Shown: positions 1-64,000 of the stretch, in pieces | Layout of the letters: each line of letters begins with the position of its first letter | Numbering within the stretch: the first letter of the stretch is position 1 | From: Podarcis vaucheri | Taxonomy: Eukaryota | Length of the DNA stretch: 64,000 nt | Assembly (NCBI GenBank): GCA_965113315.1 | Contig: OZ220368.1 | Reading direction: 5' to 3' (one strand) | The notes under the pieces: generated by a model | Databases searched by the model: none | What the model saw: the letters and a program-made list of their open reading frames with translations, nothing else | What the model was told of the DNA's origin: nothing | Program-made: the position numbers and the translations under genes

Positions 1-273
1 AAAAATTCCTACCCAGGCCCAACAACATGGCGACCGACAATTGCCATAGCAAGGTCATATCAGAGCAAGGCATGAAAAGATGGTGGGTGTGTAGGGTGGT
101 CCAACAAAGAGGCAAGAAGAGGGTGCCAGCCGGCCACGCCACAATTCAATTACCTGCGGCCCCACTCACCCTGCCAGCTGATTGGTTAGGGCTGTCCCCC
201 AGCACAGATGACATGGCCGGCCATGATGTAGCGGGGAGGTGGCCTGCCTCCACTCCTAAGCTGGAAAACTATT
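1..273 (-). mobile_element. Degenerate Ngaro/DIRS-like terminal remnant (spacer/A-repeat region), cut by window edge
   Basis: Motifs aaattcctac, ggcga.cgac and agcaaggtca occur in the same order as in the spacer at 22552-22610; catagcaagg is shared with the remnant near 40066. The right boundary is uncertain. Confidence 0.45.
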
Positions 274-1584
274 GAGGCACGGCTGCCTGGCTGCAATGCT
301 ACCCACTGATGAAAAGGTGTGTGGATTTACCTTCTGGCTAATCAGATGCAAATGCAGCCCAGAAATGTTCCTGCAAAAATACTGGTTTGCTTTGAACAAA
401 TGATGTGCAAAAAATAAATAAATAGAGGGATTAAGATCAGGAAACAGTAATAAAATCAGGTGTACCCGTGCAGTTGACTTCCTAGGGGAGCAATTTAGCA
501 ACACCAGTGATATTTGAAGCTCTTTCCTTTCAATCTGACATACCAGGCTTATGATGGTAAATGAGGTTGTGTAGTGGCTGGGTGAGAATAAGAAGCAACT
601 ATGGCTGAATTGATCAAGGTACTCACTCACATTTCCCTGGAGAGCTTTTGCCTTGGAGCTGGTGGCTCTTCATTTAAATGTGCATATCTTGCTTCTGGTG
701 GCATTTGAGTCCATACCTACTAATCTGTTAAAATAAAGAGAGAGGGGAGCTCGCGTTCCTCGCTCTGACCTGGAGTTCCCCAACCTCTTTCCCCAAACAT
801 GTTGCCCATGGTAAAGGTAATTAAAAATAACAACAAGCTTCATATTTTTTATAGTGATATACTATATTATTCTTTCTTCTCTTTCACTTTTCCCCAGTTC
901 TTTTTAATAATAATAATAATAGTAATAGCACTTTGTGTAAAGAAAATAATAATAATGCTCCATATTGTTATATTTGGAGTTAACTGAGAAACTTTCCTAA
1001 CTCATTAACTTGGTAACTAAATAGCCTGAATGCTTGGCAAAGGCTGCTTGAAATATCTTAGATCTGATAAGGAGTTCATATTTTAGCACTATGTACCCTG
1101 AGCCAATAGGATGGCAAAATGCATGTGCAAACAGACCCTGGATCCATATTCCCAGCTCAGGGCATTTATTTATTTATTTGTGATATTTTTTAACCCTAAC
1201 TCTTCACCATTATGGTCCCAGGGTAGGTTACAACAACACAACACACCATTAATAAAACAGATAAAACTATTGCAATATTGTTATTTATTTCTATACTCCC
1301 ATAGCATAAAAGCATCCGGATGACATCGGACTCAGCTACATTAGTCAAAAAACAGTGTTTTGAATGTGTTATAAACATGCAGCACCAGATGGCGATAGAG
1401 AGTAAAAAAAATCTATGTGATTTTCCATAGCGTTTTTCTCTTTTGTTATAACAATTTCGTTTATGACTTATTTATAGCGGGTTTTTCCCTTTGTGTAGAT
1501 CCACCCATACAGTGTTAAAACCACACGCACACACACCATTAAGGGGACTGGCTGATCAAAATTAAAGAAATTAAACAGCTGCAA

Positions 1585-2387
1585 ATCATAGAATCATAGA
1601 ATCATAGAGTTGGAAGAGACCACAAGGGCCATCGAGTCCAACCCCCTGCCAAGCAGGAAACACCACCAGAGCACTCCTGACATATGGTTGTCAAGCCTCT
1701 GCTTAAAGACCTCCAAAGAAGGAGACTCCACCACATTCCTTGGCAGCAAATTCAACTGTCGAACAGCTCTTACTGTCAGGAAGTTCTTCCTAATGTTTAG
1801 GTGGAATCTTCTTTCTTCTAGTTTGGATCCATTGCTCCGTGTCCGCTTCTCTGGAGCAGCAGAAAACAACCTTTCTCCCTCCTCTATGTGACATCCTTTT
1901 ATATATTTGAACATGGCTATCATGTCACCCCTTAACCTCCTCTTCTCCAGGCTAAACATGCCCAGCTCCCTTAGCCGTTCCTCATAAGGCATCGTTTCCA
2001 GGCCTTTGACCATTTTGGTTGCCCTCCTCTGGATACGTTCCAGTTTGTCAGTGTCCTTCTTGAACTGTGGTGCCCAGAACTGGACACAGTACTCCAGGTG
2101 AGGTCTGACCAGAGCAGAATACAGTGGCACTATTACTTCCCTTGATTCCTATTGATGCAGCCCAGAATTGCATTGGCTTTTTTAGCTGCCGTGTCACACT
2201 GTTGGCTCATGTCAAGTTTGTGGTCAACCAAGACTCCTAGATCCTTTTCACATGTACTGCTCTCAAGCCAGGTGTCCCCCATCTTATATTTGTGCCTCTC
2301 TTTTTTTTTTTTGCCGAAGTGCAATACTTTACATTTCTCCCTGTTAAAATTCATCTTGTTTGTTTTTGCCCAGTTCTCTAATCTGTC
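1585..2387 (-). mobile_element. CR1 LINE, 5'-truncated 3' end (ORF2 C-terminus)
   Basis: ORFs 2133-2444 and 1594-2130 give CR1 ORF2 peptides ([33 protein letters not shown]); the 3' tail is (ATTCTATG)n on the minus strand at ~1585-1607. Confidence 0.93.
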
Positions 2388-2485
2388 ATGAAAAGCCTTA
2401 TTGGCAAAAAAATAAAAAATAAAAAAACAGCTTTGGATGTACATGCAGAGGCCTTACAAAAAGATTACAGGTAAGTTTGAGCAAA

Positions 2486-2489
<4 letters not shown>

Positions 2490-2539
<50 letters not shown>
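2490..2539. repeat. (GA)n microsatellite
   Basis: Perfect dinucleotide run seen directly. Confidence 0.97.
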
Positions 2540-2541
<2 letters not shown>

Positions 2542-3327
2542 TGATGGGCCCAATCTATACAAAGTGAAAGGGGGGATGTTTAAACCTTTTCAGTGTTCAG
2601 GAAAATGTCAAGGCTAGTAAAATCACAAATTTCAAGGACAGTGAGGTAGGGAGGCTCCTTCTTGCTTCTTGATGCTGCTGAACATCCATAGCACCCTCCT
2701 TTCCTGAAAAACAGCAGACTACCAAGACTTTAGCTTTCTATAGCTACAGCATGCATGTTCCTTTGGATGAGAGTAATTGTGCAAGTACATCCATTCCCTT
2801 TCCCATGGCTGTCTATTGCAATTGCAGGCCAATTCGACATGAGGAAGCCAATTGTGTGTTTTAATAATACACTTATTTACAAATGTGCAATTTGAATATG
2901 GTAGTACAGAAAAGCACACAGGCAGTACCAGCATCAGTCCCCCAAAACCAAGCCAAACAGCATGCCCTCTCCACTGTTGTATGCTAGTCAGGTGTAAGAG
3001 CTCCCAATGGCCAACTTGTTTCTTTCTAAACAAGCAGGTGGGATGTGTGCAAAAGCTAGTAGCCACCAGCCAGCCATGCTCACTTAAGCAAACAGATTTA
3101 ATATTCTTTGCATTAGGTCTTCTGCCTGGCTTTTGCCTTAGTGCTAACCCAGAATTAAAAATGCATCTATTTACCTACCACCAGGTGTGGGTGGGTCTTG
3201 TTCCCGTGTCTCTATTTCTTTTTTGTTTCATTTACACTAATGGTATGAGCTGGTGTATTGCTAAAGGCGCATAAATTAAAACAAGTGAAGAATTAAGTAT
3301 TTAAAGTCACTTGAAATTAAGCACTTT

Positions 3328-3688
3328 GGGTGGTGCTGTGGTCTAAACCACTGAGCCTCTTGGGCTTGCCGATCAGAAGGTTGGCGGTTTGAATCCCTGC
3401 AATGGGGTGAGCTCCCGTTGCTCGGTCCCTGCCCCTACCAACCTAGCAGTTCGAAAGCACACAAAAAATGCAAATAGATAAATAGGTACCACTCCGGCGG
3501 GAAGGTAAACAGCGTTTCTGTGTGTTGCTCTGGTTTCGCCAGAAGCGGCTTAGTCATGCTGGCCACATGACCCAGAAAAACTCTCTATGGACAAACGCCG
3601 GCTCCCTCGGCCTCAAAGCGAGATGAGCACCGCAACCCCAGAGTCATCTGTGACTGGACTTAAATGTCAGGGGTCCTTTACCTTTTTT
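3328..3688 (+). mobile_element. Sauria-type tRNA-derived SINE
   Basis: tRNA-like head (gggtggtgctgtggtctaaaccactgagc...ggtttgaatccc), body with ataggtaccactccggcgggaaggtaaac, and tail ggggtcctttacctttt, matching my recollection of the squamate Sauria SINE. Confidence 0.8.
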
Positions 3689-6344
3689 AACTTCAAAAGA
3701 CAAGTAAATTAATCACAACTGCGGTATCTTGAAGCAAATCTCCAAAATCATCAATACTTGCACTTTGGTGCAAAGTTGAAAAACCTGGGCTTTTACTGCT
3801 GCTTCTCTTTATCTTGACAGTGATGCTCATAAGCAGAATGGCTCACGGTGTTCCATTCTGGAGCACTGAAGACACAGTCAAAGCAATATTGACCAACTGT
3901 TGTTTATTTTTATTATAATCATCATGCTTTGCTGTAAAAGGTTATTAAAAGCATAATAAAATCAATCCCCCAGAAAAGAACGCACCAATCATTTGGGGAG
4001 AACTGTTAAGCCTTATGCAAACTTCAGTCTGCACTGGCAGAACAAAGATTTTTAAAGGATTGATTTGCCTCTTACCTTCTATGTTGCTTTTAATTTAAAA
4101 GAGAGCTTCAGAGAGAAGTTTGGTTGAAGGATGTCTTGCCACACAGGTTTCTAATACAGACCTCAGAACAATAATTAAACAAAGGCACATGTGAAAATTG
4201 GTTGCATAGGGAAATGGACTACATAATGGATTGTATGCAGCTGGTTTATTACTCAAACCCAAAACAGAGCTTTGAGGCAACTTCCATAATTTTCTCTCCA
4301 AAAAAATTGTAGTTCTGCCAAATTTCAACCCCTTAATCAGACCTCAAATGAGAAATATGAAAAATATTCAGCATAATGTATCTGTTGTGTACATTATACT
4401 TGGACAATGTTTCTTTGCACAAATCGATGCTTAACAAAGTGTGGCGTGGCACCTAAATAAGACTGAATAGTTTGGGTAAACTATGCGAGGGATGCTGCAA
4501 GTTGTACCGAGGACTCCTAAAATACCTGATTAAGCCAAGGATGGGGAACCTATGAGCCTTCAGATGTGGGTCTCCAACTTCCATCCGCGCTAGCCAGCAT
4601 GAACAATGGCCAGAGATGATGGGAGATGTAGTAAATATTGCAACCTTGCAATACTATAGCAAGGCACAAGGGCTGCAAACACAATGGAGCATTATTTCTC
4701 AAAACCAAGGGCATGTTCTGAATGCACATGATGCAGCAATGTTGCTACAACTAAGCAGCTCTGTGCCTAGGCGGTGTATGCCTAGTTGCAAAGAAGAAAG
4801 CCAGGAAGGAGATACTGTAGATGGAATAAAATACGTTTGGGACTTGTGCCACTTGTTGAAAAGGATAACCACCACTGCTTTGTTCCCTGCCTCTCTCAAG
4901 CGTTACCTATATGACATCCCCTAACCCAAGTCCTATCTTACACAACAGATCAAACTGAAGAAAATGGCAGCACCCGGCAAGGTGCTATTGACGTGACAGA
5001 ACAAATGACAAACGTTGGGTGAAATAATCCTTGTGAAGGAAATAAGTCTGACAGAAGCCCAGAGACAGGTTAGGAATATGTCTCGTTGTTCTAAATGAGT
5101 GAAAAGGTTTCCTCACTGGTTTGAATGGCATCTGAATCAAATGTTTAAAGTACTTTGTGATATGTCTTAATATAATCTGGGAGGGTGAGAGCAGAAGATG
5201 ATGGAGTGTGAGTATGGGTTTGGGGGGGATAGTAAAAAAAAGAAAGGAAGGGAATGAATCCCTAGGAGATTAGATATCAATTCCATCTAAATAGATAGTC
5301 ACAAACAATTTAGGAAAGGCCTTATGGAGCGTCAGATTTTAAAGAGATCCTTATCATTCAATGAAACTTCAGTAGGGCTGAGATAAGCATTTCTGTCCTT
5401 GAGAGTAGCATGTTTCAGGAGAAAAGAGTTTTTTAAAACCCACTTCAAAAGTATGTCTAGCCCTTTGAGCTCATTTTCTCATTTCTCTCTAGCTTTTTTC
5501 TTCTCTCTGTCTCTGAAATACACAAAATGTAATTTTAATAGAATTGCCTTCTCACCAGGAAATAAAAAAGGTTGTGAGGAAAGCTTCGCCAAAGAGAATG
5601 GCAGGTTTCCTTTTCATGCAGGTTAACAATAGCACCCTCCCTTCCATAAAATGGGTTTTCCTTCCATGAATTGCAAAAAAAACCACACACCATGTAACAG
5701 CTTCCAAGGGATTGTAGAAATCAAACCGGTGACATTCTGGCCCCTTTCTAGTGTAAGCAAAATTTGCAGACTGGGGGAGAATGTCTGAAAAGGAAAGTCA
5801 TTTGTCAACGGAGGCAACAACTCCTCATTCAAGTGTGCCATGGTTTATTTATCAGGTGTGTGCATCAAAGTCCATCGCTTCTTTTGCGAAGTTATCAGGA
5901 AAGAAGACAAAAACAGATGTGTGATCTCAGAGACTGAATGTGGGGGACTCTGGTGTTACAACATAAAACATACATTCTCAAGCAGGAACATAGCTTGGTG
6001 AGCGCCCTGAAATGGGATAGGGCAGGAGTGGGCAAACATTTTGGCCCTGTGAGCCACAAGCAGTGGGGGACAGTGAGTGTGGGGCACACACATAGGGGCT
6101 GTACAGTCACATGTGTATAAGGATGGGGAAGTAATCCAATTCAATTTGCATTTACCTGCAAAATTACCTCATTGGTATTTTCTAAAATGCAAACTCAAAC
6201 ACAGGCATCCTTCAAAATTGGCACGTCTCCAAATAATATGTACAAAAATGCACGTGCTAGGGTAAAGTAGGCATATAGATGCATATGTTTGTGAAAATAG
6301 CATACAAAAATGCATTGAATTAGGCTGGGGGGGGCCTTTCTAAA

Positions 6345-6676
6345 TATTTTTCGCTCTATAGGACACACCCGACCATAGGACACACTTTGTTTTAGAGGGG
6401 GAGAACAAGGAGAAAAAAATCTCCCCCTCTCTGCTCAGCGCCCCTTCAGCGAAGTGGCAGGAGAAATGGAGCCCCTTCCATTCTCCTCCTGCATGCCTGA
6501 AGGGGCGTTGCACAGTTCTCCCTCTCTGCTGAAGCCGGGAGAGTCTCTGTGCTTTGGAGGCTTCGCGTTGCTATTGCTGAAGCCAAGGAGCCTGCATTCA
6601 CTCCATAGGATGCACACACATTTCCCCTTAATTTTTGGAGGGGAAAAAGTGTGTCCTATAGAGCAAAAAATATGGT
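6345..6676. mobile_element. Non-autonomous Tc1/mariner-like MITE
   Basis: Terminal inverted repeats tatttttcgctctataggacacac / gtgtgtcctatagagcaaaaaata. Confidence 0.7.
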
Positions 6677-8589
6677 ATATATTAGGAGAAAGCCACACTA
6701 AAATGTTGATGAATTTTCATGAGGGTTGTTTGTTTTTTAAAAAGAACATGTTTGTTTGTTTTTTAAAAATGCAAACTGATGTGGAAATATAGAGAATGGA
6801 ACTAAATATAGGAAAAATGAGAAACTGAGAGAAATTGAAATTGACATACAGTATTTGCCCATCTCTACATTGGTGTGACACCCCTCCCCCCATACACACA
6901 CATGGAAGTTTTAAGTTCCTCTGACATGTACCCACACATTCTAATCAAAGCAAGCATTCAGAAGCAGGTATGAAGCAGAACTGGTGACCCCCCCTTCAAC
7001 ATTTCCTTCAAGACAGGCATTACCTGCACACATTTTTCCTTTCATTTTCGCCCCCTCCTCTACAGTTCCATGCTTTTTATGGAACATCACAAGAACATCA
7101 GCTATTCCACTGGATTTTTAAAGGTCTCCTCCATTGCAGCACTGAACCCAGTGTTGATACTGCTGCCCCTGCCCACTGCTGAACCCAATTCTGAGCAAAA
7201 TTAAACCCTGTCACATCAGTGGAAGCACAGTGGGGTCTGACTCTTCCCCAGCCTTCCCCGAGAGCTTTCAAACCCTCTGCCTCCTCTTTCTTCACAACCA
7301 CCTGCTTATTGCTCCAGCGGAACCAGTGGCAGTGGGGAGGGGGGAGAAGTATGCTGTGTCCCCCCCCCAGCCCCCTTTGTCTGGCTACAACTGCAAGCCA
7401 GGTGCCAGAATCACTGGGAGATATAATTTTCCTAGCGCTACTGACAAATGGAGAAATTTCATATTTTGGGGCTGCTGGCACCTGGCTCACAGCCATCAAA
7501 GGAAAGACTTCATTTCAGAGTAGAATTTTCAAAGGTTGTTACGGGAGAACATAACAAGCAGCAGAAATTCATACTTCTGGGCAAAGGAGTACAAAACATT
7601 GATGATGAGTAGTCCTTGCCTATTCCAAAGAGTAGTGTCTCCTGACTCCAACTTTTCCACATTCTCATGAGCTAGACATTTGCCTAAAGCTCTGGTAAGC
7701 CCTGACATAAATATTAGCAAAGAGATGAGTTTTTTAAATGCATGTCTATCTAACTACCTACCTATCTACCAAGAGAAGCAGGGAGCTGAATCCAGCCAGT
7801 GGTCCAAATCATTACAACCCCAGCCCTTAACTCATCAGTTTTGACAGGTTGGTGGGGCTCTACACCAGCCATCATATGTAATAATATGTAGGTTTGCACT
7901 ACCAATTCATTTTGAACTACAAATTTCATGACTTCTTTCACTAAGTCATACAGTCTCTGTGGGGGTTCCTATTAGTACAAATTCCCCTCTGTCTGACAGG
8001 CATAGTCCATAAAGGATTTCTTTTCTGTTTCAGAAATCCTATAGCAAATAAGCAGCAAAGACTTATTGGCAGGCCTATTGTCAGGTAGCATCATTTGACA
8101 GTTGTCAGGGCCCCAGAGCCCTACCAAGGCTTAGTACCGATACCTTACTCTTAAAGGTTTGCACCAGGCAGTTGGGCTTGGGAGCTGCCATACTGACATC
8201 CCACAATGCCCCCAACATAACGTTGCTCTGGGACATTGGTGAGAAATGAAAATGGCAGCTGAGGCTGCTATGAAGAGGTCAGAGGCTGTGAGTCCTGGAA
8301 GAACTGTTCCCTTCCTTACAGGCCTTTTCTCACCTGGCCTGGGAGGGCGGGGACCTGACTGACTCCAGCTGCAGAAGCTGAGGCTGTTGAACAGACTCTT
8401 TGTTTGGGGGGATTGTTGCTGTTTATGATATTATTTTGTATCTTTATTTTAGATCTCACTATGGTTTATCTGGAATTTGCTTAATGTGGTTGTGTCCTTT
8501 TTGTTGTTTTATTTATTCTTTATGACTACAATGTTTTTAATTATGTATTTTTTTCCCATTTTATAAACTATCTTGAGCATGGTTTTGAC

Positions 8590-8725
8590 CAGGCTTCCTC
8601 AACCTCGGCCCTCCAGATGTTTTTGGCCTACAACTCCCATGATCCCTAGCTAGCAGGACCAGTGGTCAGGGATGATGGGAATTGTAGTCTCGAAACATCT
8701 GGAGGGCTGAGGTTGAGGAAGCCTG
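8590..8725. mobile_element. hAT-type palindromic MITE
   Basis: Long TIR caggcttcctcaacctcggccctccagatgttt / aaacatctggagggctgaggttgaggaagcctg; perfect 8-bp TSD GTTTTGAC at 8582-8589 and 8726-8733. Confidence 0.9.
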
Positions 8726-8850
8726 GTTTTGACTATGGAAAGGCAGCATACAAAGATAATTATGTATGTCTGTATATGCATTTCTGATTGCAACATTTCG
8801 AATAGTTTTTATTGTATGGTTTCATGTATACTTGTTATAGATTGCTATTA

Positions 8851-9079
8851 CAGTGGAACCTTGAGTTGTGGACATAATCCGTGACAGAGGCACATCCGCA
8901 ACCCACAGCGTTCACAACCTGAAGCGCCGCGTCTGTGCAGGTGCTGGCGCGATTTAGCGCTTCTGCACATGTGCGAGCAGCAAAACCTGGAAGTAACCCG
9001 TTCCGGTACTTCCGGATTTCCCACGGTCCACAACCTGAAAACACGTAACCTGAAGTGTCCGTAACATGAGGTATGACTG
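8851..9079. mobile_element. Tigger/pogo-type MITE
   Basis: TA|cagtggaaccttgagtt ... catgaggtatgactg|TA, imperfect TIRs with TA TSD. Confidence 0.75.
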
Positions 9080-10000
9080 TATATTTTTTATGAAACGTGT
9101 TATCTAAATATTGTTATAAATAAATAAATAAATGCAAGATCGGAGCTTACTGAGGACCTCCTAAGCCTGGGGCTGGCCTTGTCTCTATGTCTCACTTCTC
9201 TCAAGGAATCATGCCATGTTTTTGACAAAAAGCAATGCCATAGGAATGGTGAAAGGAAAAACAGGTATATAGGTGAAACCCTGTTTCTGTTCCCGGAAAG
9301 AAAGAAACAGCCATCTAAAGAGCTAGACTGATGGAGTTGTACAGGCTTCTTTGCACAGGGAACAAAGCTAGAGCTAAAAGGCCGTGAAAAACACATGAGC
9401 TGTTATGACATTCAGTCTGCAAAGTGAAAAGGCATCTCATTAACCATTAGATGTGCTATTGACAGGCCATAACATTTGGAATATGTTTATAAATGATTTA
9501 CAGAGAGAGCCAAGTGACAACTAATTATGGTCACCCAGCACAAACTGCCTGCCCTACTCCTTCTCTTGCTATCAATCCTGCAGTTCTCCGCATGCAATTA
9601 GAACTCATATTGACTACCTATAAATTTACTTCATTAAACCCAGAAAGGAGTCTTCTGCTTTTACATAAAGGGCATTAAAATCAGACACTTAAAGTAGCAA
9701 CGGTGGATTCTGACTTAAGAGAAAGTTATTGTCATTCATAATGGAAACAGCTTGCTGTTTTTACTGGGTTGGTGATGGGAGATTTCACCCACCCCCATTT
9801 AGATTTTAGAAAGACAAAACTTTCTATACCTATGCATTTTTTAAAAAAGTATGATGTGATTACATGTCTTCTTTCTTTTCTAGAATAAATATTTTTGCTT
9901 CTGTTTAAATGCATTTTGCCTTGGGATTCAAAGTGGTAAAGCTTAGATTGCTGCTACTGATTGTGTGAATGCCTGGCCAATGACCACTAGGGTTGGGGAA

Positions 10001-10120
10001 TCTGAAGAAGTATCTTGGTATCTGAAGAAGTGTGCATGCACACGAAAGCTTATACCAAGAACTAACTTAGTTGGTCTTTAAGGTGCTACTGTAAGGAATT
10101 TTTTTATTTTTTATTTTTTG
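10001..10120 (+). mobile_element. Short Penelope-like element (PLE) terminal fragment
   Basis: 15-bp TSD ACTAGGGTTGGGGAA at 9986-10000 and 10121-10135; contains a hammerhead motif and a partial tandem copy (tctgaagaagt) of its start. Confidence 0.75.
10013..10060 (+). ncRNA. Minimal type I hammerhead ribozyme (PLE-associated)
   Basis: Stem I TCTTGGTAT/ATACCAAGA (9 bp), core CTGAAGA (10022-10028) plus one extra A, stem II GTGTG-CATG-CACAC, GAAA (10044-10047), palindromic AGCT stem III, predicted cleavage after CUU (10051). Confidence 0.8.
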
Positions 10121-11671
10121 ACTAGGGTTGGGGAAGACATTCATTCAGCTTTAAGGGGAACTGAAATAATGCCTTCCTTCAAAATATGCACAAAATATTC
10201 ACAAAATTTGTGAACTCCCCCAAAATGTTCACAAACAAACATACAATAGGAAAAAACTTCACAAAATGTGTATACAGTATTGGTGAAAATAGTATACATA
10301 AATTCATTATATTAGGGGAAATTGTTTTTCAATGCGTATATGAGCCTTTCCCCCCCCCCCTAATAAATGCACACAAAGATTTGTATGTATTTTCATGCAG
10401 ATTCTTTGCAAACTGATATGGAAATGGTGCAAACTGAATTTAAGATTTGAAAAATGAGAAACCCGTATCAATTGAAGTTGACAGATTAGTCCGTCCCTGG
10501 AGATGCTGAGGACCGAAGATAGGCTCTTGCGTGCCCAGTGCATCCTCTCTCTACACATGAGAGATGGCTACTCTAGGGAGAACATGGAGAATGGGGGATC
10601 AGCTATACAACCCAGAAATCACAGATGGAATGCTCTTCCAATCCATTCGTTCGTGCAAGCATTCCAGCTTGCCAGGTGGGACAATATCCCAGCTCCTTCC
10701 TCCATGCACTGTTCTAGGGATTCTCCTGACACCCCCTGAGTCAGTTCTGGTGGGTGGAGGGATATGTGGGGAGAGGAGGGGAGGGGGAGGCCCCATTGCA
10801 TGAGTGGAAATCCTTGAGCAGGGCCTCTGTGGACGAGACTGGTTAAGTAAATTCCGCCCCACATGTTTAACAAGGAAGTTTGGAATATAAAGTTGTAATT
10901 GCCCAGTGGAACTGATATTAACCGAAATGGAAACAGATATAAACAAGAAAGAAGCTAAGGCCTATGCCAAGGGATGAAGACACATGGGTTTTTAAGTAAG
11001 TGAATCTCATTTGCTTTCTTTTCGGAGACACTTTCCCCATAGGCTCACCATGGTGATCTCTTTCCATTTTATAGATTTGTTTTGCTCTGGGGGACTGTAT
11101 TTTTACTGCAGAGTTAAGAGGTAATTTTTACATAGACTCCATTACCTGCTTATAATTAAACTCATAAAAAATGTGTCTCGAAAAGAGGATAACTTCCTCC
11201 CTTGGCTGAAGAGAAGTTTCAGAAAAAGAAAAAAACCTTAAAGGAACTTGTCCCAAGTTCCATAAAATGACAGAGAAAACAAGTTATTTGTCTCTTATTA
11301 TGACATCAAGGATGAGATGAGTCCAACTTCTTCCTTTACAGCTGTACACATAGTACAAGAAGTGTCGAAGCAGCTGCTCTTGCGGGAATTTTCACCTCCC
11401 TTCTCAGGAAGGTCCCCATCCAAAAGCAATGCTCAGGTAATACCCATACTTTGTGGGTATGAAGTGCCACTTCTGAACTCAGTGGTGCATATTCCTGTTG
11501 TTGCCATTAAGAACACCATCACAGTGCATTGGCAATGCCTTTTGCACGTATTTCTCTAAATCTATTTTCATTACAGGAGATTAAGAGCTGTTTCTGGCTG
11601 CTTGAAGCAATACTTATTTTCGGGGTGGGGTGGGGTAAGAATATTAACAGAAACAGCAAAAAGAAGGAACT

Positions 11672-12462
11672 ATTTTTAAAAAATATATATTTATTCATTT
11701 TCCATAACAAATTACACATCCAAAACATCTTTTTTTTACATCCATATTCCTCCTTGTTGACTTCCCTCCTCCCACCTGAAAAACCTTCCTAGTACTTACT
11801 TACTTTCTCCACATTTCTTAAATTTAGATTACATCACCATACTATTTAATTTATCCTTTATGATCTTACAGTATTCCTACATTTCTCTTCACAGAACTTC
11901 TTTAAAACTTACAAACGTTATCTGATTATCACTTAATGTTTGCATATATTCAATAAATTTCGTCCAATCTTCTGTAAATCCTTGATCACGTCGGTTCCGG
12001 ATCCTTCCTGTTAGCCTATCGAGTTCCGCATAGTCCATCATTTTCATTCTCCATTCTTCAATCGTAGGTAACTCTTCTTGTTTCCACTTCTGGGCCATCG
12101 AAGTTCTTGCTGCTGATACTGCATATAAAAATATCTTCCTGTCTTTTTTATCTACCTCATTACCTATTATTCCTAATAAAAACACTTCTGGTTTCTTTAC
12201 AAATGTATATTTCAACATTTTCTTCAATTCATTATAAATCATTTCCCAAAAGCTTTTAACTTTTTTACAGTCCCACCACATGTGGTAAAACGTTCCTTCC
12301 TTTTCTCTACATTTCCAACATTTATTGCTTATCTTATACATCTTTGCTAGCTTTACAGTTGTCATATACCATTGATACATCATTTTCATTATGTATTCTT
12401 TTATAGCAGTGCATGCCGTAAATCTTATTCCATCTTTCCACAATTTTAACCAGTCATCTATT
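11672..12462 (-). mobile_element. L1/Tx1-clade LINE, 5'-truncated 3' end
   Basis: ORF 11889-12443 has the L1-type C-terminal Cys motif CWKC...GTFYHMWWDC; A-rich tail on the minus strand; 15-bp TSD CAAAAAGAAGGAACT at 11657-11671 and 12463-12477. Confidence 0.9.
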
Positions 12463-12837
12463 CAAAAAGAAGGAACTCTTAGATGCTTAATCCTATACAG
12501 AGTTAAATTCCTATAAGCCTATTGACTTGAGTGGATGCAGGCATGCCTAACTCTGTGTAGGATTGCATTGTAAATGTTGTGCTTTTGAGAATCTAGATGG
12601 AATTTAGCAGAGAAATAGTTAGGTGAGTTTGGGGAGGTTTGTGCGTGCCTTCTGAGCACAAGTGGTTAAAATACATCAGCCTCTATCTCTGTTTTGTTCT
12701 TAGATGCAATGACCATTCATATCTCAGTGGAGCATGCAAGGACAGATCATTCAACTTCATACAGAGCCATTGTACAAAAGCTTATACAGTCTAATAACAG
12801 TCTTGAACCTTATTAGCCTCTGTTCAACGAGAGAAGG

Positions 12838-13102
12838 TGTTATGTACTGAAGTTCTCACCCTGGGCCAGCAGGGGGATACTGTAGATAGTTTTCACTCAG
12901 GTCCACAAATGCAAATAAGGGATTGAAAGTGACATTCAGTGAATGGATAGTTACAGAAAATGGTTACTGTTGCGTTCTAAAGGAGCTCTATATAAGCAAG
13001 CTGGCTGAACCCTTCAGTTCAGTTCTGTTCTGGCCTGTGAATAAACAAAGAGCTGTTTGAAGAATTGCTGTGTTGTCTGATATGTTCACCCACAACTCAA
13101 CA
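12838..13102 (+). mobile_element. Solo LTR-like repeat, copy 1
   Basis: TGTTA...AACA termini, TATA box (ctatataag) and AATAAA; close second copy at 19771-20020. No clear TSD. Confidence 0.7.
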
Positions 13103-13574
13103 GACGTTATAGACAGAGTCTGATTACCTTTACCTAATGCATATGTGTCTAATGCATATGTGCTTATTCACAGAAGCCTCTAGCTACAAATCAAGTTGTG
13201 AACAATCAGCATTATAAAATAAATAATCAGCATTATTAAGGCTGCATTTCTAGAAAGGGGGTGGGGGGAATTTGTAGAGCATCTGTTTTGATAGCAGAAG
13301 TTCCCAGATTCAATCCCCAACATCTCCAGATGGAGCTGGAAAAGACTCCCTGCCAGAAACCTTGGAGTGCCACTGCCAGTCAGTGTAGACAGGACAGAGC
13401 TAGATGGGCAAATGTTCTGACATGCTATAAGGCAGCTTCCTATGTTCCTAGCAACACTTTTGCACATCTGTGTTCTATTCTGTGGTTGTTGTTACCTTTC
13501 ATTCCTTTATAATGTCCCTCCCACTTCGAACAATGAGAAAGAAATGAACTACCCCAGCTCCAGGGTGTAGTTTT

Positions 13575-14147
13575 CTCTCTTTTTTTAATAATAATTTTTA
13601 TTAAGTTTTCCATTTTAACAATCCAATCAAATCACATTAAATATTCCAAATTATACAAATACATATCATAAAGTCCAAATATTTTGCCAAATTATATTTT
13701 TTTGTTGCAGCTTCCCATGCTTCAGGTTCAGTGGGGTCCAATCATCTTATGTTTCTACTGCCTTGAGTGTCCAAAAGTTCCTTCTTTGAATCCTCCTATT
13801 GTTATCCTTCTTTCTTTCACAGCCTCTGAGTTATTTCCACAGGCGAGTTGGAGTGAACAATAATATACTTCTGTGTGAAATTTGTGTGACTCCCCCCCCT
13901 TTTTTTTGGCAGCTGGTAAGTCTATTATTAGCAGTATGTCCTCACACGCTGGTGTTAATGCCGAATCAATCCAAAAGTCCTTCTCTTGTGGCAGACGCCA
14001 TCTTCTCTCAGTTCTGATAAAATAAAATCTAAGCCTTTGTTCATTAATTTTCTCAGACAGGTTGCATCAAACATTAGTCTTTCCAGAGGAGGTTTGCCAA
14101 ATCGAACTTGAAATACAGATATAATAACAAATTAAGAGCTCGCCTCC
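13575..14147 (-). mobile_element. Non-LTR retroposed insertion (LINE-mobilised, probably L1-related)
   Basis: 15-bp TSD CCAGGGTGTAGTTTT at 13560-13574 and 14148-14162; T-rich left end (poly-A tail on the minus strand) preceded by AATAAA on the minus strand. Confidence 0.7.
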
Positions 14148-14229
14148 CCAGGGTGTAGTTTTTTCACTTGCTTGAAGACATGTTGGAGGACTAGCAAGTC
14201 TATAGGTGCATCTGGTCTATGGTTTCCCC

Positions 14230-14500
14230 TGGCTCATCCTGGTTCAGCCAGGACGCTGGGATCCAGACACAGGGCCTTCTCGGTAGTGGCACCCACCCTG
14301 TGGAATGCTCTCCCATCAGATGTCAAGGAAATAAAAAAACTATACAACTTTTAGAATACATCTGAAGGCAGCCTTGTATAGGGATTTTTAAAATGTTTGA
14401 TGTTTTATTATGTTTCTGTATATGATGGAAGCTGCCCAGAGTGGCTGGGGCAACCCAGGCAGATAGGCAGGGTATTTGTTGTTCTTGTTGTTGTTGTTTT
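14230..14500 (+). mobile_element. L2-like LINE 3' fragment
   Basis: Peptide RAFSVVAPTLWNALP..K; 3' end agctgcccagagtggctggggcaacccag followed by a (GTT)n tail; similar tail at ~31320-31385. Confidence 0.7.
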
Positions 14501-15765
14501 ATAATCCTGCAGACACACCATTTTCAGCCCTACTGACCACAAAGTTCCAATATCACTAGGGCAAAAGGAGTGGACATTTATGCAGTGGCATAGCTGGGGG
14601 ATCAAAGATCATATCTCCCACTTCAAGGTTGGACCTCTCTCTGTCCTTGGAGAGGGAGAACTGATACTTCCCAGGGACCATAGACATGAGTAATTAAATA
14701 TGATTACTGAACCTGATGAAATTCCTACAACTAAAATGAAACCTATTTTTTAAAGGATTTGCTAACTTTCTAAAACCCTGCATAGGTGGGCTTTGGAAGC
14801 AATCCAGAGATAATGAACTGTTAGCTTGCTTTCAGCTGCCAAATCCTGTTGTTAAAGGTATGCCATATTTTTCTCCCACTTGGAGCTGTTTTTTGTTAGG
14901 AGTTGCAATAAATTAAAAGGTCAACCACTGCTATGGGCCCAGTGCTATCGAGTATTTTGTGCCCTCCTTGGAAACAAGTAATGTCTTCAACATACAATCA
15001 AGTTTCTAAATAAATATGAAATGGACTGAAGAGGCTGGCAAGCAAATACAAACTGGCTTTGTTTTCTAAGAAGAAATCAAGGGAAATATTGTATAGCTTT
15101 GAAAGAAATGGAGAATCCAAAGTGTTTACTAGATGCAGTTGGCAAATGACTTAGACTGAGCCATGCATCATTGGGCAAAGAATGGACAACAACATATAAG
15201 TGGACAATGAAGGAGGCGTCTATCTAAGTCAGGATTTCCTGTGTAAGTGCAAATACACAGCTTTGAAATCCATCTAACTGGCCATAATCAGTGAAAAGGT
15301 AATGGGTGGAAGCCAAAAGAACATGAGAAGAATTAACATAATAATTGGGTGCTTTAATACTAAAGGGACACAGAATCTAAGTTGAAAGCATAAAAGGTTT
15401 CAGAAAGAGGGAATGTGAATGTCAACCAGAGCAACACAAATAAGATAAAAAAGTTCCTAAAACTTAGGAAAACAAAAGCAAATGTTGCAGAATAAATGAA
15501 GAAGAAGCGTCAAGGGTAGGGCGGAGAGTACAGCAGATTGTCAGGAGTTATTGCTGACAATTCTGGTTTATATTACAGTGTAGTGAGAGATGTTACAGTG
15601 ATGAACCCTTAAGTAGTGATTTGGTAGGGGTGATAATGATGAAACCTCTGGAAGTAATTGGTTGAGATGAAGGAGCAGCAGAGGAAGAAGGCCAACAGGC
15701 AACAGGAAGCCCCCTGTGACCACAGGTGGTATGTTAGCAACCCCTGCCCAAACACCACACAAGGG

Positions 15766-16006
15766 CAGTGATACCTCGGGTTAAGTACTTAATTCGTTCC
15801 GGAGGTCCGTTCTTAACCTGAAACTGTTCTTAACCTGAAGCACCACTTTAGCTAATGGGGCCTCCTGCTACCACTGCGCTGCTGGAGCATGATTTCTGTT
15901 CTCATCCTGAAGCAACGTTCTTAACCCGAGGTAACAGTCTGGGTTAGCGGAGTCTGTAACCTGAAGCGTATGTAACCTGAAGCGTATGTAACCCGAGGTA
16001 TCACTG
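15766..16006. mobile_element. Tigger/pogo-type MITE (same family as 31667-31900, opposite orientation)
   Basis: TIR cagtgatacctcgggtta / taacccgaggtatcactg; internal 16-bp tandem gtaacctgaagcgtat. Confidence 0.85.
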
Positions 16007-16339
16007 TAGATGCTTATCCTTGTACAGTAGGCAGACATGCAAAAACCAGATGCTTCTAAGCACTCATCTGTGCTTCAGTCAAGAGGTCACAGTTCAAGGA
16101 TACATTGCAGCCAGGCAAGTATATCAAGAAAGGAATGTAGTGGGGTTGGCAAGGGGCTGTGGCTTGGGGAAACCCTAGTGACTGGATAGAAAGACCTGAA
16201 GAACCTCATTCAGCCTCTGGACCTGAAGTTCCCCACCCACCACAGAAGACAATGCAGCTAAGTTGCTGTATGTGGAACCCCACGAAGAACCAGGTATTTG
16301 TATCCATCAGTGACCACTACAGAGTTAGACTGTAATTTG

Positions 16340-16720
16340 CAGGATTTGACATCTTTCCGCAGGGCCTGCAAGATGGAGTTGTTCCGCCAGGCCTTTGGTC
16401 AGGGCCCAGCCTGACTCCCCTTTTCTTTTTGTATAAGAGCTAATATGAAAGAGGCCTCACAGCATTCTCACAGGCCCATATAAGATCAGCATAAACAGTT
16501 GGGCCAATGCACACTTACTGTTCCCAGCCCTAACCCTGAGGAAAGCCATCTGATTAGACTTTAATTTGATTTTGACCTGTTTTTAGGAGGTAATTTAATT
16601 ATTGTTTGATTTTATAGCAGTGTTATATATCTGATGTTAGCCGACCTGAGCCTGACTTCAGCCGGGGAGGGCGGGATATAAATAAAAGTTTCTTATTAAT
16701 TTATTAATAATATTTATTTA
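16340..16720 (+). mobile_element. L2-like LINE 3' end
   Basis: Homologous to the reverse complement of 35720-35990 (caggatttgacatctttccgcagggcctgcaaga...ggggagggcgggatataaataaaa) with an AT-rich tail. Confidence 0.7.
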
Positions 16721-17949
16721 TTTATTTATTTAAAACCTGGAATATTGCACGCACAGGGAACAGATCCATACATAAGCAACTTCAATTGCTATGCTTCTTG
16801 AAATTCTACAAGTTCTCGATGAAATGGGCTTGGCATTTGCCTAACATTTGTACAAACCTCTGGTGGTGAGCGTTTAAGTATTGTTAAAATACAAACAGTT
16901 AAACATGAATGGTTCTAATAATATATGGGAGGAGGACGAAGCAGCTTCAAAGATGCTCTGAAGAAAGTGACAGCTCTTTTCAATGAACTTCATTTATTCT
17001 GCTCTGCAGATGAGAACTGAAAGCAGATTACTACAATAATTGAATGGGAATGTTTTGTTTTCATATAGGAAATAGAAATATTTATTGGACTTTTCTGGCT
17101 TCTTTCCATCACTGCTTTCAGTTTCTCTGTTTATCTCTCAGTTTGCTGTCATATTATTTATTATTGCCACAATTTCGTTAATCGCTAATCTTTTTTTCCT
17201 ACTCTTGATCAGGAAAGGGTTGGGGTTGTTGTTTTTTTGAGAAGTGTAGGCTGAAAATGCAAATTCCCATCTTTGAATAAGACAGTCTCAATCTGAGTCT
17301 GGTGACACCACCTTTGAGTTTTCCTGATGTGAAGGTACCATTTGTGCCAAGGGATCATAGAGATTTGTATTATTCTTGACTCCAAATAAGGGGAACTACC
17401 TACTACAAGGACAGTATGATGCAAGAATGCCTGTATTCCCTTCTCATATTTCCATTTTGTCTCCCAGGGTTCATCTTGTCTATCATTGGCTGCCAAACTG
17501 GCAAGGGTTGGCAACCAAGGATAGGGATACAGAACTGACCAGAGTAGCCTCCACCCTTCAATGAAATGCAAAAGAGAACATCTCAGTGACATTTTTACAA
17601 AGGACAGTCCATTATTTGAAGGACTGTCAGAGGATAGTTCTCTATTTGATAGCGTTCTTTAGTTGAATGTCTCTCTGGTCCAAGTCCAGTTTAAAGCAAA
17701 AGAACCATAAGAAAGGAGAGCAGGGTCTATGGAGAAGCCCATCAAAAGTTAACACCTAAATAGCCAACAGGTACATAGATCACCTGGTCACAGTCTTCCC
17801 CACTATGCAGAGATGAAGTGTACTTCTATTTAAATTATGGTAAATTATTTCTAATTTTGCATCCGATATCTGAATTTTAGGCCTCTTTGTCCTCTTATTT
17901 GGTGTTGTCTTGCACCATTCTATGGTTTTCTTCCACCTAGCACCAGACA

Positions 17950-18330
17950 TGTCACATGTGTTGGACCAGTTCCATACTGAGACAGCCCCATGGTTGCCAC
18001 AGAGGAGAGGCCATGAAGTCCTGAGCTGGCCCATTTGAAGCAGCCTTGGCCTGGATATTGAAATCCATCAACACCACCATGAAAGTGCTCTCCAGCACCA
18101 CATCTGAGACTACTTCCATTGACTTGGTCAAGGAGGTTGTAGAACAATGGGGTGGATAGTACACTATCATACATCCCCCATACTGTCTCTTTGGCCTGTC
18201 ACCACAAACAATCCCAGAAACCCAGGCACAGTGAAGTCTTCTGGTGAAGGAGATTGAATTTTTATGGACTGCACCCCCTCCCATGCCTGCCCCTCTGATT
18301 TGGAATAGTGCTGAACCAAGTAGCCAGTTC
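17950..18330 (-). mobile_element. Degenerate LINE (L2-like) endonuclease fragment
   Basis: Peptide IVYYPP...VVLMDFNI resembles the APE endonuclease motifs YRPP and GDFN; heavily decayed. Confidence 0.5.
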
Positions 18331-18507
18331 ATCTGCCCATATTTTTATCCTCCTCACCCCACTCAAAGATGCTGCTGGCAATTCAGCACTGACATGACAG
18401 AGTCTCTCACCTGTGACTCCAATGAATAGGATACTTTCACTCATTGCTAACAATCTGCCCCTCAAAAGACTCCTGATTATGGATGAATTGGCCTGATTGA
18501 GCACTCA

Positions 18508-18508
<1 letters not shown>

Positions 18509-18556
<48 letters not shown>
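18509..18556. repeat. (ATT)n microsatellite
   Basis: Trinucleotide run seen directly. Confidence 0.95.
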
Positions 18557-19770
18557 GCAAACATTTCAGCAGCCGGCAAGTATCATGACCTATAATTAAT
18601 ACATAAAAATAACCCAAACAACAGCAAATTCTTTTTGGTCTTCAGTTTTTTGTTTTTTGTTTTTCTGACAAAAGAAATTAATCCCTCACCTGACTATTTT
18701 TAGAATGATCACTCATGGACAAGAATTTTTTTCCAAAAAACTTAAACAAAAAACAACAAGCAGAAATTAAAAGCAATTATTGCAGTCAAGAGTTGGACTC
18801 TCTTTCTCCCAGAGAGCTCGAAGAGTGAAAAGAGCCCACAGCAATTGCTCTCTTCAAGAAGAACACCACTGCAAAATGGGATGTGTGCATACAGTTTGTA
18901 CAAATGGTACCCAATTAACCACTTAAAGGCAGATTAATTGCTCTATACTGCCAAGAAATATGGAGGTGTTGTCAGACTGCAATAAAATCAATTACAAAAA
19001 AATTGTCTTGTGAAATATTCCATCAGCTAAATAAGCTGTTCCAGGCTTCTGGGAATATGTGTGGTTTTGTGTGTAACCTGTTTGATGTTGCTGAACTCTA
19101 ACACTGAACTCCATGAAGAATTTTAGAAGAAGATACTTTCCCCACAAAGCAGTGAAAATGAATTGTCCTCTGCATGTAAATCTGAGTTGGACTGATCAAT
19201 GGGAACTGATTCATGGAGATTAGACTTATATTGAGTCACACCATTGGTCCACCTAGCTCAGTAGGAGCCAATGTGCGGCCTTCCAGGTGTTGTCAAACTG
19301 GCAGCTCCCACCATACCTGACAATTTTGCTGATGATACTAAATTGTGGCCAACCAGATGCCTTTGACAAGCCCACAAGTGTGATCTGTGCGCAACAGCGC
19401 TCTCCCCACTTTTGATTCCCAGCCACTGACATCAGAAAGCGTGCCACCTCTGACAATGGAAGTAGAACATGATGGTGAAAGTGTCATAAACCACTTGCAG
19501 CTTCAGGCAATTGTTTGGATGCCAGGACAAGCCTTCTGGTCTAGGGAACCCATTGCTTTCCAATCCTAAGCATCACTGTGAAGACAAATGATATATAAAA
19601 TCCTACATAACAAATCCTAGGCATGTGCGAAATACTTAGAGACAATTTAGAACTCTACAAACACAGCAAAACCCTTTCTCTGTGATATTTTTTAAGACCC
19701 CATGAAAATCCCTCACCATTTTAGTGCCAATTTCTCCTAATATAAACATTTCTTTCACTAATATAATATC

Positions 19771-20020
19771 TATGTACTGAAGTTCCCACCCTGGGCCAGG
19801 AGGGGTATACTGTAGATAGTTCAGGTCCAGATATGCAAATAAGGGATCGAAAGTGACGTTCAGTGATTGGATAGTTACAGAAAATGGTTACTGTTGCATT
19901 TTAGTGGAGCTCTATATAAGCAGGCTGGCTGAACCCTTCAGTTCAGTTCTGCTCTGGCCTGTGAATAAACAAGAGCTGTTTGAAGAATCACTGTGTCGTC
20001 TGATATGTTCACCCACAACA
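19771..20020 (+). mobile_element. Solo LTR-like repeat, copy 2
   Basis: Near-identical to 12841-13096 (tatgtactgaagtt...gatatgttcacccacaac). Confidence 0.7.
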
Positions 20021-22061
20021 ATAATGCTTTTCTCCACCCCACCCCACCCCCCCCCGCTAATATAAGCACTTCTATGCATACTTCACCTCAGTACATTCAT
20101 TTTTGTGCACATTATTTGTCTGGAGAATCTCACTGCAAAACTTGTAGAAGTGCAGGTTTCAAAGGATAGCTGTGTGCAGGATCAGCAGTGTGAGGAGGGC
20201 TCATGGCTCATGCAATTTGTGATGCAGCCCCCATCTGCACTATACATTTAAAGCAGCATCATACCTCTTTAAACAACATTCCTGAAAGAATTCTGGGAAG
20301 TATAGTTTGTTAAAGGGGCCAAGAGTTGCTAGGAGATTCCTGTTCTTACAGAGTTCCAACACTCAGAGTCCCTTGGGAAGAGGGATTGGTGGTTAAACTA
20401 CTCTGAAAACTGTAACTCTTTGAGGGGAATAGTGTTGGTGAAAACAAATGTCAGGGCCCTGACCAAACTTCAGTTCCCAGAATTCTTTGGGGGAAGGCGT
20501 GAATTCAGTTCCCAGAATTTGGAAGAAGTGGTACGATACTGCTTTCAATGCTTAGTGCAGATGGTACCTCAATTTTATTTTGAGGCCAGTGAGATTCACA
20601 CACCACAGTTCATTGCTCCATTTGGCCTGGTTGATCTCAAGCTGTACAGGGCTAGTTTATCTGCATTTTTAATCCATTAAAAAAAAAAGCTAGCATTTTG
20701 TTTGGGAATTATGTAATGCCAAATGGCTTGTTGCTCTTTTTGTTAGCGCATATTTTCCATTTAATAATTTAAAACACAATATCCAGCCCTTTGTCATAAT
20801 ACCAGGGCAGCATTTATGCAAACCTCCAGCTGGATGCATATTTATTGGCACCTTTGAATATACAGAGTTTACATTCCAGCTCTGTTTTATGCTTGCTTTC
20901 TCTTCCTCTCTGGTACATTGATGGTCGTGGGGCCATTATTGTTTCAAGTTATAAAATATGGATATCACTACCATGAATATTAGATCTCAATATATGGCCT
21001 TCTGAGGCAATTTGAACTGTATAAAACAATGTTTAAATACAGCTAACAGTGAAGAACTTTAAAAACGTGCACAGTAAGAACAAAAGGGCCGAGCAAATCA
21101 TGCAACAATGGACAAAATCAGGCAGTAGCAATAATGGAAAATGCTGAAACCATGGGGATGTCTCAATAGTATAGAGAACCGGGTATACTGTCATGGGACA
21201 GGAATCAGCTTCACCTGCAGAACAGCAGCCTGAAGAGAGAGGGAGTGATTCCACCTGCAGCTGATCAGCCTTCAAGGACACAGAGGAGAAGACACTGATG
21301 AGAACCAGCTGGCTTCAGCCTTCTCAAGCAGAGCCAAATGCTGGAAACACTGCTAGTAGTTCCTGGCTCTACCTTGCAGCTTCCTGCTCATCTTGACCCT
21401 GGACCCCATAATTATTGGATTCCTTGACCCTTGGACCATGTGGATTGCTGTTTGCCTTGGACTGGACCTAACTTTGGATGCTGATGCTGCCTCCAGGCAA
21501 GTACACCTCAGAGACTCTTCTGGTTGGCTGGTCTCCCACTCCACTGAGCTCATTGAATGAATGCACAGAGGCAATTATAGGTCCATCCCCCAATGAATGT
21601 GATGTTCACTGAAAAGAGTTGTTTGCATGTATGGATAGAAAGCTCCCACATGCAAGGAACAACCCCTGACTCCATTTAGCCCTGACGGAAGGTTTCCCAA
21701 CAGGGGAAGAGGTGTCCCCTGAAGCTGCCTGCACAAGAACCCATTTAGCCTGGGCTAGTAGGAAGGGTTGTGCCATGGGGACGTTACATGATTTCCAGCT
21801 TGGTCTGGATGTACACACAATAGGCTAGGCACTTCTCAGTTGCATGTACAACACATCACACGATAGGGCTGTTTACATATTACACTCAACAGATGTACAA
21901 TCGGCGTACCCGTGTACATAAGAAGTTGACCTGTACATTTGTACAGTTGTTTACACGTAGATATTTTTACTACGCAGCAACAGACCTGCTCCAAGCAGCT
22001 GTAAAATGTTAAAAGAAAGAAATATGCCACCTCAGACTTCCTTGTAGCTACATTTTTATTT

Positions 22062-22478
22062 GCGTGCTGAAGTCCCACAAAGCCCCTTCCCCAATAACTC
22101 AGACATCACACATAATTTTTGTTTGGTTTTTGGCATAATTTTGGCCACAACTTTATTTTATATACAGATTGAGAGTGGTTGCTTAGGCATTGGTTATGAC
22201 TACGTCCCCCCCCCGCCTTGGGGGACAGCACTGACTCCTTAGCCAGTCCCGGAGGAAACATGGTCAGAGTCAGATGGAGCTGCGTCACAGACTCTCACTG
22301 CTCCGCGCATGTTCCTTGAAGCTTACACGGCCCACACCCTGCCGTCAGGGTTTGGACGAGGGGGATGGTAAGCTTCAGAATTCCTTTAACGGAATACCCG
22401 TCTCAGCAGCATTGGAGGGGCAGGCACAGCCAATCCATACCCCTCCACCAACCAATTTTAACCAATGCCTAACCGCCA
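22062..22478 (-). repeat. Split direct repeat B2 (3' terminal)
   Basis: Matches 22863-23280 except a C9/C10 run and one A/G change (22334 vs 23136); AATAAA on the minus strand at 22152-22157. Confidence 0.96.
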
Positions 22479-22644
22479 ACCTTACAAGTTGTGACGATTT
22501 GCTAAGCAGTAGGCAAAACCCAAAAGGCACGCACTAATCAGCCAATTGGACAAATTCCTACTGGGCCCCCGCACCAAGGCGAACGACCCCATGACAGGCA
22601 AAGCAAGGTCAAAGCGCAAGCCCAAACAAGGGAGGGCGGGCGGG

Positions 22645-22862
22645 AGATCCGATGTCCACAGCAAAAGAGAAAGAGAAAGCTGTGGACCCTGCTTATATAA
22701 GGGGACTAAACCCACCCCTAAATTGGCAACATCAATTTTGCCCCAGTAACAGCTTTAACCAATCTGCTCCATCCCATTGCCCTCAATGGGCTGGTCACTA
22801 ACTGGGGGCTTTGTTTGGCCCCATCCGCAACACGTGCTCTCTCTTCTATGAGAACACGCTTT
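22645..22862 (-). repeat. Split direct repeat A2 (internal)
   Basis: Identical by eye to 29623-29840. Confidence 0.96.
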
Positions 22863-23280
22863 GCGTGCTGAAGTCCCACAAAGCCCCTTCCCCAATAACT
22901 CAGACATCACACATAATTTTTGTTTGGTTTTTGGCATAATTTTGGCCACAACTTTATTTTATATACAGATTGAGAGTGGTTGCTTAGGCATTGGTTATGA
23001 CTACGTCCCCCCCCCCGCCTTGGGGGACAGCACTGACTCCTTAGCCAGTCCCGGAGGAAACATGGTCAGAGTCAGATGGAGCTGCGTCACAGACTCTCAC
23101 TGCTCCGCGCATGTTCCTTGAAGCTTACACGGCCCGCACCCTGCCGTCAGGGTTTGGACGAGGGGGATGGTAAGCTTCAGAATTCCTTTAACGGAATACC
23201 CGTCTCAGCAGCATTGGAGGGGCAGGCACAGCCAATCCATACCCCTCCACCAACCAATTTTAACCAATGCCTAACCGCCA
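22863..23280 (-). repeat. Split direct repeat B1 (internal)
   Basis: Copy of B2; directly abuts A2 through the TTT core. Confidence 0.96.
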
Positions 23281-23309
23281 TTCGAGCCCTTACGCTCGCC
23301 GCCAACCAC

Positions 23310-23900
23310 TCACAAATTAAACCACACCCTCAGCCTGGACACTAGATCATCCAGCCACACATCATTCCCCAATGGCGAGAGATGAACCCCATCATCCCTG
23401 TAAAACTCAGTCGCCTTGAATGAAATCAGAGGGTGAGGAATTACAGCCCCACCCAGATTCACCACCAGCCTGCTTGCTGCGGAATTAATCCGCTTCCTTA
23501 CACGTTCCGTGGCGACTGGGCAAGGACTACCCCGCCAGATGCGGCGTTGCAACAGCTGTGACCAAATTAGCTTAGTTGACGGCACCCGTGCCGCCAATTC
23601 CCCAAGGTCCTGTAATATGGTAGCACGCAGCTCGTAGCAGGAAGAGGAAACCATATCGTTCTCCCCGAGCTGCACCACGATCGCTGAAGGAGGGCCACAT
23701 TGGAAGACACGCCTTCGCATGAGAGGTAACAATTCCCTCCACAGCATCCCCCTTCTGGAAATCCAGGACACCTGAACGCGGCGCGGGAATCCCAGGCCGT
23801 CACCCAGTCCGGACTGGCGAGCTCTGTCTGCAGCCCAGTGCACAATACTGTGCCCTACTATCCAAATACAGATAGCAGCCCGACCTAGGGTAAAACACAC
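23310..23900 (-). CDS. SGNH/GDSL-family hydrolase (esterase) of the Ngaro element
   Basis: Block I IWIVGHS (Ser), block II RGM (Gly), block III VQLGEND (Asn), block V DDGVHLS (Asp/His). The listed start is GTG and the first in-frame ATG lies after the catalytic Ser; probable exon start at 23884. Confidence 0.88.
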   Translation of the reverse strand: MCFTLGRAAICIWIVGHSIVHWAADRARQSGLGDGLGFPRRVQVSWISRRGMLWRELLPLMRRRVFQCGPPSAIVVQLGENDMVSSSCYELRATILQDLGELAARVPSTKLIWSQLLQRRIWRGSPCPVATERVRKRINSAASRLVVNLGGAVIPHPLISFKATEFYRDDGVHLSPLGNDVWLDDLVSRLRVWFNL

Positions 23901-23921
23901 ATATGTAAGTACAACAACACA

Positions 23922-24892
23922 TTATTTCCTCACGTAGGTTCTGAATGCATCCGAACGCCACCGACCCAGGTCCTTTATCCTCTTAACTGACAAACCCCAG
24001 TGAGCGGCAGTTGTAGCCGCCCCAATCCTAAACGAGTGAGGGGCAAACTCAGAAGCCGGGAGGCCGCAAGCCTCCACAGCTTTTCGCAACACTCCCGCAA
24101 ACTGGTGTCTCACCAGCGGGCGGCCATTTTCGTGTATGAACAGGGGCCCTTCGCCACCAGGGCGCAGGGCTAAATACTTCTTAAGGTCCTTCACCGGGCA
24201 ATGGCCACCTTCGCCCGTCGCAGGAAGTGTAATGACAGCGCCCCTACCTAGTTGATCCGTCTTTGAATTCCTGACGTGAACCTGCAGGTCCCTTGAAGAC
24301 ACACTCACATCCTGCATCAACAAACCCCTGGAACCTCCGTCCTGCTTGGGCTCGAGGACCACTTCGCCAACCCTCAGGGCCCCAAAGAAAGTTAACGAAA
24401 AGGCTGCTGAAAATAGCCGAACCTCAAATTTCGACCAACAGATGCTCCGCAGCTTAGACCGCATCTGCGCCAGCAATTCAAATGTAATGGGTCGCCTGGA
24501 GACGGGCCTGGAAGGAGTGAGTCGCCCCCATCCCTCCAGGGCCCTACGCACTACAAACTTCTTACACGGATCTTTATTAAAATATGCTTTACTAAAAAAG
24601 GAAATTGCTGCAGAATGCAGGCGTAGGGTCCTAGCTGCACGACGCATCTGGAATAGATGTGCCAGATACCGGAGCACCTGAGAGGTGGAGTGGGGGGTGG
24701 TAACCTCCCCAGCAGGCTGCCCACTAAATAACAAAAAGTCCGCCCAGGCCTTTTTATAGGACCTCAAGGTAGAAGGTGCCACAGATGCAGCTACTCCCTG
24801 TAAGACTAAGTTCTGCCAAGGTTCCAGAGATGATCCGGGAAAATTTCCGGACGGTCTCGAGCCACTGGCACCAGGGACCTGAAACGCTCCAT
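23922..24892 (-). CDS. Tyrosine recombinase (lambda-integrase family)
   Basis: GALRVGE (Arg), SKTDQ (Lys), HSFRIGAAT (HxxR), GRWRSDAFRTY (Trp, Tyr). The ORF-track start at 24782 is GTG; the frame is open upstream to the candidate acceptor at 24892. Confidence 0.95.
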
Positions 24893-26581
24893 CTGAAAAC
24901 GGGACAGAGCATCAGCAATTTCGTTAGAAATTCCTGGGACAAAACGGGCAGAAAAAACAATGTTAAAACGCAAGCAATGCAAGACGAAGGCCCGAAGAAG
25001 GGCAGATACCCGAGGGGATCGTGAAGACTGCTTGGCCAGTACATTCACCACCGCCTGGTTATCAGTCCAGAAACAAACACGGTGATCCCTAAATTGTTCG
25101 ACCCACAAGTGCACTGCCACTACAATGGGGAAAAACTCAAGAAAGGTTAAGTCCCTGGTTATAGCCTGCCCCCTCCATGCAGGAGGCCAGCGCTCAGCGC
25201 ACCACCTGCCATCCCAGTACAAGCCAAACCCTAAGGACCCCGCAGCATCCGAATGCACTTGGAAGTCGTTGTGGAGGTTCAAAGTGTCCTGCCACAAGGA
25301 CACCCCGTTGAATTCCTCCAAGAATTCCAACCAAATAGCAAGGTCAGCCCGTACCTGAGCAGGAAGGCGGACCCTGTGATGCGGGGCCTGCAGGCCCGAG
25401 GTGAGTCTGGCCAAGCGTGAACAGAAAGGTCGCCCGGGAGCGACCACCCTGCAAGCAAAGTTCAGGTGGCCCAGCAAAGACTGAAGTTGCCGCAGGGAGA
25501 CCTTCTTTAAAGGAATCATCTCTTCGATGACCATTCTTAAATTGGTTATTTTCTCAGGAGGCAGGCTAGATGTTTGAGCCACGGTATCTAACAAGATACC
25601 CAGGTAAGTCAGCTTGGTAGAAGGACCCTCGGTCTTCTCAGCCGCTAACGGGACGCCCAGCTCTTTCGTTAAGGAAGCGAAGGCTTGCAATAAGACCACA
25701 CAATCCCCCGTATTGCCTGCAGAGGCGACCAAAAAATCATCAAGATAATGCGTGACACCGCTTAAACCGGTTTTTTCACGTAAAGCCCATTCCAAAAACG
25801 AACTAAAACTCTCAAAGGCCGCACAGGCAACTGAGCAGCCCATGGGCATAGCCTTATCGAAATAAAAACTCCCTTCGAACTGAAATCCCAGCAACCAAAA
25901 ATCATCGGGATGAATAGGAAGCAGCCGAAATGCTGATTCAATGTCGCATTTTGCCAGTAAGGCGCCTGGCCCAAATTTTCGGATCATCTTGATTGCGTGA
26001 TCCAAAGAAGCATACCTCACTGAACAAAGCTCCGGGGGAATCACATCATTTACTGATGTGCCTCTGGGATGTGAAAGATTATGTATTAGGCGAAATTCCC
26101 CCGGGGCTTTTTTGGGAACTATGCCCAAAGGTGAAATATGCAAATTGGGAAATGGAGGGACCGCAAATGGACCGGCCATGCGACGTAAAGCTAGTTCCTT
26201 GCCAATTTTTCTTCGTGCCACCTCTGGCATATCCCTAATCGATTTCTGGTTGGCTGGGTTTCTGGCAACCGGGGTAGAGACCACCGGGATTCTAAAACCT
26301 AAAGAAAAACCTTCGCGCAAATAAGACGCCGCCTTGGCATCGGGGTACAACTCCAACAAAGAAAGCAGCGGCTGTAGCCTTACCGGGGTGTAAGCTAAAG
26401 AGGAAATCAAGCTACTTCCCTGCTCCCCCGGCAGGGGCTTGGGCTGCGGTTTTTGGGGGCTGTTGAGAGCCCCCCCCTTTTCGAAAGGGGCGGCGGCCAG
26501 TCTGGCACGCGGACCCGGAATGGTTCCCTGAACACTTATCACACGCATGTGCGTATTTACAAGACTGCCGTGTGCAAGCAC
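24806..26581 (-). CDS. Reverse transcriptase / RNase H
   Basis: SPLGIVPKK, FRLIHNLS, KCDIESAF, MPMG and HYLDDF RT motifs; SDAAG, LEFFPI, TDN and ADALSR RNase H motifs. Overlaps the gag end in the +1 frame; the listed start is GTG. Confidence 0.96.
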   Translation of the reverse strand: MLAHGSLVNTHMRVISVQGTIPGPRARLAAAPFEKGGALNSPQKPQPKPLPGEQGSSLISSLAYTPVRLQPLLSLLELYPDAKAASYLREGFSLGFRIPVVSTPVARNPANQKSIRDMPEVARRKIGKELALRRMAGPFAVPPFPNLHISPLGIVPKKAPGEFRLIHNLSHPRGTSVNDVIPPELCSVRYASLDHAIKMIRKFGPGALLAKCDIESAFRLLPIHPDDFWLLGFQFEGSFYFDKAMPMGCSVACAAFESFSSFLEWALREKTGLSGVTHYLDDFLVASAGNTGDCVVLLQAFASLTKELGVPLAAEKTEGPSTKLTYLGILLDTVAQTSSLPPEKITNLRMVIEEMIPLKKVSLRQLQSLLGHLNFACRVVAPGRPFCSRLARLTSGLQAPHHRVRLPAQVRADLAIWLEFLEEFNGVSLWQDTLNLHNDFQVHSDAAGSLGFGLYWDGRWCAERWPPAWRGQAITRDLTFLEFFPIVVAVHLWVEQFRDHRVCFWTDNQAVVNVLAKQSSRSPRVSALLRAFVLHCLRFNIVFSARFVPGISNEIADALSRFQMERFRSLVPVARDRPEIFPDHLWNLGRT

Positions 26582-27938
26582 CCTTATTGAAATCCCAGCA
26601 AAAAAACTTTTTTCCCAACCTGGTAGGGGCAGCCTTAAACTTCTGGGAGTCAGGGGCCTTCTTCTCTATTCGGGGGGCCACATAAGTGGTCCAGACATCC
26701 AAGTCCTTCCGATCCCAGCGGGCCGTAGGGATCTTAGCCGCCCTACGCCTAAAATTCTGGTCGTAAGCTAGCGCAGCAGTTTCTCCAGCCATTGTGAAGG
26801 TGGAACGGACAATGGACAGATACACCCAAAGATGCAATGATCTCCTGGGGTAGGCTGCGGCCACAACTCCAGCAAAAACCTGAAAACTATCTAGCCAACG
26901 CTCGAAGGTCCTGTCGGCCTTAGCTATGATTGACCGCTTCTTTGGAGCAGGCAGGCCCTTATCCAGAGGCTCCTGACCTTCCAACGGGGGAGCTAAGCTA
27001 AAGATATCAACGTAGCGGCCGTCCAAGATCCTTGAGCGTAATTTGGCGGACAGGTGAGCCCCCGGAATAATGTCCCTGGCCGAGTTGGTAGAGACTTTTA
27101 CATCCGGCACCAGGACCCCTTCAAGGCAGTCTAACACTGCCCCATATCTGGCCCTATGGGAGTTCGCCCTCCGCTCCCAAACCCATTTTGGAAGCCCCGA
27201 GGCTTCCCCAAAACCCCAGTATAACTTAAGGTGCGCTTCCTCATCGCTACTCGAACTCTGGGATGACTCACCTGATGAAGAGGACGAGGTGTCCCTACGC
27301 CTCTTCTTGGCACGCCTCCTTGAACTTCTCTTATGGCGGCGATGACCACCTGAGGACGTCTTCGGAGGGAGAGGGAGGCTATCCTCGACCGACGATTCTG
27401 ATGCGTCACCCTGCTGCGAAGTGGCTGGAAGTGACTGAAAAGACACAACCTGTGAATGACCAGGAATCGCTCTGCCTGCAACTGCGGGCTGCGCAGGCCA
27501 ACCCCGCACAACAAGGCCCCGTGCAGGTGCCCTTCTCCTAGCCCCCGCCCGGGCAGAGACCCGACCCCGTGGCACGGCCACCTGCGACACAGGCGGCACC
27601 GAGGACTGAGCCTGTGGCACGTCAGGCAAGTAGCCACTGGCTGGCACTGGCTCTTCCTCTTCTTCACTGGATGAAGACGGTGGAAGCGGAGCATCCACAG
27701 GGGGAGCCAGCATAGCAGAAGAAGTTGACGGGGTCGAGTGGCGATGCATCAGGCCATCCAGCTCCGCCTCCATCCTTGCCAGAGACACCGGGTCACCAGC
27801 CAAACTAGAGACCCTGGATTGGACTCGTTGTAAAGACTGGCCAGGTTGAGGAGAACGCAGAGCCTGAGATGGGCCTTTTATGGGCCGCTTAGCAGAGAGG
27901 GGAGGGGCCGACTTCCTTGTCGCCTTTTTTGGAGCCAT
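26412..27938 (-). CDS. Gag-like ORF1 (508 aa)
   Basis: ATG at 27938 in good Kozak context (GCAGGCATGG); low-complexity basic N-half with NLS-like RRHKRSSRRRAKKRRR; C-terminal C-x7-C-x4-C-x3-H followed by C-x2-C-x3-H-x4-C zinc fingers. Confidence 0.9.
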   Translation of the reverse strand: MAPKKATRKSAPPLSAKRPIKGPSQALRSPQPGQSLQRVQSRVSSLAGDPVSLARMEAELDGLMHRHSTPSTSSAMLAPPVDAPLPPSSSSEEEEEPVPASGYLPDVPQAQSSVPPVSQVAVPRGRVSARAGARRRAPARGLVVRGWPAQPAVAGRAIPGHSQVVSFQSLPATSQQGDASESSVEDSLPLPPKTSSGGHRRHKRSSRRRAKKRRRDTSSSSSGESSQSSSSDEEAHLKLYWGFGEASGLPKWVWERRANSHRARYGAVLDCLEGVLVPDVKVSTNSARDIIPGAHLSAKLRSRILDGRYVDIFSLAPPLEGQEPLDKGLPAPKKRSIIAKADRTFERWLDSFQVFAGVVAAAYPRRSLHLWVYLSIVRSTFTMAGETAALAYDQNFRRRAAKIPTARWDRKDLDVWTTYVAPRIEKKAPDSQKFKAAPTRLGKKFFCWDFNKGACTRQSCKYAHACDKCSGNHSGSACQTGRRPFRKGGGSQQPPKTAAQAPAGGAGK

Positions 27939-28619
27939 GCCTGCTACTGGCTTTGGACAGAAAATCAAATAAGAGGAAATAAAACAAATGAAATTAAGTC
28001 AAAATTAAATAGAATTAAATAATAATACAATAAAATAATACAATACAAATTAACGAATTTTAATAAAATAATAAACAACCAGCAGGCAGGAGAATAACCC
28101 CAACGCCCCAAGCGTATTCAGAGGCTTAGTCAGTGGTATAAGCAACAGGGATTAACAGGCAAACCTGAACAGGTAAAATTCAACAACCCCTGCAATACCA
28201 GATTGGCCACTAGAGGCCACTGCGGTGCGCAGCTAACACGAGCAGGCCCTGCAGTTACCAGATCCGGCCAGCAGGGGCCTCTATTAGTGAAACGGGGCAA
28301 GATGGCGCTCCCGCCAAAATTGCCCCCCGCAATTGGGGGATCACAAGTGAGGCTGGGCCAGGAACCAGGGATCGATTCAGCAGGAGCCCCCCAAGCGCCG
28401 ATGAGGAGGCCCAGCGGCGCAGGTAAGGGCTCCGCAGCTCTCACGGCCCCCCGCCGGCACCCCTAGAGGGCCCGCAGGGACGGGAGGGGCGAGAGAGGAG
28501 GGGGAAAGGTGGAAAAACTGCTCCCCCGTTCGGGAGCCGAGAGGCCTCCACGGGCCTCAAAACGAGAAAGGCGGCCCGGGCCGCCCAAGCCTCGGCCGCA
28601 GCAGACCCCCGCGCCACCG

Positions 28620-29150
28620 GAGGCGGCCCGCGGCGCGGCAGGCCTGGCCGGATGGGCACCCCCGGCGGGCCGCGCGCAGCAGCCGCTGCAGCAGCGAGCC
28701 CCGGGAGCCCCTAGGCCCCGATGCCGGGAAGGCGGCCTAGGCCAACGGCGCGGCGCGGCAGGCCCGGCCGGATCCGGCCCAGGCGCGGGCGATCGAGACG
28801 CCCCGGCGGGCCGCGCGCAGCAGCCGCTGCAGCAGCAAGCTCCGGGAGCCCCTAGGCCCCGACGCCCGGAAGGCGGGCCAGGCCGCGCAGGCCCCCTAAC
28901 CGCGCCGAAGCGGGCCGGGGCCGATCGCCGCGCCGCCGGACGCGACCAACGGCGCAGCGCGGCAGGCCCGGCGGGATCTGGCCCAGGCGCGGGCGATCGA
29001 GGCGCCCCGGCGGGCCGCGCGCAGCAGCCGCTGCAGCAGCGAGCTCCGGGAGCCCCTAGGCCCCGACGCTGGGAAGGCGGCCCAGGCCGCGCAGGCCCCC
29101 CAACCGCACCGAAGCGGGCTGGGGCCGATCACCGCGCCGCCGGACGCGTG
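28620..29150. repeat. GC/CpG-rich imperfect tandem repeat in the element's 5' leader
   Basis: Block ccccggcgggccgcgcgcagcagccgctgcagcagc at 28660, 28801 and 29005 (periods 141 and 204 bp). Confidence 0.9.
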
Positions 29151-29622
29151 AAGGCGCCTCCCCGCGGGCCACAGTCAACCGCAGCGGCGGCAGCGAGACC
29201 CAGGGGAACTCAAACGTGAGTAAGGGGGAAGGGGGGAGGGTGGGTAACAGCCGAACCGCAGCCGCCCCGCAGCAGCGGTAGGCCCCGGGAGCGGTAGGCC
29301 GTGGGTCAGTAGGCAGGCTCTAATGGCCAGGGATAGCCGGGCCAGATACAGCAGGGACCCAGCCCCCGCCGGCCAGAGCCTTCCCGGCCCGGACAACGGC
29401 TCGGCCGAGACCGGGCCGTAGCCAGTCGGGACCGGGAGATCACCCCCCCCCCAGGGAGAAGACAGGATAAATTAACAGGGAAGAAAATTAAATTAATAAT
29501 AATAATTCAGAAAAAATTAACTTAACCAATCGCTTGGGGATAAATTGAATTAGGAAGGAAAGAAAGGTAAAGCTAAGATCAATACGACCAAGATTTCTCT
29601 CGCTGTTTCACTCCGGTGTAAA

Positions 29623-29840
29623 AGATCCGATGTCCACAGCAAAAGAGAAAGAGAAAGCTGTGGACCCTGCTTATATAAGGGGACTAAACCCACCCCTAAA
29701 TTGGCAACATCAATTTTGCCCCAGTAACAGCTTTAACCAATCTGCTCCATCCCATTGCCCTCAATGGGCTGGTCACTAACTGGGGGCTTTGTTTGGCCCC
29801 ATCCGCAACACGTGCTCTCTCTTCTATGAGAACACGCTTT
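29623..29840 (-). repeat. Split direct repeat A1 (5' terminal)
   Basis: Identical by eye to 22645-22862. Confidence 0.96.
29645..29745 (-). promoter_or_regulatory. Putative Pol II promoter in repeat A
   Basis: Palindromic CTTATATAAG (29670-29679), upstream CCAAT boxes (~29700-29704 and ~29737-29741) and a pyrimidine-rich stretch 25-30 nt downstream on the minus strand. Confidence 0.6.
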
Positions 29841-31666
29841 GTTTGTAGAGCTATATGGATTTTTATAAAGGATTTTAAAGAATTTTCACTAAAAAGATCC
29901 ACCCACAAATGAAACAAGATGGAGCCTGGCACAGGATGGAAATATGGCAAAACATGTTCTCCTAGTTGTATGTAGTTGCTTAGGCCAATACAAAATGGTG
30001 GCGTGAGGCAGGCCATGTTCATGGCATGGATGGACTTGGATGCTTTAAATGCCCCATTCAGGATCCACTTCAGACTCGACTCTAACCTAAAAAGATCTGG
30101 ACGCCACTGTGACATGGACCCAAAATCTGGAGTTTACCACCACTTGTAGCTACTGCATAGTTTTCTGCTTGGCATCCTGGTTAGTTTTCTAATGAACTTT
30201 GGCAGGTATCAATAACTCCCAGCTTCATAGCCCACTTCCATGGCTAGTCTTTTGGAATTTGCTACCCTTTCAGTTATTGCTCTGAATCAGCTTGTGTTTG
30301 TTGGGTTGCTTTGATTTGAACAAGATCCCTGGTGTCACCTCACAACATGACTTTTTGTTTGCAGATAAGGTTTACAGACTATTCTGTGTCTTGCCTCTTC
30401 AGGTTTATCCTATGATATAGATTTCCCCAATGTCTCGCATTGTGTGTCATATGTAAGAAGATAAAAGGTTTTTGTGTTTCTTCCCCCCAAAATAAAGATG
30501 CTTTAAGTACTCACAGAGGATTGCACGCATCCACCTGAATCTAAAGAGCCAGGTAGTGGTTCTATCCATCAATGGCTTTTGTTTTTTAAAAAAGAGATTC
30601 CTGCAAGCAGTTGGTTGATTGATGAAACTTCGTGTCTCTGTGGAAACTCTGGCAGAAAGTGCACTCTGTTCCTAAGTGGCTTAGAGCTGCCACTGCTGGG
30701 TCTTGTTCTGATAGCTCCAAGGTTGTGATACATATTCAGTAAAGGCTAGGCAACATCTGCCAAGACTGGACCACATCCGTGTCTGCAGTAGAGCAGGGGA
30801 GGGGGGGACCTTTACAGCTCAAGTTTCTGAAGGCTACATGCCACTGGTGAGCAAGGCCAGTGGCAAAAGTGGATTGAGCAAAAAGTGTAGCCTACATTCT
30901 GTTGCGGGTTTCAATACTCACCCGCATACACACATCTTTCCATCCATTTAAACAAGAGGTTCTCTCAAAGTTCAAGAATGTGCAGAAGCACTTGAAGATG
31001 TGGAACAGAGCCACTGAGAAGTGCAGACCTTTCAAGTGTCCCTACTTTCCAGGGACAGTCCCGGATTTACAGAAGCCATCCTGGTTTCTGATTTGATCCT
31101 GGAATGTCCCACTTTTCCTTAGGATGTCCCGATTTTCATCAGAGAAATCTAGGAGAGTATGGTAGGACATCCTATTTTCATGGGAGAAATGTTGGAGGGT
31201 GTGGAGTTATGCGACCCCTGAGCCAAGGAGAAAAGTAACTGTACAACCTTTAGAAGACTTCCGATGGCTCCCCAGTACAGGGAAGTTTTAAAATGTTTAA
31301 TCATGTTGTTTGTATAGGCTGGAAGTTGCCCAGAGTTGCTGGGGCTACCCAGTCAGATGGACGTGGTATAAATGTTGTTGTTGCAGTTTTCAACTGCAGG
31401 GTATGGAAGTGTGTGGAAATTGGGGTATGTGGCCTGGGCTGGGTTACAGAGGACTGGAGGGCCATGTTTTTACCCCCAGACCAAAGGTTTCCCATTCCTG
31501 CGGTAGAAGAAAGTCATGATTAACATTGCATGGTATGATGGCATTTAAACTGATGACATGAATGGTGGGGATAAGGCTGGTTTCCGCTAGGGCTTGTCCC
31601 CTTGAGGAATGCTCTATTATTTCCCATCCATGAATTTTCAGGTTTCATTCCAAAGAAAAAACTGTA

Positions 31667-31900
31667 CAGTGGTACCTCGGGTTACAGACGCTTTGGGTTA
31701 CAGACGCTTCAGGTTACAGACTCCGCTAACCCAGAATTAGTACCTCGGGTTAAGAAATTTGTTTCAGGATGAGAACAGAAATTGCGCGGCGGCAGCAGTG
31801 GGAGGCCCCATTAGCTAAAGTGGTACCTCGGGTTAAGAACAGTTTCAGGTTAAGAACGGACCTGCAAAATTAATTAAGTTCTTAACCCGAGGTACCACTG
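31667..31900. mobile_element. Tigger/pogo-type MITE
   Basis: TA|cagtggtacctcgggtta ... taacccgaggtaccactg|TA, perfect TIR with TA TSD. Confidence 0.9.
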
Positions 31901-34900
31901 TATAGCTAAAATAAGATATAAGGAAAAGCACACAGGCAGTGTTGTAAGCAGTTGCTCACTAAGCAACACAATCAAACAACAAACATGTTAGCTTTCTTAT
32001 ATTTATGTTTTGGCTGCTCTGCAATGATTCACTGCTGCCAAAGTTCCCCTTCACCATAATGTTTCTGCCTACAGTGCTAGGCAGAGACAATCTGGTTTAG
32101 GATATTGAAGGGGATGCCAAAACAATGAGGACTGTCACAACTTGAAGACATGAAAATGCTTTTTAGAGCTATTAAATACAGAATTATTTGGGCCTATATA
32201 CCTGATTCTGTGCAAAACAGTACATGTAATCAATACAGGTTAGTGAAAGTTGAGGGAGAGAGACCAAATTTTGGGCACAGCAGCTGCTATAGATAGATGC
32301 TTTCCTCCAAAGATGATTTCTCTCTTTTATAGGCTGATCCTGCTTCATAGCACTGGAAGTAGAAGACAGCAATTATTTGTTTCATATAATTATATTCCTG
32401 GGAGCCATGCCTATTTTTTTTTCAGATATTTGCCACTAAATGCCAGATGAGCTTTGTGCTTAATTTCCATAGGAGGCAACTATGTATCTTGTTTTTCCTC
32501 AACCTACTATAAGGAAATGTAGAGTCAGATGTTCATTGTGAAGAGAGCATGCAGGAAGGAATTACTTTGCTCCCCGACTAAGATCAAGCTGGGGAGCCCG
32601 ACAAACACGGCTGGATGACTTGTGAATGGAGATATTCATTCATTCATTCATCCATTCATTCATAACAGTATTTCTACACCACCATATCATAAAATATCAA
32701 TATGATGTACAGCAGTGTTTCCCTAAGTGTGGTACTCAAATACCCAGGGATACATGACATGGTTTCAAAGGGTACATGGCAAAAAAATGTAGAACATTAT
32801 CACAGTTGTTTTAACTGCAGAAAATTATTCAAAGATAAAATAGTCATTAAAACTACCTCCAAATTATCTTAGCTGAAGAAGGGGTACCCCAGTAAGACTA
32901 AACTTTCTAAAGGGTTACACAATCATTGTAGGTTTGGGAAACACTGGTGAAGAGCAGTAGAAAACAAAACACCATTAAAAACCTTACAAATAATCTTGAA
33001 AGTGGCTGGCTAATAAATTTAAACAGCTCCAAAGGCCTGTTGGCATAAAAGGGACTTCCAGACATCCCTGAAAATCAAAAGCGAGAATCCCTGCAGATTC
33101 GTGTTCTTATGTACCTGTATTATTTTATATTTCAAGGATGTCCCATGATCATATTATAAAGCAGTTATGTTCTGTGCTATAAATCAAGCACTGTTAGGGG
33201 TTATTTCTTCTTGTTTTTCCAATCTATTTTCCATCAATAAAAATTCAGTATGGTTCAAAAAACTTTTTATTCTGAAAGAAGAAGAAATTTGGGTTAGAGT
33301 CTGTCAGAAACCTCAAGCTTGTTACTGACATTGCTTCACAACAATAGGGAGGTGTTGTGCAGTGGGGTGAGCCTTTGAACGAAGGAGCAATTCCTTACCA
33401 GACTTGCTTTTCATATGAATTCTGGTCCCCAGGTTGTCAAGGAAAGGTCCGGGGGGGGGGAGGTGGGCGCTCAAGTTCCTTACAGGAAATTTTGCACCAA
33501 AATTAACATCAAAGTTGTCCCCAGACTCAGAGGTATAGGAGACGAAGCCAGTGACAACATTTGACAACAGACATTTTCTTTTGGCATGGCTACTGATGTT
33601 TGCCTAGGCTCCTTGTTTGCTCTTTGTCACCTTTGATTCTCTCACCCCAGCCCCAATTTCAACATTTTAAATATATATTTTGAAAGCTGAAGATGAACTT
33701 TTCATTTATCATCCCACACTGAAAGTGTGTGTGAGACAAAGGGGACTGGATGGGAGAAATAATCTTTTTACAATCCAAATGCATCACTGTTATGCCAAAT
33801 TTTCATTGCAGAAGTTCGTGCAGTGGTCAATCCTTATCTGCAGAGCACAGAGATTAGAGCAGGTTTCTAAAGGTCTTCAGATTTTTAAATGTGAGCTTTT
33901 CTCTACAGCGTGCATCCATTTGCTAACACACACACCCCTGATGACGTCTCAGTTTCTCTTAACAGGGGCATATGAGCTTATCACATTTGCAAATGTACAG
34001 ATGAGTCAAAATTGGGAAGAAGAGCAATGACTAGGTTGGACGGGATGCAAACTCAAAGAGAAGTAGGAAACAGTGAGGAATTGCTGGGGGAAAAGAGAAT
34101 AAAGACTATCTTTATTCCTTGCCCCCCCCCAGTTCTTCTCTTTAGGACGGCTTACACATTCAGCTCAAAGGCTTGTTTATGTGTTACAATGAATAAAAGA
34201 ACAGATGGTTTTTATGCATGTACAAGTTTTTCCTATGAAAGTGTACACTTGTTGAGTTGCACAGCACAACTATTGTGTACAGTGACTGTACACTCAGTGA
34301 CTGTAAGATGTGAACCTGTTTAAATATTTGGAGGTTGTAACCAGTGTTAGTTCTACTCAAAGTAGGCTCATTGAAAGTAATAAACATGACAATCTTAGGT
34401 TCATTTATTTCAATAGGTCAACTCTGGAGACAAGTCTTTGTCTGGACTTTGTTCCCATGTACCAATTCTCTACAGAGCCACTGAATAACCAGCATTTTCG
34501 GTATGTCAGGTTAGTCATGTAGCTTGGCCCTTAGAGAAAGTTCGTGAGAGAACAGCGATTTGTGAGCTGGTTCTTGAGAGTAGGTGGAATCTGTTAAGCA
34601 AAGTGTCTAATGATGATCCTGCCACAGTAAATAACTTCATTTTCAAAAAGATTAAATCCATCTGCAGGCACAATTTTTTTAAAGGTTATCTCTGAGTTCA
34701 GTAGGTATAGTGTACTCTTATCAAACCCAAAGAGCTTGCCATGGGTTTGATAACCCTTAAGCCTCCCCTGTTTTCACATTTCTGCAAGGAGGCAAGAGAG
34801 AGAACCAAATTGGAAATAATTGCCTCCTGCAGTAACAGGTTTATCACCATGAAAATATGATTCGTTCCCCTGGAATGTATGCTACTCTCAGATCATCTTG

Positions 34901-35680
34901 TGCTTCCCCGTTAACTTAGAAATTACATCAGATAGAAGATCCCAGAGAACTCCTTGCTGAGGCCCCCATTTGGTGCCATAATAGAGAGAATTATTGTGAA
35001 GGCAGGAATTGCAGGCTGCTAAGGAACGAACACAAAAGTGGTTGTGGCCTCCATCACAAGAAGATATACACAGCTCTGTTATGCGCTCTGCTTTTATTTC
35101 TTTGTTAGATTTTTGCACACCAATATGTTGCTTTTTTGTTTTTGATGTTATTTAATGGCAAGCACCTGCAAATCTACTTGCCAGTTTGCCTGGGAAGAGC
35201 TTCTCACTAGATGCAGAGCATCTAGCAGTACACAACCCCCACCCCCCAGAAGCAAAGAAAATAAGAAGTGTCCTTTTGGATCAAGCCGTAGGCCCATCGA
35301 ATCTATCATTGTGTTCTCTTAGTGGCCAACCAATGGCCTTTGGGAAGCCACAAGTAGGACATAAGCACAATAGCACCAAGCCTACTGGTAGAGCCCAACA
35401 CTTGGTACCCAGAGATATACTACCTGCAGTGCTGAAATTGGTACACAGCCATCATGGTTAATAGTAATTGCCAACTTTATTCCTCTGGCATATTTCATAA
35501 AGCCTCTCAGAGTCACCCAAGTTGATGGCCATCACTAAATCTTGCAGCAAGAAATGCCATAGTTTAATTATTCACTGTCGGAAGAAGTTCCTTTTGTGTG
35601 TCCTGAGTCTTCCAGCATTTGGATTTATTGAATGACTCTAATTATGTAAAGGGGAGAAAATTTCTATTTTCTGATGCTAT

Positions 35681-35682
<2 letters not shown>

Positions 35683-35731
<49 letters not shown>

Positions 35732-36125
35732 TTTATTTATATCCCGCCCTCCCCAGCCGAAGCTGGGCTCAGGGCGGCTAACAACAATCAAAATAACTCA
35801 ACATTCTAAAACATTCATTATAAAATTAATTAAATCAAATTAAAATCAAATTAATGGCAACCATCAAGCAAAATTTTGTGCAGATTGCCAGAGGAGGGGG
35901 TCAGGCTGCGCCCTGACAAAAGGCCTGGTGGAACAGCTCTGTCTTGCAGGCCCTGCGGAAGGATGTCAAGTCCTGCAGGGCCCTAGTCTCTTGTGACAGA
36001 GCGTTCCACCAGATTGGAGCCGCGGCCGAGAAGGCCCTGGCTCTAGTTGAGGCCAGCCTAACCTCTCTGAGGCCTGGGATCTTTAGGGTGTTTTTATTTG
36101 CAGACCGTAAATTTCTCTGTGGGAA
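35683..36125 (-). mobile_element. L2-like LINE 3' end with (AAT)n tail
   Basis: Peptide RARAFSAAAPIWWNAL...SFRRACKTELF; microsatellite tail at 35683-35729. Confidence 0.8.
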
Positions 36126-39100
36126 CAGCAGGCATCTCTTCCAAGTAGTTAGTGGGAGATGACCTTCCCTTTCCAAGATTACTGGCTACGTTGAAGGAGA
36201 GACAATAACTCTTTTCAGGACTCACAAAAAGGTCACTGAAGCATTTTACAGAGGGCAGAGTGGATAGCCACACTAGGTCTGCCTCTCCATTGCTATATTT
36301 TCCTCATGCCATGGAAAGTGACTTTATGAAGTGGGGAGCCTTTTGCATCCACAAATGCTTCCCAAATAATTTAGAATCCTGCTTTTCCAGGTTTCCATAA
36401 TGCACTGGGGAGCCTCCACAAAAAAATGTAAGCAATGATGGAATTTCCACATAAGGTATTCCGTTAACATTTATTTAATTGAACTGAAGCCCTAAATAAA
36501 ACTCAGTTTTTTAAATACAAGTGATACATACCTCTATCACACAATACTGGATGTGACATTATCTCAGAGTGCCTTTTCTTCTTCACTGCTATTGACAACC
36601 ATTCTTGTGGCATGAGGAAACTCTCATTGGCCACATTGTGTAATACAAGATAGGACGTTACCAGAAACGGGTAAAAAGTAGAGTGTTGACAGCCTAATAC
36701 CTTAGTTTCACTCTCAGTTCTGTGCAAAAGCTGTCACAATACAATATGGTGCTCTGGATATTGGCTGGCTATCCTTTCTCAAGCTGTTTTGGTTGCAAAT
36801 GGTTAGCAATCATCACCTATCATTTGCTCAGTGGGCAGTTCAAGCTTTAACTAAGTGGAGGAAGCAGTGCTTGAATACAGGTACTATGATATGTGAGTTG
36901 TATGTGATTTTCCAGTGTTAATTGCTCTACCAAGGCTGAACCTCTGATCCCTCCTGCAGTCTGTAATGCACACCATGAAATTAACTAAAGAATGTTAATG
37001 TGCCTTTATGGCTGCAAAGCCTCTCTTCCCTGCTTTAGAAGAAGACTCTCACAATTAGTGAGAGGAGGGTCACAAAAACTTTGGGGAGTTTTGTAGTTGG
37101 AATTTAAGTGGAAGAGAGACCTGTGACCTGTACAAAACTGAAATATTATTCAAGTACCATTGCTCTTTGCAACCCTGATGCAAGATTGGCAACTGTACTT
37201 ACCTGCTGTAGGAGTGATTGCTTGCTTACCTGTTCTTCGTCTATACTGTATTTCTAAATAAAAGAGGAAAACATGAAGCTTCCACAACTCTTCATTGCTC
37301 TTTCATACAAACTCTGTAGCAATTTCCTAAGCCAGGCCAGAACTTTTCACAGCTCAGAAAAGTAGAGAGTATGTTACAATAGCTAAAACATGTGGTTAGA
37401 ACCAATGAGTGGGTTGAACAATCTCGGCATCTGCACAACCATACAAACAGGATTGGGAAACTGTTCCATTGATCCCCTAAGCATGATCTTCCCATGACTT
37501 GGAGGAAATTAGTTCACATTTATTTATATCACTCATCCCTGGAGAATTGAGGATTAATACTAATTAAATTATCAGTGAATTTCTTGAAATTACTAAATAA
37601 ATCAGCGTTAGCAAATAACAATAAAAAGAACTAATGATTTAGCAAATATGCCACAGGCTGCTTTAGCAGACCTTTCTCTGGGCTGCTTACACACTTATTT
37701 GAATAATTTTTAAAGCATACATTCCCCTCAAAAAATCCTGTGAACTTTAGTTTACTAAGGGGAGGGATTGTAGTTCTGTGAGGGGTAAACTACAGTTCTC
37801 AGGGATTGAGTGCTTGTGTGCTTTATTCCTGGTAACAGAATATTATAATCCAGATTTGCTGGATCTGGATAACTGTGGCCAGTATGGTGCAGAGCCCATG
37901 TGAAACAGGATATATTGTTGAGATTGAACTGCAGGGACTGGGATTCAAATTCTGCTGGGCCATGATGCTCTTTGAATGACCTATAGCAAATGATAACTCT
38001 TAGTCAAAATCAGTTTACATGGCTGCTGTGAAGTGAAGAACGGATTATTCTATGTATGGTCTCCTTGGAAGAAAGGAGGGATACAGAACATGTGTGATAA
38101 AGAAATGCATGTGCAAAACTCCTATTTTGTGGCATTGTGAGTGGTGCAATAGCAATTCAAGTGAAAGAAAGTGGAATGGGTATCACTGAATTGCATTTTG
38201 GCTTAGCTATACCTCTTCCCTTCCCTGTCCCATGGAAGTAAGTGAACATATGAAATTATATATATAATCTCTTCTCATTTGTATATTGGTTTTACTACTC
38301 AAACACGTTATATTAAGCATCTTTCCAGCACTGGATCAGGCTCCTCCATAACTTTTATAAATGGAAGCCTGACATCACAATCCTAGATATACTTACTCAG
38401 AAGTAAAACTCATTGAGTTGTGTGTGGCTTACTCTAAAGTGGCATTCATTTGCCATCTGTGTGAACCTTGGTCCATCTAGATCAGAAATGTCTACGCTGC
38501 TTGGCAGTGGAGATGCTGGGGATTGAGTCCAGGTCGTTTTGCATGCAAAACAGATACTCTGCCACTGAGCTATGGTCCTTCCCCAAGCTAAAAAGCACCA
38601 TTCACCAGTAGATGCTATTTACACAGAAGCATAGGATGCTGCCTCATACCAAAGTCAGGCCCTTTGTCCATCTAGCTCCTCCTTGTCAACATTGATTGAC
38701 AGTGGCTCTCAATGGTTTCAGATATGGTAAGCTATCTGGAGGTGCTGAGGATTGCACCAGGGACCTTATGCATGCAAAGCAGATTTTCTATCACTAAGTT
38801 ATGGCCCTAATCCCCCTTTGGAGATCTCTCTTCCTCCCCCCCCCCCTTTTGGGAGATGTCAAAAAGCCACATATTTTCAGTAGTTGATTCACTCCCACCT
38901 AAGAATTTATTTCCTGGAGATTAGTCTTCTATGACAGAGCGAGTATGTTCCTTCTATGCTTAACTACTCCTTCTAATCCCTTCCAGCAGTCTTTTCTTCC
39001 CGAGTGGCCTGCTGACCCTAAATGTTTGAATCAGCACATCTGCCTGTAAAACCCGTCATAATTCATGCTTTGTGACAGTACATTGGCACAGCAGTCCGGC

Positions 39101-39552
39101 CATCGCCTCTTAAGCACCATGCTGCTGGTGCAGCAGGTCACAGGATTAGGCCATTAGGGTATAAATATTTTTCATGACAAAGTGGCAGCACAGTTAATGG
39201 AGTTTTTGATATATTTGTGGGGGGAACCCAACAACTTGCTAAACATTTGCGGTGTCTGTAAAGCAAGAAACCTGCTTTGAGTAGGATTGAACCCAGACTA
39301 TTCCTAAAGGTTTGTTTTTGGATACAGGAAATATTAGCTTATGTGTGTGTATCACACTCATTCCACCAAAACTGATAATTTTCAAGGGTCGATGCAGTTT
39401 CTAAGCAAGTACACACAGCATATAGTTGAATGATGGAATTGGCTACAACACAATGTTGTGATGGCCACCAATTTGGCCTTAAAATGAGATTAAATGACGA
39501 ATAATGGCTATTAGTCACAATGGCTATAAACTACTTTCAGGAACATATGCAG

Positions 39553-40340
39553 TTGCGTGTTCAGACCCAGAGACCACCCTCCTAAATAAAGACACATTTG
39601 ACTCAAATTTTAGTTTTGGTTTTTGGCAGCATTTGGGCCAAAACTTTATTGATTACAGAAAAGTGAGTGGCTGCATAGGCTCTGGTTTGACTAGCTCCCT
39701 ACACCCTTGCAGGTAGCGCTCTATCATAGGTCAGCCAAGAGTGAACACCTGAGGAAGGTGAAAAGCCTGGCAGCAGACTCTATTCACTCCCCAGATGCTC
39801 CCCTGGACTCAGGCACGGGCACAACCCCTTTTTGGGGGTTGGCCAAACCAAGTTGAGTCCCTGGATTCCTTTAACGGAATACCCTTCACATAGGAATGGC
39901 GAGACCGTTATGCCATCCCTATCTCATGAACCAGTGCCTATCCACAACCTTACAAGTTGTTATGAATTGCTACGTGGCAGGCGAAACCCAAATGGCAACA
40001 GCCAATCAGCCAAGTGGGAAAATTCCTCCCATGCCCCTGTCCCAACGACAGATGGCACATGATGGCATAGCAAGGCCAATCACAAAAGGCCCTAAATATA
40101 GGGAGAGGTGGGCGGGTGTTCCGATGCACAAGCCGAAAGAGGAAGCTATGGGTCACGTGCATGGGTTTATATAGGTCCCTTGATCCGTTTAGACTGCAAC
40201 CCCATTGGCCAGATTGAAACCCAGCATGGAGGGACCTACCAATTGGGTGTTGTGGCTATCCAATGAACCCACCCACAACCAAGAGGTCAGTCTCCAGATC
40301 TCACCGCAACACATGTCCTCTTTTAGGGAGGACATGATTT
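39553..40340 (-). mobile_element. Solo A-spacer-B remnant of a related Ngaro family
   Basis: Colinear with 22060-22862: ttgcgtg start, ggtttttggca, aactttatt, attcctttaacggaataccc, aaccttacaagttgt, aatcagccaa, TATA, ccgcaacac and a TTT end. Length ~790 vs ~805 bp. Confidence 0.85.
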
Positions 40341-42025
40341 ATGCGCCAGATGCTAGGAAAAAACTGCCAGAGAAGTCCACTGCACTCATGTCTTGCTAGT
40401 GAGCTCCCTCCCCATAAACATCTGTCTGACTGCTGTAGGAACAGAATTCTAGATCGGTGGGCCTTTGGTCAGATCTGGCAGGTTCCTTCTTGTGGTCTAA
40501 AGGAACATGCCCAACAGCCAAAGTGCCTTCCAACCCAGCTTTTTCACTTTCCAAGCTGTTGCTTCACTGGCACATAATGAACCTATGTTCCCACAAGAGG
40601 CGGTGATGGCTACCAACTTAGATGACTTTAAATGTCTAATTCATGCAGGATAAGACTGTTAAGGAGTGCAGGTAATGGGCTAATTGCATTAAGGAGCAAA
40701 GAGCTGACCCCTTCTCATTCTTAAGATGCACTTGGCTGAATCTGCTGACTTCCTTATTGGTGTTACTGGACAGATTAGGCATATAATTTTGTGTATAAAG
40801 GGGCTCATCTTACATTGTGGGCTGTGCATCTTTGGAAGTGGGTTGTTGGTCATTGGCAGGAAGGATTGAATCGTTGCAGAACTGTGAAGTTAGCCGAATG
40901 CTTTGCACATATAAGAAAAAACTTGGAGAATTGCCAGACTTCAGGACTCTGAGACCTCTAAGCTTTTGCAGGACGCTAATGCGCCTCTCTGGTCTGCAGC
41001 TTCCTGGGATTCAGCACAACAGTTCTCAAGCTGCTTTATTCAACGGGAAGCTCATTGCTCTAGCCTAGTTACGAAGGAGGGCTGCACATGCCTCCGTTCA
41101 GTGAGCATTATCAGTCCCAAGTCAGTGTCGTTGCCCCATTGAACTTGGAGGGAGATGCTTTTCCCAATAAGTGTGGATAGTGATCGGTAGCTGGGAAGCG
41201 ACAGCTCAGTTCTAGCCATGTGTATTTGGAAGTAAAGGAATTTAACGAAGCTTACTCCCAGGTAAGTATGGCTAGGGTTGCAGCCTTTGTCCCACGTAAA
41301 CATTACAAGGTTGACTGTTTGCAAATAAGTTGGCCATCATGTACCCCTTATTTGGGGGGGGGCAGACTGGCTGTGAAGTGTTAAGAGAGAGTCTAAGCTC
41401 AGGGCAGCCCCTCCCAACAGCCACTTTTGGCTGCTCTTCTTCCTGTGTCTTCAGCCCCGTGGTTCCTCAAACCAAGCAGATGAGAGACTGTGGGCTCTGG
41501 GTTGCCTTTCTTAGCCCAAATTCAGCCAGTGGACTCATTGCCTGAGCACTGTTGCTCACCAGCCCTCATCAGACCTTCACATCCATATAGAACATTTAAT
41601 CCATGGAATTAAAGCATTCACAACTAAATTGTTGGGGACTTGTTTCATTTTAGCAGTATTTTTAGACAAATAATGGGGATGTTGTGGCAAAGTGATTTTT
41701 GGGCGGCGACGGCTGTGCATGGATACAGTTCCTTGCCAAGGGGCCAAGGCAGCCTAGGAATGCATCTGCTCCACACCAACCTAGAGAATAGGTTCCCATG
41801 CTTCCCAGACAGATTTGCATGGCATTGACGCTTCTGTATTGTAAGCACAGTGTTAGTTCCAAGGCTTATCTTCTTATTGAGCTTTACAGGAGGACCATAG
41901 TGTGCCTTGTTCTTGGCAACCAGATTTTGAAACCCCCTTTCTGTTCACATTCACTGAATTCCATGCAAAAGAAAAAAGCACCAGTGCAAGAATCTCTTAG
42001 TAAAACATTAATCTTGGATCACAGG

Positions 42026-42031
42026 TTTATT
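42026..42031 (-). terminator. Candidate distal polyadenylation signal of PTPRT
   Basis: catacAATAAAcctgtgatcc on the minus strand, with several UGUA motifs upstream. Confidence 0.5.
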
Positions 42032-44643
42032 GTATGGATTTTGCAACACAGCCCATTTTACAAACATTGTCTGGGAAACATTTACAAGAATAAATAAGAT
42101 GGACTTGCAGTTGTAAAAAAAGATTACACCACTGTAATGTACAGTCAAAAAATATATCTGATATTCATTGACTTGACATTTTTTTTTAACCTTCCCTTCT
42201 TGTAAACTAGAAAGAAAAGAACTCTGAACGCACAGTGCTGATTTTTTTGTATTTATATATTTTTTCTTTCCCCCCTTTTTTAAATACGTGCTTTATCTAT
42301 CAAACATCCAAACTGTACAAGTGAGCTTAATTGGTAACCTTAAGCATCCAGGGGATACTGCAAATGAAAATAAATTTAGCTCTCATGCAACAACCCCTCC
42401 CAGCTAGCAAAGAGTTGGATCAAAGGAGCTAATACAGGGAACTTCTAGCTAGCTTGGGATATTGATGACACAGTTATAACCCCCTTAGCCTTGCAGGGAG
42501 AACATAACAAGAATGCTGTTGGCACAATACCTTTGTTGGATGCCAGTACCTCTTGGTTTCAACAGGGAGTGGGTGGGAGCGGGGGGAGAAAAGAGGAAAT
42601 AGAAAGGGGTAGATCAGTGCTTAACCCAGCCCTTCCTAAATGATCTGTGTAGGCCAGATGAAGTGAATTTGCAATTGCAATTTTGTTTTTTTAAAAATGT
42701 ATGAATAGGACCTGATTCTCAAAGCTATTTTTAACTGGGGGAAAAGCCACCAAAATGTGACACACACACACCCAGTCACAATAGGGGTATGTGTGTTTGT
42801 ATGTTTTTCAGGATAGGGTAAGTTGCATTCTAAACAAAATTTACAGGACTGCTTTTTGATGCCAAATGTAAAAGTAACCTTTGTGTGACATTTCTCAGGC
42901 ACAAAGGGTTCTGTGAATGGGGTCTTAAATGATTTAAAAAGAAAGGAATGGCAGAGAGAGATGATAACAGGGCAAGAATGTCACAAATATGAACAATTAA
43001 TTTCAGCCATAACTGCTTGGACTTTTTATCAAAAGCTTGCTGGCAAACAGCAAATGATGAGACATGTTAACTCTTCCTTTTGCAGCTGCAACCTAACATT
43101 GCTTCTGGAAAGCTACACACACAAAGCAAGACACCAAACCTCCATATTTCCCCCCACACCCTCAAGCTGTTATCAGTGTTTTACATGCACCTTCTTAGTG
43201 CAGCACCACATGATCAGTTAAAGCTACCGCCATTGGGATGAATAACCGCAATGAATGAAACCAGCATGAGGTCCAAATTAGTGGCAAAAACTGTTCTTTG
43301 GGTTTGAAAAGGAGAAGTGTGTTCAGGCCTCATTTCTCAAACATTCACTCTGCCCAAAAACCTATAAACACCACCTTTTTTTGTCATACATTTTTTCTCA
43401 TTACGAAGCTTGAGTTGTTTGGGTGTCCGAGACATGGGCAAGAATTTATGGCAGAGACACCTTTGTTGAAAAAGGACAAGAAAAATGATCTCTTTTTCGT
43501 AAAGGGCAATCTGGTTTCTAGTGGCGCATAGAGATTTCAGAGATTTACTGTTATCGTGTTTGGGTTCAGCCAGGCGCTTGCCGCAGCTGCTGCCGCCTTC
43601 TCTTAAAAAACAGATGAGCTACTTTTAAAAATAGTCTCTAGCTGTTAGGTCTGTGAAGAGCTCCTCAAGAAAGTAAGCCAATCATAAGGTGAGGAGATGT
43701 TCACATTGACTGTGCACGAAACCTCGAACAAATGCTTCTGTGTGTGTGTTTGTGTGTGTGAAATTCTTCATCTCCTCAGTGAGGTGTTTTTCCTCCACCA
43801 TCCTGCCTCCCCAGCCAGACTGTGATAGAAAAATAGACGCTAACATTTGCAGTTCTATTCCTGACATAACAAAGGTGAGCGAGAAGAATACAGCGGTGTT
43901 GCTTAATTAGTTCCAAGGCAGCATCGTTTTGACTTTGAAAGTTGTGAGGCATATTGGGAAATTTCTTTCTGGTTAAATATCTCTGCCAACAAGGCGGAGG
44001 AACAATGCTGAAACCTAAATGCACTTTTTGATCTGTTCAAGGCCAACTTGTCAGCATCCACATAAGAAGCACATACAGCATACCGGCATGATTTGAATAG
44101 ATCCCCCCCCCACTCCCATCATCCTGTGCTCAATATTAATTTCATTTCAGCTTGTCTCATTTATTTCAAGGGTGGTGGAGGCTGGAGAATGTCAAGCACT
44201 CCTCAAGCCTAAAATAATCTCTAACAATACAGAATCAATACTCTTCTCAAAGGCACTGCTGAATGAGCTTTATAGCCTTGAATGGCTGGCGAGCATGAAC
44301 TAAAGCATAGGTTGGTGAGGGATGCAGGGAGCAGCAGGTAAGGCTGCCATTACCTGGAAGTATGACTCCTTTAACTCAGCAGGATGTGTAGAAAAGTGTA
44401 GGATTGTGCTATATACCACAGAAGAGTTTTCTCTCTGGAATGTCCCAGATGCAGCTCATGGTAAATCTCTTAACTTTGGAATCCATGTGTAGTTACCATG
44501 GACCAAGCATGAAAAGACTATTTGTGTTCCACGACATGGCATACAAACCAGATTGTGCAAAACTACAAACTCCAATAACTCCAACTTACCTTCCTTCTCC
44601 CTCTCTCTGACATCTCCCCATCCCTCTTTCCCTAACACATATA

Positions 44644-45122
44644 CAGTGGTACCTTGGTTCTCAAATGCCTTGGTACTCAAACAACTTGGAACCCAAACAC
44701 TGCAAACCCAGAAGTAAGTGTTCTGGTTTGCAAGCTTTTTTCAGAAGCTGAGCGTGCTCCGATTTGAGCACCACGCTTCTGATTTTAGTGCCACGCTTCC
44801 AATTTGAGTGTTACTCTGGGGTCTGTCTGTTTTTGCTATTTATTTTGCATTTTTGTTTTTGCAGCTCTTTTTGTTTTGTTTTTGTGACTGTGTGGAACCA
44901 GTTCAGCTACTGATTGATTGTTTGACTGCAATACATTGTTTGTTGCTTTCATCTAATGGTCTCATTAGATAGTAAAATTCATGCTAAATTGCTGTTTTAG
45001 GGGTTGTTTTTAAAAGTCTGGAACAGATTAATCCATTTTTCATTACTTTCTCTGGGAAGGCGCATCTTGGTTTTGGAATGGACTTCGGGAACGGATTAAG
45101 TTTGAGAACCAAGATACCACTG
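44644..45122. mobile_element. Tigger/pogo-type MITE
   Basis: TA|cagtggtaccttggttctcaaa ... tttgagaaccaagataccactg|TA. Confidence 0.88.
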
Positions 45123-45283
45123 TATACACATACCTGGACTATTGCTGCAGTAGGATAAACTTTGGTAACACCATTGCTGGATTCAGGCAGCCATATTTTT
45201 CAACAACCAGTGATTCTGCTTCCACACAATGGTGGAAACCAAGTGTAACCTGCCAGTATTTAAAATGCAACAAAATATACTGC

Positions 45284-45581
45284 TGTTATGTACTGAGTTG
45301 AATAAGATCCAAAATGCAGCAGTCTGATTGGTCCTAGAACAATAGGATTCAGAATGCAGCAGTCTGATTGGCCCATAGGAGCCACCCAATCCAGCTCCAG
45401 GTGGGAGTGAATCCGCGACCTGATTGGCCTACAGGAGAATCCCGGAATTAGCCAATCACGTGGGGCCCATTGTGTAAATAATGTATATAAAGCAGACATT
45501 CTGGGGGAACTTCCATTCCTCTTCACCACTGTGAGCTGAATAAAGAGCATGAAATCCACTCTCGACTCCGAATATATTTCA
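45284..45581 (+). mobile_element. Solo LTR
   Basis: TG...CA termini, 5-bp TSD ACTGC (45279-45283 and 45582-45586), repeated ctgattgg (CCAAT) motifs, TATATAAA and AATAAA. Confidence 0.88.
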
Positions 45582-46177
45582 ACTGCCATCCCAACTTTAC
45601 CAGGCTTCCCACAGCTATCCTACTGGAGCTTCATTAAGGGTCCGTTAGGTAGTCATGGTGAAGCCCCTGCTCTCTAGCTCATTGCCCTGTGAAAGCAAAA
45701 TAAAAGTGAGCAGTCTCGTAAGGCTGATGAATCAGATAATGTAAAGCATTCCACACAAGATGTGCCCAGGGAGTTGCATTTTTAAAAAATGTTATATATG
45801 CGGCAATAAATGATGATAGGATGGATTGCTTGTCCAGTAGGATTTGGGGGAAAGTACATTTGGATATTAGCTGGAGATGGCCTTCTGATAAGGACAACAA
45901 GCTTGCACATTGTAATTGCTAAAAACAAAGCTTGCACTAAGGTTTGCAGAAAAACAAAATATAAATAAGTAAATAAAAATAACAGCAATTATACCAATGA
46001 GTCATCACTCAGCACTATTGTATCACTGATGCTCAAATTTCAAGGAACATATCAAGCACAGCCTTTTGGCTCTTTAATGCACAGTCAATGGTCAATATAA
46101 CGATCATCTGTGTACAGTCTAATGCTGCACACATTTTTTCCTAGCTCAGTTAAGAAAATCAGGTCACATTTCTGCCC

Positions 46178-46182
<5 letters not shown>

Positions 46183-46229
<47 letters not shown>
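46183..46229. repeat. (CA)n microsatellite
   Basis: Dinucleotide run seen directly. Confidence 0.96.
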
Positions 46230-46230
<1 letters not shown>

Positions 46231-49200
46231 AGTAAACACTATACATATCTGTTCTAATTAACTGCCCACATGGAGCCCCTTTGGAAGCTGGGAGTTCATC
46301 TCAAGGACTTCTGCTATTATGTCATTAGAAAATAATCATAATAAGACCTCCTACACAGTTTTGCATGTGAATGCTGCAGCTGAAGAAGAAAAAAAGCATT
46401 TATTTGACATCATGGAGTGGTTTGCTTTGCATTACTTGTTCTTAATGTGAACAGGGAACAAATCTAAGAAAACAAGACCTACAATCAGTTAATCGGCAGG
46501 GACCTGAAAGGAGTCTACCATGGCAGTGTTCCTATTTCATACCACTTCCAAAATGCTCTTCAGGTCTATTGTCTTGTCTCCAACCTTGCTGAGTGAATCT
46601 TGCTTAGTGCATCTCTGTCTTCCCCCCTGCCCCGGCCACTCAGCTGTTGACTGCACTGATTTAATTTGGTTTTAGATATTCTAATTTATATATGTGATTT
46701 TTTTCAAAGTGCATTTTCTTTGATTTGAAATATGTGTGCATATATCACATTGAGCTATAAAAAAGAAGGTCTGATTCTAGGATGAGCTCTCTCATTCAGC
46801 ATCATGTTTTTACCAAGCAGATGCGCTAGTGCTCTGAGTTCACAAAACATTTTCTGGTGCAATGTAACAAGGTCTGTGACCAAGTACATTAGCTAATAAT
46901 GACATTCTTGACTTCCACAAGCTTCTCTTTGTACTCTCACATACAGCATCAGAAACAAAGGAGTTCAAATCTGTACTTTTACTTTTACCAACTGAATTCC
47001 CAGAAAGGCTGCACTCTCACTTGTGATACTTCTCTTCTCTCTTCTCTCTGTTCCTCTCTACCTCCCCCTCCCCTCTCTTTCACTCTTTCAGTGTTTGCAT
47101 TCCCAACCTGATAATTTTTCGGGGCTGGTGTGCTGATTCAGTGCACCATTCCCACCAACTTCATGCCATGAGCCAGTGTGGATCTTCCCACCGCATCTAC
47201 ACGCACTGGTGTGTGCATAGCAGACTGGGTGGAATCAGGGGATCAACATCAGTAAAGGGATTAGCACTAGAAAATGGCATGCCGCGTCAAACATACCATA
47301 GTATCTGTTTTCAGGTACTGTTGTCTCCTCTTCTAATTCCATGCCAAACTGAGAGCATGGGATGCTCCCATTTAGACATACCTTCAGCTCATCCTTGTGG
47401 CTGCCTTTCTTCCATGTCCCTTCTCTCTCTCTCTCTCTAAATAACATTGAACGTATGTATGCTATAGTTCACCTTTTGTGATTCTTGATTCCAGTATCTG
47501 ATCATAAAATGGGCCATTCATCAGCTCCAGATTTTGACCAAAGAACAGGTTCACATGTTTCCAACAACACTAGAGCCATCTGTTTCTTCCAGATTATTAT
47601 ATGCCCCATACAGGTTTTCTCCCCTCCCTGGGTGCAGAGGAATTGCAACATGGCCCCACTGCATTGACAATGAAAGGCCTGGTATGCAATTCACAATGGT
47701 TCCACCATCACCCCTGTATCAGATACATTGGCTTTCAATGCTGCAACTTCCTTAGCTGCAATAGTGTTATTTACTTCCACATTTAAAACAAAGATTGTTT
47801 CACTGGGATTTAATGATTTTACCCTCCCAGTGAACTTGTAAATATATATATCTTGAGAGCAAAAGGGATTACTAATTAAAGGTGCCTTCTAAATTAAAAT
47901 GTCTTGCAGTATTGCGACTGTTATTTATTTATTTATTATATCTTTTTTTTAAAAAAAGGAAATTAACACTATATTTCAAAGGCCAAAAAATCAATGTGTC
48001 TAAAGCCTGAGTGCCTAGTTATTAATGAAATGACCAGAGGACAGAATCACATCAGCAGGGGTTTGTATGGAATTATTTCTGATTAACAGAAAAACTCCCC
48101 CCCTCAATTGCCAACCTGCAGTTGAAATGAATAAGCCAAGGAAAGTAGAAATACCCATGCCAGCAATCCAAGTGTTTCTTACACAGATAATCAGGGCCAA
48201 ACAAAATGTTTCAAGAAAGGTGCAACTTTCACAATGCTGAAAAAGAGATGTCATGAGCCTCCGGACTTGACATGTAAGGAGAAGGATTTGATCCTCCTGC
48301 CTTAGTTCGGTTTCCTATATGTTGTTCTAATCTGGACAAAGAGCAGCTTTGGGGGGTCAGTGATTTTCATTGAGAAAACTACATGGCAGGGGACATCTTG
48401 GCCATCACGTCTGGTTTGATTCCTTGCAGGGATCAGGCCAGGATGCCAGCTCTGGCCTGTGTGAGAAATTGGCTGGATTTTAAACTGCGTCACCTGAGTC
48501 AGGCAATCAGCATTTTTACTACAGTACACAACACGCTTTCCCACCCCACCCCACTGTAAAACCCATTCTTAGTTCTTCTCTCAGCTTTTACCACCTGCAC
48601 TCTCTGTTGAGTGGAGCATTTTGTGACTCAAATTTATTTGATGACTGATCTACTCACGACTGAACTGTTGAATATTACTGTGTATTTAATTGTTTTGTTG
48701 TTCATCTTTGTTTCAATTGTCAGCTTTTCTGATGAAATCTTCAACAAAGGTTTTAAAAAATACAACAACCCAACTTTCTGCCCAGCTGTTTGGAGTTTTC
48801 ATGAGGAGACTGAAATAGGAATTGATTGGGGTTGGGGTTCTGGGGCTTATTAATCCCAATTAGTGCAGTTTGTGGGGGCACTGTGGAATAGCTTCCTAAT
48901 TCTACTTGACTAAGACAGTGTTCTTGCTCTATTTTGAAACAGATTTTTAAAAGTATATTGAACTCTAGGCAGGTTTGACCTTCCTGTTGCAGATAAGTAG
49001 CCTGTACAGGAAGTAATTCGACAATATTATCATTATGGGTTTGGGGAGGGGGAAAGTAGGCTGAATGCGGAGACCCTCCTAACCCCTGGATCCAGCAAAT
49101 GTAAAATATAAGCCAGGCTAGCTTTCTCTTGAGGTGATGCTAAGGTTGAGGCAAGGTGGCAAATGGGTGGAGCCCTCTCCCAGCTTGTGGTTGGTTTGAA

Positions 49201-51642
49201 AGAAAGGAAACATGAACCTTGGGTAACTGCTTGGAACCCCTGGAATTTCACATTACTCAGAGATTGGGGTGACGTGAGTCTACCAGAATCGCGTGAGTCT
49301 ACCAGAGTGGATGGTTGGAGCATTAATCACTTGTGAAAATTGTTGAACATTTGCAAATTATATGGATGCAATGAGTGATAATGGTTCAGGCCTACATTAT
49401 AGTATTTTAGAGACTTCTGTGCTTTCAAATAGGATAAGCGATGTACGACGACGCCAGTTACGTGTGTAATGACGATGGGAAAATGCACTGTGAATATGGC
49501 AGTGCATATCCTCTTTTGCATGTACGCCTAAATACAGTTACCTGGAGTGTAAGACCCACTGGAATCATTCAGACTTACTTCTTGGTAGAATATATGAGGC
49601 AAGCATTTGGAAAGATAAAAATGTAAAGGGGCGTCTGTGAGACCATAAAGCCGGGATGTGGTAAGCCAAGATGGGCGAAGAGCTCTTGGGAGATGCTACA
49701 GCTAAGACTACTTTCCAGGTAATTATACTTGTCATGTGTCAGGTTTGGCCATCACATCTTGCACAATGGCTTCTGTCATCTGGGAGGATAGAGCTGTTGC
49801 TGCACAACCCCACACTAGCAAACATGATGGACTGGGTTGAAACTGATGGAGACAATATTTTTTCTTTCTTTCTGCACCTCTTTAAAGAAGCCTGATGGCT
49901 AAACATATAAAAATACATGAACAGCTATAACAGCTGCATCATTTCAATAGGGTTGGCTGCCCACAATGAAACAGCAACCAGCCATTTCATATTATCCAAT
50001 TTACACACTGTTCTACAGCTTCAAAATATAATTGTTGACCTGAGACAGCAAGGCAGAATTGTCCAGTGTATGTTTCCAAGAATTGCTTCTTAGGATTTCA
50101 CAGAAAAAACTGCAGAATAAAACTTCCCCCTGTCTTCCTTAATATACCAACAAAAACCTTCTCTGTGTGCTTGCCAACTTCTACCTGAATTCTGTCGTTT
50201 TGAAAGGGGAAAAAAACACCAGTTCCTATATTTGGAGATGGGTATAGCATACTCCTCTTGCCTTTTACAAATTTAGAAAAGCCAAGTGTTCTGTTTTGAG
50301 GCATAACCATCAATTTACCATGTACCAATCTGGAATCGGATTGTTTGGAGAGCTGTCAGATCTCACGTACATTGCAACAATTCTATACGTTACCAATCTC
50401 CTTTGTTCTGAGTTACGAATACTCCACATCATCTCTCGACTCTCACAGTCAGATAGGTCTACATCACATTCCTTGTTTTGAGGATTTTGATTGGCAAGGT
50501 TAACCTGTAAACCTGACTATGCTGCAAACTCATGAGTTCACATGTTATATTTCCCCTAATAACTCAGTTCATTAGATGGTGTGAAACTTCTGTCACCCAT
50601 TCGTACAGGTTCAGTTATAGCAGACTAGTGCCCCTTGCCAAAACAGGGAGTTGCATCTCTGATGAGCCTGCCAGACTGACCATTATCACCTATTCTCTTA
50701 CAGAACTTGCCCTCAGAAAATGACTATATAGAAGGTGCAGACAACCTCCAAGCTGCGTGTACTGCAAAACAACCAGCAGATATATAACAAGCCTGCCTCT
50801 CCATGACATCCTGCTTTTAAAGAGACACTGTACACAAACAAGTACTTAAGGTAAAACTCAATTAACTTCATTACAAACCAAAGACCAATAATTGTTTGAA
50901 GCATGAAGATAATTTTAGGGTGTCTTTGATTTAGATGGCTAGGAGGTGCAATTTAACAGAACTGCTTCACCAGTGCTGCAGCCACTATGAACCCATGCAC
51001 AACATTGGAAATTGAGTAGCACTGTGTAGCAACCAAGGCAGCAAATTCACCAACAGCCTCTTGGTTCCATGGCCTGCTTCTAAGACAATGGGAGCAGACA
51101 GAAAATTACAGCTTCATTGCAGTGGCCTTTTCATTTGAAAAACTGATCACAAAGACTCACTGTGCTGAAAGCCTTAACGTGGGTCTACTGAAGCTTTCCT
51201 CTTTTGCCAAATGGCTGATATAGAAAACTAAAAACATAAAGTGAGGATTTGTGGGGGAGGCGAACAGAAAGAGGAGTTGAAAGGCGACTGATTATTCCAG
51301 TAATCCCCCTTCCCCATTCGTATCAAGGAGAAACAAAAATACACATCCAAAATGGCAGAGTGAAGCAGTCAGAAAGGATTAGAAATCAGAGTCTTCCAGC
51401 CTGCCTCGTGGCTTGCCAATTTGTATAGTAGGTTGTTTAAAAAGTGAGAGACGTTCCTGGAGAAAGCAGATGGTAGCAGATCCCTCCTCCTTCCGATGGC
51501 ACTGAGATCTGACCTGGTCTCTCGCTCCAGGGTGAAGAGCTTTGCTTTCCTCACCCCATTGCTCCCTTTAAGTACGAGGGGAACCAGTGCCCTTCAGACA
51601 TCAGGGCTTTGGGAATTCAGCAAGCTCTCCACCTTTCATGGG

Positions 51643-51696
51643 CTAAAATGAACTCAAGTATTCCAGTGCAACCTCGTATACAAATTTATATTGTTC
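51643..51696 (-). CDS. PTPRT: PTPRT last coding exon
   Basis: ttttag|EQYKFVYEVALEYLSSF*; matches the PTPRT C-terminus as I recall it. Confidence 0.93.
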   Translation of the reverse strand, partial: EQYKFVYEVALEYLSSF

Positions 51697-52403
51697 CTAA
51701 AAGAGAAGAAAAAGAGAGCCTAATGAGAAAAAAGAGTGATTACAAGCCTCATCCTTCTGTTCTACTTGAGCACGTGAGTTTAGATTGTCTCCAATATGAG
51801 TCCTGTTCAGAGTATGCCCATTGAAATTAATGGACAATGTGTCTACTCTGAGCAGGGATGTAAGGAGATGGCTATTTCCACTGCTTTTTTCTTAAAAAAA
51901 ATGTTTAGGGTTACTCTCATTTTCCTACTCATATTGAATTACTGCCCCTCAAAGAAGCCAAACTTAAATTCACAAAACGTTTAGGGGTATGTGTCCACCC
52001 AGAAAAAAGCACTGGTTATTTCCATCCATTTTTGGGTTTATTGTGATGAGCACTGTATCCATTTCAGGGGTGCCAACTATAGGGGGCTCTAGGTGTCTGA
52101 ACCACGCACAAAAAATTGTGGGTGCTCAGCACCCACACCGCAGGGCCTGCATGCAACTTCTGAGGTCTCGCAAGACCTCGGAAAGCATCTCTGAGGTCTC
52201 ATGAGGTCACCTGGCTACCACCAGAAATCAGGTTCTGAGGCTGGGAATGCGGTGACATGATTAATTTCAGTAGAGGTTAAACATCAAAAACAATGCAGTA
52301 AATAACATAATTATTTCCTTAACGTTTGCAAACTAGTAGGGGGGCACACTAGTTCCAATGGGCTATGCATGTTGACATGTAATTCTAAAAGGGCTTTAAA
52401 TTA

Positions 52404-52783
52404 CAGTGGTGCCACACAAGACGAATGCCTCGCAAGACGAAAAACCCGCTAGACGAAAGGGTTTTCCGTTTTGGAGGTGCTTCGCAAAACGAATTTCCTA
52501 TGGGCTTGCTTCGCAAGACGAAAATGTCTTGCGAGTTCCTGCAGGGGTTTTTTCCTCCCCCCCTTTTCCCCAAGCCGCTAAGCTGCTTATCAGCTGATCC
52601 TAAGCCGCTAAGCTGCTTAACAGCTGATCCGCTAAGCCGCTAAACTGCTTATCAGCTGATCCGCTAAGCCCGCTAAGCTGCTAATAGCGCTAAGCCGCTA
52701 ATGGGCTTGCTTCGCAAGACGAAAAAACCGCAAGACGAAGAGACTCGCGGAACGGATTCTTTTCGTCTTGCGAGGCACCACTG
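52404..52783. mobile_element. Tigger/pogo-type MITE with internal minisatellite
   Basis: TA|cagtggtgccacacaagacgaa ... ttcgtcttgcgaggcaccactg|TA; internal tandem aagccgctaagctgcttatcagctgatcc. Confidence 0.88.
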
Positions 52784-53563
52784 TATAGCACAAATATGGC
52801 TTGCAACTTATTGGGAGGAGTTATGTGTGCACATGTAGGAAGCATAAAGCTTTTAAAGCTCCTTGTTAGCTGTCTGATGTCTATTGAAACTGATGGAGAC
52901 AGTCACAACCAAGTGAAGCTGGGTGGCAGTGGGGGTGATAACATTTGTTTATTTTCAGGGGAAAATTCTTTATCTTTCAATATCCAGAATGAAATGTGGC
53001 CAAGATAATGCATACCCAGCACTATTCATTTCTAATACTTGTGTCTCTTTGTTACTTGAACCTTCACTTGTATTCCTCCAAAGGCCAACATAAGAGGCCT
53101 TTGAGATCCCTTCTCAATGTTCCACAGACAAAAATGGTTGTTATGCATTAACACTAGAGGGCCTTCTGTGTGGTGGCACCCCAGTTTAAGTTGGTGCCTA
53201 GTGCCTCAACAATGAAGGGTGAGGTGGAAGTGAATCAAATTAATTGGCAATCGCTCCAAAAACACAAAGCATCCGAGCTGAAGCGTAGGGCCAAATTCAA
53301 CTAAGTTCTTGCACTAGCAGAAGCCAGCATGTTGAATCCCGCTAGCATAATGGGACCTATTCTGGTTCTCCCCAGATCTGCTCAGAAGGTTCAGGAGAAC
53401 TCACTGTGCAGGGGGCAGGAGGGTAGCGCATTTCATCTTGCAAACACAAATGCTTGTGCTGGCTGATGGAACGGTTCTCCTTAGCCTGATGTTGAATTCC
53501 ACCCACAGAATTTAATTAAAAACTGGCCCATTGTGTAAGCATCTCACTAGAGATGCATTCCTA

Positions 53564-53785
<222 letters not shown>

Positions 53786-54482
53786 TTATTTCTCTCCCCC
53801 CCCATCCCACCATGCAATGTGCCCTATTGCATTTGCAAAGCTGCACATGGAAGTAGCAGACACCAACTATGGGATCCACTTCCCTCCTTCATGAACTGAG
53901 AGGGATACACAAATATTCCAAAGGTTTGAGCAGGCTGTATTCTATGATAGACTGGAATATTATTTTAAAGATCAGGAGTGTTGGGTTTGAAGGATCTTAG
54001 CAGCCCAATACTTAAGCAGATCAGGGTCATAAAAAACAAAAACAAAACATTCCTGTCTAGCATTTCATCAGCATGGATGCATACCAGATCTAGCTGCTCT
54101 TTAGATTTCCAACAATGCCCTGGAGCACTGCTTGCTTGGGGGTTACTTTGTGAAATTTAAGTGGTGACTAGATCTTGCTGCTCTCCCCTGATAAGCCCCC
54201 AGGATCTACCAATGGACAAAGGAGCCCTCCACAGGACGCTGATCAAGGCCTATTCAACTTGTCCCAGCCCTGAACTAGATGGTGTTTTCTGGCCCTTCAA
54301 TTCCATGCAATTCTGCTCAGCAGGCATTTGGATCAGCAGCACTATGGCATACACATGTACAAATGCAGGGTATGGTGTTCCATCAAAGCAGCAAACCTGA
54401 AGGCTCAGTTCATCAGCAGTGCTTCCCTGCTTTTCTGCTTTGTAACCAATATTTAGCACAGAAAACAAAGGCAAACTACTTA

Positions 54483-54647
<165 letters not shown>

Positions 54648-55429
54648 CTAAAAGAAAAGAAATACATCTTGGTTGGACTGTGTGAAGGACTTGTATGAAA
54701 CCTTTTATGTACTCTCAGAAGTCCATGTTCTGGTCTTCTAAGAGTCCTCCTCTATATCCCATTGTAAGAAAGAGGCTTCCTACTTCCCACTCCTACTGTC
54801 CACTGTAAAAGGAGACCAATGGAAGCAACTTCAGGCTGTTTTCACTTGCAGGGAAGGTTCCCCAAAGAAGTTTATTCATGTTGGCACATCAGGAAAGTAA
54901 ACAATGAGAACAGGAAGGTATTCAGTTATGCTAGATGAACTGATGCAAGGTTTGCTCATTTTTACTTGCTTATTTTTCCTGCTTGAGGAAATGAGGCTGG
55001 AGGTGCCATGTCAAGACAAGGCAAATCAGACCTCTTGTAATCACTGTCTGGAGACACATGGAATGAGATGGATCTATACTAGGTGTGGGGAACCTGTGGT
55101 TCTGCAGATATTGGTTTCCAGGGTCACATCCACACCATACATGTAAAATATTCTTGTTACTTTAACAGTCATGGTCCCCCCCCCAAGGAATCCTTGGAAC
55201 TGTAGTTTGGTAAGGGTGCTGGGAATTATAGCTTTGTGAGGGATAAAATACAGTTTGCAGGATTCTTTGAGGGAAACCATGACTGCTAAGGTGACATAAA
55301 TGTGTTTTAAATGTATGGTGTGTATATCACTAAGCTCCCATCATTCCTGGCAAACAGGGCTGGGGCTCATGGGAATTTGTAGTCCAGCAGTGCCTGAATT
55401 TCCACAGGTTCCTCATCCACAGTTTAGAA

Positions 55430-55868
55430 CAGAGGTTTTCAACATTTTTAGTCCACAGCTCGCTTGACCAACTGCATTCTTTCTGTGGCACCCCTGTGGG
55501 GCTCAGAAATCCAGTTATGTCTCCCCTTGCCTGCAGAGCTGGCAGCCTCTCACCCAGTGCTTTTTTTCTGGGGGGACACAGAGGAACACATACCCCTAAA
55601 CATTTTGTGAATGTAAGTTTGGCCTCATTGAGGGGCAGTATTTCAATATGAGTAGGAAAATGAGAGTACCCCTAAACAAGAGGGGGAGTGGAGGGAAGTC
55701 AAGCAAAATTATGGTTTAATTTTTTTGATGTTTTTGTTATTTTTTGGAAAATTAATAAAATGTTATTTAAAAAGGGGGGGTGAGAAGAAGGCCAGTGTTG
55801 TCCATGGCACCCCTGACCATCATTCAAGGCACCCCGGGGTGCCATGACACACTGGTTGAAAACCGCTG
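55430..55868. mobile_element. hAT-type non-autonomous transposon, probably with a nested repeat fragment
   Basis: TIR cagaggttttcaac / gttgaaaaccgctg; 8-bp TSD gtttagaa / gtttagag. The internal 55555-55680 segment resembles the reverse complement of 51880-52015. Confidence 0.7.
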
Positions 55869-57305
55869 GTTTAGAGCATGGAAGAGATGGCTGGTAGCTA
55901 ACAGGATCAATAATTTCCTCTCCTGAATGTCATGAGCAAACATTTGCAGAAAGCTAGTTCTTGGAATTAGTATCTGATTTATACAGTAGCTGACAAAAAA
56001 GGTATGTCTTTTTTTCTCCCCGAGGCCCACTATGACCACCTTTTTAACAGACAAGCAATCAATAGAGAGTTGGTACTTAATTGCGTGGGACAAATTACTC
56101 TGACGGATGGTGAACATCAATGTAATCTTTGCCATTGGCAGTACAAGATTTCATGAGACTTTTCAGAGAATCATAGTTTGTAAGCACTTTGTTTCCCTTT
56201 CATCTTCAGGCTCAAGGATAAGGATAGGTAACAGGTTAGAGGGATCAGACATTTGCCAGGAATGGGTCACATCTAGAGACAGAAGAGTGTGTAGGGACAT
56301 GCTAGTAATATGTGGGGAAGGTATGCAAGTTCTTGCTGTTGGGAAATGGCAAAAAAGTTTTACCTCAAATGACCTTTCTGTACTAATAAATGTCTGAGTG
56401 CTAAAAAGCAACATTAAATTCTTTGAAAATGTGGAAGCTGAATTTGACTCAGATCCTTTCCCTAACCATCCCTATGGCAGATCCTGGATCCATACAGTGA
56501 TGGCAATGGAAATTAATTGGGGGGGGGGAGAACAAAAGGGGCAAAGTATATTTCTAGGTGGATAAGTTGTTTCTTACATGGTAAGATCTCGGTGGGGTGG
56601 GGGGTGGGGACTAGGTTTGTTAATGACTGGAGTCCAGCAATTGGGGAGGGCTGCGGGCATGAACTCCTGATTTGGGAAGGCACTTGCCTCCCACTAGCAC
56701 TGCCCACCCTGGCTTCCTGCCCACTTCCTTGCTGCAGGATCTGCCCAGCGTAGCTCCTCCAAGATCAAGGGCAATCAGGGGAATTCAAGGACAACTGGAA
56801 GGAGGTGTAGTCTCCAGGGAAACAGAACTGGAGGCAGAAGGAGATATGCTGCAGCTATAGTGTGAATAGTATTTTAAAAATAACTCAAGCTGTGGAATGA
56901 CAAGAGACCACAACTGCTAGGGAGCTAGAGAGGGAGCCCTCAACCATAAGAAGTAGAAGCTGAGGTTCGGTGTGGGGAGTAGGGAGTAGAGAGGAAGAGA
57001 GAGCTCACAAAGCCTGTGGTAGAAGCCCACCTGAGTGGGAAAGAAGCAATTTGGGGAAGGGCCGTAACTCAGGTCCCAGGTTCAACCCCTGACCTCTCCA
57101 GGGAGGGCTGGGAATACCCCCCCACCTGAAACCTTGGAGCGCCACTGCCACTCAATTATCTGACTTGGTATAACTCTGTTCCTGTGTATGAGAACTTTGC
57201 AGCCAGACCTCCGTATACTTAAAGCTTACTGATCTGATGGAGTTGTCCAGGAGACCAACCCCAGACTAAATGCCAGTATTTGAACCAGGGATTGTATCTT
57301 TTTAC

Positions 57306-57431
57306 CCTTGCCATGTTGCAGATCCGGAATATCCTATTGATGATGTCCTCATCAATATCAGCAGAAACGAATTCCACTTGGATTGGCCCATAACAACAGG
57401 ATGTCTTCTCTGGCCAGTACTGCATGCAGAG
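57306..57431 (-). CDS. PTPRT: PTPRT coding exon
   Basis: [42 protein letters not shown]; AG/GT boundaries, 126 bp. Confidence 0.95.
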
Positions 57432-58893
57432 CTGCTCAGAGAGAAAAGGGAAGCACACAACAAACCAAAATTAGAATGGAGGAAAACGCAACATACCAGC
57501 TTTTACACTAAAACCCATTACATCCAATGAGAAAATAGCCAGTTATAATAGTGAAACCTTTAACATGATTTGCCATCTACATATAACATAATGAATATAG
57601 AATATGGGGGGAGCCTGTATTCAGCCTCCTGACCCCCAACATCAAATTGGCAATCATCAGAATTGACCAAACCAATAATTTCTTAGAGGATGTTGCATGC
57701 ATGGGAATTTGAAAACCCATCAAGAACAGATGCTTGATAACATTTCTACTCTCCATGCTGTTCAGATCCCAGAACTTCATAAGGCAAAGGCATCCAGCAA
57801 ACTGATTCATGCCTTGTAGATTACTCTTGTTGGATGAAGCCAGAAGTGATTTTGTTCAGATAAAGCTTTCAACAGTGCCTCACACATAAGGCAAAGACAA
57901 TTTTTTCCTTCCATATTTTTGTGGGACTATTTGTCATCCATGAACATGGGCTGAGGGGGCAGTGCCTTTGTTGCATGGGAGTGATTCTAAGAACTTTTCA
58001 GAAGGAGTGCACTTAGCGTTAAACATGAAATGGACCAGGTATGTCCCTTTCCTTTCTTTCTGTCTATGCAAGAAAGTGGTCTAAATGGAGTTTCAAGCAG
58101 CAGCTAGACTCTCCTCTGAAGCCTGAAGATTGAATTTGGGATTGAGACTGCATCCAGATTGGTCCCTACATTCCTCAGAGTGGCCAAAGTTTCAATAGGG
58201 AGCATCAGCTGAATAAATATGAACATTCCCTAGAGCCCCTTGGAATCCTTCAGAATCCATTAGCCTCTGGGAGCACATCACTTCAACAGAACCCTTCAAG
58301 ATAGAACAAACCAAATTGAGTGTGTGCCTTGCTACATGTTGTAGGCCAATGACATGTTGTGATGAGACAGCCTCATGACTGCCATGGTAGAAATCAAAGG
58401 TGGGATCCAACATAGCACTAAGGCAAATGTTCCATCAGCACAAGGATTTCTGCTACCTCCCTCCCCCTGCACATCCTTTTAATCAGTTCTAGGGGTCCCC
58501 CCTCAACCCTCCCGATCATATTTGGAGATGGTGCAGGGCCTGCATGAGAAAATGAATGGGAATGTTTCATTGTGTAAGCAGAAATCCTTGTGCTGATGTG
58601 GCACATTAGTAGTATACTGCCTGAAGTCTTGAGCCAACCCCAGATATGGCAGTCTCAGCATGTGATAATCTCTCCCCTCACTGCAACAGAGATCAGCATA
58701 ATTGTCCAAAGAAATCTGGGAGGAGCCCATGACTGCCAAGGCTTATCTCTGATTTTAAGATTACCTGAGAAGCAACTGCTTTGAAATAAATAAGTTTTCT
58801 AGAAAACAGTTTGGATGCATATATTTAATTGTTTTGTTCAGAGTAATTAGCCGAGAAAAGACTGGTGGAAGATGCCTGGTCTGTAGGAACTCA

Positions 58894-59100
<207 letters not shown>

Positions 59101-61634
59101 TTAATGTTAGCGGGGAAAATCAATCACCATTGATTTCAGAAGAATATTAAACCCAGGAGGCTGTGGGCAGGCAAACGAAGCCATGTAACCAGATTATACA
59201 AATCGCACCTCACACTCCTTGTTATCGCTGCACATTGAATGAATGAAGCCTTTGTAATGGGATCCCAATGAAGACATTTCATTAGAGAAGTGCCATAAGA
59301 ACAAGGATTATCCCTTATGAATTATTTATGTGTCAAGACTCAGCAAAATAACGATGATAATTTGAGGAAATGACTGAAGGGGACAGCTGGAAGAAGGACT
59401 TCCCTTTTCCTAAAGACATCGAAAGCAGAGTGGCCAGAATATGAAGATCTAAGCAGGCTTGCAAAATGGGCATCTGCTACAGCTGCCCACCCACCCGCCA
59501 CAACAGGAGTTGTTTACTTCTTTTCATTTAACAATTCAGCCCTGTGTTGTAACAAAGGCTACTCTTTCAATTCCACACAGTTCCGAAACCAGTTTGTGAT
59601 GCAGTTTGCGAAGGCTGCTTTATGAAGAAAAGAAAAAGAATCAGGTCCAGTGCAAATTTCTCCTAATAGATGCATTTGTATGCAATAACATGCACATCTT
59701 TGTATTTCTCTCTTCAACAATGCATGTTTATACGCTGTGTTCACTAATATATGCAATTTTATGCACTTTGCCCTAGTAAAGTGCAAATTTCACACATTAC
59801 CTGGCTTAGAGAACTGCTTTTCAAAATTCAGAGAAGTGTAAATTGCAAAGAATGGCTGTTTTTTCAGTTCATGCATTGCTTTGGAAAGGGGAAATTCAGT
59901 AAGTTTGCCCATAATTGTGAACTGATTAAATTCCCCCTCCATCCTATTTGCACATTTGCTGAAGGCTTGACATTTTTTCTTCACCATTTTGAGCAATTAA
60001 TTTTATTTCTTTTTTAACAACAACAACAAAACCCCACCACTTTGTATTCTGAAGATTATGGACATATCATAAGTACCTTTAATAGCTATGTAGAAGAAGG
60101 AGTTTGGGTGTGTGCAATTTGCCTCCTGCCTGAAACACTACACTTGACAAACTGCACCTGACAATATTGCTTCTTCTACAGAACTGTGAAGAGCTACCCA
60201 TTATTTGTTCTGATTAGCCTACCCACCATGTCTAGGGTCTGCAATTGACAATGCCTTTGCCATCATGTGGATTTACAAAATTCCTGTGCTTCGTCTGTCC
60301 TTTAAAGTATAAGAAAATGCTGGCATGAAAAGAGATTACATATGTAAAGCATTATTGTATTTTGACTTTGGCTTACGGTTTAAGTGAGTAAACAATCCCT
60401 TCTAAACATCTGTGGAGTGCACGTGGATTAGCATAAGGGATCAGTCTAAAAAGCAGACATTTAACTCCTTGAAACAATTGGCCAGTGTAACTGGGGGATA
60501 CATAACCTTCTGTTCCTACTCAAAAATAGAGATCAGACCAACGTGGATCAGGACTAGTGCTGGTGTAATGCCAAACATTAAGAGATTGGGAAGGGGCCAC
60601 AATACTGCCTGCTTTCTTGATCTTTGCTCTCTCCCCCTTTGTTTCTATTGCTTCCATTATACAATTTCCCATTAGCCATGGTTTGATATTATGCCTGCAC
60701 TATTAACCATAGTTCATCCCAGCTATGAATTGCCTCTAACTCAGCATTTGAAACCAATTTTGGTTCAAATGCAGGGTAGAAGCACATCTGGGAAACAATT
60801 AGCCACTGTTAATGTTGACGCAGACATAGATCTGAACCACAGTTAAGGACGCCAGGCCCTTATGTGTGTGTCTGTATTGCATTCCCTTCCCCTCAATTCC
60901 TGTCCAAAAATGGTGGCCTATTCTGCCTGCCACACCTCTACCCCCTCACAGGTCACTACTGATTATTAGTCAATAAACACTTTTTAAAAATTCCAATCTG
61001 TAATAAGGGCAGGGGGTGAAAGATCAGAAGGGGTTTGTAAGACATGAGGATGATCTCAGCTTCATAGTGGAATTGATCACTGTCCAATCTCTGTAAATGT
61101 GAAAAATACAGCGGTTTCATTGCTGGCAGCAGCACAACTCAGAGTTAGACACAGACGGGTTGTGCAGAAAACAGCTTCTGCTTAGTGAAGCAGTAAAGGC
61201 CTTTGCTCACTCGGCTGTGAGATAACGGATATGTACCCACTATCACAGTGCCTCTGAATCACTTTGACAAGACTACATACTGTGTCTGAATGTATCTTAA
61301 GCCTTTTTTTCTGGTAAGAGATGCAAACATTTGATTGTACAGCAGAGGTTCTCACAACAACGATAGCCTGAACTGAGCACATAATAGACAATGGAAAAGG
61401 AATAAGCAGACAGGTTTGTGGGACCAGTATGCTTGTGGTTCATTTCCATTGACACTCAGTTTAGGGAATAACAACAAAATCAATTGGAAGATAAAAACAC
61501 ATCCTAAAGGAAAAATATATGAGAGTGCTTGCAAGGAAGACACACACAAGTGCCCCCTTCCCAATTATGGGGGGATATTTCTGCAGCCACTTTGCAGTGG
61601 AGACTGCTCTTAGGAATGACCATCCATAGGAAGA

Positions 61635-61815
61635 GAGGATTCATGTTACAACAAAGGAGATTCTGACGAAACATCAGAAATAATTTTCTAACTTTCCAAA
61701 AGTGGAACCGTCTCCCTTGGGAGATGGTGGACTCTCCTTCCTTGGAGGTTTTTAAGCAGAGGTTTGATGGCCATCTGCCATGGAAGCTTGAGTTGAGATT
61801 CCCACATTGCAGAAT
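61635..61815 (+). mobile_element. Old CR1 3' fragment
   Basis: gtggactctccttccttggaggtttttaagcagagg is homologous to the CR1 3' end at ~1690-1800. Confidence 0.75.
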
Positions 61816-62325
61816 CATACAGTTGAATGATTCTATTCTCAAAAGAAGCTGCATTATAAGGAGGCAGACCATTAATCAGTATGGGCTACATTTCTTGGTA
61901 CTGTTAGCCATGGTCTCAAGCCAAGGTCCTCGCACACCTTAACTGAAGATTCCAGGGATTAAGTCTAAAACCTTTCATGTGCCAAGCACATTCTCTACCC
62001 CTGAGCTGCAACCTTTTGATTCATTTCTAAGAAAAGGACAGCCTGATGCCTTCTCCTAGTCTTCTTGGGACAAGCACTGCCCTCTCTTACAGAGATTTTG
62101 CTGTGGCTTAATTCTCACTGTGGTGGGAAACCTGTGCCTGGGCTGTATCACAGCAGACAGTAAGAGCAAACTCAGACAATGAGATGTGCCACCATGCAGC
62201 TTTCATATTTTTAAAAAACATTATGGAAAACTTGTCAGCATTATTGTGAGAAATTATCCTACTAAACATACCACTGTAACAGGCAGACAGTATTTAGCTA
62301 GAGCTGCCCATTTTCTAATTATCTA

Positions 62326-62574
<249 letters not shown>

Positions 62575-64000
62575 TTAACATAAAAATATGTGATTTTACA
62601 CATAAAATGCAAGCGTTCTCTTTTGCCAATCTATCTGACAGCAGCCAGACTGAACTCATAAATCTTCTCAACATGCAAGGCTGGAACTCATACTGCTACA
62701 TTGGGGTGAGGGAGGATAGAATCACCTTCCTTCATAATTCAGGTTTGAAACTTCCCCAGTGCTTGCAGAGTGCTGAAAACTACAGGTTTAAATGAAAACA
62801 GAACACTTGCTTTGAGACTATTTTTAATATTTCAGACAATGTATCTGTCTAATATTCTTTTCTGCAGGAACCCAATAAGGTATCTGAGCAGCCAAAGAGC
62901 ATGAAAAATATGACCAAGTGACAACATATAAAACATAATGGTGCAAGTCATCTCTGATATCACCTTAGTTGTGGCTATTTTGGATGTCTATGCTAACAGT
63001 AAGACCAGATAATGTCCATACCATGCAAGAGTCATTGAAGCTTCCAAGCTTGTGATAGGTGAAATCTGCCCATCTTGACTAAAGTTCAGCTTTAAATGTT
63101 CATATTTATTATTACATTGTACTCCAGCTACACTTCATATGTTATTGGGTGTTTTCATTTCTTCCTGTTTAAAGAGCTAAATCAAGGAATATTACTCAGC
63201 AGTATTCTGTATCATAGTGACATATTAATATGATGTTTGAACTTCTGTATTCTCTGTATTCTCAGTCAAATGCAAACCAGAAGGTACTGTGTATCTTTCC
63301 ATTATATCAGCTTTTGCTAAAAATGGGTGCACTCAGAGCCTTTGTTCATGCCTTTAAACTTGTAAAATCATTACGGTTCATCTAAGAAAGCATATTAAGG
63401 TTGGAAGCTCAACCAGTTTTTCCTACGTAGCTATTAAATTGATTGAACCAACACCATACTGAATAACACTCATTTATTATTTCACATAGATCCATGGTAT
63501 TCCAAACATTAAAATCAGAACTCGAATAAAAAGACTTCAAACTGTCAGAGCCATGTGTGATGCTCAAATCTGTGATCTCAGTGGGAATTGATGCATGCTA
63601 TAGATAACTAGAGCCATCCCAAAAAATTATTTAGGTCAGAATGCTCTCCTGCAGCGCTAAATCCTTTTGATGGAGTTCTCTCAGGCAACTGTCTGGCACA
63701 AAGTAGAACCTAAAATTCCTTGTAATGACACTTCTTTGCCCGGATGCACATGATCAGCTGCATCATGAGAAGGGCTAGACATTTGGCCTCTTAGTGATTC
63801 ATCAATGTCTCTTTCCCACTAATCTTGATAAACCAACACTCAAGCATGCCCACAGCTCCAGATCATGCAGTTAGCTGTAAAAACAAGCAAACCTGCACCT
63901 TTTAATGTCACCCTGGTCTCTTCTCTCCATCCCTGCAGCCATTCAGTTAATGCACATAGGGTTTATTTAAGAGGCAGGAGCTGGAAACTAAATCTTTTTT

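Follow-up and report, generated by a model that had tools for sequence, protein, structure and literature searches.

A young, full-length Ngaro retrotransposon of a lacertid lizard, with predicted splicing of its recombinase and hydrolase frames

The closest described systems are the Xenopus elements DIRS-53_XT and DIRS-54_XT, for which the available part of PMC9210276 gives the same design as in the lizard element studied here, namely the repeat order A1...B1 A2 B2, four ORFs (gag-like, RT/RH, YR and SGNH), young potentially active copies and no methyltransferase. The lizard element differs in the length of B (421 nt versus 152 nt) and in a unique spacer between A2 and B2, and Ngaro elements are far more abundant and diverse in the lizard than in Xenopus, where they occupy 0.04-0.09% of the genome; splicing, a target rule and mosaicism are not described for the Xenopus elements in that part of the paper. 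The Ngaro of Cafeteria burkhardae, a protist host unlike the lizard, likewise has the structure A1-[ORFs]-B1A2B2, and its solo AB repeats, which stem from recombination, are comparable to the four solo A-C-B loci found in the lizard; no passage on splicing or frameshifting was found in the portion of PMC8547959 at hand.

According to the accessible sections of PMC7192593, Dictyostelium DIRS-1 shares Gag, RT/RH and YR, the rebuilding of its ends from an internal junction copy, and a short shared core without target duplication, and its cDNA is single-stranded. DIRS-1 has inverted repeats, an internal complementary region and a 3-bp core, with a methyltransferase in related elements, whereas the repeats of the lizard element are direct, its core is 2 bp long and it has a hydrolase. 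The same sections state that YR specificity has not been studied experimentally. The lizard element, from a genome with many young, intact Ngaro families, bears on how Ngaro expresses its start-less genes and how the recombinase integrates.

Anatomy and identity of the element

In the window (the whole 64,000-nt stretch of Podarcis vaucheri DNA analysed, contig OZ220368.1), the element reads on the minus strand in the order A1, gag, RT/RNase H, YR, SGNH hydrolase, B1, A2, spacer and B2, as follows.

22059..29840, minus: whole Ngaro element, from repeat and junction analysis
29840-29839 and 22061-22060, minus: shared core AA at the 5' and 3' junctions
29623..29840, minus: A1 split direct repeat, 218 nt
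29677-29670, minus: TATA-like box in A1, a putative promoter
27939..29622, minus: 5' leader, 1.68 kb, GC/CpG-rich, with 141/204-nt tandem repeats at 28582-29130
26412..27938, minus: gag-like ORF, 508 aa from the ATG, ending Lys-stop, with CCCH/CCHC zinc fingers near 26600-26490
24806..26410, minus: RT/RNase H coding region with the motifs YLDD and D-E-D-D, in a frame that is +1 to gag and open from 26665
23922..24892, minus: tyrosine recombinase exon, SAM-like N-domain and R-K-H-R-W-Y catalytic set
23310..23884, minus: SGNH/GDSL hydrolase exon in which the residues S, G, N and DxxH are present
22860..23280, minus: B1 repeat, 421 nt, AATAAA at 22958-22953
22645..22862, minus: A2 repeat, identical to A1
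22479..22644, minus: unique spacer C of 166 nt; its length in divergent families is 162-182 nt
22059..22478, minus: B2 repeat, AATAAA at 22157-22152

The split direct repeats with their spacer, the gag-like, RT/RNase H and YR frames in the expected order and orientation, a tyrosine recombinase with its full catalytic set in place of a DDE integrase, and a short AA core at both junctions without target-site duplication agree with the sequence-only reading, which had proposed a complete Ngaro. The core is 2 bp (AA) rather than a longer duplication, and base 22059 is target DNA and not part of the element. The claim of four intact ORFs was borne out, as all frames are open (528, 619, 329 and 203 codons from stop to stop) and 18 of the 18 catalytic residues checked are present. 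In Pfam, the RT frame matched RVT_1 (E 2e-13) and the YR frame Phage_integrase (E 1e-6), and the matches of the gag frame to zf-CCCH (weak, E 1e-4) and of the SGNH frame to GDSL lipase (E 7e-4) fell below the cut-off. A solved-structure search returned nothing for SGNH and, for RT, only a weak match to foamy-virus RT.

No match to an envelope, protease or DDE integrase was found in the element, nor any Pfam match to a methyltransferase, and the RT frame stops after RNase H. A missing methyltransferase and an optional SGNH ORF after YR are Ngaro features in the available part of PMC9210276. PAT-like elements combine split direct repeats with a methyltransferase domain (PMC7192593, in the sections accessible) and were ruled out, since that domain is absent and SGNH is present; a DIRS1-like element, whose terminal repeats are inverted and which has an internal complementary region, was ruled out as there is no long inverted repeat. 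The 5' leader has an AT-rich tract and YAG directly before the gag ATG, possibly an intron end.

These data support a full-length, very young Ngaro of a lacertid lizard, an element type that is itself already known. Our whole reading, held at a probability of about 0.7, is that of a young lacertid Ngaro, which other animals apparently lack at this site, with two likely splice products and a +1 shift as the likely route to RT.

Age, insertion polymorphism and activity

The supposed near-identity of the repeats was confirmed by zero differences between A1 and A2 over 218-219 nt, and by one substitution and one homopolymer indel between B1 and B2 in 421 columns. The element has a CpG observed/expected ratio of 0.71 and its flanks have ratios of 0.22 and 0.21, as the contrast described from the letters had implied, and the proposed reptile origin agrees with the closest named homologues, which are from lacertid lizards (Podarcis muralis at 91%). 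The genome search suggested in the sequence-only reading recovered near-identical copies, five other full-length ones being 99.3-99.8% identical to the element, so that, together with the repeats, its very young age is well founded. Over 6.59 kb, the element differs from six sister copies by 10-15 substitutions and the sisters from one another by 2-9; among the seven youngest copies, it is the one that diverges most. Private variants are common to A1 and A2 of one copy (L002, position 116) and to B1 and B2 of another (L003, position 364), and therefore the element ends appear to be rebuilt from an internal copy.

The insertion had been suggested as possibly polymorphic. Among the four runs compared, two, one of them labelled as the same species, each gave a contig (X4, 1767 nt; X7, 647 nt) that matches the flank up to 22062 and then continues into other DNA, leaving the window exactly where the empty-site sequence predicts. 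Compared with the window, the flank of X4 has 14 differing letters in 543 and that of X7 has 15 in 542, more than ten times the divergence among the copies. The other two runs (X1 and X3) had no listed junction record at the insertion site. The insertion is thus apparently absent at the same site in two other animals, and the picture is not that of a fixed insertion with highly diverged copies. Gene conversion or assembly collapse, in place of recent transposition, could also make copies alike; the mosaic pattern could arise by conversion between genomic copies, and homopolymer indels could be sequencing errors. However, each copy is set in different flanks with exact ends and has variants private to it, the CpGs are undecayed, and the empty sites in other runs already largely refute this explanation, which we consider extremely improbable.

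Concerning the activity of the copy at 22059..29840, two private missense changes, at gag codon 380 and YR codon 230, carry residues shared by none of 23 family copies and none of 18 divergent elements, and, judged from sequence, they may disable it. The family may therefore be active while this copy was damaged on arrival and only other copies move. The two changes at codons invariant in 41 other elements and the position of the element as the most divergent of the youngest copies speak for this possibility, to which we give somewhat less than an even chance; all frames are nevertheless open, and the catalytic residues and signals are all intact. Further, DIRS-1 RT works in trans (PMC7192593, in the sections accessible), and the RNA of this copy could therefore still be mobilised. 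Activity of the copy itself is accordingly a tentative proposition, rather below even odds.

Expression of RT, recombinase and hydrolase

The YR and SGNH frames have no ATG upstream of their domains. One splice donor and two acceptors were predicted, and their conservation was scored across 19-21 elements.

27266..27274, minus: predicted splice donor (phase 1) that follows gag codon 222, the intron starting at base 27271
24892..24925, minus: predicted YR acceptor with a branch-point-like CTAAC, first exon base 24892
23884..23921, minus, non-coding gap: predicted SGNH acceptor (branch point, pyrimidine tract, AG), first exon base 23884

The donor reads G|GTR in 19 of 19 elements; of the 109 four-fold sites in gag, only six are invariant, and the donor sits at one of these. 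The YR acceptor marks the end of the longest invariant run (24 nt) of the 4.6-kb alignment. The SGNH acceptor AG is kept in 21 of 21 elements, and its branch point and pyrimidine tract lie in a gap that is non-coding and varies in length. By a crude matrix, the donor is weak in many families, and antisense control sites score equally high.

Spliced products of 413 and 545 aa were predicted before the RefSeq models were examined. These models are automated, and their joints are model predictions; two lacertid models of 413 aa (P0019 and P0020) join the gag leader straight to SGNH at the predicted junction, as do 17 of the 25 longer SGNH matches in joining leader to SGNH, and model P0067 joins leader residues 1-222 to YR at 224. 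Among the long YR matches, RT is joined to YR in 3 of 25 and a BLAST match to the gag leader of the element occurs in only 1 of 25; YR is joined to SGNH in 2 of 25 SGNH matches. In four RNA or RNA-guessed runs, which represent relatives only and at low cover, none of the predicted joints was found, and the X15 contigs of the RNA runs are unspliced across both acceptors. A loose RNA end used as a search pattern had no match in the genome.

The conserved signals and the RefSeq joints together argue that YR and SGNH probably arise by splicing in which a Gag leader of 222 residues is joined to one or the other of two acceptors. All downstream ORFs might instead be reached by frameshift, read-through or re-initiation on unspliced RNA, the splice-like motifs being by-products of protein constraint. 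The unspliced RNA contigs, the overlap of a conserved RNase H motif with the YR acceptor and the in-frame position of SGNH after the YR stop in the copy at 22059..29840 agree with this alternative. In many families, however, SGNH is out of phase with YR, for which reason stop read-through into SGNH was rejected; moreover, the SGNH acceptor, situated in non-coding DNA, is kept throughout, synonymous sites are frozen at the donor and YR acceptor, and RefSeq models use the predicted joints. Expression from unspliced RNA alone is therefore unlikely.

In retroviruses, env-type RNA reaches a 3' ORF by splicing from a 5' donor. The Ngaro scheme would be analogous, with the differences that the predicted leader is coding (half of Gag) and that two acceptors are predicted. 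In a literature search at the level of titles, none dealt with the splicing of Ngaro, with Ngaro in lacertids or with integration of an integron-like kind. Goodwin and Poulter in 2004 and Poulter and Butler in 2015 reportedly may mention introns or spliced transcripts for some YR retrotransposons, and the splice model may thus be partly in print already.

For RT, the constraint flips at the gag stop, from 0.87/0.92/0.68 in the gag frame to 0.61/0.80/0.92 in the RT frame, and gag ends Lys-stop in 19 of 19 elements; no conserved structure was found downstream of the stop. A +1 ribosomal shift at this stop is our candidate route, at a little under an even chance. A splice acceptor at 26394 was rejected because its AG is kept in only 13 of 19 elements, and a -1 slippery site in gag was rejected because RT lies in the +1 frame. 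Fusion of gag and RT, present in 8 of the 24 copies of the family and in 1 of the 18 divergent elements, was rejected as the normal state; it arises through length changes of a G-run, which several families break, and split frames are the rule.

Target rule, integration and genomic context

The bases RY precede AA at 21 of 27 targets (p 1e-8) and at 15 of 19 in other families. The 5' junction reads AAA in 44 of 46 cases and the 3' junction AA in 47 of 47, and any base may stand third at the 3' junction (A19 C14 T11 G3), so that a 3-bp AAA core was rejected; the target rule reads R-Y-AA|N. The start of A is present at all 46 5' junctions and absent from all 47 3' junctions, and therefore no coupling sequence moved.

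22815..22878, minus: junction of B1 and A2 (B1|A2), a copy of what is presumably the circle junction

The computed fold of this junction is an imperfect, conserved hairpin with the crossover AA inside it; z runs from -2.5 to -6.1 in 17 of 17 distinct junctions, and the stem spans the B|A junction in register. A short 5-bp hairpin around AAA was superseded by this longer fold. The hairpin is nearly invariant, a compensatory change being seen in one of 18 pairs, in a single sequence.

In the proposed cycle, a promoter in A1 would give an RNA ending in B2, reverse transcription would rebuild both ends from the internal B1|A2 copy, and the recombinase would link the B|A junction with an R-Y-AA|N site in the genome, most likely through a single strand exchange on a folded single strand, resolved by replication. 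Integron recombination likewise involves a single strand exchange followed by a replication step. In the part of PMC8876359 available, the IntI x attC site is a folded single strand cut between bases 1 and 2 of GTTRRRY, which matches the lizard N|TT-R-Y on the other strand. The parallel would lie in the working only, as the lizard element is a eukaryotic retroelement without cassette array or attI.

The classical model is a double-stranded circle integrated through two strand exchanges across a shared core of 2-3 bp, in which the hairpin would serve reverse transcription or RNA handling. It is the model given for DIRS elements in the accessible parts of PMC7192593 and PMC3266345, a 2-bp core yields the same junction sequences, and the fold shows almost no covariation. 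On the other hand, the target is conserved on just one side of the cut, no coupling sequence moved, the stem crosses the junction in register and DIRS-1 cDNA is mostly single-stranded (PMC7192593, same sections). We give the classical model nearly even odds; integration from a folded single strand is a possible reading, at odds slightly lower.

With respect to family history, one young 3' module was found on at least six different 5' modules (leader and Gag N-terminus), and the 5' leader has been exchanged between subfamilies; 150 of 2322 candidate SGNH frames were scored, and Ngaro is abundant and diverse in this genome. The most far-reaching combination, a segregating vertebrate retrotransposon with three proteins on one Gag leader through alternative splicing, integron-style insertion at R-Y-AA|N and one enzyme module sweeping under many 5' modules, seems to us unlikely as a whole.

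The element lies downstream of a PTPRT-like gene on the same strand, as had been noted before, both being on the minus strand. The distance of about 12 kb given in the sequence-only reading would depend on where the 3' UTR of that gene stops.

about 51643..51696, minus: final coding exon of a PTPRT-like phosphatase, at a distance of 21.8 kb from the element
near 53591-53728 and 58927-59058, minus: further PTPRT-like exons

The apparently polymorphic 7.8-kb insertion, with its putative promoter, predicted splice acceptors and poly(A) signals, would be usable as a population marker at this site. The best PDB match of one D1 exon was PTPRT, at 85.5 bits versus 80.5 for PTPRM.

Anatomy, copies and age of the element

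The Ngaro retrotransposon is a real, complete and very young element of an already known kind, and it is of value for the mechanisms it opens to test.

22059-29840, minus strand: Ngaro element, composed of A1, leader, gag, reverse transcriptase/RNase H (RT), tyrosine recombinase (YR), SGNH hydrolase, B1, A2, spacer (C) and B2

The leader between A1 and gag is GC-rich (1.68 kb), a spacer of 166 nt separates A2 from B2, and this anatomy agrees with the description of Xenopus Ngaro in PMC9210276. Pfam matches were above the cut-off for RVT_1 and Phage_integrase and below it for zf-CCCH and GDSL. The closest named proteins in database searches were from lacertid lizards, as suits the reptile Ngaro element proposed by the sequence-only reading, and several of its other statements held on measurement: no difference was found between A1 and A2, B1 and B2 differ at 2 positions (one substitution and one homopolymer indel), and the CpG observed/expected ratio is 0.71 in the element versus about 0.21 outside. 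The adjoining phosphatase gene is PTPRT-like, judged on one exon, and lies on the same strand as had been supposed; 21.8 kb separate its last coding exon from the element.

Exact end patterns, searched in the 1.61-Gb genome, gave 48 A-starts and 45 B-ends, while reversed control patterns gave 0 matches there. From these matches 28 loci were assembled, namely 24 with ORFs and 4 solo A-C-B remnants; counts obtained in this way are lower bounds. Among the 24 ORF-bearing loci, three are without A2-B2, one is 5'-truncated, one has an additional A-C-B unit and one carries a 5-kb insertion in A1. This last copy (L083/L084, G000:C39:21784100-21798300) is interrupted at a TATA-like box, and its insertion is apparently flanked by a short target duplication.

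The near-identical copies anticipated from the sequence were found: five further full-length copies are 99.3-99.8% identical to the window copy. Over 6.59 kb, 10-15 substitutions separate the window copy from its six closest sisters, against 2-9 between the sisters themselves. At least 10 of the 24 copies retain all four frames at the lengths seen in the window. Catalytic residues had been described as present; the window copy has all 18 that were checked, and they are kept in 22-23 of the 23 family copies and in 17-18 of the 18 divergent elements. As to the further suggestion that the copy is potentially active, its frames are open, but two private missense changes fall at otherwise invariant codons; open frames are therefore no proof of function.

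The left junction was compared with contigs of four of the 24 listed runs. Contigs of run X4 (1767 nt; species label of the best holder, X1, but a different sample) and run X7 (647 nt; another species label) track the flank up to 22062 and then continue into different DNA. As this is the point where the predicted empty site diverges from the element, both represent an apparent empty site. Run X1 yields an exact 753-nt match to the flank, with a second haplotype close by; no left-junction record for X1 or X3 was among those listed. Flank divergence of the empty haplotypes from the window is about 2.6-2.8%, versus 0.15-0.23% between copies, which suggests that the insertion is much younger than the split of these haplotypes.

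Predicted expression of the internal genes

No ATG lies upstream of the first conserved motifs of YR and SGNH. In a crude matrix scan, the top-scoring donor on the sense strand followed gag codon 222 (27271, phase 1); the candidate phase 1 acceptors are at 24892 for YR (matrix scan and by eye) and 23884 for SGNH (by eye; low score in the window copy), giving predicted products of 545 and 413 aa. For comparison, we picked 20 loci across identity classes out of 150 scored SGNH matches, 18 of which carry all four genes (66-82% nucleotide identity). The predicted donor is G|GTR in 19/19 elements, including the window, and no invariant run in the alignment is longer than the one containing the YR acceptor. 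The SGNH acceptor has AG in 21/21, with branch point and pyrimidine tract, and the gap holding it varies in length and frame between elements.

Database searches made after the prediction found the gag-SGNH joint in two RefSeq models of 413 aa each (P0019 and P0020; 188 and 171 of 222 leader residues and 173/190 SGNH residues identical) and the YR joint in P0067. Of the longer SGNH matches, 17/25 consist of leader and SGNH only; the RefSeq models are automated, and some join other pieces than predicted. Four of the ten runs listed as RNA or guessed to be RNA (X15, X19, X23 and X21) showed no spliced joint; their cover was low, and their contigs were unspliced. By eye, the leader closes with a T-rich tract and then YAG-G-N-ATG or YAG-G-ATG in 19/19 elements, a hint of a 5' intron; no clear donor for such an intron came to light.

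A conserved splice acceptor at the RT site was rejected, as AG is kept in only 13/19. Exactly at a conserved Lys-stop, constraint leaves the gag frame and takes up the +1 frame, so that a +1 shift at the gag stop is the best guess for RT entry from these alignments; such a shift would resemble the AAA-TAR shifts of ciliates. About 45 nt upstream of the stop, a conserved 7-bp hairpin (GGGGGCT/AGCCCCC, 26480-26450) contains a G-run that is an indel hotspot, its length changes leaving gag and RT fused or shifted in many copies.

Integration and exchange of modules

Across 46 5' and 47 3' junctions, only AA is common to element and target: the 5' junction is AAA in 44/46, and the 3' junction is AA in 47/47 with the third base free. 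R-Y directly precedes AA in 21/27 family loci and 15/19 divergent loci. The B|A junction folds as a long imperfect stem in 17/17 distinct sequences (z, -2.5 to -6.1 sense and -1.7 to -4.6 antisense), in which CGCAA at the B end pairs with TTGCG within A past one mismatch; a compensatory change occurs at 1/18 consensus pairs. The opposite-strand target N|TT-R-Y resembles the integron core G|TTRRRY with its folded attC strand (PMC8876359).

One-sided target conservation and the lack of a moved coupling sequence fit integration by one strand exchange; the cDNA of DIRS-1 is mostly single-stranded (PMC7192593). Integration through a double-stranded circle, the model in print, would yield identical junction letters, and we put it at slightly under even odds. 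Parts of the mechanisms proposed here may already be in print.

Where a variant is private to one copy, A1 and A2 share it, or else B1 and B2 do; regeneration of both ends from the internal B1|A2 junction in every cycle would have this effect. The family's 5' leaders are of many types, less than 85% alike. In six groups the 3' module, which starts at about gag nucleotide 550-750, is almost the same, yet within the first 500 nt of gag they show 31-92 substitutions relative to the window group; a given 5' module can be joined to an old as well as to a young 3' module (loci L009/L020 and L016/L018). This mosaicism probably arose by template switching during reverse transcription, with gene conversion as a rival explanation. 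As the breakpoints are close to the predicted splice donor, what is exchanged corresponds roughly to the leader together with the presumed common first coding exon.

Further sequence observations

A perfect 9-10 bp inverted repeat round a pyrimidine loop (29666-29630, and in A2) lies directly past the TATA-like box, near the presumed transcription start. Just past A1, a short GGTYGTAT motif (29590-29580) recurs 14-40 nt past A1 in most families, though leaders are otherwise unalignable; it may be an odd donor, a promoter element or a priming site. Over B2 and the spacer (22038-22640), contig depth added up to thousands of times that of the flank in 4/4 runs; B/C-like sequences are very abundant, and this depth is no copy number.

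The left flank holds an old interspersed repeat of ~250 nt (21300-21552; 76-80% to many loci), and two ORFs (1594-2148 and 11889-12461) look by eye like CR1 and L1 LINE fragments. The SGNH exon forms the end of five long lacertid gene models (P0037, P0039-P0042; 1030-1570 aa), as if host transcripts were spliced onto its acceptor; among the names of these models are zinc finger 638-like and SRRM2-like.

The genome has 2322 candidate SGNH frames, the 150 scored being 61-100% identical, and many further young Ngaro families (L122-L139); in 18/20 loci taken, A is 96.8-100% and B 99.1-100% identical within the locus. Loci L120 (G000:C19:81853100-81862500) and L121 (C27:34370700-34380100) have young split repeats resembling those of the window, together with an SGNH exon that is open (89%), but their interior is CpG-poor and its RT/YR/SGNH remnants are broken and distant. 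Their family, with about 33 matches at 87-89% among the scored frames, looks non-autonomous, with SGNH kept or just gained.

Follow-up and report, generated by a model that had tools for sequence, protein, structure and literature searches.

A conserved multi-hairpin RNA domain in the B repeats of a Ngaro retrotransposon from Podarcis vaucheri

Introduction

In elements of the DIRS order (DIRS, Ngaro, PAT, and VIPER), the initiation of reverse transcription by RT, the selection of the RNA, and the rebuilding of the element ends are unsolved; the primer for reverse transcription is not known, a hairpin at the 3' end having been suggested for DIRS-1 (PMC7192593). A stretch of 64,000 nucleotides of Podarcis vaucheri DNA (GenBank assembly GCA_965113315.1, contig OZ220368.1), referred to here as the window, contains a Ngaro element whose B repeats hold a set of paired segments enclosed by a long stem. 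An earlier note, made from the letters of the window, had described these segments as a multi-stem structure of about 290 nt that covaries between two families of the repeat, and had proposed that they form a selected, cis-acting RNA. The locus raises the question of whether this fold is maintained by selection, on which of the two strands it acts, and which step in the replication or expression of the element it could serve.

The host element and its repeats

The minus strand of the window carries a complete Ngaro element with gag, RT, tyrosine recombinase (YR), and SGNH hydrolase genes in the layout A1...B1-A2-B2 (Table 1). Four features by which Ngaro elements are recognised were found, i.e., a YR, an RT upstream of the YR, split direct repeats arranged as A1-(ORFs)-B1-A2-B2, and an SGNH ORF after the YR. 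The homologues of the hydrolase in lizards (Podarcis, Lacerta, Phrynocephalus, and Hemicordylus) are annotated as SGNH hydrolase-type esterases. The two A repeats (A1, 29623-29841; A2, 22645-22863) are 100% identical and the two B repeats (B1, 22860-23280; B2, 22059-22478) are 99.5% identical by blastn, while a spacer of 166 nt, U (22479-22644), lies between A2 and B2 and is missing after A1.

The window also contains a remnant, at approximately 39551-40340, that holds B, U, and A of a second, diverged family, called family 2 here, the complete element being family 1. By blastn, this remnant matches family 1 only at 22114-22208 (79%), 22380-22405 (92%), and 22460-22673 (73%). The spacer U is also conserved in family 2 (39946-40110). 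No third B copy was detected in the 64-kb window by nhmmer and motif scans, the sole find being a weak third Ngaro remnant at 2-104, which matches the U spacer (nhmmer E 3e-4, model positions 495-601) and is cut by the window start, so that its B part lies outside.

Other repeats occur within and around the element. The leader of 1.65 kb from A1 to the gag ORF contains tandem repeats of 204 nt with 82% G+C at 28582-29130, and a 236-aa plus-strand ORF in this place is without a Pfam match. Several inverted repeat pairs of 82-100 nt, 76-90% complementary, flank the Ngaro insertion at 15-19 kb (15766-16726 with 31651-35977), and a separate hairpin repeat with 60-nt arms is found at 8588-8727; all of these are probably copies of other interspersed repeats.

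Table 1. Features of the Ngaro element and of its structured domain. Positions are those of the window; the stems in plus letters and the GU-rich stretch were read from the sequence.
Feature	Position	Strand	Remarks
Gag-like ORF with CCCH finger	26412-27968	−	
RT ORF	24806-26581	−	upstream of YR; PF00078, E 1.4e-13
Tyrosine recombinase (YR) ORF	23922-24782	−	PF00589, E 6.9e-7
GDSL/SGNH-like hydrolase ORF	23310-23900	−	after YR; weak GDSL match, E 6e-4, below Pfam's cutoff
Structured domain, B2 copy	22183-22472	−	sense 1-290; sense position p = plus coordinate 22473-p
Structured domain, B1 copy	22984-23274	−	against B2, one substitution and one extra G; same fold
Homologous domain, family 2	39675-39941	−	MFE −125.2 kcal/mol, z −5.83; covariance-model matches R1 and R2
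AAUAAA poly(A) hexamer	22152-22157	−	25 nt after P1; conserved in family 2
GU-rich stretch	22091-22112	−	likely downstream polyadenylation element
P1, 5' arm (sense)	22459-22472	−	partner 22183-22196, perfect 14 bp
P1, 3' arm (sense)	22183-22196	−	partner 22459-22472
H1 hairpin	22413-22447	−	sense 26-60; 14 bp in family 1, 11 bp in family 2
H2 hairpin	22380-22395	−	AUUCC-GUUAAA-GGAAU; identical in both families, as is the GGGU 5' flank
H3 two-tier hairpin	22317-22377	−	sense 96-156; double changes: 4 in outer stem, 3 in inner stem
H4 long two-tier hairpin	22253-22316	−	sense 157-220; 26 bp in family 1, 25 bp in family 2
H5 hairpin	22226-22251	−	family 1 only; mapped pairs broken in family 2; insertion in covariance model
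H6 hairpin	22208-22225	−	UCCCCC/GGGGGG in sense
Closing stem P1	22183-22196 / 22459-22472	plus letters	TTAGGCATTGGTTA / TAACCAATGCCTAA; perfect 14 bp
Stem GTCCCC / GGGGAC	22204-22209 / 22221-22226	plus letters	
Stem CTGACTC / GAGTCAG	22231-22237 / 22267-22273	plus letters	
Stem GGAGC / GCTCC	22276-22280 / 22300-22304	plus letters	
Two-tier stem, outer	22317-22326 / 22368-22377	plus letters	TGAAGCTTAC / GTAAGCTTCA
Two-tier stem, inner	22336-22341 / 22346-22351	plus letters	ACCCTG / CAGGGT
Hairpin ATTCC-TTTAAC-GGAAT	22380-22395	plus letters	
Stem of H1 region	22413-22420 / 22440-22447	plus letters	TGGAGGGG / CCCCTCCA

Architecture of the domain

Every stem listed in the earlier note is found in the sequence at the place given for it, and the six arms that it had described are all present on the plus strand. 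However, two of these arms, CTGACTC/GAGTCAG and GGAGC/GCTCC, are not conserved pairings, and as conserved helices they were rejected: their letters belong to H4 and H5 in the sense fold that is common to family 2. Since the compensatory changes back H4 rather than these two arms, the topology was revised to include one long two-tier hairpin, H4. In the remnant of family 2, the closing stem ATAGGCTCTGGTT (39675-39687) / AACCAGTGCCTAT (39929-39941) was borne out, two of its pairs being compensatory and one mismatched relative to family 1, and the remaining pairings that had been named for 39675-39941 are present as well.

The arm order is identical in the independent MFE folds of both families, i.e., P1, H1, H2, H3, H4, and a variable terminal part. 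P1 comprises 13-14 bp in family 1; in family 2, 12 of 13 pairs persist, two of them through double changes. In H1, both letters differ in four pairs and a single letter in two. The AUUCC/GGAAU pairing of H2 is invariant and this hairpin shows high depth in related genomes, where a common variant, 22396 A>T, lengthens the stem; an alternative pairing of this segment, GACGG/CCGUU, which is the choice of the family-1 MFE fold, is broken in family 2 and was discarded. The inner loop of H3 reads ATTC instead of CCGT in one related-genome contig, all four loop letters being replaced with the stems intact. As for H4, the eight pairs at 168-175/200-208 are all still paired in family 2 according to a structure-blind alignment, four of them through double changes. 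The terminal part consists of H5 and H6 in family 1 and of a single two-tier hairpin in family 2, whose inner stem occupies the H6 site with other letters (CCUGCA/UGUAGG); a third family, seen as a loose end in the related genomes, has yet another pairing there (TCTGTCC/GGACAGA).

Folding stability

A folding energy better than that of shuffled controls had been set in advance as a test that could refute the structure, and it holds for both families when MFE z-scores are computed against 200 dinucleotide shuffles. The sense strand of 22183-22472 (290 nt) folds with −133.7 kcal/mol (z −5.28) and its antisense with −111.1 kcal/mol (z −4.02), whereas the sense strand of 39675-39941 (267 nt) reaches −125.2 kcal/mol (z −5.83) and its antisense −94.8 kcal/mol (z −3.48). 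When the whole element is tiled in sense windows of 290 nt, the B domain has a z of −4.06, the joint lowest together with window 22763-23052 (also −4.06 in the tiling, and −4.3 when computed separately), where the B1/A2 junction is found along with a portion of the domain copy in B1; the remaining windows range from +0.8 to −2.9. Moreover, P1 still closes the domain within 500-550 nt of B2 or B1 context, 200 nt of upstream sequence being included for B2.

The B1/A2 junction has structures of its own. A long sense-strand hairpin runs across it (22800-22895, outer stem GGGGCUUUGU/ACAAAGCCCC), and the junction itself lies within a small palindrome, CACGC-AAA-GCGUG; this hairpin is probably an att-like site.

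Conservation and covariation between the two families

Covariation was assessed from the two full-length families of the window together with fragmentary variants from related genomes. The identity between both families is 53-57% in four MAFFT modes. When the MFE pairs of family 1 are mapped onto family 2 through the default MAFFT alignment, 16 of the double-changed pairs are kept and 9 are broken, in comparison with approximately 7 kept and 12 broken in a slid control where the partner is moved by 1-3 columns; this structure-blind mapping recovers P1, the outer stem of H3, and most of H4. RNAalifold gives a consensus energy of −75.6 kcal/mol (SCI 0.58, z −10.2) with the MAFFT-only alignment and of −87.7 kcal/mol (SCI 0.68, z −14) with a structure-guided one, while column-shuffled alignments reach approximately −29 ± 4.4 kcal/mol and none out of 120 shuffles attains the observed energy. 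The consensus contains 71 pairs, of which 41 are unchanged, 8 have changes on one side, and 21 have double changes, with no broken consensus pair; the consensus folds of shuffled alignments include 9.5 ± 2.5 double changes (maximum 16).

Covariance models point in the same direction. The model for H1-H2-H3 (domain I; 133 positions, 40 pairs), which was built from family 1 alone and with which the whole window was searched, finds family 2 over its full length at 39803-39922 (R1) with 33.1 bits and E 1.3e-6, whereas a sequence-only model of the same segment obtains 20.8 bits and covers only positions 25-106, thus structure adds roughly 12 bits. In the domain I alignment, which was fitted by the covariance model and therefore to the structure, 11 of 40 pairs are double-changed (0-1 in slid controls), and the share of paired cells is 94.8%, in comparison with 32-52%. 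The H4-H6 model gives a weaker signal (13.1 bits, E 0.18 in 8 kb), and its best match is the exact syntenic place, 39696-39805 (R2), adjoining R1, with H4 and H6 aligned and H5 replaced.

The two properties expected from a conserved structured RNA, stability beyond that of shuffled sequences and compensatory substitutions, are thus found together in two full-length families, and the proposal that the structure is under selection is supported, base pairs being maintained with different letters in the second family. The multi-hairpin domain of about 290 nt is very probably a selected RNA signal of the Ngaro element.

Strand preference and variants in related genomes

The sense strand has a lower energy and a better z in both families. 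Its consensus includes 10 G.U cells among the 71 pairs, which are C.A on the cDNA strand, in comparison with 62 pairs and 6 G.U cells in the antisense consensus (−60.8 kcal/mol, z −9.3).

Contigs of three runs from other organisms, and the RNA reads of one run, were aligned to 21950-22900 at 80% likeness. Coverage reaches very high values in 22110-22205 and 22366-22620 and is 10-20 times lower in 22206-22365, which indicates that the end blocks (poly(A) module, P1, H1, H2, and U) are common to many families, the centre, H3-H6, being fast-changing; the same pattern of conserved ends and fast-changing centre is seen between the two families of the window. Among the variants listed inside the domain, which are linked within contigs that derive from repeats, 18 of 23 fall at unpaired consensus positions, 49% of positions being paired. 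Among those listed at paired sites, four of five turn an A-U or G-C pair into G.U on the sense strand and would be C.A mismatches on the opposite strand. The reading on the sense strand of the element, already preferred in the earlier note, is therefore upheld by energies, z-scores, G.U pairs, and related-genome variants; the energies and the four sense-only G.U variants favour an RNA of this strand.

The RNA reads over the region number 69, come from both strands, and belong mostly to other families. Their depth spans U and B2 and falls to zero upstream of ~22621, and a palindromic TATA, TTATATAA, is found at 22693-22700; the restriction of RNA depth to U-B2 suggests a start site in A2, downstream of this TATA, and a short U-B2 RNA. 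The B-proximal part of U (22462-22525) is the deepest segment in related genomes, with depth that is high and uneven up to 22621, and the spacer contains CCAAT-type motifs (AATCAGCCAATTGG).

Position near the poly(A) signal

On the sense strand, the domain begins 6 nt into B, the repeat boundary at 22478 lying 6 nt beyond the closing stem as had been described, and ends 25 nt before AAUAAA, in agreement with the earlier placement upstream of a poly(A) signal. The hexamer is directly downstream of the domain in both B copies, and is followed by CA dinucleotides, the GU-rich stretch, and then the rest of B down to 22059. Polyadenylation in B2 would end the RNA approximately 45-60 nt past the domain, without the last 70-80 nt of B. 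In the replication model of Ngaro elements, missing ends are restored from B1-A2, and an RNA shortened in this manner would fit that established model. In an RNA with its end in B2, no other structured element would stand between the domain and the poly(A) tail, and B1 would supply a further copy.

A further stem is possible in the B2 context only, between CACAACUU at the end of U (22493-22486) and AAGUUGUG (22153-22146), a segment that includes the final two A of AAUAAA. This pairing, weakened in family 2, might set the poly(A) sites of B1 and B2 apart. The motif GGUUGGCGG recurs upstream of B1 (23281-23330, sense), with a small hairpin, CGAGC-GUAAGG-GCUCG, standing between it and the B1 start; thus, both B contexts offer a GGUUG able to pair with the CAACC just 3' of P1.

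Comparison with known RNA families and retroelement signals

The Rfam search that had been proposed for the structure finds no existing family: the domain copies of both families were compared with the 4227 families of Rfam 15 and none came near its gathering threshold (best E 0.16-0.19). The best match, MIR528 (E 0.19), scores 21.7 bits where its gathering score is 62, and nothing has E < 0.1 in either family. The searchable literature on Ngaro and DIRS elements describes the repeats and contains no RNA structure or cis-acting RNA element for Ngaro. Given these negative results, the domain would represent a new RNA family of a familiar kind, the cis-acting folds found towards the ends of retroelements.

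Searches for related sequences and for other explanations of the letters were also negative. The invariant 20-mer of H2 has no match in viral contigs, and a 19-mer of it has nine matches in metagenome contigs that were all dismissed as chance, their flanks being without similarity. In collections of viral and genome contigs that exclude vertebrate genomes, no relatives of the YR protein were found, and the 87-aa chance ORF of the domain, used as a query for further copies, gave no candidate. A coding role of the domain was rejected, since it holds short chance ORFs only, which differ between families. As for a primer, ARAGORN detects no tRNA or tRNA-like gene in 21500-30200, and neither primer-like complementarity nor a free or fold-back 3' end was found in the domain. 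B begins with a TGG-initiated sequence that is not the same in the two families, and the partner arm of P1 changes compensatorily, so that the sequence fits a stem and not a tRNA match.

Several known systems resemble the domain in part. The R region of retroviruses, with the TAR and poly(A) hairpins of HIV-1, is likewise a cis-acting fold in a terminal repeat that carries the poly(A) signal and occurs twice in the RNA. However, the Ngaro domain is of 290 nt and six arms, shows no sequence or model similarity to R, and has both copies in the 3' part of the RNA (B1-A2-B2); with both B copies 3' of the ORFs, the repeat is not found at both RNA ends as in an R region. The 3' UTR folds of non-LTR elements (R2, and the stem-loops of stringent-type LINEs) are likewise conserved as folds while their letters change quickly, lie at the 3' end of the RNA, and serve as an RT landing site, a role that by analogy may be proposed for the B domain, but Ngaro is a YR retrotransposon with gag and an LTR-type RT, and R2_retro_el does not match. 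The constitutive transport elements (CTE) and RTE of simple retroviruses and IAPs and the epsilon signal of hepadnaviruses are structured RNAs of reverse-transcribing elements that act in cis and lie close to the 3' end or within terminally redundant RNA; their likeness to the B domain is in position only, and none of their defining motifs was found in it. The 3' hairpin of DIRS-1 shares with the domain the element order, the 3' location, and the question of how reverse transcription starts, yet the primer proposed by Poulter and Goodwin is a single short hairpin (as cited in PMC7192593). The Ngaro B domain, in contrast, is a 290-nt multi-branch structure inside a direct repeat, where no fold-back 3' end is seen.

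Possible functions of the domain

The structure, its conservation, and its preference for the sense strand are observed, and they mark the 290 nt as a domain of the Ngaro sense transcript that folds on its own and is under selection. As to its role, the domain is quite possibly a cis-acting 3' replication signal recognised by RT and/or Gag, a reading that is put forward tentatively. It is favoured by the combination of an invariant H2 with its GGGU flank and a conserved P1/H1 on a changeable scaffold. In this mechanism, P1 (13-14 bp) would enclose H1-H4, the variable H5, and H6, the stems acting as a scaffold that evolves by compensatory change, while the invariant H2 (GGGU-AUUCC-GUUAAA-GGAAU) and the conserved P1/H1 side would be the likely contact sites. 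The RT and/or Gag of the element would then bind the domain in cis as a 3' recognition platform, and through this binding minus-strand cDNA synthesis could be initiated and/or the RNA could be chosen for packaging. The domain is also internal, in B1, and a pure 3'-end signal does not require that copy.

Alternatively, the domain could be a processing, export, or stability element of the 3' UTR, either by promoting the export of unspliced or partly spliced RNA in the manner of CTE, RTE, or PRE signals, or by tuning the identical poly(A) sites of B1 and B2. Its place immediately upstream of AAUAAA in both copies and the B2-only pairing of CACAACUU with AAGUUGUG over the hexamer are what such an element would show, but this B2-specific stem is weakened in family 2 and no Rfam family has similarity in sequence or model, so that this role seems somewhat unlikely. 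Selection might instead act on the single-stranded minus-strand cDNA (plus letters), where the fold could protect an end, prime the second strand, or present recombinase sites. Linear single-stranded cDNA is a real amplification intermediate of DIRS-1 (PMC7192593), and the plus strand folds with a z of −5.2 in family 1 when DNA parameters are used, the antisense z-scores with RNA parameters (−4.0 and −3.5) and the antisense consensus (z −9.3) being significant as well. However, the DNA fold is weaker in family 2 (z −2.8), the sense consensus has 9 pairs more and its 10 G.U cells become C.A on the cDNA, and at paired sites all four variants that preserve the structure would be mismatched on that strand; a cDNA function is accordingly judged improbable.

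A role in strand transfer, in which the fold would help the nascent cDNA to switch between B2 and B1, keep the copies identical, and rebuild the ends, agrees with the location of the domain in a repeat of which the RNA carries two copies with 99.5% identity, and retroviral R regions are themselves structured and carry the poly(A) signal. Nevertheless, both B copies lie near the 3' end and not at opposite ends, the sequence marks no transfer point, and a homology-driven switch needs no structure, which makes this role very unlikely. Even less probable is that the stretch has no function of its own and folds by composition or history, being rich in palindromes and G+C, or that it consists of protein-bound DNA inverted repeats. 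P1 and H2 are conserved in sequence and thus carry little covariation, and perfect DNA palindromes fold on both strands, but the z-scores already refer to dinucleotide shuffles, 21 double compensatory changes coexist with no broken consensus pair, variants avoid paired sites, and the six separate hairpins contain G.U pairs. Lastly, retroelements of other groups, e.g., Penelope-like elements and R2, carry ribozymes, and a self-cleaving or otherwise catalytic RNA could be envisaged here; the ribozyme families of Rfam have no match even at E up to 10, and such an activity is barely credible.

Implications for Ngaro and the DIRS order

If the domain is a cis-acting 3' replication signal, a bolder extension of this reading is that it represents the missing RT initiation site of YR retrotransposons of the DIRS order, which is regarded as a long shot. 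The RT would dock on the invariant H2/P1 side and begin the minus strand at that place, and priming would be carried out by a protein or by a nicked hairpin, as with the epsilon signal of hepadnaviruses. To our knowledge, a tRNA primer-binding site has never been found in the DIRS order, and an initiation site of this kind, if real, would account for that absence. The compact, conserved domain offers a concrete object for studying how the RT and Gag of Ngaro elements recognise their RNA and how their cDNA is started. Moreover, as the seed of a covariance model, it could be used to annotate Ngaro termini and non-autonomous derivatives in vertebrate genomes.

Follow-up and report, generated by a model that had tools for sequence, protein, structure and literature searches.

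The question raised by this locus is how four proteins are translated from one retrotransposon whose reading frames overlap and, in two cases, have no usable start codon. The element lies within a stretch of 64,000 nucleotides of Podarcis vaucheri contig OZ220368.1 (GCA_965113315.1), hereafter the window. An initial annotation had proposed that a single splice donor in gag is joined to three acceptors, so that reverse transcriptase (RT), tyrosine recombinase (YR) and hydrolase are all made as fusions to the N-terminal part of Gag, without frameshifting. This programme was supported for YR and hydrolase, for which gene models and conserved sites were found, but not for RT, whose acceptor is not conserved. 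The best explanation, to which we give a probability of about three in four, is that YR and hydrolase are made as spliced Gag(1-222) fusions while RT is more likely reached by a +1 frameshift.

The Ngaro element and its four reading frames

The minus-strand segment 29841-22059 (7.8 kb) is an intact, young and recently inserted Ngaro tyrosine-recombinase retrotransposon. Repeat search and self-BLAST revealed split direct repeats in the order A1-[ORFs]-B1-A2-B2, with A1 (29623-29841) at the 5' end being 100% identical to A2 (22645-22863), and B1 (22860-23280) 99.5% identical to B2 (22059-22478); the 3' repeats together occupy 22059-23280. The repeats are complete and 98-100% identical, and the four frames are open. 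The 1.9-kb leader 5' of gag contains GC-rich tandem repeats with a unit of approximately 204 nt (28582-29130). The element encodes RT/RNase H and, in place of a DDE integrase, a tyrosine recombinase (Pfam RVT_1, 1.4e-13; Phage_integrase together with a SAM-like domain), while no Pfam match to a methyltransferase domain was obtained in the element proteins. The RT shares 38-83% identity with Ngaro-type proteins from lizards, amphibians and metagenomic loci. The optional fourth ORF 3' of YR, an SGNH/GDSL hydrolase, is also present; its Pfam Lipase_GDSL matches are weak, and 1556 homologues were found at E <= 0.001. The gene order gag, RT/RH, YR, hydrolase recurs in one compared locus (L001) and many others, and it agrees with the described hydrolase-bearing Ngaro elements, A1-[gag, RT/RH, YR, SGNH hydrolase]-B1A2B2 with overlapping ORFs (PMC9210276, PMC7192593). 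In those descriptions the ORFs are treated as overlapping frames, with hydrolase function given as unknown (PMC9210276), whereas a splicing programme for YR and hydrolase is proposed here. The words splicing and intron do not occur in PMC9210276, and no published account of Ngaro splicing onto the gag N-terminus was found in the literature covered, which lay outside the founding Ngaro papers.

Frames, phases and product lengths were computed by script from the window sequence. The gag ORF (26412-27938, minus strand, as are all features below) starts at the ATG at 27938 and encodes 508 amino acids. ORF analysis, protein comparison and structure prediction gave a layout of helices at approximately residues 32-68, followed by an unstructured region that includes a basic tract; the core starts near residue 240, and a CCCH-type zinc finger lies close to the C-terminus. 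The predicted model, which is of low confidence, has no secondary structure in residues 69-239 and its first strands start at 240. ORF and domain searches together with comparisons to homologues and distant loci delimited the RT/RNase H frame (24806-26665), which is +1 relative to gag and overlaps it by 254 nt, the YR frame (23922-24911), with a SAM-like N-terminal domain and a catalytic domain, and the hydrolase frame (23310-23921). The GTG starts reported initially for these three ORFs reflect the convention by which the ORF lister opens a frame. The internal first ATGs were confirmed, but they would truncate YR and hydrolase only. Starting YR at its first ATG (24647) would remove the SAM-like domain, leaving it with no usable ATG, and the first ATG of the hydrolase (23747) lies downstream of the catalytic GHS block (approximately 23855-23847), which would be lost. 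For RT, the first in-frame ATG (26548) is upstream of the RT domain and would thus leave it intact.

The gag donor and the putative recombinase and hydrolase acceptors

Motif, coordinates and phase of the proposed donor were all verified. The site CAG|GTGAGT (27266-27274; context TCATCAG|GTGAGT) would end the exon at 27272, one nucleotide beyond codon 222 (phase 1), and it is the sole match to MAG|GTRAGT at >= 8/9 on the 7.8-kb sense strand of the element, the runners-up being six sites at 7/9. Gly223 is nearly invariant across 16 lizard Gag proteins. The donor was also compared with 81 distant Ngaro loci, element copies from metagenomes, which the statistics treat as independent: gag donors of >= 8/9 fell into phases 1, 0 and 2 in 15, 2 and 0 cases, and the unique best gag donor was in phase 1 in 14/14 loci. 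Its position within gag differs between distant families. The element thus carries one strong 5' donor ahead of alternative ORFs, and the coding part of the putative shared first exon (27272-27938) is the same Gag-N segment that heads RefSeq fusion models in relatives.

All three acceptors (exon starts 26394, 24892 and 23884) were likewise found in the sequence at the proposed coordinates, with the proposed motifs and in phases compatible with the donor, each exon beginning at codon position 2 of the RT, YR or hydrolase frame. Recomputed product lengths (751, 545 and 413 aa) gave the same values. The YR acceptor (24892-24914; ...ctgtcccgttttcag|AT) consists of a pyrimidine tract and CAG|AT within the RNase H codons ADALSRFQ; like the site at 26394, it has 13/17 upstream pyrimidines, placing both in the top 4% of the element's 439 AGs. 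Among 63 dereplicated distant Ngaro loci, YYN-CAG directly followed the AD.LSR codons in 58. The Gln codon was CAG in 58 loci and CAA in 1 (background 46% CAG, p = 1e-18), a conservation that is confounded because the same CAG supplies base 1 of the conserved YR-frame D/G codon and overlaps conserved RNase H codons. The preceding codons were biased as well, with AGY for Ser in 2/63 (background 22%, p = 3e-5) and AGR for Arg in 2/63 (background 38%, p = 4e-11), and the resulting preference for TCN and CGN at LSR keeps AG out of the pyrimidine tract. The start of the open YR frame lies a median of 8 codons 5' of the conserved CAG.

The hydrolase acceptor (23884-23911; ...gtgttttaccctag|GT) combines a branch-point-like tacttac, 21 nt from the exon start, with a pyrimidine tract (11/17) and TAG|GT, and its AG is the only one from the YR stop to the catalytic block. 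In distant loci, acceptors no more than 48 nt from the catalytic block of the hydrolase were in phases 1, 0 and 2 in 13, 2 and 0 of the 15 qualifying cases (p = 3e-5).

In accordance with these sites, RefSeq models from Podarcis, Zootoca, geckos, anoles and amphibians use these exact junctions, for example ...DTSSSSSG|RAAIRIWIVGHS (413 aa) and ...DTSSSST|DGVVQVPG. In Podarcis muralis, at least 10 models of 412-414 aa join Gag 1-~224 to the hydrolase from residue 6 onward (...SSG|RAAI...) and span families with 41-84% Gag-N identity, and comparable models occur in Zootoca, the geckos Paroedura and Sphaerodactylus, frogs and a newt. Gag-N-YR models join precisely at ...|DG... (P0324, which is Gag 1-222 plus YR, and P0305, P0307, P0312 and P0323), with additional ones in a gecko, anoles, an amphisbaenian, frogs and a sea urchin. 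At Zootoca LOC118082278, two isoforms share an identical 207-aa Gag start that continues into YR in one and into hydrolase in the other. RefSeq models are automatic predictions that may be transferred between loci by protein alignment, and their number therefore overstates their independence.

Logan contigs of two runs (X1 and X2, RNA by guess) contained no splice joints and were colinear across the donor and the three acceptors; these contigs follow a copy diverged by 3-5% from that in the window and, since contigs drop rare isoforms, the absence of joints is weak negative evidence. A raw single-cell RNA run of a related species yielded only 42 reads.

Two independent lines, the gene models and the 81 distant loci, strongly support a shared donor used with the YR and hydrolase acceptors. 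Across the distant loci, donor phase and the site and phase of the YR and hydrolase acceptors were conserved; donor position was not fixed, and the RT acceptor was not conserved. Most likely, recombinase and hydrolase would be translated from alternatively spliced messages starting with the first 222 gag codons. The full-length transcript would serve as genomic RNA and gag mRNA, and a fraction of transcripts would be spliced from the strong phase-1 donor, which lies downstream of a basic, NLS-like tract, within a linker that is apparently unstructured and precedes the Gag core. Joining to at least two acceptors, in the last RNase H codons (24892) or just before the GHS block (23884), would give a 545-aa Gag(1-222)-recombinase and a 413-aa Gag(1-222)-SGNH hydrolase, both initiated at the gag AUG, which would explain why their ORFs have no usable start codon. 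We infer that this particular copy is transcribed and spliced, and the Gag-N module may act in nuclear import or assembly.

Expression of the reverse transcriptase

For RT the splicing model is tentative, and we regard it as unlikely that all three enzymes, RT/RNase H included, are made solely from spliced Gag(1-222) fusions. The candidate acceptor (26394-26412; ttgatttcctctttag|CT) is a good motif, in phase, located just past the gag stop and ahead of the conserved AYTPVRLQPL. In addition, two Zootoca loci, the only ones with Gag-N-RT models as such, are annotated with 775-aa products that use the homologous donor position, and a newt model (P0057, 770 aa) has an N-terminal extension joining near the RT start. 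The Zootoca junction, however, is approximately 13 codons downstream of 26394, and its counterpart AG in the window, with an exon start of 26371, would be out of phase. Of 9 distant loci, just 4 have the AG at L|A, and one lizard family (P0006) has Met-Ala where Leu-Ala would provide it. Acceptor-like sites 5' of RT in distant loci showed no phase preference (36, 34 and 16), and splicing at 26394 would not need the RT frame to stay open for approximately 100 codons inside gag, as it does. A spliced Gag-N-RT via 26394 is thus weakly supported.

A dependence of RT on a shift of reading frame is more likely, as judged from the sequence comparisons. The gag-to-RT offset was +1 in 47/61 loci, with a median overlap of approximately 280 nt. 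Within the overlap of the window copy, a candidate site read from the sequence (26470-26489) has gag-frame CCC TTT CGA followed by AAA and eight consecutive G. Gag-frame TTTCG occurred in the overlap of 29/40 distant loci, 39 times as compared with 1 and 0 times in the two alternative frames, and this recurrence of UUU-CGN suggests a +1 frameshift; the codon-choice test at UUU-CGN was marginal (Fisher p = 0.08). Because the RT acceptor was unsupported, the +1 overlap common and UUU-CGN recurrent, the original view that the element is translated without frameshifting is doubtful for RT. RT/RNase H would then be translated from the unspliced transcript as part of a Gag-RT protein of approximately 1043 aa, by a +1 shift at UUU CGA (26486-26481), with splicing to 26394 (751 aa) as a possible additional or alternative route. 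Ty1-type +1 programmed frameshifting uses CUU AGG C in a gag/pol overlap that is likewise in the +1 frame. In Ngaro the P-site tRNA would re-pair on UUC with a slow Arg codon in the A site; the candidate heptamer is distinct from that of Ty1 and is suggested by the frame-specific recurrence of UUU-CGN.

Comparison with known systems and rival explanations

A gag-internal donor is also found in avian sarcoma/leukosis virus, whose spliced env mRNA uses the gag AUG and fuses the first six gag codons to env. As proposed for Ngaro, translation of the downstream protein starts at the gag AUG, so that it carries a Gag N-terminus, and the unspliced RNA is both genome and gag mRNA. The shared part, however, is 6 codons rather than 222, and the product is an envelope protein instead of a recombinase and a hydrolase; Ngaro, moreover, is a YR retrotransposon that lacks LTRs, a protease and an integrase. 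Foamy virus Pol and the accessory genes of complex retroviruses are expressed from alternatively spliced subgenomic mRNAs, with one major 5' donor, alternative 3' acceptors that choose the ORF, and an enzyme made from a spliced mRNA and not as Gag-Pol. The foamy virus donor lies in the leader and thus adds no Gag residues, unlike that of Ngaro; no Rev/Tas-type regulator was visible in the window element. In Drosophila copia, pol is spliced out to give a gag mRNA and more Gag; splicing sets the ratio of its products, as it would in Ngaro, whereas in Ngaro the spliced-out part would comprise the gag core together with upstream ORFs, giving access to the downstream enzymes. Whether Ngaro elements across animals (lizards, amphibians, marine-metagenome copies and a sea-urchin model) share an old, conserved splicing programme replacing protease-processed polyproteins is a proposition that we consider evenly balanced. 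Under it, one phase-1 gag donor would feed YR and hydrolase acceptors, the Gag N-terminal module (helical segment and basic tract) would tag both enzymes alike for nuclear import or particle assembly, and the Gag:enzyme ratio would depend on how efficiently transcripts are spliced rather than on recoding.

Conserved splicing from gag would give a concrete and testable answer to how two of the four proteins are made from overlapping, start-less ORFs. It predicts the actual products as 545-aa and 413-aa Gag-N fusions, would account for the many isoforms annotated as 'uncharacterized protein' in reptiles and amphibians, and offers site-and-phase rules usable for Ngaro annotation. The hydrolase would become approachable by experiment because its native form would carry a 222-residue Gag leader, and the UUU-CGN frameshift, if true, would be a second recoding signal to test in Ngaro.

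Recoding of unspliced RNA could in principle dispense with splicing altogether: RT would be reached by a +1 shift, YR by a -1 shift and hydrolase by readthrough of TAA or reinitiation, and the splice-like motifs and gene models would be gene-prediction artefacts in a compact element. We consider this improbable. The conserved gag-to-RT (+1) and RT-to-YR (-1) offsets and the colinear Logan contigs are consistent with it, but no X XXY YYZ slippery heptamer was seen by inspection in the 105-nt RT/YR overlap (24911-24806), and none was shared across distant loci around the conserved CAG, where sequences vary (TTT/TTC/TTA/TTG/TCT CAG); a canonical -1 programmed frameshift was accordingly rejected. 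For the hydrolase, the window has YR and hydrolase in one frame with a lone TAA (23924-23922) between them, a related copy retains the stop as TGA, and some families (P0164, P0292, P0287) have a continuous YR-hydrolase ORF. The offset among 20 loci was nevertheless 0, +1 and -1 in 10, 4 and 6 cases, and readthrough therefore cannot be the general mechanism. Neither the phase bias of hydrolase acceptors and gag donors nor the avoidance of AG 5' of the YR acceptor has a reason under recoding. The two Zootoca isoforms in one gene also differ from ab initio output; to our knowledge, ab initio prediction in the NCBI pipeline does not yield alternative isoforms sharing an identical first exon.

It is more improbable still that the matching models are host genes domesticated from Ngaro parts, with the window sites being incidental. 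Fusion models occur at many loci, on at least 6 chromosomes of one species and in several diverged element families, and their N-terminal parts match full-length Gag of the same families. The completeness of the window copy, whose split repeats are nearly identical and whose four frames are all open, and the same site architecture in the 81 metagenome element copies also stand against domestication. What would agree with it are very large multi-isoform genes in geckos, whose 4-6 tandem SGNH domains are relatives of the window hydrolase, and the host-like names borne by some models, such as 'mucin-1-like' and 'zinc finger protein 638-like'.

Organization of the Ngaro element

The region is part of a complete Ngaro-type tyrosine-recombinase retrotransposon, which occupies positions 29841-22059 on the minus strand. 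Its A1 repeat (29841-29623) is 100% identical to A2 (22863-22645), and its B1 repeat (23280-22860) is 99.5% identical to B2 (22478-22059). A 1.9-kb leader with GC-rich tandem repeats of 204 nt lies between A1 and gag, a 508-aa frame that begins with the ATG at 27938, ends with the stop at 26412 and is accompanied on the same strand by open frames for RT/RNase H (26665-24806), the tyrosine recombinase (YR; 24911-23922) and an SGNH hydrolase (23921-23310). Pfam matches comprised RVT_1, Phage_integrase with a SAM-like domain, a CCCH finger in gag and, weakly, a GDSL lipase, and the nearest RT proteins were those of lacertid lizards (Podarcis and Zootoca, 80-83% identity). No further copies of the element were found in the 64-kb window.

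At least three tandem units, about 204 nt each, GC-rich and 61-94% alike, were located in the leader at 28582-29130, and a 236-aa plus-strand "ORF" (28509-29219) is derived from these repeats. Positions 39606-40145 showed 74-80% similarity to the B/A repeat region (22114-22673) and may be a solo repeat or the remnant of another Ngaro family.

Probable Gag-N fusions of the recombinase and the hydrolase

The initial annotation proposed that splicing from one donor in gag to three acceptors joins Gag residues 1-222 (Gag-N) to RT, YR and hydrolase, and its coordinates, motifs and phases were all correct when rechecked on the sequence. The donor CAG/GTGAGT ends the exon at 27272, after the first base of codon 223, and no other site on the sense strand of the element matches MAG/GTRAGT at 8 or more of 9 positions. 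The first exon bases at 26394 (RT), 24892 (YR) and 23884 (hydrolase) are each the second codon position in their own frame, and a local script confirmed the frames and lengths of the predicted products (751, 545, and 413 aa, respectively); these are computed values. The GTG starts attributed to the three frames reflect only the convention of the ORF lister. The claim that their first ATGs are internal held for YR and hydrolase, in which a start at 24647 removes the SAM-like domain and a start at 23747 removes the catalytic GHS block. Neither of these two proteins can be made from its own start codon. The claim did not hold for RT, whose first ATG (26548) precedes the RT domain and causes no truncation.

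A search with Gag residues 1-222 retrieved 26 proteins, ten of which (412-414 aa, with one shorter, of 370 aa) consisted of Gag 1 to about 224 followed by the hydrolase from residue 6; the junctions of these relatives were judged at the protein level. One such junction, ...RRRDTSSSSSG/RAAIRIWIVGHS, is that predicted for the window. The Gag-N-hydrolase models are distributed over at least six Podarcis muralis chromosomes, are present in two annotation releases and belong to families with Gag-N 41-84% identical to that of the window, while a hydrolase search without length limit revealed the same fusion in Zootoca, two geckos, frogs (including Xenopus tropicalis) and a newt. The YR search revealed the second predicted type of fusion: the P. 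muralis protein P0324 contains Gag 1-222 followed by ...DTSSSST/DGVVQVPG..., compared to ...DTSSSSS/DGAFQVPG... predicted for the window, and other models in which a basic or Ser-rich N-terminal segment is joined at .../DG... occur in P. raffonei, Zootoca, a gecko, anoles, an amphisbaenian, frogs and a sea urchin. Both types are found at the Zootoca locus LOC118082278, where two isoforms share an identical N-terminus of 207 residues, one continuing into the recombinase (...ELEDDS/DGPLPL..., 533 aa) and the other into the hydrolase (...ELEDDS/EKLVNIWLFGHS..., 397 aa). As read from these protein models, the locus is an annotated case of one donor with two acceptors; the NCBI pipeline is not known to call alternative isoforms other than from transcript evidence.

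Conservation was examined in 81 distant Ngaro loci, whose RT is 38-51% identical and of which 80 are from metagenomes and one from a bacterial MAG, evidently contaminated with host DNA. The codons following the AD.LSR motif of RNase H, where the YR acceptor is located, read YYN-CAG in 58 of 63 dereplicated loci. With codon usage in the RT ORFs of the same loci as background, and with loci that share phylogeny treated as independent in these and in the phase statistics, the Gln codon was CAG in 58 loci vs CAA in one (background 46% CAG, p = 1e-18), while AGY for Ser (2/63; background 22%, p = 3e-5) and AGR for Arg (2/63; background 38%, p = 4e-11) were rare. This bias fits the pattern expected of codons that would form a pyrimidine tract and an AG-free zone before a used 3' splice site, with the caveat that the CAG also serves a conserved D/G codon in the YR frame. 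The YR frame opens a median of just 8 codons ahead of this CAG. At the hydrolase, acceptor-like YAGs in the 48 nt preceding the catalytic block were in phases 1, 0, and 2 in 13, 2, and 0 cases, respectively (p = 3e-5). Donors in the gag ORF scoring at least 8/9 were in phase 1 (15 cases) or phase 0 (two), a consensus donor in phase 2 being impossible because a stop codon would arise, and all 14 loci with a single best gag donor had it in phase 1.

Contigs filed as bacterial MAGs and labeled Sedimenticola and Candidatus Thiodiazotropha, namely those of the locus L001 (JBEVXV010000599.1) and the protein P0076, contained complete Ngaro pieces of animal type with gag, RT, YR and hydrolase; these are most likely misbinned host DNA.

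Other routes considered for the two proteins were translational. Readthrough of the YR stop was rejected as a general route to the hydrolase, since the hydrolase frame is offset from that of YR by 0, +1, and -1 in 10, 4, and 6 of 20 loci, respectively. No -1 slippery heptamer was found in the RT/YR overlap of the window, and none was conserved around the CAG of the distant loci. The YR stop at 23922-23924 is TAA in the window, a 3-5% diverged copy has TGA instead (23923 T>C, plus strand), and the family of P0216 has Arg at this position with a continuous YR-hydrolase frame.

That diverged copy was recovered from contigs of the sequencing runs X1 and X2 (one organism; their RNA status is a guess), and is colinear across the donor and all acceptors. 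A third run, X3, gave contigs with scattered fragments, and only 42 raw reads on the element came from a single-cell run of a different species. No splice junctions were found among these contigs, fragments and reads; because contigs drop minor isoforms, the reads argue neither for nor against splicing. Contig depth in X3, from another organism, was 100-330 over the B repeat (22797-23387), 62 at 24767-24963, corresponding to the end of RNase H and start of YR, and 0-12 elsewhere.

Expression of the reverse transcriptase

Production of RT as a spliced Gag(1-222) fusion through 26394 was poorly supported, as conservation of this acceptor was tested and found absent. The sole Gag-N-RT models, 775-aa proteins of Zootoca, rely on the homologous donor and join about 13 codons downstream of 26394, where the matching AG of the window is out of phase. 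The AG at the Leu/Ala position of the RT start occurred in 4 of 9 distant loci, and acceptor-like sites upstream of RT in the distant loci had no phase preference (36, 34, and 16). The RT frame stays open over the roughly 100 codons that precede the RT domain and, in 47 of 61 loci, overlaps gag in the +1 frame (median about 280 nt). Within the overlap, gag-frame TTT-CGN was present in 29 of 40 distant loci, with 39 occurrences in that frame compared to 1 and 0 in the two others, and a comparison of codon choice was marginal (p = 0.08). The candidate site of the window is the gag-frame CCC TTT CGA (26489-26481, minus strand), followed by AAA and eight G; owing to the base runs, both frames read Pro-Phe over 26470-26489. 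Homopolymer slippage at the A4G8 run was rejected, given that runs of at least six are found only in some loci and hence are not a conserved feature. A Ty1-like +1 shift, in which tRNA-Phe would re-pair from UUU to UUC ahead of a slow Arg codon, would yield a Gag-RT fusion of about 1043 aa. On these sequence patterns, +1 frameshifting is a lead for RT expression and not a result.

Proposed expression scheme

The most likely scheme is that unspliced RNA would give Gag and, by a shift in the gag/RT overlap, Gag-RT/RH, while RNAs spliced from the gag donor would give Gag(1-222)-recombinase and Gag(1-222)-hydrolase. The shared Gag part has a conserved start (MAPKK...KRPI.GPSQALRSP), a basic tract immediately before the donor and a predicted helical segment at residues 32-68, and the donor falls in a segment that precedes the Gag core and has no predicted structure, the model being of low confidence (pLDDT 39) and used for the coarse pattern of order and disorder only. 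We infer that this module may act as a signal for nuclear import or assembly.

Splicing from a donor within gag is known in avian retroviruses, in which the AUG of gag is lent to the downstream env, as it would be to the downstream proteins of Ngaro. Foamy viruses produce enzymes from spliced messages. For Ngaro or DIRS elements, a full-text literature search found no description of splicing, and an earlier account may exist; there is no mention of splicing or introns in a 2021 paper that describes Xenopus Ngaro families with a hydrolase (PMC9210276).

In the Ranitomeya frog models P0266 and P0260, the first part of YR, up to ...STWKAY, is joined straight to the hydrolase, which points to an additional donor within YR in amphibian families. 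Two multi-isoform gecko proteins of 2,600-3,100 aa, P0147 (Sphaerodactylus townsendi LOC125439779) and P0148 (Paroedura picta LOC143819563), carry 4-6 tandem SGNH domains related to the Ngaro hydrolase (E = 3e-120) and may represent a host gene that was assembled from the hydrolase of the element or that gave rise to it.
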